In this document: one piece after another, positions 1-25,571 of the stretch
Numbering within the stretch: position 1 is the first letter of the stretch
How the letters are laid out: the number at the start of each line of letters is the position of its first letter
From: a virus
Lineage: Duplodnaviria; Caudoviricetes
DNA length: 25,571 bases
Virus record (IMG/VR): IMGVR_UViG_3300037634_005756
Location: 1-25,571 of that record
Direction: 5' to 3' (one strand)
The notes under the pieces: model-generated
Database searches by the model: none
Told to the model about the DNA's origin: nothing
Seen by the model: only the letters and a program-made list of their open reading frames with translations
Translations under genes and position numbers: made by a program

Positions 1-54
1 TTCCTTTTTTTCACATAAAGGACAATTTATCACTACTTTAAAATTATTTTCCAT
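1..54 (-). CDS. 5' end of a gene running off the window, CxxC-containing protein
   Basis: ATG at 54 overlaps the end of the upstream gene; reads MENNFKVVINCPLCEKKE, open to the window edge. Confidence 0.6.
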   Translation of the reverse strand, partial: MENNFKVVINCPLCEKKE

Positions 55-613
55 GTTTAACTCCCCAGAAATATAAATCTGCTATTGGTGGTGGAGCATA
101 ATAAAATTTGTGATGTTTAAAAATACTTTCAATATCCAAAACTTCTTTTACATCGCTCTCACTCAAATTCTTATAATAATTTTGCCATTTTTCCCAATCA
201 GGGTCTTTTTTATTATCAGTTAAAGTAACTCCAGAATCTTGTGGTGTAGTTCTCAAGGTACCGTGTTCCAATCTGCCAGGTGCACCACAACTAAATACAA
301 ACAAACCACCAGGCTTTAACATCCTAACAATATTTTTTAATGTCTTATCATAATACATGTCATGCTCAAAACATTCAGTTGATATAATAGTATCAAATGA
401 TTCACTTTCACCATCGTATTCATGACCTTTAGATACAACATCAACATTATCACCATCTATAATATCAACTCCAGTATAGTTACAATTTTCAAATAAAAAT
501 TTATTATTACCATTGATATCATATGAGCCTATATCTAAAACTATCTTATCCACAAAGCTTTCACGAAATGTTTCTTTTACTTTAGTAGTAAATAATTTCT
601 GTGCATCATGCAT
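44..613 (-). CDS. Class I SAM-dependent methyltransferase (Methyltransf_11-like)
   Basis: Motif I VLDIGSYD, YTGVDI, FDTIISTECFEH, LKPGGLF. Confidence 0.85.
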   Translation of the reverse strand: MHDAQKLFTTKVKETFRESFVDKIVLDIGSYDINGNNKFLFENCNYTGVDIIDGDNVDVVSKGHEYDGESESFDTIISTECFEHDMYYDKTLKNIVRMLKPGGLFVFSCGAPGRLEHGTLRTTPQDSGVTLTDNKKDPDWEKWQNYYKNLSESDVKEVLDIESIFKHHKFYYAPPPIADLYFWGVKHGK

Positions 614-2010
614 TATTCAACTCCCTCTATATATTTATTAGGTTCAACTCCAACCTTTTTTAAAGCATTATCAAATTGTGACATATCAACACTAGGCGAA
701 TCATCCGAGTCCATCATTTTCAATTTTGGAAGTTTTAAAGCTTTATTCTCAGGCATATCAGATGTATACTTATCCATTATTTCACCTATCTTTTTTGTCA
801 TAGAATCATGAGAAAATTTCTCTCTATTAATTTTCATCAATTTTTTAGCTTTAGTTTTTAAATCATAATGATTTTGTGAAGCAAATTTAAATAAATGAGA
901 AGCTTGATTCTCATCTATTGTAAACCATTGACTTTCAGGAACAATTATATTTTCCCATACCGCTGATTGAGGAACTTTATCTAATTTACCACCAATCAAT
1001 AAAGAATGGTCTTCACTCAAAAAATCAACCTGACCGCTCCAATTTGAAGCCATAACTGGCAATCCAACCAATGTAGCTTCCAACATAGGTCTTCCAAATC
1101 CTTCTCCGTGAGTAAATGTAACTAAAGATTTTACTTTTGGATGATTGTATAGATAATTCATTTCTTCACTTGATAAATCACCATGTAAAAGATATACATT
1201 TGGAAGTTTTACATTACTGGGAAATGCAGCTTTTATTTGCAATATTTTTCTTTTTATATCAACCTTATCAAGTAATGACAATGTAGCACCGCTTGTTTTT
1301 AGTATCAATGCCGGCTTTTTACTTTCATTTGCAAATGTTTCATAAAATATTTTTATCATTCTAGCAATATCTTTTCTATCCTCACCATAATTACCTTTAA
1401 CCCATTGACCTACTGATAAAAAAGCTTCTTTTTCAGGTACTGTTTCATTTAACATATCAAAAAATTCTGAATCTATTTCATCATACTTCAACGGTTTAAA
1501 TACATCTAAATCAGAACCTTCAAATACAACTTCCATTGGTTTTTGAAGGGTTAATTCTCCGAGTTTTTGGGGACCCTGTGGTGTTTCTTGTAATTTGTCA
1601 AATTTAGAATTAACAAATGAACCTTTACTATGCTCTGAAGGTACTATAATCAAATCCATTTTGTTACACCCTTCTAACCATAAACCAGAAACTGCAGTCG
1701 TTTCTATGCCAGCGGTTATACCAATATTAAATTTACCAATAGTTTGAAACTCATTTGGTATTCTAATATCAACATATATGTCAGGTTGAGCTCCATATTT
1801 TTGAATGTCATCGATAATAATATCTTTTATAATTTTATTTTTTGGAGTATCTTCATCTAATGCATTTCTAGGACATCCGCCCCACCTTACATCAAAAACT
1901 TTTATATCAAATTTATTTAAATTATAAAATGAATGAAATAAATCTCTAGCGTGGTCACCATATCCACTCCTACTCGATAAAGGTCCAACTATTAACATTC
2001 TCTTTTTCAT
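613..2010 (-). CDS. GT-B glycosyltransferase (GT4-like)
   Basis: SRSGYG N-terminal loop and HGEGFGRPMLEA (EX7E) motif; start moved to ATG 2010 (TAATG overlap). Confidence 0.85.
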   Translation of the reverse strand: MKKRMLIVGPLSSRSGYGDHARDLFHSFYNLNKFDIKVFDVRWGGCPRNALDEDTPKNKIIKDIIIDDIQKYGAQPDIYVDIRIPNEFQTIGKFNIGITAGIETTAVSGLWLEGCNKMDLIIVPSEHSKGSFVNSKFDKLQETPQGPQKLGELTLQKPMEVVFEGSDLDVFKPLKYDEIDSEFFDMLNETVPEKEAFLSVGQWVKGNYGEDRKDIARMIKIFYETFANESKKPALILKTSGATLSLLDKVDIKRKILQIKAAFPSNVKLPNVYLLHGDLSSEEMNYLYNHPKVKSLVTFTHGEGFGRPMLEATLVGLPVMASNWSGQVDFLSEDHSLLIGGKLDKVPQSAVWENIIVPESQWFTIDENQASHLFKFASQNHYDLKTKAKKLMKINREKFSHDSMTKKIGEIMDKYTSDMPENKALKLPKLKMMDSDDSPSVDMSQFDNALKKVGVEPNKYIEGVE

Positions 2011-3383
2011 TACACTACCTCCAATGTATATTTTTCTCTCGGTTTCCATTTTTCAAATGCAGTACCCATATGTTCAATAAAAGCTTCTCCCATATATTTT
2101 GAATCCATTCCAATTTTTTTAGATGATACATATTCCATTCCCTTCTCACCTGCTTCTGCTCTACCATCAGGTCCTTTATCATACCAATACCGTATTGCTT
2201 CACCAGCATCTTCATATGAACATCTGTCATCAAAGATATATGGTGTTTGTGGTGAACCTTGACAACTTATATTTGTTGGAAATACAGGTTTAACCCATTC
2301 TCCATGTTTCTGATAATCTCCTCTGTGATTGGAACCTAACTCGACATAATCATCAGCAGTTAGATACTCACCCTTTTCATTTTTGAATCCACATTGGTCT
2401 TGTAATCCACCAGTTACATTGACTATAATTGGTGTTCCACAAGTTAGAGCTTCAGCTGAACCTAACCCAAATCCTTCGTTTGATGCTAAATTAATGTAAA
2501 CATCCGATGAATTAAAAAGATAATTTAATTCTTGGTCAGACATAGGACCTTTTACTTCATACGAAAATATTACTGGATATTGAGGACATAAAGCTTGATG
2601 CACCGCTTTTAAATCAGTTCCGTTTTCATCTCTGACAGCTGTATGAAATACCATAATACAATCTTTTCTTTGTTCTTCCGTGAGTCCATCCATAAAATGT
2701 TTGTAAGCTAACATAACATCACCAGGATTCTTTCTACGAATATTTCTGTTAAGGAAAAGAAGTTTAAATTTATATTTATCTAATCCGTATTGATATAAAA
2801 ATTGTTTATATTTTAAATCTGAATCTTCTACTTTAAAAACATGATTATGATCTATTCCATGTGGTACATATTTAATCTGCCAGTCTTCGTAATCTTTTAA
2901 AATCCTTTTATTAATACCATATGTTTGTTTTGATATAGCCATTAACAAATCGGAGCTCCTGTAATAATACTCATTGTACCACGGGTCTGGTAAATCATCC
3001 CATATGTTATAATAAAAAATTGGACACTTTTGTCGAACTTCGTGTTCCATTTCATATAACCAAATCCAAAATCTTGGGTCTGTAAAATGTAGAATAGCAT
3101 CTGGTTTTTCTAATTCCATAAGTTGTCTCAATAAGTCCGGATTACCATAACCAGTAACTGGATATATAATTACCGATGACCCTTCAGGCATCTTATAATT
3201 CTCATCACTCTGGACTACTACTCTTTTACCTTCTTCAGGATGTTTTACTGCTCCACCTATTTGAACCCAATCATATTTATCTAATGTATTAGTAACTATT
3301 TCACGAGACTGCCGCGCAACACCACTATGCATTCTAATATCATCAGATAATAATAATATTTTCTTTTTCTTTGATTTAGACAT
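2010..3383 (-). CDS. GT-B glycosyltransferase (GT4-like)
   Basis: HSGVAR, VPHGID, NRNIRRK, NEGFGLGSAEALTCGTP. Confidence 0.88.
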   Translation of the reverse strand: MSKSKKKKILLLSDDIRMHSGVARQSREIVTNTLDKYDWVQIGGAVKHPEEGKRVVVQSDENYKMPEGSSVIIYPVTGYGNPDLLRQLMELEKPDAILHFTDPRFWIWLYEMEHEVRQKCPIFYYNIWDDLPDPWYNEYYYRSSDLLMAISKQTYGINKRILKDYEDWQIKYVPHGIDHNHVFKVEDSDLKYKQFLYQYGLDKYKFKLLFLNRNIRRKNPGDVMLAYKHFMDGLTEEQRKDCIMVFHTAVRDENGTDLKAVHQALCPQYPVIFSYEVKGPMSDQELNYLFNSSDVYINLASNEGFGLGSAEALTCGTPIIVNVTGGLQDQCGFKNEKGEYLTADDYVELGSNHRGDYQKHGEWVKPVFPTNISCQGSPQTPYIFDDRCSYEDAGEAIRYWYDKGPDGRAEAGEKGMEYVSSKKIGMDSKYMGEAFIEHMGTAFEKWKPREKYTLEVV

Positions 3384-3403
3384 ATATAACCCTTTAAATT
3401 TTG

Positions 3404-3610
3404 TTAAAAACTACTGCCCGATTCCTTAAGGTCCATGTAGTTATCAATTTTTTCTTTGAAATTTTCGTCTTGTAAATACATTGTTATGGAACGATTTACC
3501 AATTGTTGCAAATTGACATCACCATCAATAGTTACATGTTTAAAATCATTATATAACTCTTTTACAATTTTTACCGAAGTTAATTTTATATCACTTTTTA
3601 TACTCATCAT
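3404..3610 (-). CDS. Small ribbon-helix-helix-like DNA-binding protein
   Basis: LTSVKI strand followed by two amphipathic helices (KELYNDFK, NLQQLVNRSITMYL). Confidence 0.55.
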   Translation of the reverse strand: MMSIKSDIKLTSVKIVKELYNDFKHVTIDGDVNLQQLVNRSITMYLQDENFKEKIDNYMDLKESGSSF

Positions 3611-3647
3611 ATATACATATATATAAATTAAATAAAACCACTACTTT

Positions 3648-4049
3648 TTATTCAATTATTATATATTTTTTTTCAAATTTTTTAGCATAATTTATAGTTG
3701 ACATTGTACCTTTAGCTTCAACACCCCTGGGTATAAAGGCAACTATATAATCTGCAGTACCTGCTATTATCTTATTTCTAACATGATAATTTACCGTCTT
3801 ATATTCTTTACCATATCTTGATTGCGGTAATGGACAATATAAATTATGTGGAAAATGTGATGGCGGATACTCTGCATATTGCAATCCCAATTCTAATGTA
3901 TACTTCTTAACATATCTATCAGCACCATCTTTATTACCACCACTTATTACAAGTGTATCCTCACCATATTCATTTTTAAGTTTGAAAATAAAATCCTTTA
4001 TCTTTTTTTTATTTTCGTATCTTCTACTACCTACGATTCCTACTTTCAT
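3648..4049 (-). CDS. SLOG-family protein (DUF2493/YspA/DprA-like)
   Basis: VGIVGSR, ISGG..GAD, RNKII, KGTMSTI motifs. Confidence 0.8.
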   Translation of the reverse strand: MKVGIVGSRRYENKKKIKDFIFKLKNEYGEDTLVISGGNKDGADRYVKKYTLELGLQYAEYPPSHFPHNLYCPLPQSRYGKEYKTVNYHVRNKIIAGTADYIVAFIPRGVEAKGTMSTINYAKKFEKKYIIIE

Positions 4050-4398
4050 TATTATCCCTTTGACTCATATATTTTATTATTCTAATATAAAAATCAATTC
4101 CACTTAATATATCACCATCACAATGATATCTCCATCGACTTTTATCTCCATTGTTTCCGATTACAAACCAACTATAAAAAAACTTTTTAGTAATTTGAGT
4201 GCTCATTTTAAATAAAATTTCTTCATTTCTCTTTACAAAATTTTTGACATCTTTTTCCGATAAATTTTCATTCCAAAAAATAACTCTAAATTGTTTGCCT
4301 GTAATATTACGAGCTTTCATTAAAGCATTCAATACTTCTTCTTCAAACTTTTCATCCTTAATAATATTATCAAGCTGTATTCTTATAGAAAGTTTCAT
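4027..4398 (-). CDS. Hypothetical protein
   Basis: 123 aa ORF, TAATG-coupled to the upstream gene. Confidence 0.65.
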   Translation of the reverse strand: MKLSIRIQLDNIIKDEKFEEEVLNALMKARNITGKQFRVIFWNENLSEKDVKNFVKRNEEILFKMSTQITKKFFYSWFVIGNNGDKSRWRYHCDGDILSGIDFYIRIIKYMSQRDNNESRNRR

Positions 4399-5258
4399 TA
4401 TTTTACTCCAACATTACAGTATTCTGTCTGATTAAACTCACAAAATCTACAAGATTTCTTACTTGGTTCTGGAAACAGCTTTTCAGTATTATAACTACCA
4501 TCATCGCGAAATGCAGTATCTATAAAATGCCCTAACCTCTTACCAACTCTATTCATACTAATTTTACCACTCGCAGGTGCCCATTGTTGTATTCTCTTCT
4601 GTGGCCAGTCACAATTTTCATACAGTTTCCGTTTCACTATAAAGTATTCCACTTCTATATTTTCAACAGGAACATCATATTGTTTTGCATAAAATTGTTT
4701 ATACAATAAAAGTTGTTGAGTTTTGTTCTCATCTTTCTTCATCCATTTATTCCAACCTTTAGTAGATGTTTTGATATCATAGATTGTAATCATTCCTGTA
4801 GGTTTATGTCTTATAACTATATCAAGATATCCAACCATTTTGATATTCTTTTGTAAATCAACCTCTATAGGTACTTCACATCCAATCAATTCATAGTTTT
4901 TCTTACCGAAATACATATTTCTTTTCTTCTTAAAGTAGTCAATTATTTCTACACCTTGTTCATAAAACTCTTGTAATTCTTCTTTAGTACAAGGTGGTTT
5001 ACCTTCAGCTTCTTCAGCTTGTTTGAATCCTTCAACCATCTTCTCACGAAGTACTCTATCGTATCCAATCATATCTGCTCTTTTAGCAGTATCGTAATAC
5101 ATAACCTCAAGATATTTTTGGAGTACTTCGTGCATCGCAGTACCAAATATTAGATATATATTGGATTCAAAAATTCGTAAGTCATCAACATAATTCAGTT
5201 TCCAACGATGTGGACATTCTGAAAACATTGAGAGTTGTGAATAAGATATTTTACTCAT
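4398..5258 (-). CDS. PD-(D/E)XK exonuclease, Cas4/AddB-like, with putative Fe-S cysteines
   Basis: ISYSQL..CP, FGTAMH, GYLDIV, YDIKTS, QLLLY, C-terminal CRFC...C. Confidence 0.88.
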   Translation of the reverse strand: MSKISYSQLSMFSECPHRWKLNYVDDLRIFESNIYLIFGTAMHEVLQKYLEVMYYDTAKRADMIGYDRVLREKMVEGFKQAEEAEGKPPCTKEELQEFYEQGVEIIDYFKKKRNMYFGKKNYELIGCEVPIEVDLQKNIKMVGYLDIVIRHKPTGMITIYDIKTSTKGWNKWMKKDENKTQQLLLYKQFYAKQYDVPVENIEVEYFIVKRKLYENCDWPQKRIQQWAPASGKISMNRVGKRLGHFIDTAFRDDGSYNTEKLFPEPSKKSCRFCEFNQTEYCNVGVK

Positions 5259-5703
5259 TATTGATTAACCATGACGAAGATTGAATTTTTCCTCCTCCAA
5301 CTCCCCATAACATAACTACACCTAATTCTTTACACACATCAACTTCAGGTACATTATCAATTTTTCTATCTCCACCATTTGCAAAATAGATTTTTTGGTC
5401 AGTATCATACATATCATCTACTTTTTCAATTAAGTCACAAGCAGAGTCATCTGAATCATCGAATGGTATAACTTGATTTATGTATCTAAACGCTTCAAGT
5501 ATTTCTTTTCTTTCTCTAAAGTCCATAAATGGTTTATCCTTTTTACGAATCAACCATTCATCTGAATTTAATCCTACTATTACTTGGTGTCCTAACCAAC
5601 TAGCTTCTCTAAACATTCGTAAATGCCCTTTATGAACTGGGTCAAATCCACCACTTACAATTATAATTGACCTACGCCAATCTTTATTCCAATTTCTTTC
5701 CAT
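5251..5703 (-). CDS. Cytidylyltransferase-family nucleotidyltransferase
   Basis: SGGFDPVHKGH (HxGH), GLNSD, ANGGDR, SSS; start at TAATG 5703. Confidence 0.88.
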   Translation of the reverse strand: MERNWNKDWRRSIIIVSGGFDPVHKGHLRMFREASWLGHQVIVGLNSDEWLIRKKDKPFMDFRERKEILEAFRYINQVIPFDDSDDSACDLIEKVDDMYDTDQKIYFANGGDRKIDNVPEVDVCKELGVVMLWGVGGGKIQSSSWLINNE

Positions 5704-6137
5704 TATTTGCCCCATTTACCATTCTGAACTATTTGAGCAATTATACCATAAACGGCCAAATCTTTAAATGCATCAATAGTCGGTTCATTCTGAGCTTCTC
5801 TATTACTTTTTATAACAAGATTGATTAACCTTTGTACCTTGTCATTAATCCTAACTATAAGCCCTATCTTACTCAATCTTTTTTCTTCACCTGTTTTCAA
5901 GTCAGTACCCATAGCAATATTACTTGGACCATAGTCCATCTGTTTTTTACAGAATAATTCATATTGTTCTTTCTGTATCCTTTTGAACTCTATTGCTGTC
6001 TCTGGATATGCTTCTTCTATAAAATTTATAGCAGTTGTCATATCAGTTCGTACCTCCATATATGGGTCACCGCCCATCTGGTCTGTATTTGTATCTGCTT
6101 CTTTATAACTTGTAGTCTCTTTTATCGCTTTATTCAT
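5703..6137 (-). CDS. DUF1599-like nucleotide-modification-associated domain protein
   Basis: KKQMDYG, RINDKVQRL, DAFKDLAVYGII pattern. Confidence 0.75.
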   Translation of the reverse strand: MNKAIKETTSYKEADTNTDQMGGDPYMEVRTDMTTAINFIEEAYPETAIEFKRIQKEQYELFCKKQMDYGPSNIAMGTDLKTGEEKRLSKIGLIVRINDKVQRLINLVIKSNREAQNEPTIDAFKDLAVYGIIAQIVQNGKWGK

Positions 6138-8268
6138 TTATAATTTCCTCCCTGGCTTCAACCATATTTTTCATTGATTCTTTTGTTTCTTCCCAACCTC
6201 TTGTTTTCAATCCACAATCGGGGTTAATCCAAAACTGACTTCTAGGTATAACTCTTAAAGCTCTCTTCAAGATTTTTACCATATCATCTTTTGTTGGAAT
6301 TGATGGTGAATGTATATCCCATACACCCAAACCAATCTGTCTTTTAAAATCAATGTTTTCAAATGCTTCTATGATTTCACCACCACTTCGTGAACACTCA
6401 ATTGAAACTACATCAAAATCTAATTGATTTATCTCATTAACAATTTCATTAAACTCTGAATAACACATATGACAATGTATTTGAGTTTCTGGATTTGTAT
6501 TAACTGATAAATTATAAGATTTAATTGCCCAATCAAAATATTCTTTATGATATTTTTTCTTAATAGGAACTAATTCTCTAAATGCCGGTTCATCAACTTG
6601 TACCATCTGTATGCCAGCTTTCTCATAATCACGGATCTCATCTTGAAGAGCTAATGCAATTTGATAAGATACATTTTCAATTGGAATATCTTTTCTAACG
6701 AAATCCCAAGCCATAATTGTAACTGCACCTGTCAACATTCCTTTTACAGGTTTATCAGTAAGTGATTGTGCATAAGCTACTTCATCAATCGTCATTGGTT
6801 TTGGTCTTGATACATCTCCGTGAATAATAGATGGTCTATAAACACGAGTACCATATGAGATAATCCAACCATTATCAGTAGATGACATTCCATCTAATCT
6901 CTGACAAAAATGTTCAACCATATCACTCCGTTCAGATTCTCCGTGTACAAGAACATCCATACCAATTTCTTCTTGAATATGTACAGCTTCTCTAACAAAT
7001 TGTTTTATATTAGTATTATATTCTGATGTTTCTATCCTACCTTTTTTATGGTCTAATCTATTCAACCTAACATCTTTAGTTTGAGGAAAACTACCAATTG
7101 TTGTTGTTGGTAATTCTGGTAAATTTAAGATTTCATTTTGAATTTTTCTTCTCTCAACAACATCAAGTGGCTTAACAAAATAACTATCAGTAAGATTACC
7201 GACTCTATCTGAAACAATATTATTCCTATCACCAGTATGTTTTGTATATCCTATAGAATCTTTTGCTTTGATAGATAATAACTCTTCAAGTTTTTCAGTT
7301 GCAAACGATAAACTACTATATAAATAATCAGGTAGATTTTTTTCATTTTCAAGAGTTACCGGTAGATGAAATAAAGGAGCTGCATTTGTTACATATAAAT
7401 CATTTGTTAAAGAATTTAAATCTTCTAACTTACTGACTGCATCCTTTACATCGGTCTTCCATACATTTATACCATCAACTAATCCAGCATATAATGTTTT
7501 ACCTCTAGTCTTACTAGAATCTAATTTCAATATATTTTTAAGATTATTCTTACCATTAACAAAATCTAATCCAATTCCACTAACAGGTAAATCGAATAAT
7601 TCTTCTATCCAATCTACATCTTCATAATATGTAAAAACATTTATATTACAATAATTATCAGATGTAAGTTCTGAATAAATAGTTTTTATAATATCTATCT
7701 CATTATCAGTTAAATCCATAACAAATGCTGGTTCATCTACATGGACAACATTCGCCCTCTTAAATATTTCTTTATATAATTTTGCCAACTCAATTCCATA
7801 CTCCATCATATTTTCTTCAGAAATACCCTTAGATAATTTCAAAAATGTAAAAGGACCAATAAAATAAGAATTATCCATTTTTATTTTAAAATTAAATTGA
7901 TTTTTATATTGAGGTTTATCCCACTTACTAAAATCTGGAACAAGATAATGATAATTAGTATTAAACCATTTAGTCATTTCTAAACAATCTTTACCACGAC
8001 ATAATTCGTAGTACTCTGTTGCATTTTTTGGATTATATAATCCAACCATAATAGCAGTATCTAACATTTTATCATATGGAGTAATTTCATTTGATGGATA
8101 TGAATCTACAAATTCTTTGTAAGTATCATATCTTTCATTTTCTATAGATATTAATTCTTTATTTAAAGTTATTTCACTATTTTTTCTTTTCCAAAAATTT
8201 TCTACAATTTTCTTATATTCTCTATTTTTTCCTATTCTCGGAAATCCGTAAGCGTATGTTTTTACCAT
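6130..8268 (-). CDS. metE: Cobalamin-independent methionine synthase
   Basis: GFPRIG, EMTKWFNTNYHYLVP, PTTTIGSFPQT, HGESERSDMVE, Zn ligands HCHMC and NPDCGLKTR; start ATG 8268 with GGAG upstream. Confidence 0.95.
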   Translation of the reverse strand: MVKTYAYGFPRIGKNREYKKIVENFWKRKNSEITLNKELISIENERYDTYKEFVDSYPSNEITPYDKMLDTAIMVGLYNPKNATEYYELCRGKDCLEMTKWFNTNYHYLVPDFSKWDKPQYKNQFNFKIKMDNSYFIGPFTFLKLSKGISEENMMEYGIELAKLYKEIFKRANVVHVDEPAFVMDLTDNEIDIIKTIYSELTSDNYCNINVFTYYEDVDWIEELFDLPVSGIGLDFVNGKNNLKNILKLDSSKTRGKTLYAGLVDGINVWKTDVKDAVSKLEDLNSLTNDLYVTNAAPLFHLPVTLENEKNLPDYLYSSLSFATEKLEELLSIKAKDSIGYTKHTGDRNNIVSDRVGNLTDSYFVKPLDVVERRKIQNEILNLPELPTTTIGSFPQTKDVRLNRLDHKKGRIETSEYNTNIKQFVREAVHIQEEIGMDVLVHGESERSDMVEHFCQRLDGMSSTDNGWIISYGTRVYRPSIIHGDVSRPKPMTIDEVAYAQSLTDKPVKGMLTGAVTIMAWDFVRKDIPIENVSYQIALALQDEIRDYEKAGIQMVQVDEPAFRELVPIKKKYHKEYFDWAIKSYNLSVNTNPETQIHCHMCYSEFNEIVNEINQLDFDVVSIECSRSGGEIIEAFENIDFKRQIGLGVWDIHSPSIPTKDDMVKILKRALRVIPRSQFWINPDCGLKTRGWEETKESMKNMVEAREEIINE

Positions 8269-8684
8269 GTATCTTCTCCCCATTCTTTATATTTATCTTC
8301 TCCACCAAGTGCAACCCAATCACTATCGATTGAAAGTCTTGATGAGAGTCCTCCTCTTGGATTGCAATCCAAGACTAATCTTAATCTTTCAGGTGTATAC
8401 ACCTCTTGCATATGGTCATATAATTGATTTATCAATCTCTCATAAGATATAACCACATCTCTGTATTGTTGTAAGTATTCTTTTAATGATTTCAATTCTA
8501 CAATTCTACCATTTGGATACATCAGAATATATAATGTCGCAAAATCTGGTTGATTATATACTCCTAAAAATGTAACTTCAGGTTGTTTTATCTTTACCTC
8601 ATACGGTTTTACTTTTTCCGGATTAGGTATAGATTTTAACATTGACGAATCTATGTCACTATAAAGTTTTTTTGTTGTACTCAT
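8262..8684 (-). CDS. queF: QueF-like T-fold protein lacking the canonical catalytic Cys
   Basis: QPDFAT, VELKSLKEYL (QueF motif) and PRGG present; EVTFLG in place of EFTSLC. Confidence 0.75.
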   Translation of the reverse strand: MSTTKKLYSDIDSSMLKSIPNPEKVKPYEVKIKQPEVTFLGVYNQPDFATLYILMYPNGRIVELKSLKEYLQQYRDVVISYERLINQLYDHMQEVYTPERLRLVLDCNPRGGLSSRLSIDSDWVALGGEDKYKEWGEDTW

Positions 8685-8829
8685 CTATAAACCTCTGTAA
8701 TTTTATTTCTATTTCCATTTTTTTTCTGTAAGATGTTTTTCCACCTCCTGTATATCTTCGGTAAGTCTTACCTTGATATTTATAATCTTCCCAATGCATA
8801 TCGGGAAATAATTCTAATTGTTTACTCAT
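8659..8829 (-). CDS. Small hypothetical protein, 56 aa (not in ORF track)
   Basis: MSKQLELFPDMHWEDY...NKKTL; ATGA overlap with the upstream stop; fills the gap. Confidence 0.65.
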   Translation of the reverse strand: MSKQLELFPDMHWEDYKYQGKTYRRYTGGGKTSYRKKMEIEIKLQRFIDEYNKKTL

Positions 8830-9245
8830 TTTATATATTTCCTCACTTTTTTAGGTTCTATACCATATAACTCTAAAATCATTTTTAGTTGGTCTTGATT
8901 TATCAACTCAAGATAATCTAAAATATGATTTTTACTTTCTTCAAAATATTCACATAACAAATTTACCAATTCAGGGTCATACTTTTTTGATTTTTTACCT
9001 TTGATATATTTATTGAATCTTTTACCTTTTGGTAATAACTTGCGATAAAATTCATAAATATCTTTATTTTCTAACATACCAATTGAATAAGGCTGAAACA
9101 TATTTACAATTTCAATAAATTCCTTATCCATTGAAAGAAATCTATTAAGAATATAAGGACTGAATGTCTTTTGGTCTGATTCAGAAAATGAATCCCAAGA
9201 TTTTTTATGAACCAATACTTGATTCATCCAATCTATAATTGTCAT
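8826..9245 (-). CDS. Clamp loader small subunit (T4 gp62-like)
   Basis: FSPYILNRFLS, LPKGKRFNKYIK, LLCEYF; size and proximity to clamp loader and clamp. Confidence 0.75.
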   Translation of the reverse strand: MTIIDWMNQVLVHKKSWDSFSESDQKTFSPYILNRFLSMDKEFIEIVNMFQPYSIGMLENKDIYEFYRKLLPKGKRFNKYIKGKKSKKYDPELVNLLCEYFEESKNHILDYLELINQDQLKMILELYGIEPKKVRKYIK

Positions 9246-9454
9246 GGTTTATCCTTCTTCTTATAATCTGTTTCATAAAATCCACTACCTTTGAATTGTG
9301 GTTTACCTGTTTCACCAAATACTCTCTTCATATCTACTATATGCCTGGGTACCATTTTACTACATTTTCCACAAGTAGGTGGTGAGTCATTCATACCTTG
9401 CAATACTTCTTTAATATCCTCACACTCTGGACATTTGAAAGTATAGAAAGGCAT
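9242..9454 (-). CDS. FmdB-family zinc ribbon protein
   Basis: MPFYTFKCPEC...CGKC...FKGSGFYETDY; start at TAATG 9454. Confidence 0.88.
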   Translation of the reverse strand: MPFYTFKCPECEDIKEVLQGMNDSPPTCGKCSKMVPRHIVDMKRVFGETGKPQFKGSGFYETDYKKKDKP

Positions 9455-9711
9455 TATACTGACTTTATATCTGCTTCTTGGAATTCTTTGTTGATGTGAC
9501 CACAAGACTCACAAGCAAACGCTGCTACTGGAACAATAGATTCTTGCCCAGTTGGTGAAATTATTGCCGAAAGTTTTTTCAACATTAAAGTCTGTTTAAA
9601 ACCTTTACACTTACACTTTTCACACTCAAGTGTTTTTGCATGTGTTAAATCTACATTGTCTAATGTTGGAGGTCCACCATCGCCACCGAAATTACCTTTA
9701 ATTACTGACAT
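9454..9711 (-). CDS. Hypothetical zinc-ribbon protein
   Basis: CEKC ... CESCGH. Confidence 0.7.
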   Translation of the reverse strand: MSVIKGNFGGDGGPPTLDNVDLTHAKTLECEKCKCKGFKQTLMLKKLSAIISPTGQESIVPVAAFACESCGHINKEFQEADIKSV

Positions 9712-10171
9712 TTATAAATCCCCTTGATTTTAATAATTCTTCTGTTACTTGGGATGTACCATCACCCTCAATTCCTTCTAAAAACATATCAAATATAAGA
9801 ATAGAATCTGGTGGTATCTTACTACCAGCTCCACGAGTACCGTATCCCAGGGATGATGGTATAATTACAGTTCTTTCTTCACCAATCATCCATGGAACTC
9901 TACTAAAAGATTCATCCCATCCTTTTATTACTCTACCTTCTTTAAGTTTAAATTTAAATGCAGCTCTGCCAGCTGAGCTATCAAAAATTGTACCATCTTC
10001 TAAATATCCAGTATAATGAACACTTACATTTGCTCCAGATGTTGGATATATAGCCACGCCATTTCCACCATTATTAGGGTCGGCTACTTTATTAATAATC
10101 ATACTCAAACCGTCTCCATATTCATAAATTTTATATTTATCACCATCATTATTATCTATTTTAAATTTCAT
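9698..10171 (-). CDS. FKBP-type peptidyl-prolyl isomerase
   Basis: VSVHYTGYLEDGTIFDSS, VIKGWDE, LGYGTRG, IPPDSILIFD; ATG 10171 with GGAGA. Confidence 0.92.
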   Translation of the reverse strand: MKFKIDNNDGDKYKIYEYGDGLSMIINKVADPNNGGNGVAIYPTSGANVSVHYTGYLEDGTIFDSSAGRAAFKFKLKEGRVIKGWDESFSRVPWMIGEERTVIIPSSLGYGTRGAGSKIPPDSILIFDMFLEGIEGDGTSQVTEELLKSRGFINVSN

Positions 10172-10334
10172 TAATATCTCCCTCAAAATGCTCAGGAATC
10201 TCCGTTATTTTTACATCTTTTTCTTTCCAACCTGTCTTATATAAAATATTTTCATTTTCAAAAGGTGGATTATGTAATGTAACTTTAATCGGTGGTTTCC
10301 TATAATCGTTATGTTCTACTTTAAATCTTTTCAT
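10161..10334 (-). CDS. Small hypothetical protein, 57 aa (not in ORF track)
   Basis: MKRFKVEHNDYRKPP...DINEI; ATGA overlap with the clamp loader stop. Confidence 0.65.
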   Translation of the reverse strand: MKRFKVEHNDYRKPPIKVTLHNPPFENENILYKTGWKEKDVKITEIPEHFEGDINEI

Positions 10335-11239
10335 TTAAGTATCCTTTTTAATTTTATTATTGTTGACATAAAGTTGATTTCCTTATCAACTACATTTACA
10401 TCTTGATATTGTCCTTCAGCAATTGCAAGTATACATTCTGCTTCATGACCATTACTATAAGTTTCTACCTCATCATATAATAATTTATATAATTCAGAAT
10501 AATCACTTATAGAATTATCAGCAATTAATTGTCTCATATCATTTAGTTTAGAATCACCTGAAAGTTTATCTAATAACTGAATTTTATAATCATTCTGAAT
10601 TACTGAACTTATATCAATTTTTAATTTACTATTTACAACTTGTCTTTGAGCTGAATTAATAACTCTACGAATGTCGGGATAACCAGCATTGACTATAAGA
10701 GCTATATCATCTAGTTTAAATTCAATACCTTCTTCTTCAAGTACATTCTTTAAATGTAAAGCTACCTCTTTTCTTGAAGGTGGTATGACTTTAAATGATT
10801 GACATCTTGATTGAATTGGGTCTATGATTCTCTCTACATAATTACAAGTCAATATAAATCTTGTATGTTTTGAGAATGTTTCCATTAGGTTTCTTAATGC
10901 GGCTTGAGCATTCGGTGTAAGAAAGTCAGCCTCATCGAGTATTATAACCTTTAAGGATTTGAAACCAACAGAAGAAGCAAAATTCTTTATCTTCGTTCTG
11001 ACATTGTCAACATTGTTTTCATCACTAGCATTAATATATAAATAGTCACAATCAATATTATTAGTAATAATCTTAGCTAATGTTGTTTTACCAGTACCGG
11101 CTTTTCCATAAAGTAATAAGTGAGGCACATCTTCACTTTCAAGATATATCCTCACCTTACTTTTAAGATGCTCATTACCGATGTAAGTTGATAAATCCTT
11201 TGGTCTATACTTTTCTACCCACAAACTATGTTCCATCAC
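10331..11239 (-). CDS. Clamp loader AAA+ subunit (gp44/RFC small subunit-like)
   Basis: WVEKYRP, Walker A GKAGTGKT, Walker B ILDEAD, SRC motif. Confidence 0.95.
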   Translation of the reverse strand: MMEHSLWVEKYRPKDLSTYIGNEHLKSKVRIYLESEDVPHLLLYGKAGTGKTTLAKIITNNIDCDYLYINASDENNVDNVRTKIKNFASSVGFKSLKVIILDEADFLTPNAQAALRNLMETFSKHTRFILTCNYVERIIDPIQSRCQSFKVIPPSRKEVALHLKNVLEEEGIEFKLDDIALIVNAGYPDIRRVINSAQRQVVNSKLKIDISSVIQNDYKIQLLDKLSGDSKLNDMRQLIADNSISDYSELYKLLYDEVETYSNGHEAECILAIAEGQYQDVNVVDKEINFMSTIIKLKRILK

Positions 11240-11423
11240 CCCTCCAATTATCTGGCTTACCTGCTAAAAACCAACAGATATAATTCCATATTATACTCTG
11301 AAAAGTGACTCCATTACATGATATTATATTTTTTCTTTTAAATTTCATTGAACCTTTATCGATAGAAATATCTATGTCTTTTTGCTCTTCGTACCAATCA
11401 TCCATATCATGTTCATATCCCAT
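11226..11423 (-). CDS. Hypothetical protein
   Basis: Short ORF; start moved to TAATG at 11423. Confidence 0.55.
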   Translation of the reverse strand: MGYEHDMDDWYEEQKDIDISIDKGSMKFKRKNIISCNGVTFQSIIWNYICWFLAGKPDNWRGDGT

Positions 11424-11605
11424 TAATCCATCCACCTACCGTGTTTAAATAAATGCGATAATCGGTGTGTAAATACTTCCCACATCAAACCCCATATAGA
11501 ATCTGCCTCATATGTACCTTCAGGTACCGTATAAACTATTTTATGTTTAGGTTTAACACTATCTAACCATATTTGTTGATGTTTGTCGGAATATCTATCA
11601 CCCAT
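11423..11605 (-). CDS. Hypothetical protein
   Basis: 60 aa, TAATG-coupled to the clamp gene. Confidence 0.6.
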   Translation of the reverse strand: MGDRYSDKHQQIWLDSVKPKHKIVYTVPEGTYEADSIWGLMWEVFTHRLSHLFKHGRWMD

Positions 11606-12324
11606 TAATCAATACCTTGAGTCGCTACAATGTAATATGTTGAATCATAATCATCAACCTTAAAATTAATTCTAGCTAATCCAGCATTTGAAACTTCAAG
11701 TGTAGCAGATGTACATTCTTTGTTAGCAGATAATACATCTCTAAATAAATTAGCATTAAATGAAACATTATTTGTTAATCCATTAGATGTAGTTTCTACA
11801 GGGATATTTACTCTGTTAGTGTTAGTAGAAGCATACCCAATTACTATCTGAGGACCTTCACTATTATTTACAATAGTAAATGTTTCAGTTTCAGACAGTG
11901 CAGATTTACCTTTTATGAAAGAATCAATAAAACTTGAATCAATTTTTATTTGAGTTTCAAAATCAGGTAATCTTTTTAGTTTTGGAGGGTCAGGAATAAC
12001 TGAAAGGTCTGAAAGTGTGTAATCAATAGAAACTACACCATTCTTTACTTTCAAAGTAACTGCTTTGTCACCAAATCTTGACACATCCATTGTTACATCT
12101 TCACCTAATACACTAAGTAATTTTACTAATTGGTCTGTTGTATAAACGCCAACATCACCTTCACTCAGCTGTAAATTATCAACCTTAACACTTCCCATCA
12201 ATGATTTATCAGAAGTTACAAATGATGTAGATAGCGAATTATCTTTAGCAGACCATTTTACACTATTTACATTCCCATTTAAATTATACTTCTGTATAAA
12301 CCTATTCAACTTTGTTTTTTGCAT
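11605..12324 (-). CDS. DNA polymerase sliding clamp (gp45/PCNA-like)
   Basis: 239 aa two-domain alpha/beta pattern, VGVY...LVKLLS, C-terminal STYYIVA; strong AGGAGA RBS; upstream of the clamp loader. Confidence 0.78.
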   Translation of the reverse strand: MQKTKLNRFIQKYNLNGNVNSVKWSAKDNSLSTSFVTSDKSLMGSVKVDNLQLSEGDVGVYTTDQLVKLLSVLGEDVTMDVSRFGDKAVTLKVKNGVVSIDYTLSDLSVIPDPPKLKRLPDFETQIKIDSSFIDSFIKGKSALSETETFTIVNNSEGPQIVIGYASTNTNRVNIPVETTSNGLTNNVSFNANLFRDVLSANKECTSATLEVSNAGLARINFKVDDYDSTYYIVATQGID

Positions 12325-12353
12325 TTTATTCTCCTATAAAATTCTATTGTTTT

Positions 12354-12383
12354 AATATACGGCCAAATTACCATATAAGTCAA
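12354..12383 (-). promoter_or_regulatory. Sigma70-type promoter for the clamp/clamp-loader operon
   Basis: TTGACT-18 nt-TATATT in one of the few intergenic gaps. Confidence 0.65.
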
Positions 12384-12400
12384 GCTTTATTTTAATTATT

Positions 12401-13414
12401 TTATCCCCAAAATTCACTTGATTTCTCTCTTGTTTTTTTCTCTATTATTGTGGGTTTTAATCTCTTTTGTGAAATATTTTCGTAATCATCATTCAATTCA
12501 ATACCAACCCAATTTTTGTCTTGTTTCATCGCTACTTCAGCTGTTGTACCAGAGCCAAAGAATGGGTCTAATACAGTTCCACCAACTGGACAACCAGCAT
12601 CTATCGGTGATTCAATTAATTCTGGTGGATATACAGCAAAATGAGCTCCTTCAAATTTTGCAGTACTATAACTCCACACAGTTCTTTTATTTCTTTTTGA
12701 TGAATCATTTACTTCTTCTATCTGTTGTTTAAAATAATATTTCTTTTTCTTTGTGAAGAAAAACATCTTCTCAAAATCTACTGTGTATCTATCAGTTGCA
12801 GGTGAAGGTAAACAACTTGGTTTATGCCAAATGATTTCGTTTCTCAATATCCAACCTCTGTTAGTCATCTCTATCGCAAACCTACTTGGTATTTGTACTA
12901 AACATTTTTGTGGTAAATCACATTTAACCTTTGGTATCATAGCCCCCTTAACATTTTTATTCTGCATATTACCAGTACCTTTACCATAACCAGTATTAGC
13001 ATATGTATCGCCGAGATTCACCCAACAAGTACCTTCAGGTTTCAACACTCTCTGAATCTCGTCAAATATATCACATAGATGGTCAACAAACATTTCAGGT
13101 GTAGGTTCTAATCCCAATTCACCTTTCCAAGCACCACATTTATTACACATAGCATCTTCAACTTCCCAATCTACTATACTAGCATTTAAATGATGAGGTA
13201 ATCCACCTTCAGAATTTGTTCCACTATGTAATTTTCGTTTAGATGTTTCAAACTCATGGTCACATTTATCATCACCACCCCAAATCTGCCCTTCCGTTCC
13301 ATAGTCTCGGAGTCCCCAATATGGCGGAGATGTCAAACACATATCCAAAGAATCATCGGGGAATGTTTTTAATACATCAAGACAATTTCCTTTATAAACT
13401 TTATTTACTTCCAA
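12401..13414 (-). CDS. Beta-class N4-C/N6-A DNA methyltransferase with Cys/His insert
   Basis: TSPPYWGLRDY, HFAVYP, LDPFFGSGTT; probable TTG start at 13414 after AGGAGAG. Confidence 0.92.
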   Translation of the reverse strand: MEVNKVYKGNCLDVLKTFPDDSLDMCLTSPPYWGLRDYGTEGQIWGGDDKCDHEFETSKRKLHSGTNSEGGLPHHLNASIVDWEVEDAMCNKCGAWKGELGLEPTPEMFVDHLCDIFDEIQRVLKPEGTCWVNLGDTYANTGYGKGTGNMQNKNVKGAMIPKVKCDLPQKCLVQIPSRFAIEMTNRGWILRNEIIWHKPSCLPSPATDRYTVDFEKMFFFTKKKKYYFKQQIEEVNDSSKRNKRTVWSYSTAKFEGAHFAVYPPELIESPIDAGCPVGGTVLDPFFGSGTTAEVAMKQDKNWVGIELNDDYENISQKRLKPTIIEKKTREKSSEFWG

Positions 13415-14205
13415 AACTCTCCTGCCTTTTCCATTGTCAGTTTTTTTGACCATATTTTGTCTACCCTCTTATTAGCAATATCAAAATATTTTTCACTAAT
13501 TTCAAAACCTACATATTGTCTGTCTAAATTGATACAAGCTACTGCCGTTGTACCACTACCCATAAACGGGTCTAATACTAAATCATTTTTATATGTCATA
13601 AACTTAATAGCTTTATTTGGAATATCCAAGCTAAAGTTTGCATCTGTTAGTCCTCTTGTTTCTGCGAAATATTTCCATCTTCCAGATACAAATTCTATAA
13701 ACTCTTTTTTACTTTCTTCACTACCATCATAATAACTCTCACCCCTTTCAAGTTTCTTCCATTGGTCTTTATAACCTAATAAAATACACTCTTTTGGATT
13801 GTGCATATATGGAGCAGAAGCTGATAACCAACTACCCCAAGCTGACAATTTAGTTTGTGGAGCTTTTTCCCTCAAATCTACAAGACCTGCAAATCCATAA
13901 CCTATCTCTTTCATTATTTTATGATACTCTGCCTGAATAAGAACTCTGTTATGTCCACCTAATTTTTTCATATTCACTTCATAAGGAATGTTGACTCCAA
14001 TTCTACCATCTGGTTTTAGAACTCTATAAACTTCTGTCAACCATTCTTTAGCAAATCCTAAGTAATCAACTATCTGTAGATTGTCATCCCAATCATCATA
14101 TTCTATACCAACATTATATGGTGGGGATGTTATACATAAGTCAACTGAATTTTCTTCAAGTTGTTTTAGTCCTTCTATACATTCTTCATTTATTATTTTA
14201 TTCAT
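13405..14205 (-). CDS. Beta-class N4-C/N6-A DNA methyltransferase
   Basis: TSPPYNVG, LDPFMGSGTT; start at TAATG 14205. Confidence 0.92.
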   Translation of the reverse strand: MNKIINEECIEGLKQLEENSVDLCITSPPYNVGIEYDDWDDNLQIVDYLGFAKEWLTEVYRVLKPDGRIGVNIPYEVNMKKLGGHNRVLIQAEYHKIMKEIGYGFAGLVDLREKAPQTKLSAWGSWLSASAPYMHNPKECILLGYKDQWKKLERGESYYDGSEESKKEFIEFVSGRWKYFAETRGLTDANFSLDIPNKAIKFMTYKNDLVLDPFMGSGTTAVACINLDRQYVGFEISEKYFDIANKRVDKIWSKKLTMEKAGEFWK

Positions 14206-14393
14206 TACCAATGCCTTATTACATTTGCTATGATAAATAAACAAGTAGTAACTTGTAGTATCACCCAAAATGTTTTTAATATTAATACTCTACGAGCTTG
14301 TTTTAATGACACAATAGGTATACCAGGCATATCATCATCAGTTTTACCCATATAGTGTCCAAGTGCTCGAGCCCATATCTTTGAGAATATCAT
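14205..14393 (-). CDS. Small hypothetical membrane protein
   Basis: 62 aa with a hydrophobic C-terminal segment. Confidence 0.6.
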   Translation of the reverse strand: MIFSKIWARALGHYMGKTDDDMPGIPIVSLKQARRVLILKTFWVILQVTTCLFIIANVIRHW

Positions 14394-16922
14394 TTAAAAA
14401 AACCTCTCTAATGTATTTTCTTTATCTATCAATGTCCATTCCATTGAATCATAAAACATATCTATTTTCTTCTGTAAACCCTTCTTGAATAACTTATCGT
14501 GGTCTACATACTGATTTATATAATCCATAATCTCTTGTGGGTCATCATAACCTTTGAAAGCAATCTGTGCAATACTCAATGGATTTTGTTTTAAATACAC
14601 CCACTTAATCTTTTCACTATTCTTAATCTTTTCAACATTTTCCAATCCATAATGTTTTAACAAATCATTGTAAACCCACGCCGCTTTTACATGAACTGGT
14701 GTGCCTTTATGCATAGGTGTAAATACACCTTTCTTACCATAAACTCCACCAACCCTTCTTTTATCTGCGAACTTACCTAAATTCTTAACACCGGTCGGAA
14801 GAGATATATCATCAAGTGGTAATGTTTTCATACTTTTCTTGAAAGTACAAATCATATCATCCAACTCATCTTTATCTCTATTTGATAGAATACCCTGTAG
14901 TACCTCCGTCATCAGTTTTCTATAAGCAGGTGGGAAACTACTTCTTACAATATCTAATCCCTTAACATCAAGTTTATCACATTTCACTCCACTGTCATTT
15001 ATAATCCATTGTCCATATCTCTTCTTGGTAACCCAAAAGGCTGACCTTGCAATCAACTCCTGTTTGATATCAAATCTGTGCTCATCACAATTTAAGAATA
15101 TCTTTGCAAACTTGTCATAAGTTTGATTCAAAAATCCTTGTACACCATCTGCAACCTCTAATATCTTTTCGGTCATAAACTCTTCATCTTCTACATCGGC
15201 TTCTGGATATCTACTTTTCACTAATGGTAATGCTGGATAGAAAACTGAATCTGTATCTGTGTAAATACAATAATCTTTATCCTCACCCAACTCTTTATTG
15301 TAATAATAGTTTCCCATTTTCTCCGTAAACTTTATCAACTCCACACCAGTTGTGGTAGTTGCCTCCGCATTGTCTACATCATAGAATCTAAATACTGGTA
15401 ATCCCAATACCCCGTACAATGAATTAAGAATAATTTTCTGTACTAATTGTCGTTTACCAAAGTATTCATACTGCTCTTTGTTTCCCTCATCCCCATATTT
15501 CTTCATCAACTTCTTATACTCAACTCTTTCATCAAACCATTTATTTAGAATTGAGGGAATCAAACCTTTTTTATCATTACGATACATAACACCATTTGAA
15601 GAAATAGCTATTTTATTATTATCCATTATCTTTCTTAACTGGTCGCTATTTAATACATCAGTTTCCTTTCTATCCCTCTTGTGAAATGTATATGATTTCT
15701 CTACACCTTTTGCAAACTCTTGTGCATTCCAACCTTCTAATCTACCTATCTTCATTTCAGGTGATATATTCAATGTCATAATTATAGAAGGATACATTGA
15801 AGTCAAATCTAAATCATACACCCAATCGTGTCTACCAGGTATGGGGTCTTTTACCCAAGCCCCACTAAACTTCTCCTCACTATTCATCTTCTGTCTTGCA
15901 TTGAAATCTTTATTTGGTGCAACTACACCAAGTTTTTTCATATAAACAAGAATAGCACCTTCCAAATATCTACTACTGAAGAATACATCTTCATAAGGAA
16001 CATGTCCTACATGTGATACGGTTCGTGCTAACTCCATAAACTTCAACTTGTCATCAAGTGCTTTCACAATAACAACATCATTCAAGTTATACTCAATAAA
16101 CTTATTTATATCATCTCTATACAAATCATCAAGAGTACCATCATATTCTATCTTACCCATATTGACTTCATCAGTACCAATTGCATCTAAACGATATGAT
16201 GATTTCTGTGTGTAGTTGTACAATTTATAAAGTGGAAGGTAATCCATACAGGATACACCGGCAATCTTGAATTTCTTTTTATTCTCATTATAATAAACAA
16301 CACCGATAGGTGAAAGTACATTCGCAATTTGATGACCCATAACTCTAACAGTTCTGTTGTATATATAAGGTATATCAAATCCATCAATATTCCAACCAGT
16401 AATTATAGTTGGTTGTATTTCCATATACTTCTGATAAAACCTTTGGAGTAATTCTTCTTCTGTCCTGAAGGATTCTACGAATGTATTATCCTTTTGATAA
16501 TTCTTTACATTACCCAAAATGAAACAAGTATATTGGTCAGCAACCTTATCATAGATTGCAATCGCAGTTATCTTATTACGAGCTTCTCTTGGGTCTGGAA
16601 ATCCACCTTTTATTTCAACCTCTATATCGATTATCATCTCACGATGACCTACTGAAACATCATCAGATTCTCCGTATTTGTCAACAAGAATACGAGTTTC
16701 CAATGGTACATCAGATTCAAACATTTTACCAGATTGTAAATCTTCAGCAGTCCAAAAATTTACCTTTTTCAACTTATCACCATAAATTGAACGATAAATA
16801 CCTGAACCTGATTTTTTATAAGCATAATGTTTGTAATTGAATTTTGAATAACCAGCTTGGTCATCCCACAAGTGTACTTCTACATTACCTTTATTTCTTT
16901 TGAGATATATGTTTTGATACAT
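14394..16922 (-). CDS. polB: Family B DNA polymerase (gp43-like)
   Basis: Exo DIE, GWNIDGFD, YNLND; polymerase DLTSMYPS, KIILNSLYG, YTDTDS, KKRY; C-terminal TLERFF. Confidence 0.97.
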   Translation of the reverse strand: MYQNIYLKRNKGNVEVHLWDDQAGYSKFNYKHYAYKKSGSGIYRSIYGDKLKKVNFWTAEDLQSGKMFESDVPLETRILVDKYGESDDVSVGHREMIIDIEVEIKGGFPDPREARNKITAIAIYDKVADQYTCFILGNVKNYQKDNTFVESFRTEEELLQRFYQKYMEIQPTIITGWNIDGFDIPYIYNRTVRVMGHQIANVLSPIGVVYYNENKKKFKIAGVSCMDYLPLYKLYNYTQKSSYRLDAIGTDEVNMGKIEYDGTLDDLYRDDINKFIEYNLNDVVIVKALDDKLKFMELARTVSHVGHVPYEDVFFSSRYLEGAILVYMKKLGVVAPNKDFNARQKMNSEEKFSGAWVKDPIPGRHDWVYDLDLTSMYPSIIMTLNISPEMKIGRLEGWNAQEFAKGVEKSYTFHKRDRKETDVLNSDQLRKIMDNNKIAISSNGVMYRNDKKGLIPSILNKWFDERVEYKKLMKKYGDEGNKEQYEYFGKRQLVQKIILNSLYGVLGLPVFRFYDVDNAEATTTTGVELIKFTEKMGNYYYNKELGEDKDYCIYTDTDSVFYPALPLVKSRYPEADVEDEEFMTEKILEVADGVQGFLNQTYDKFAKIFLNCDEHRFDIKQELIARSAFWVTKKRYGQWIINDSGVKCDKLDVKGLDIVRSSFPPAYRKLMTEVLQGILSNRDKDELDDMICTFKKSMKTLPLDDISLPTGVKNLGKFADKRRVGGVYGKKGVFTPMHKGTPVHVKAAWVYNDLLKHYGLENVEKIKNSEKIKWVYLKQNPLSIAQIAFKGYDDPQEIMDYINQYVDHDKLFKKGLQKKIDMFYDSMEWTLIDKENTLERFF

Positions 16923-16927
16923 ATATT

Positions 16928-16955
16928 AATATACAACCTTTTTAATTAAAATCAA
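16928..16955 (-). promoter_or_regulatory. Putative sigma70-type promoter of polB, probably giving a leaderless mRNA
   Basis: TTGATT-16 nt-TATATT, 5 nt before the ATG; resembles the clamp promoter (AAAGCTT...GTATATTAA). Confidence 0.5.
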
Positions 16956-16963
16956 AGCTTTTT

Positions 16964-17332
16964 TTAATTATCTTTGCTCATCCACCCATGTCCTTTTGGT
17001 AAACCATATTTGTTTACTCTGACATAGACTATTTTATCTATTGTTAATACAACTTTATCCGCATGTAAACTTCTTACTTCACAGGATAAGGTACAAGATG
17101 TTTTACCTATCTCTAATGTCTGCATTCCTATTTCAATGACATCACCGAGTATAACAGGAAACTTAAAATCAATTTCTGACATCATCTTTGTAACGATTAA
17201 TCCTGTATTTAATTCCAATCCGGCATGGATACCACCTTCTTCGTCAATCCATTTAAGTAACTGACCTCCGTGTAAGTAACCTCTCGGATTTAAATCTTCA
17301 TGTGTAACTAATTTTCTTGTTAAGAACTTCAC
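16964..17332 (-). CDS. Hotdog-fold acyl-CoA thioesterase
   Basis: DLNPRGYLHGGQLLKWIDEEG, IDFKFPV, GKTS; GTG start. Confidence 0.88.
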   Translation of the reverse strand: MKFLTRKLVTHEDLNPRGYLHGGQLLKWIDEEGGIHAGLELNTGLIVTKMMSEIDFKFPVILGDVIEIGMQTLEIGKTSCTLSCEVRSLHADKVVLTIDKIVYVRVNKYGLPKGHGWMSKDN

Positions 17333-17719
17333 TTAACTCCCAAATACTTTTTTCTTTTCTCCGTGATATTCGTAAGCGTGACCATTTTCTTTCAGTAATT
17401 CATTTACTGATTTCTCTTCACCCTTTATGAATAACTCACCTAATACTCTACCATATTTACCGACACCATAGGATATGATTGAGAATTTACCCTCATCAGA
17501 ATTTTCCAATAAATCTTTTACATAAGCTTTAGCGGCTAATCCTTTTTTCTTTTCTTCGAGGTTACGAGTCCTTGATTCCCAGGTGTCCACGCCATAAAAT
17601 CTAATTCTCTTTTTGACGAAAGTATTAAAACCCAAATCAATAAGAGCATCACAAGTGTCACCATCGACAACTCTATCCAATTTACAACTATAACCATATT
17701 TTTTAACTTGTTTTCCCAT
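17333..17719 (-). CDS. Thermonuclease (SNase-like) family protein
   Basis: RVVDGDT, RFYGVDTWE, KYGRVLG. Confidence 0.88.
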   Translation of the reverse strand: MGKQVKKYGYSCKLDRVVDGDTCDALIDLGFNTFVKKRIRFYGVDTWESRTRNLEEKKKGLAAKAYVKDLLENSDEGKFSIISYGVGKYGRVLGELFIKGEEKSVNELLKENGHAYEYHGEKKKVFGS

Positions 17720-17720
17720 T

Positions 17721-17840
17721 TCATTTCTCCTGTTTAAATCTATTATCTATCCAACATTTTCCAAAATACATCACACCTAACCAAATAGATATTTCTATTA
17801 CTTCAATGTATCCAAGACTATTTAATATACCTACATCCAT
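17721..17840 (-). CDS. 39 aa hydrophobic peptide (not in ORF track)
   Basis: MDVGILNSLGYIEVIEISIWLGVMYFGKCW...; AGGAGA RBS; fills the gap. Confidence 0.6.
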   Translation of the reverse strand: MDVGILNSLGYIEVIEISIWLGVMYFGKCWIDNRFKQEK

Positions 17841-18442
17841 TTTTTTTCTCCTAAGTATGTTGCTACTAAATGTATTCTATTCTCCTCACCACCATTGAAT
17901 ACAGTGTGATAATTTCTTGTATCAGTAAACCATACTCCACCATCAGCTGGTAAATGTTTTAATTTATCATCAATTACTAAATGAGCTCCAGGATTTGTGA
18001 ATACAGGAATATGTAATCTTGGTTCAGGGTCTCTATGCCAACTCAATGATGTACGAGGTTCTAACAATAACAATCTCACTCTACCTAATTTATATTGTTT
18101 TGATAACTCATTATAAACTTCTTCAAAATATGTTCCTTTGAAATCTTCAACAAATTCTGTATAATGGGATTCATCGACTACATTTTCTCTTTGAACTTCT
18201 TTTCCAGTTGAATCTGGTTTAGTCCAAAACACTCCTCGTAACTTATCACCATCAGCTGATGATGGGTCACCAGGAATTTGTGTCATACATAGTCCTTTTA
18301 CTATATGTGATTTCCAAGACATTTTGGTAAAGAGTTCGTTTGTTGCTGATTGTAACTTTTCTATATCAAATGATGTTGGTAATTTAACAAAATTATCTTT
18401 CTTCATCATTCCATCTCCCATATTTAAAAATATTGGTTTCAT
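17831..18442 (-). CDS. 2OG-Fe(II) oxygenase, Asp/Asn beta-hydroxylase-like
   Basis: HRD (HxD), RLHIP, distal HTVFNGG..RIHLV. Confidence 0.82.
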   Translation of the reverse strand: MKPIFLNMGDGMMKKDNFVKLPTSFDIEKLQSATNELFTKMSWKSHIVKGLCMTQIPGDPSSADGDKLRGVFWTKPDSTGKEVQRENVVDESHYTEFVEDFKGTYFEEVYNELSKQYKLGRVRLLLLEPRTSLSWHRDPEPRLHIPVFTNPGAHLVIDDKLKHLPADGGVWFTDTRNYHTVFNGGEENRIHLVATYLGEKKWM

Positions 18443-19572
18443 TTAGAAAAATTAATTGACTTATTCAATTCACCTAATCTTCTATCAACTTCTAGTTCAG
18501 GAAAGTGTTCTCTTAACCAATCTACCGATTCTCCAAATGTTGTTACGAGTATTTCACTAACTAACATTATTACATCAAGTATATTTACAATACCATCTTG
18601 ATTAACATCTGCAGTTAAGAATTGTTCTTCTGTTGGTGGTGTTGTATTTAATACAAATCCAACCATTAAAACTATATCTGTCACATCTAATTCACCATCA
18701 AAATTAACATCACCATATAATTCTACTTCAAAATCATCTTCAGGTTCACCTATATAACCAAAAAACCATGGTAATCTTGAATGTATCTTCGAGTACACGC
18801 CCGGGTACCCTGCATCCGCTCAACCATAGCCCCAACTGACAATACCAATTAGTTCATACTCACCTTCATCATTTGTCATAATAAGTGGACCACCACTATC
18901 TCCTTGACAGGAATCTTCACCACCATTTGAGTCACCAGCACATATCATATTGTTTGTTGTTTCATTTCCTATGTTACCACAACTATCGTCAATAGGAACA
19001 TCAACTTCAAGTAATACATTAGAACTACCACCACCAGATGATGTAGCTCCCCAACCCATTGTTGTTGACATTACTGGTTCTTCATCATGTGAATCATCTG
19101 TAACTAATTGTATTGGTTCAAAACTTGATGGTGATGATAAATGTAATAGAGCATAATCATTATCTAATGACCAACCACTATATTGTGGATGAACTATAAT
19201 TTGGTCAACACTTCTTGTTTCTGAACCTGTTGTATTATTTACATTATGTAATCCAATCTTAACATCTACACTACTTGGTGAACTACCCTCTACACAATGA
19301 GCAGCTGTTATAACCCAATCTTCCCTAACCAACGAACCACCACAAAAGTGACCTCCACCCCATCCACCTCGAAGTGATACCATAAATGGATACTTACAAT
19401 TTGGACAAGCTGGGTCTACTTCCTCACCACCTACAATCATAGGTTGTGGTAAATCACCAGGATTAATTGTCGGTGCTTCGGCCGACATTGTTGTTAAATT
19501 ATCTTCTTGCACTGGATTTGTATTATCAGTACAAGAAAATAAAAGCAATAATATAAATAATAATCTAATCAT
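18439..19572 (-). CDS. Lipoprotein trypsin-like (S1A) serine protease with C-terminal dockerin; in-frame TGA at 18820-18822, probable selenocysteine; 377 aa
   Basis: Lipobox LFSC, IVGG, TAAHC, DYALL, DSCQGDSGGP, GIVSWGYG*ADAGYPGVYSKI in one frame, then GDVNFDG/ADVNQDG repeats. Confidence 0.88.
18779..18819 (-). promoter_or_regulatory. Putative bacterial-type SECIS hairpin
   Basis: GGGUAC (18810-18805) pairs with GUACUC (18796-18791); GGGC apical loop starts +18 from the UGA; lower GGAUG/CAUUC helix possible; folded by eye. Confidence 0.65.
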
Positions 19573-20050
19573 TCTTCTTCTCCCCAAGACTATCCTTAAA
19601 CCATTCTTTAGCCCAAGATGGATTCTGTTTTATTGTTTGTTCTGTAATTAAATCTTTTAATTTTGTAGTAGACCATCCATGAGAACGAGTTGTATAAATA
19701 ATTTTTGGTGGTAAGTCATCGCCTGTAAATGATTCTTTACCTATATAATCTTCACCTAATATTCTGACATCAGGTTTCCAAAACTTTATCAATTCATATA
19801 ACTCTTCTTCAGTTTGATATGTGTAAACATCATCGACATATCTAATAGACATTAAAGCTTTGTATCTATCATAAACTGGTATAACTGGTTTATATTTACT
19901 TTTTCTATGTAGTGATGGGTCTATTTGTAAAAATACAATAAATCTATCACAATGTCTTCTAGCTTCTTTAAAACAATTTATATAACCTGGGTGCAGTAAG
20001 TCAAAATTACCAGCCGTAAACCCAAGTAGTTCTTTTTTATATTCCTTCAT
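19565..20050 (-). CDS. Cytidylyltransferase-family protein (TagD-like)
   Basis: AGNFDLLHPGY, LGEDY, RSHGWSTT. Confidence 0.85.
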   Translation of the reverse strand: MKEYKKELLGFTAGNFDLLHPGYINCFKEARRHCDRFIVFLQIDPSLHRKSKYKPVIPVYDRYKALMSIRYVDDVYTYQTEEELYELIKFWKPDVRILGEDYIGKESFTGDDLPPKIIYTTRSHGWSTTKLKDLITEQTIKQNPSWAKEWFKDSLGEKKND

Positions 20051-20051
20051 T

Positions 20052-20255
20052 CTATTTTACCTCAAAATTTTCTCTTAGTGTTCTTAAATTTTCTTCTGCT
20101 TGGGATAAACTATCTGTCCATTTTTTTACTTCTGATAGTAAATCCGTATGCTCTCCAATACCAACTGCATCATTGAATAATATATCCAAATGAGCTAATG
20201 CTGCTGTTTTTTGTGCTTGATATGAATCAATAGCCGCCATTATTAATTTATTCAT
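20052..20255 (-). CDS. Hypothetical helical protein
   Basis: 67 aa, TAATG-coupled to nrdJ, VGIGEH turn. Confidence 0.7.
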   Translation of the reverse strand: MNKLIMAAIDSYQAQKTAALAHLDILFNDAVGIGEHTDLLSEVKKWTDSLSQAEENLRTLRENFEVK

Positions 20256-22270
20256 TATACATTCTCCAATTCTTTCTTTTCTTTTAATGCTTCAAAATCA
20301 ATCTCACATGTGTCATTATTACAAAACTTTTCAACTTCAGCTTCTGCACCTTTTACTTGTCTGAATGATAAGAATGATAATTCATCAACCATTTTCTTAT
20401 ATTTCTTTTCAGTAATTTCTTCATAAGGCATTTGTTTGTATGCACCCAATTCCAACTTAGGTAAGAATGAAATACCTTTCAATTGATATTGGAAATAGTT
20501 AAGTGCTGTAGCTATTTGTTTACCTTCTGTTTCTGGGTCGAATGTTACCGTACAAGAAACTTGATTATCAGCCCAATATCGTTGCATAAATGCAGCTAAT
20601 GCCATCTGTTCCCACATCGGAACTTCACTTACTGTTCTGATTCCATCACCCATATCTACAGGTACTTCAACTACAACAGTAGAATCTTCACTACCGAAAG
20701 CAGGTTCTATTTTATATCCAGCTTTTTCTAAAGGTTTGATTAATGGACTCAAACTAGATAATCTAATTCTTCTGATATAAAATCTACTCTCTGGATAATG
20801 TAAACCTGGTGTTGAACCAGCCAACAATGATACAGTTCCACTTGGTTTAACTGATGTAGTTTTTATACTACGAGGAACTGCAAACCAATCTGAATAGTTC
20901 TTATCATATCTTTGTAGAGCATCATATCCGTCTTCTAACCATTTTCTTAACTCACCTTGTCCTCTATGAGTAATGAATTGTGCGATACCACTTACTGAAC
21001 AACCTATTCTTCTGTTTCTTAACATTACACGATTGGTTTCTGGCCAATGTGTTTTTCCAAGTGTTACCGTTTTTGCATAAAGATATGCATATTTTAAAGT
21101 TGTTATATAATCTTCCAATGAATCGTGATTATCTGGAAATGTTTCTACCAAACAACATAACTCATATGATTCTAATGATTGTTCAAGACAAGGATTACCA
21201 CCTGCAACTCTGTGGTCTTTATCATCTCCACCATTCTTCATTCTTGAGTAGTGTCTCATATTATCTAACCAAGCTAAACCAGGTTCACCATTGTCTGTAA
21301 TTCTTTCTGCTATATCTGTATAATCCATACCTAACTCAGCAAATACTGAATTGTTAGATGTCCAACCATATTGTTCTCTATGTGGATTTTTCTTATAATT
21401 TTTTAGATTGATATATTCTTCTGAATGTGGGTCACCAAATACTATTTCAGCAGTTCGTCTAACATTACCAGCAACAACACACTTACCAATCAGATTCATT
21501 ATATCTACGATTGTAGTTACTGATATTGGTTCACCTATGTTTTTATCAAGACATTCTGAAACAGATCTGTGCACCTCTTCTAAAGGTTTATAACCACTTG
21601 ATACACCGCCAAATCCTTTGATTGGCGCACCTTCTTCTCTAATTCTTTTATAATCAAAATCAACAGGAGTTATACCAAGAAAATATGAATCAAGTAATCG
21701 TCTTACTGATTCTACCCAACCTTCTCTTGTATCAGGTATAACATATGTTTCCGCTTCTCTGTCATCTTTTGGACCTCTTACTACGAATTGTTCTGCACCT
21801 TTTGTATCAAATCCTACACCAACTCCAACCATTGAAGCATCCATTAAGAATGTAAATGGTTTAGATAAATCTTCTTTAAGATTATTCGTTGATACGAATG
21901 CGCAATTGTTTAGGGCGGCATACAAACCTCGTTCTTCTGTAATTGGAGTTCCCATTGCCCAGAGTCCTCGGCCGGGCGGCAAGAATTTCATATTGAAAAT
22001 ACGGTCATACATCTCTTGTGCTGACCTTTGTGCTTGCCACGCGTTCCACCCTAAATGATGGGATTCTATCCACTTCTTCTGCATGTTGTAAGTACCTTCA
22101 ACTACTCGTTGTACGGTTTCCCACCACATTTCATTTTTCCCATCATCTTTAATTCTTGAGTAAGTTCTCATATACACGAGTTCACCGAGTCCATTAAATC
22201 CAAATGGTGCTCTTTTTCGTTTATACCCATCGATAAAATTTTCAGACAAACGAAATTCTTTATATTCCAT
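20255..22270 (-). CDS. nrdJ: Class II adenosylcobalamin-dependent ribonucleotide reductase (monomeric RTPR type)
   Basis: RTYSR, FLPPGRGLW, NNCAF, NPCLEQ, TSVKPSGTVS, C-terminal CNNDTC; AAGGAGAG RBS; no NrdB gene adjacent. Confidence 0.93.
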   Translation of the reverse strand: MEYKEFRLSENFIDGYKRKRAPFGFNGLGELVYMRTYSRIKDDGKNEMWWETVQRVVEGTYNMQKKWIESHHLGWNAWQAQRSAQEMYDRIFNMKFLPPGRGLWAMGTPITEERGLYAALNNCAFVSTNNLKEDLSKPFTFLMDASMVGVGVGFDTKGAEQFVVRGPKDDREAETYVIPDTREGWVESVRRLLDSYFLGITPVDFDYKRIREEGAPIKGFGGVSSGYKPLEEVHRSVSECLDKNIGEPISVTTIVDIMNLIGKCVVAGNVRRTAEIVFGDPHSEEYINLKNYKKNPHREQYGWTSNNSVFAELGMDYTDIAERITDNGEPGLAWLDNMRHYSRMKNGGDDKDHRVAGGNPCLEQSLESYELCCLVETFPDNHDSLEDYITTLKYAYLYAKTVTLGKTHWPETNRVMLRNRRIGCSVSGIAQFITHRGQGELRKWLEDGYDALQRYDKNYSDWFAVPRSIKTTSVKPSGTVSLLAGSTPGLHYPESRFYIRRIRLSSLSPLIKPLEKAGYKIEPAFGSEDSTVVVEVPVDMGDGIRTVSEVPMWEQMALAAFMQRYWADNQVSCTVTFDPETEGKQIATALNYFQYQLKGISFLPKLELGAYKQMPYEEITEKKYKKMVDELSFLSFRQVKGAEAEVEKFCNNDTCEIDFEALKEKKELENV

Positions 22271-22290
22271 CTATTTACTCTCCTTGAAAT

Positions 22291-22318
22291 TTGTGATATA
22301 TATCAACCTTTTTGATTA
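22291..22318 (-). promoter_or_regulatory. Palindromic operator-like site plus motif shared with the polB upstream region
   Basis: Perfect palindrome TGATATATATCA 22294-22305; TAATCAAAAAGGTTG 22318-22304. Confidence 0.4.
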
Positions 22319-22356
22319 GACACATATAAATATTATTTATTCTTGTTTTCGTCTAC

Positions 22357-22476
22357 TTAATCTTCGTTGTGATGCCAATGAATATCAACTTTTTCACCAT
22401 CAACACAAGATGTAGTAGTTGTCGTCCAGTAACCTTCTGGTACTTCTATCATTGTTGGATATTTTATTTCTTCCAT
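22357..22476 (-). CDS. 39 aa hypothetical peptide (not in ORF track)
   Basis: MEEIKYPTMIEVPEGYWTTTTTSC...; TAATG-coupled start. Confidence 0.55.
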   Translation of the reverse strand: MEEIKYPTMIEVPEGYWTTTTTSCVDGEKVDIHWHHNED

Positions 22477-22769
22477 TATTTTTTCCTCTTTTTCTTTGGT
22501 GCTTTACCACCAACATAAGCTTCATTATAATCTTTAGTAGATTTATCATCAGCTAAAAACTTACCTTTTTTACCTCTAGCTCTTTTTGGTTTTTCTTTCA
22601 TCATACCATCATAAGGAATCTTTCCCATTTTTACAGTTGGTTTTTTTTCTTCTTTTTCATCAACTCTGAAATCGTCAAAATTAAATATTGTATTAAGTAA
22701 AGCATCTCTACTTTCTCTTAATATAGTTCTACAAGCTTCACCTATTGTCATTTCTTTTTTCTTACCCAT
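22476..22769 (-). CDS. Lysine-rich hypothetical protein
   Basis: GGAGA RBS; KRARGKKGKFLADD...NEAY basic C-terminal motif. Confidence 0.7.
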   Translation of the reverse strand: MGKKKEMTIGEACRTILRESRDALLNTIFNFDDFRVDEKEEKKPTVKMGKIPYDGMMKEKPKRARGKKGKFLADDKSTKDYNEAYVGGKAPKKKRKK

Positions 22770-22771
22770 AA

Positions 22772-23551
22772 TTATCTCCTAATCTGGTTTACATTTTTAC
22801 TATTATATTCTACTACATCAAGATGAAATTCAGGTTCTTTTCCCATTACTTCATATTTTCCCTTACCTTTCATCTCCTTCCATTGTAAATCTTTATCTTT
22901 TGGATACTCTTTTGTCCAACTTACAGATGAATCTGCTAATTTCTTATTTGCTTTTCGATTCAACGGTAATATATATCTAAATTGCTTTCCTTTAATTCTT
23001 TTTATACCTTTCAGTTTCATATAATCATAAGTAAGCCAAAACACCTTATCCTTACCTATCATTTTTGCATTTTCCTCACATAACTTTCGAGATGTTCTAG
23101 GATGTATTTTTTCTCCTTTTTTACTCATATAAATATCTGTCCATATATAACCGCCATATAAAAAATTAAAGCTCTGATAAACATATCCAGCTTTACCAAC
23201 TATTCCATCAGCCCAAGTAAATAAAAATAATCTTTCAGGAGTATTTTTTTTCATCCATTTTACTACTTTAGATAACATTTGTGATTCTGAATTTTTTGGC
23301 ATTTCATCCAACATACACATCTTTCCAATCTCATAATAATCCATTGTTCCTAAACCTGGAAATAATTTATTTATTGTGCCCTTCGGTTGTGTGCCCCATC
23401 CTAGAGTTAATACACCAACTAATTTTGATTCCAAAAAACAACCTAAAAAATGTTTTGTTAATCTCGGCATTACTTTAGAATAATGAGTGCTCTGAATCAT
23501 CTCTACTGCTTCTAATTTATCAATTTCTTTTATTTCAAAATTATATTTCAT
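22772..23551 (-). CDS. Mom-like (GNAT-fold) DNA base modification protein
   Basis: HYS, LVGVLTLG, EIGKMC...KNSESQMLS, TWAD...GYVYQSFNFLYGG; start at TAATG 23551. Confidence 0.78.
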   Translation of the reverse strand: MKYNFEIKEIDKLEAVEMIQSTHYSKVMPRLTKHFLGCFLESKLVGVLTLGWGTQPKGTINKLFPGLGTMDYYEIGKMCMLDEMPKNSESQMLSKVVKWMKKNTPERLFLFTWADGIVGKAGYVYQSFNFLYGGYIWTDIYMSKKGEKIHPRTSRKLCEENAKMIGKDKVFWLTYDYMKLKGIKRIKGKQFRYILPLNRKANKKLADSSVSWTKEYPKDKDLQWKEMKGKGKYEVMGKEPEFHLDVVEYNSKNVNQIRR

Positions 23552-24405
23552 TATCCCCAAAACTCATTTTTATGTTTTGTAAATAATGGATTTATCAATT
23601 CATTAACATAAGTATCATTTATTTCAAATCCAATATAGTTTCTATTCAAACTATTTGCTACATTACCTGTGGTACCACCACCCATAAAAGGGTCTAGTAC
23701 TGTATCACCTTTATCAGTTAACCATTTAATAAAAAATTCTGGTAATTGTGGGTGAAATGGTGCAGGATGTTTTGCTCCCTTTAATACACCGGCGTTATCA
23801 AATCTAAAAACCCCTGAAGGTTTTGAACCTAATGGATTTATACCCATCATTTTAGATTCACCAAATTCTGCAATACCAGACGATATAGCTTTCTTCTGAC
23901 CTTTAACAGGAGCTTTAGCTCTAACTATACTACTTTCAGCATAAGGAACTCTAACAACATCTATATTAGATTTAAAATTTTTAGTATCTCTAACAAAATG
24001 AAAAATATATTCCATTCTGTCATTCAATCTAACCTCACCCCCCATAGGCAATCCATTCTTTTTATGCCAAATATATCTATCATATAATTTCAATCCAGAT
24101 TCTTTAACTATCTTAACTACTGTTTCTAATACATAAATTGCTCTTTCACCATTTACAATTTTATCATTTATATTTAAAATAAAAGAACCAGTTGGTTTCA
24201 AAAATCTATTTGCCTCTTTAAATAAAGGTAATATCCAATCTGAATAATTTTCGGGTGAAAATACATTAACTTCCTCACCATAAGAAACTGTATCTGCATA
24301 TGGTGGAGAAGTCACAACTAAATCCACATAATTATCTGGAACTGTTTTTGACAATTCCATACAATCACCTATATGTATTTTATTCAGTTCAAAACTATTC
24401 GCCAT
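23551..24405 (-). CDS. Beta-class N4-C/N6-A DNA methyltransferase
   Basis: TSPPYAD, HPAPF, LDPFMGGGTT; start ATG 24405 or 24408. Confidence 0.92.
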   Translation of the reverse strand: MANSFELNKIHIGDCMELSKTVPDNYVDLVVTSPPYADTVSYGEEVNVFSPENYSDWILPLFKEANRFLKPTGSFILNINDKIVNGERAIYVLETVVKIVKESGLKLYDRYIWHKKNGLPMGGEVRLNDRMEYIFHFVRDTKNFKSNIDVVRVPYAESSIVRAKAPVKGQKKAISSGIAEFGESKMMGINPLGSKPSGVFRFDNAGVLKGAKHPAPFHPQLPEFFIKWLTDKGDTVLDPFMGGGTTGNVANSLNRNYIGFEINDTYVNELINPLFTKHKNEFWG

Positions 24406-24910
24406 CATCAACCCTTTGAGGATTAAGCATATTATTCCTAAACATTTCAAGATTATATTGAATATTATTAATACTCTGATATAAATTATTTATTTCTTCA
24501 AATGCAATCTTATAAAATTCTCCAGCATTTCTATATTCCCACCATCTAGCACCATAATTTACAAAAATCTCTTCACCTTTTTGTATATCCTTAATTGCCT
24601 CAAATATAAACAAACTATTTTCGGCATCAGTATCCCAATCTGCATTTTGGTCTTCATCATTAGCATGATTATAGATACATCCATATCCAAGTGGCATAGC
24701 ATCACAAATATATGGTTCATCTCCATCTTTAGGAAATCTAAAGCAATAATTTTCTAAACCCTTGGCAGTCTGACTATTAAATGGAATGAAGTGACATTCC
24801 TCTAACATTTCACCTTTTTTAATTTTTGCATTAGCAAATATACCATACCCATTCGTAATCGGTGTTTTTCTTTTTTCTAATTTATTATTTACAAATAACT
24901 TATCTTTCAT
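24395..24910 (-). CDS. SET-domain protein-lysine methyltransferase
   Basis: GYGIFA..IKKGE, IYNH, IKDIQKGEEIFVNYG. Confidence 0.88.
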   Translation of the reverse strand: MKDKLFVNNKLEKRKTPITNGYGIFANAKIKKGEMLEECHFIPFNSQTAKGLENYCFRFPKDGDEPYICDAMPLGYGCIYNHANDEDQNADWDTDAENSLFIFEAIKDIQKGEEIFVNYGARWWEYRNAGEFYKIAFEEINNLYQSINNIQYNLEMFRNNMLNPQRVDDGE

Positions 24911-25570
24911 TTAATTTTCTCCCATTAAATCATCATATTTATTTGATAACATTTTTTTCATAACATTATCGCGATTATCTATTTTACTTTGTGTTTCTTT
25001 TCCATCCACAGTACTACTCTCATATATTTCTACTTGACCTGTATTTGTATTTACCTTTGCCGGATATGTCAAACCATCAGGTCCAAATCTGTTTTTGATT
25101 ACATGAAACCTACCAGTATTACCAATCTTATCTTCTACTTTTCTACTCAATGATACTACAAAATCTGCAGTCATTACTTTTTGATATGATTCAGCAACCT
25201 TTGTCGCTTCAATCACATCTTCGTCAAGAGCACTTCTGTTTGCTTGGGATGCAGTCCATATTGGAATTTCAAACTCACCAGCAAGTCCTCTTAAATCTTC
25301 GTATATGTTTCCAAGTGCGTGTCTTACTTCACGAGCATTACCAGTATCTCTTAATATATCCCCATAATCCACAACTACCATATCAAACTTTTTACCCATA
25401 GTTTTTAATTTCTGCATATGGGCTGAAAGTGTATGTACCGATGCAGTTTTAGTTGGAAAATATTTAACTACCAACTCACCTTCAACCTTTCCAACTGCAG
25501 ACTTTACATCATCTATGTAATACTTTAAATTTTGATTTGCTAATCCTGTTAATACAGAATCATATCTTAA
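24911..25570 (-). CDS. DnaB/gp41-like replicative helicase, C-terminal part (5' end outside window)
   Basis: VVVDYGD, WTASQANR, AES, KNRFGPDG; frame open to the window edge. Confidence 0.9.
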   Translation of the reverse strand, partial: LRYDSVLTGLANQNLKYYIDDVKSAVGKVEGELVVKYFPTKTASVHTLSAHMQKLKTMGKKFDMVVVDYGDILRDTGNAREVRHALGNIYEDLRGLAGEFEIPIWTASQANRSALDEDVIEATKVAESYQKVMTADFVVSLSRKVEDKIGNTGRFHVIKNRFGPDGLTYPAKVNTNTGQVEIYESSTVDGKETQSKIDNRDNVMKKMLSNKYDDLMGEN

Positions 25571-25571
25571 A

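Follow-up and report, generated by a model that had tools for sequence, protein, structure and literature searches.

An in-frame UGA that very probably encodes selenocysteine in a trypsin-like protease gene on T4-like phage contigs

The UGA at positions 18820-18822 of the window, the whole 25,571-nucleotide stretch of viral DNA analysed here, is very probably a selenocysteine (Sec) codon. The gene around it, carried by a widespread group of uncultured marine phages, is most likely a single phage frame that, with this UGA read as Sec, would specify a predicted membrane-anchored trypsin-like selenoprotease. Site-specific recoding, as a sequence-only reading had proposed, is supported because relatives carry only TGA or TGY at this codon, a hairpin behind the UGA co-evolves with it, the downstream frame remains under purifying selection, and the probable host lineage has selB, selC and selD. 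The strongest sign of recoding was absent from that reading: a stretch of 70% G+C past the UGA that holds a conserved hairpin.

A protease frame with one internal UGA

The minus-strand frame runs from an ATG at 19572 to a TGA at 18439, and its sole internal stop is the TGA at 18820-18822; the terminator is a second TGA. Frame translation confirms that the 255-aa and 119-aa ORFs noticed earlier are one frame split by this single codon, across which the sequence reads GIVSWGYG*ADAGYPGVYSKI. The initiating ATG overlaps the stop of an upstream cytidylyltransferase-like gene, and the terminal TGA overlaps the ATG of the next gene (ATGA). That neighbour is an Asp/Asn beta-hydroxylase-like gene (17831-18442, minus strand), and its overlap with the protease stop occurs in the window and a few close relatives only.

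Table 1. Coordinates of the features discussed, in the window and on the related IMG/VR contig G005
Feature	Position	Strand	Basis or remark
T4-like replication module	8826..25474	-	Pfam/PHROGs matches, synteny
Protease gene	18439..19572	-	377 codons, UGA is codon 251
Predicted lipoprotein signal peptide, ending at Cys14 (LLLFSC)	19531..19572	-	by eye
Predicted propeptide or linker before IVGG	19438..19530	-	P44-x-I46-V-G-G invariant; alignment to trypsin N-terminus
S1A trypsin-like protease domain, residues 46-273	18754..19437	-	Pfam, alignment to trypsin, Foldseek
Family-specific C56-P-x-C59 insertion	19396..19407	-	invariant in TGA and Cys alleles
Cys222 (chymotrypsin Cys191), inferred partner of Sec251	18907..18909	-	trypsin alignment; pairing from the available text of PMC12844481
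In-frame UGA at the Cys220 position, likely selenocysteine	18820..18822	-	alignment and codons of relatives
SECIS-like hairpin	18791..18810	-	comparative tests
Dockerin type I-like domain, residues 286-341	18550..18717	-	Pfam Dockerin_1, E 1.6e-10
C-terminal helical tail, W/Y-L-x-x-x-F-P motif	18442..18537	-	predicted model and allele comparison
UGA thioredoxin	G005:C1:35091-35423 (L158:16091-16423)		own hairpin, loop about 22 nt behind UGA
Phage tRNA-Sec, UCA anticodon	G005:C1:103633-103723 (L155)		69.4 bits; A+T-rich
tRNA-Arg(UCU)	G005:C1:91967-92389 (L156)		directly followed by phage tmRNA

Against Pfam, the read-through protein matches Trypsin over residues 57-269 (E 1.4e-59) and, further downstream, Dockerin_1 (Table 1). 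Alignment with trypsin 1utj places codon 251 on the Cys of GVVSWGYGCA, which bears out the earlier assignment of the UGA to trypsin Cys220. The catalytic triad and Cys191, also said to be intact, are present as His92, Asp139, Ser226 and Cys222, together with Asp220 at the S1 position Asp189, a residue that predicts cleavage after Arg or Lys. The core cysteines of the trypsin domain fall at 77/93, 198/211 and 222/251, and Cys191-Cys220 is one of the three core disulfides of S1A proteases according to the available text of PMC12844481. Wherever alleles of the pooled set defined below cover these positions, the triad, Asp189 and every other cysteine are unchanged. An AlphaFold model (mean pLDDT 70) confirms the trypsin fold, with S1A proteases as the top Foldseek matches; pLDDT falls below 50 at residues 218-223 and 249-252, and the model leaves the geometry of the 222-251 pair unresolved.

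Beyond the catalytic core, the protein combines several features of its own. The lipid-anchor residue Cys14 is retained in 45 of 46 TGA alleles and in 20 of 20 phage Cys alleles among those covering residue 14 (pooled set). Just past the mature N-terminus, every allele carries the C-P-x-C insertion, unlike solved trypsins, and it could form an extra disulfide or a redox site. The C-terminal tail is absent in only three of 93 complete alleles of the pooled set, namely two cell-type alleles and L132, where it is shifted. Several Cys alleles (L014, L019, L024, L025) extend about 50 residues beyond the tail in a coiled-coil-like segment.

TGA otherwise acts as a stop in the window, in line with the earlier claim, because it ends four of the 30 ORFs of at least 100 aa (a count that includes the upstream half of the protease) and takes part in the ATGA overlap at the end of the gene itself. 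No other convincing UGA read-through gene emerged when the window was scanned. The TGA also holds at the level of the assembly: a 106-nt contig of run X1, possibly the source sample, covers it with zero differences, and no variant at 18820-18822 appears in contigs of four DNA runs among the 40 of 65 matches listed. One locus (L074) is 100% identical to the window and may come from the same sample. An assembly error as the origin of the TGA is ruled out by the X1 contig together with the TGA in 69 of 107 loci described next.

The codon 251 column and its hairpin

Relatives were collected with search patterns that excluded the codon 251 column. The pooled set comprises 111 rows: 29 IMG/VR loci, the best 80 of 184 metagenome matches, the window, and one full-length GTDB match, the other 43 GTDB loci being omitted as weak matches to the C-terminal part. 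Codon 251 can be read in 107 of the 111 rows and is TGA in 69, TGT in 34, TGC in four and nothing else, a tally that includes the best 80 of 184 metagenome matches. The proposed tabulation of TGA against TGY thus gives 69 against 38, and TGA is not confined to the window. The rows are partly redundant, and dereplication at 95% protein identity leaves 53 TGA and 29 TGY alleles. On a tree of 80 dereplicated alleles, built by a quick method with codon 251 and the next 11 residues masked, TGA and TGY interchange at least 11 times, seven of these switches being forced by starred branches; a short recombining cassette of TGA plus hairpin could have inflated the count of independent switches. Because Cys alleles arise so often, Sec is not required, and it is an optional upgrade rather than an essential residue.

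The frame downstream of the UGA is under purifying selection, as judged from codon comparisons. Every complete TGA allele in the pooled set (56 of 56) stays open for at least 115 codons past the UGA. Across 19 TGA pairs, dN/dS is 0.20 for residues 46-250, 0.17 for residues 252-275 and 0.28 for residues 263-377; the corresponding values for 11 Cys pairs are 0.16, 0.21 and 0.21. Relaxed selection marking a pseudogene, named beforehand as an outcome that would tell against recoding, is therefore not what the C-terminal values (0.28 for TGA, 0.21 for TGY) indicate. Over the linker and dockerin, TGA pairs (0.31) exceed Cys pairs (0.21). Two alleles deviate individually: L084, a TGA allele, has a second stop upstream, and L132 has the shifted tail already mentioned.

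The nucleotide sequence behind the UGA is unusual in composition. The 30 nt past it reach 70% G+C in a genome of about 32%, a level attained in only 12 of 25,542 such segments of the stretch. Third-position G+C in TGA alleles is 0.58 over codons 0-9 and 0.04-0.19 elsewhere, and in codons 0-9 of Cys alleles it is 0.13 (pooled set, dereplicated). Counting the U of the UGA as 1, the element spans positions 13-32, lies 11 nt behind the codon and pairs 14-31, 15-30, 16-29, 17-28 and 18-27; C20-G25 probably closes an R-G-G-H loop. Watson-Crick pairing at all four of 15-30, 16-29, 17-28 and 18-27 is found in 52 of 53 TGA alleles and in three of 29 TGY alleles (dereplicated pooled set), L150 being the one TGA allele with a broken stem. 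Under random synonymous codons, the same four-pair stem forms in a mean of 7.7 and a maximum of 17 of the 53.

Covariation points in the same direction. The G15-C30 pair becomes A-U in four alleles and C18-G27 becomes U-A in three, the 3' partners of both pairs having changed three separate times on the tree. These double changes (seven cells in two pairs) are matched in none of 500 shuffles for TGA alleles, and Cys alleles show none beyond chance (304 of 500 shuffles), kinship being ignored in both tests. In seven independent TGA/TGY pairs, the hairpin sides with TGA in 6.5 on average and never the reverse (median p 0.016). Three of the six pairs show no variation, being fixed by the Y-P-G-V-Y peptide. 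All 53 TGA alleles have a purine at position 21, where 18 of 29 Cys alleles have U. Immediately before the UGA (window position 18823, minus strand), the base is U in 53 of 53 TGA alleles and A in 15 of 29 Cys alleles; it is A in one of 23 Marinimicrobia selD genes, and the U may reflect avoidance of an AUGA start/stop overlap.

Energetically, the hairpin is weak, at -6.0 kcal/mol in the window and -3.8 on average. Single-sequence folding against shuffles gives no excess stability (z -0.16 to +0.98), and longer pieces fold otherwise. The bacterial SECIS model, in the available text of PMC13188914, places the apical loop 16-37 nt behind the UGA on an upper stem of 4-16 bp, at -7.5 kcal/mol or below. 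Here the loop lies 15-17 nt behind the UGA depending on the closing pair, on a stem of 5-6 bp with compensatory changes. The loop criterion holds in 53 of 53 TGA alleles if C20-G25 closes R-G-G-H and fails with an open 8-nt loop; the two forms are equal in energy, and C20-G25 is invariant. Over 42 nt including the UGA, 46 of 53 TGA and five of 29 TGY alleles reach -7.5 kcal/mol; the same cut without the UGA is reached by 14 of 53 and three of 29. The window itself gives -7.0 kcal/mol, and -10.4 with another fold. For comparison, 19 of 23 TGA alleles of Marinimicrobia selD (32 loci) have a loop beginning at position 20-21, and there too the peptide constrains the sequence.

Phage setting, selenocysteine machinery and probable host

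The protease lies within a replication module that encodes clamp loader subunits, a sliding clamp, DNA polymerase B, ribonucleotide reductase and a DnaB-like helicase. Four longer IMG/VR contigs are largely syntenic with the window, the protease standing between reductase and polymerase, and one of them, G005, carries a gp23 capsid gene (E 5e-76); the ORFs of the window fragment include no capsid gene. Homologs of window genes adjoin the protease in all 25 IMG/VR loci that cover codon 251. Among metagenome TGA loci with 1.5 kb of flank, drawn from the best 80 of 184 matches, such homologs lie nearby in 27 of 33; of the remaining six, five have neighbours common to these phages or the window, and the sixth is L153.

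Other genes in the window broaden this picture of the phage. By eye, a 717-aa MetE-like methionine synthase (6130-8684, minus strand) adjoins a QueF-like gene, and the same two follow the protease in L076. Three DNA methyltransferase-like ORFs, also recognized by eye, and a Mom-family gene occupy 12401-14268 and 22772-24450 on the minus strand. A small FmdB-like zinc-ribbon ORF (9242-9505, minus strand) has two CxxC motifs with all four Cys by eye; the FmdB family is also among the selenoproteins of the Global Ocean Sampling (GOS) reads.

L153 differs from the other TGA loci. Its neighbour is an ABC transporter that shares 61% identity with the one in Marinimicrobia MED589; the allele has neither the lipid-anchor Cys nor the tail, and sits basally on a branch that is long and hence unsure; it looks like a cellular, chromosomal allele. 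Ahead of the dockerin, its TGA allele (L153:2965-4494) contains an additional domain, and the hairpin is the same. In a pattern scan of 185,579 species genomes, the only full-length match was a Cys allele on the MED589 chromosome. Protease matches in Marinimicrobia number five in four of 251 genomes, all with Cys. The protease was found in none of 50,697 GenBank phage records and has no match in PHROGs. The phage context, described beforehand as the unusual part, is thus borne out in that most loci are T4-like phage contigs, but the Sec form is not exclusive to phages, and a phage-only family is rejected because of the chromosomal-looking L153. The simplest reading is that a Marinimicrobia host was the source from which the phage lineage acquired a Sec-type gene together with its hairpin.

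A second candidate selenoprotein accompanies the protease. Three related phage contigs (G005 and those of the homologs L256 and L257) encode a thioredoxin with W-UGA-G-P-C, TGA being present in three of three. The two contigs other than G005 carry TGA protease alleles too; the G005 protease has TGT. The phage thioredoxin is 45-52% like Marinimicrobia thioredoxins, none of which contains a stop.

Part of the Sec machinery is also found on a phage record. G005 has a tRNA-Sec that begins right behind the stop of a HAD-like gene, with a 10-base scaffold gap about 200 bases upstream, inside a gene. A tRNA-Sec scores above cut-off in one of 15 related records, all of them fragments 8-63% complete, and in one of 44 loci around the protease-neighbouring gene, which is G005 itself; the window has none. 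Two DNA-pattern scans for tRNA-Sec returned only G005 and G+C-rich contigs dissimilar to these phages, and neither selB nor selD was found in G005. With one occurrence in those 15 fragmentary records, tRNA-Sec is not a general trait of these phages, and most members probably rely on the host.

The host is probably a member of Marinimicrobia, to judge from tRNA identity. Over 75-76 bases, the G005 tRNA-Arg matches chromosomal tRNAs in four of 151 Marinimicrobia without a difference, and all four have selB, selC (tRNA-Sec) and a Sec-type (TGA) selD. In the phylum of a Cytophagales MAG, used as a control, it occurs in none of 251 genomes; a second control phylum comprised only two genomes. The assignment is held at this level because it draws on one control phylum and on one relative, G005, rather than the window. 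The tRNA-Arg of a closer window relative reaches at most 95% identity, in one of 251 genomes. The phage tRNA-Sec is not host evidence, because it is only 61-64% like Marinimicrobia tRNA-Sec and no closer to it than to others. One Marinimicrobia MAG includes a 3.7-kb phage-like contig with a clamp-loader match, possibly placed there by accidental binning. Across the phylum, selD is present in 145 of 201 Marinimicrobia. The proposal that the host supplies the machinery is in keeping with selB, selC and selD in the four tRNA-matched genomes.

Proposed mechanism, alternatives and known systems

In the proposed mechanism, host SelB with Sec-tRNA would bind the hairpin 11 nt behind the UGA, and Sec would be inserted at residue 251. 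The protease would then be exported and lipidated at Cys14, its propeptide would be cleaved before IVGG, and a Sec251-Cys222 Se-S bridge would replace the Cys191-Cys220 disulfide beside the S1 pocket. Where Sec is scarce, the ribosome would stop and leave a 250-aa fragment that misses the final strand, the helix and the dockerin and would likely be inactive; that such a stop cuts the protease fold had been recognized from the start. Because termination at the UGA leaves this fragment, protease output could follow selenium supply, and a selenium-dependent output is plausible. In mammalian S1A proteases, loss of the Cys191-Cys220 bond harms activity, and in tryptase its redox state alters specificity, according to the accessible part of bioRxiv 515718. 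A Se-S bridge could thus alter folding or redox behaviour.

As to role, the preferred possibility, put at somewhat under even chances, is an envelope protease of host origin that would release peptides or trim surface proteins to the benefit of the infected cell. It is favoured over receptor destruction, a less likely variant that leaves the recoding as it stands and has the protease cut the phage receptor or envelope proteins of host defence (superinfection exclusion) instead of providing nutrients. Two points favour this variant: phage alleles, unlike the two cell-type alleles, have a lipid-anchor Cys and a tail, and expression before lysis is probable from the position of the gene among replication genes. 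Against it, Marinimicrobia chromosomes carry related secreted trypsins.

Reading of the UGA by a near-cognate or suppressor tRNA (Cys or Trp), with the hairpin as a general read-through stimulator and no selenium involved, is improbable. It draws on the hairpin's only partial agreement with the bacterial SECIS energy rule. Against it, no TGG, TAA or TAG occurs at the column in 107 loci (including the best 80 of 184 metagenome matches), the distance of the hairpin loop from the UGA resembles that in Marinimicrobia selD (19 of 23 folds), and relatives carry a UxxC thioredoxin and a tRNA-Sec. Still less probable is a true stop in a split or decayed gene, yielding a truncated protease and a separate dockerin protein from GTG 18798. 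Standard gene calling does return the two ORFs, and downstream dN/dS is slightly higher in TGA alleles, but the stop would cut the protease fold, GTG 18798 lies inside both hairpin and domain, dN/dS over residues 252-275 is 0.17, TGA is the majority state and the sole stop codon at the column, and the synonymous hairpin bias is restricted to TGA alleles. TGA recoding exists in some A+T-rich genomes, but a phage or host code with every TGA translated as an amino acid (code 4 or 25) is next to negligible, since ordinary genes end in TGA with ATGA overlaps, the scan of the window gave no further convincing in-frame TGA, the alternative at the column is Cys rather than Trp or Gly, and TGA stops stand where homologs have TAG or TAA.

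With Sec as the preferred reading of the UGA, a broader picture can be sketched tentatively. An abundant lineage of marine T4-like Marinimicrobia phages may possess a small selenoproteome of its own, toggling repeatedly between Sec and Cys by host or water mass, with selenium at a structural disulfide as a switch through which protease output or specificity tracks selenium supply and redox state; an ocean family taken as bacterial would then be mostly viral. As part of that same tentative reading, the selenoproteome would consist of the surface protease and the thioredoxin, and at least one member would add a phage tRNA-Sec. Dependence of a phage gene on host SelB would bring Sec use to viruses of bacteria and tie phage infection to ocean selenium, and the family predicted in 2008 is reassigned here mainly to phages. 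About two thirds of these alleles will be split by standard gene callers. The many independent Sec/Cys allele pairs of this family, with what would be a rare natural Sec at a non-catalytic, structural disulfide, make the question of what Sec gains over Cys directly testable.

The family itself has a precedent. A trypsin-like selenoprotein family was predicted in 2008 by Zhang and Gladyshev from GOS reads (nine Sec reads and 128 Cys homologs), with a bacterial SECIS-like element drawn for one read (available text of PMC2398784), so the sequence-only reading was correct that Sec-type trypsins had been proposed from marine metagenomes. In its Dataset S2, all nine sequences, by eye, are COG5640/PF00089 proteases with U in the GIVSWGYG column, flanked as here, and they share the dockerin and the tail. 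The accessible text of that report mentions no phage or virus, whereas the alleles described here lie mainly on T4-like phage contigs, and the covarying hairpin, the repeated Sec/Cys switching and the likely host go beyond it. A 2022 review lists the trypsin-like family among prokaryotic selenoproteins without an accession (PMC9312934, available text), and term searches of that text and of a 2026 review (PMC13188914) found no mention of phage. Literature on phage and selenocysteine, within a search that most subscription journals lay outside, contains no report of a phage selenoprotein gene.

Compared with S1A proteases (PF00089), the protein shares the triad, Asp189, the IVGG start and the three core disulfide positions, and differs in the UGA at Cys220, the CxxC insertion, the lipoprotein signal, the dockerin and the tail. 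Like bacterial in-ORF SECIS elements, which SelB reads in place (PMC13188914, available text), the hairpin lies close behind the UGA, has its loop 17 nt past the codon if C20-G25 pairs, and has G in the first two loop positions. Unlike them, its stem is short and weak, the covarying hairpin alone misses -7.5 kcal/mol, and it lies on a phage gene. A tRNA-Sec was claimed in 2018 in Basilisk-like Bacillus phages from a tRNAscan prediction, with no selenoprotein gene named in the available text (PMC6145125); G005 has a tRNA-Sec and a UGA thioredoxin on one record.

Reviews of viral recoding and selenoproteins, in their accessible text, count only poxvirus cases as proven (PMC8310308, PMC6769590), the 2019 review naming the glutathione peroxidases of molluscum contagiosum virus and fowlpox virus as the only proven viral selenoproteins. 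The protease resembles those peroxidases, as described there, in being a virus gene with an in-frame UGA that would use host Sec machinery. The poxvirus cases differ in that they concern eukaryotic viruses, a eukaryotic SECIS and a catalytic Sec; here the carrier is a bacterial virus and the position that of a structural disulfide. Set against these systems, the family and the recoding mechanism are already known, and what is new is the viral carrier, the co-evolving hairpin, the repeated switching and the Marinimicrobia link.
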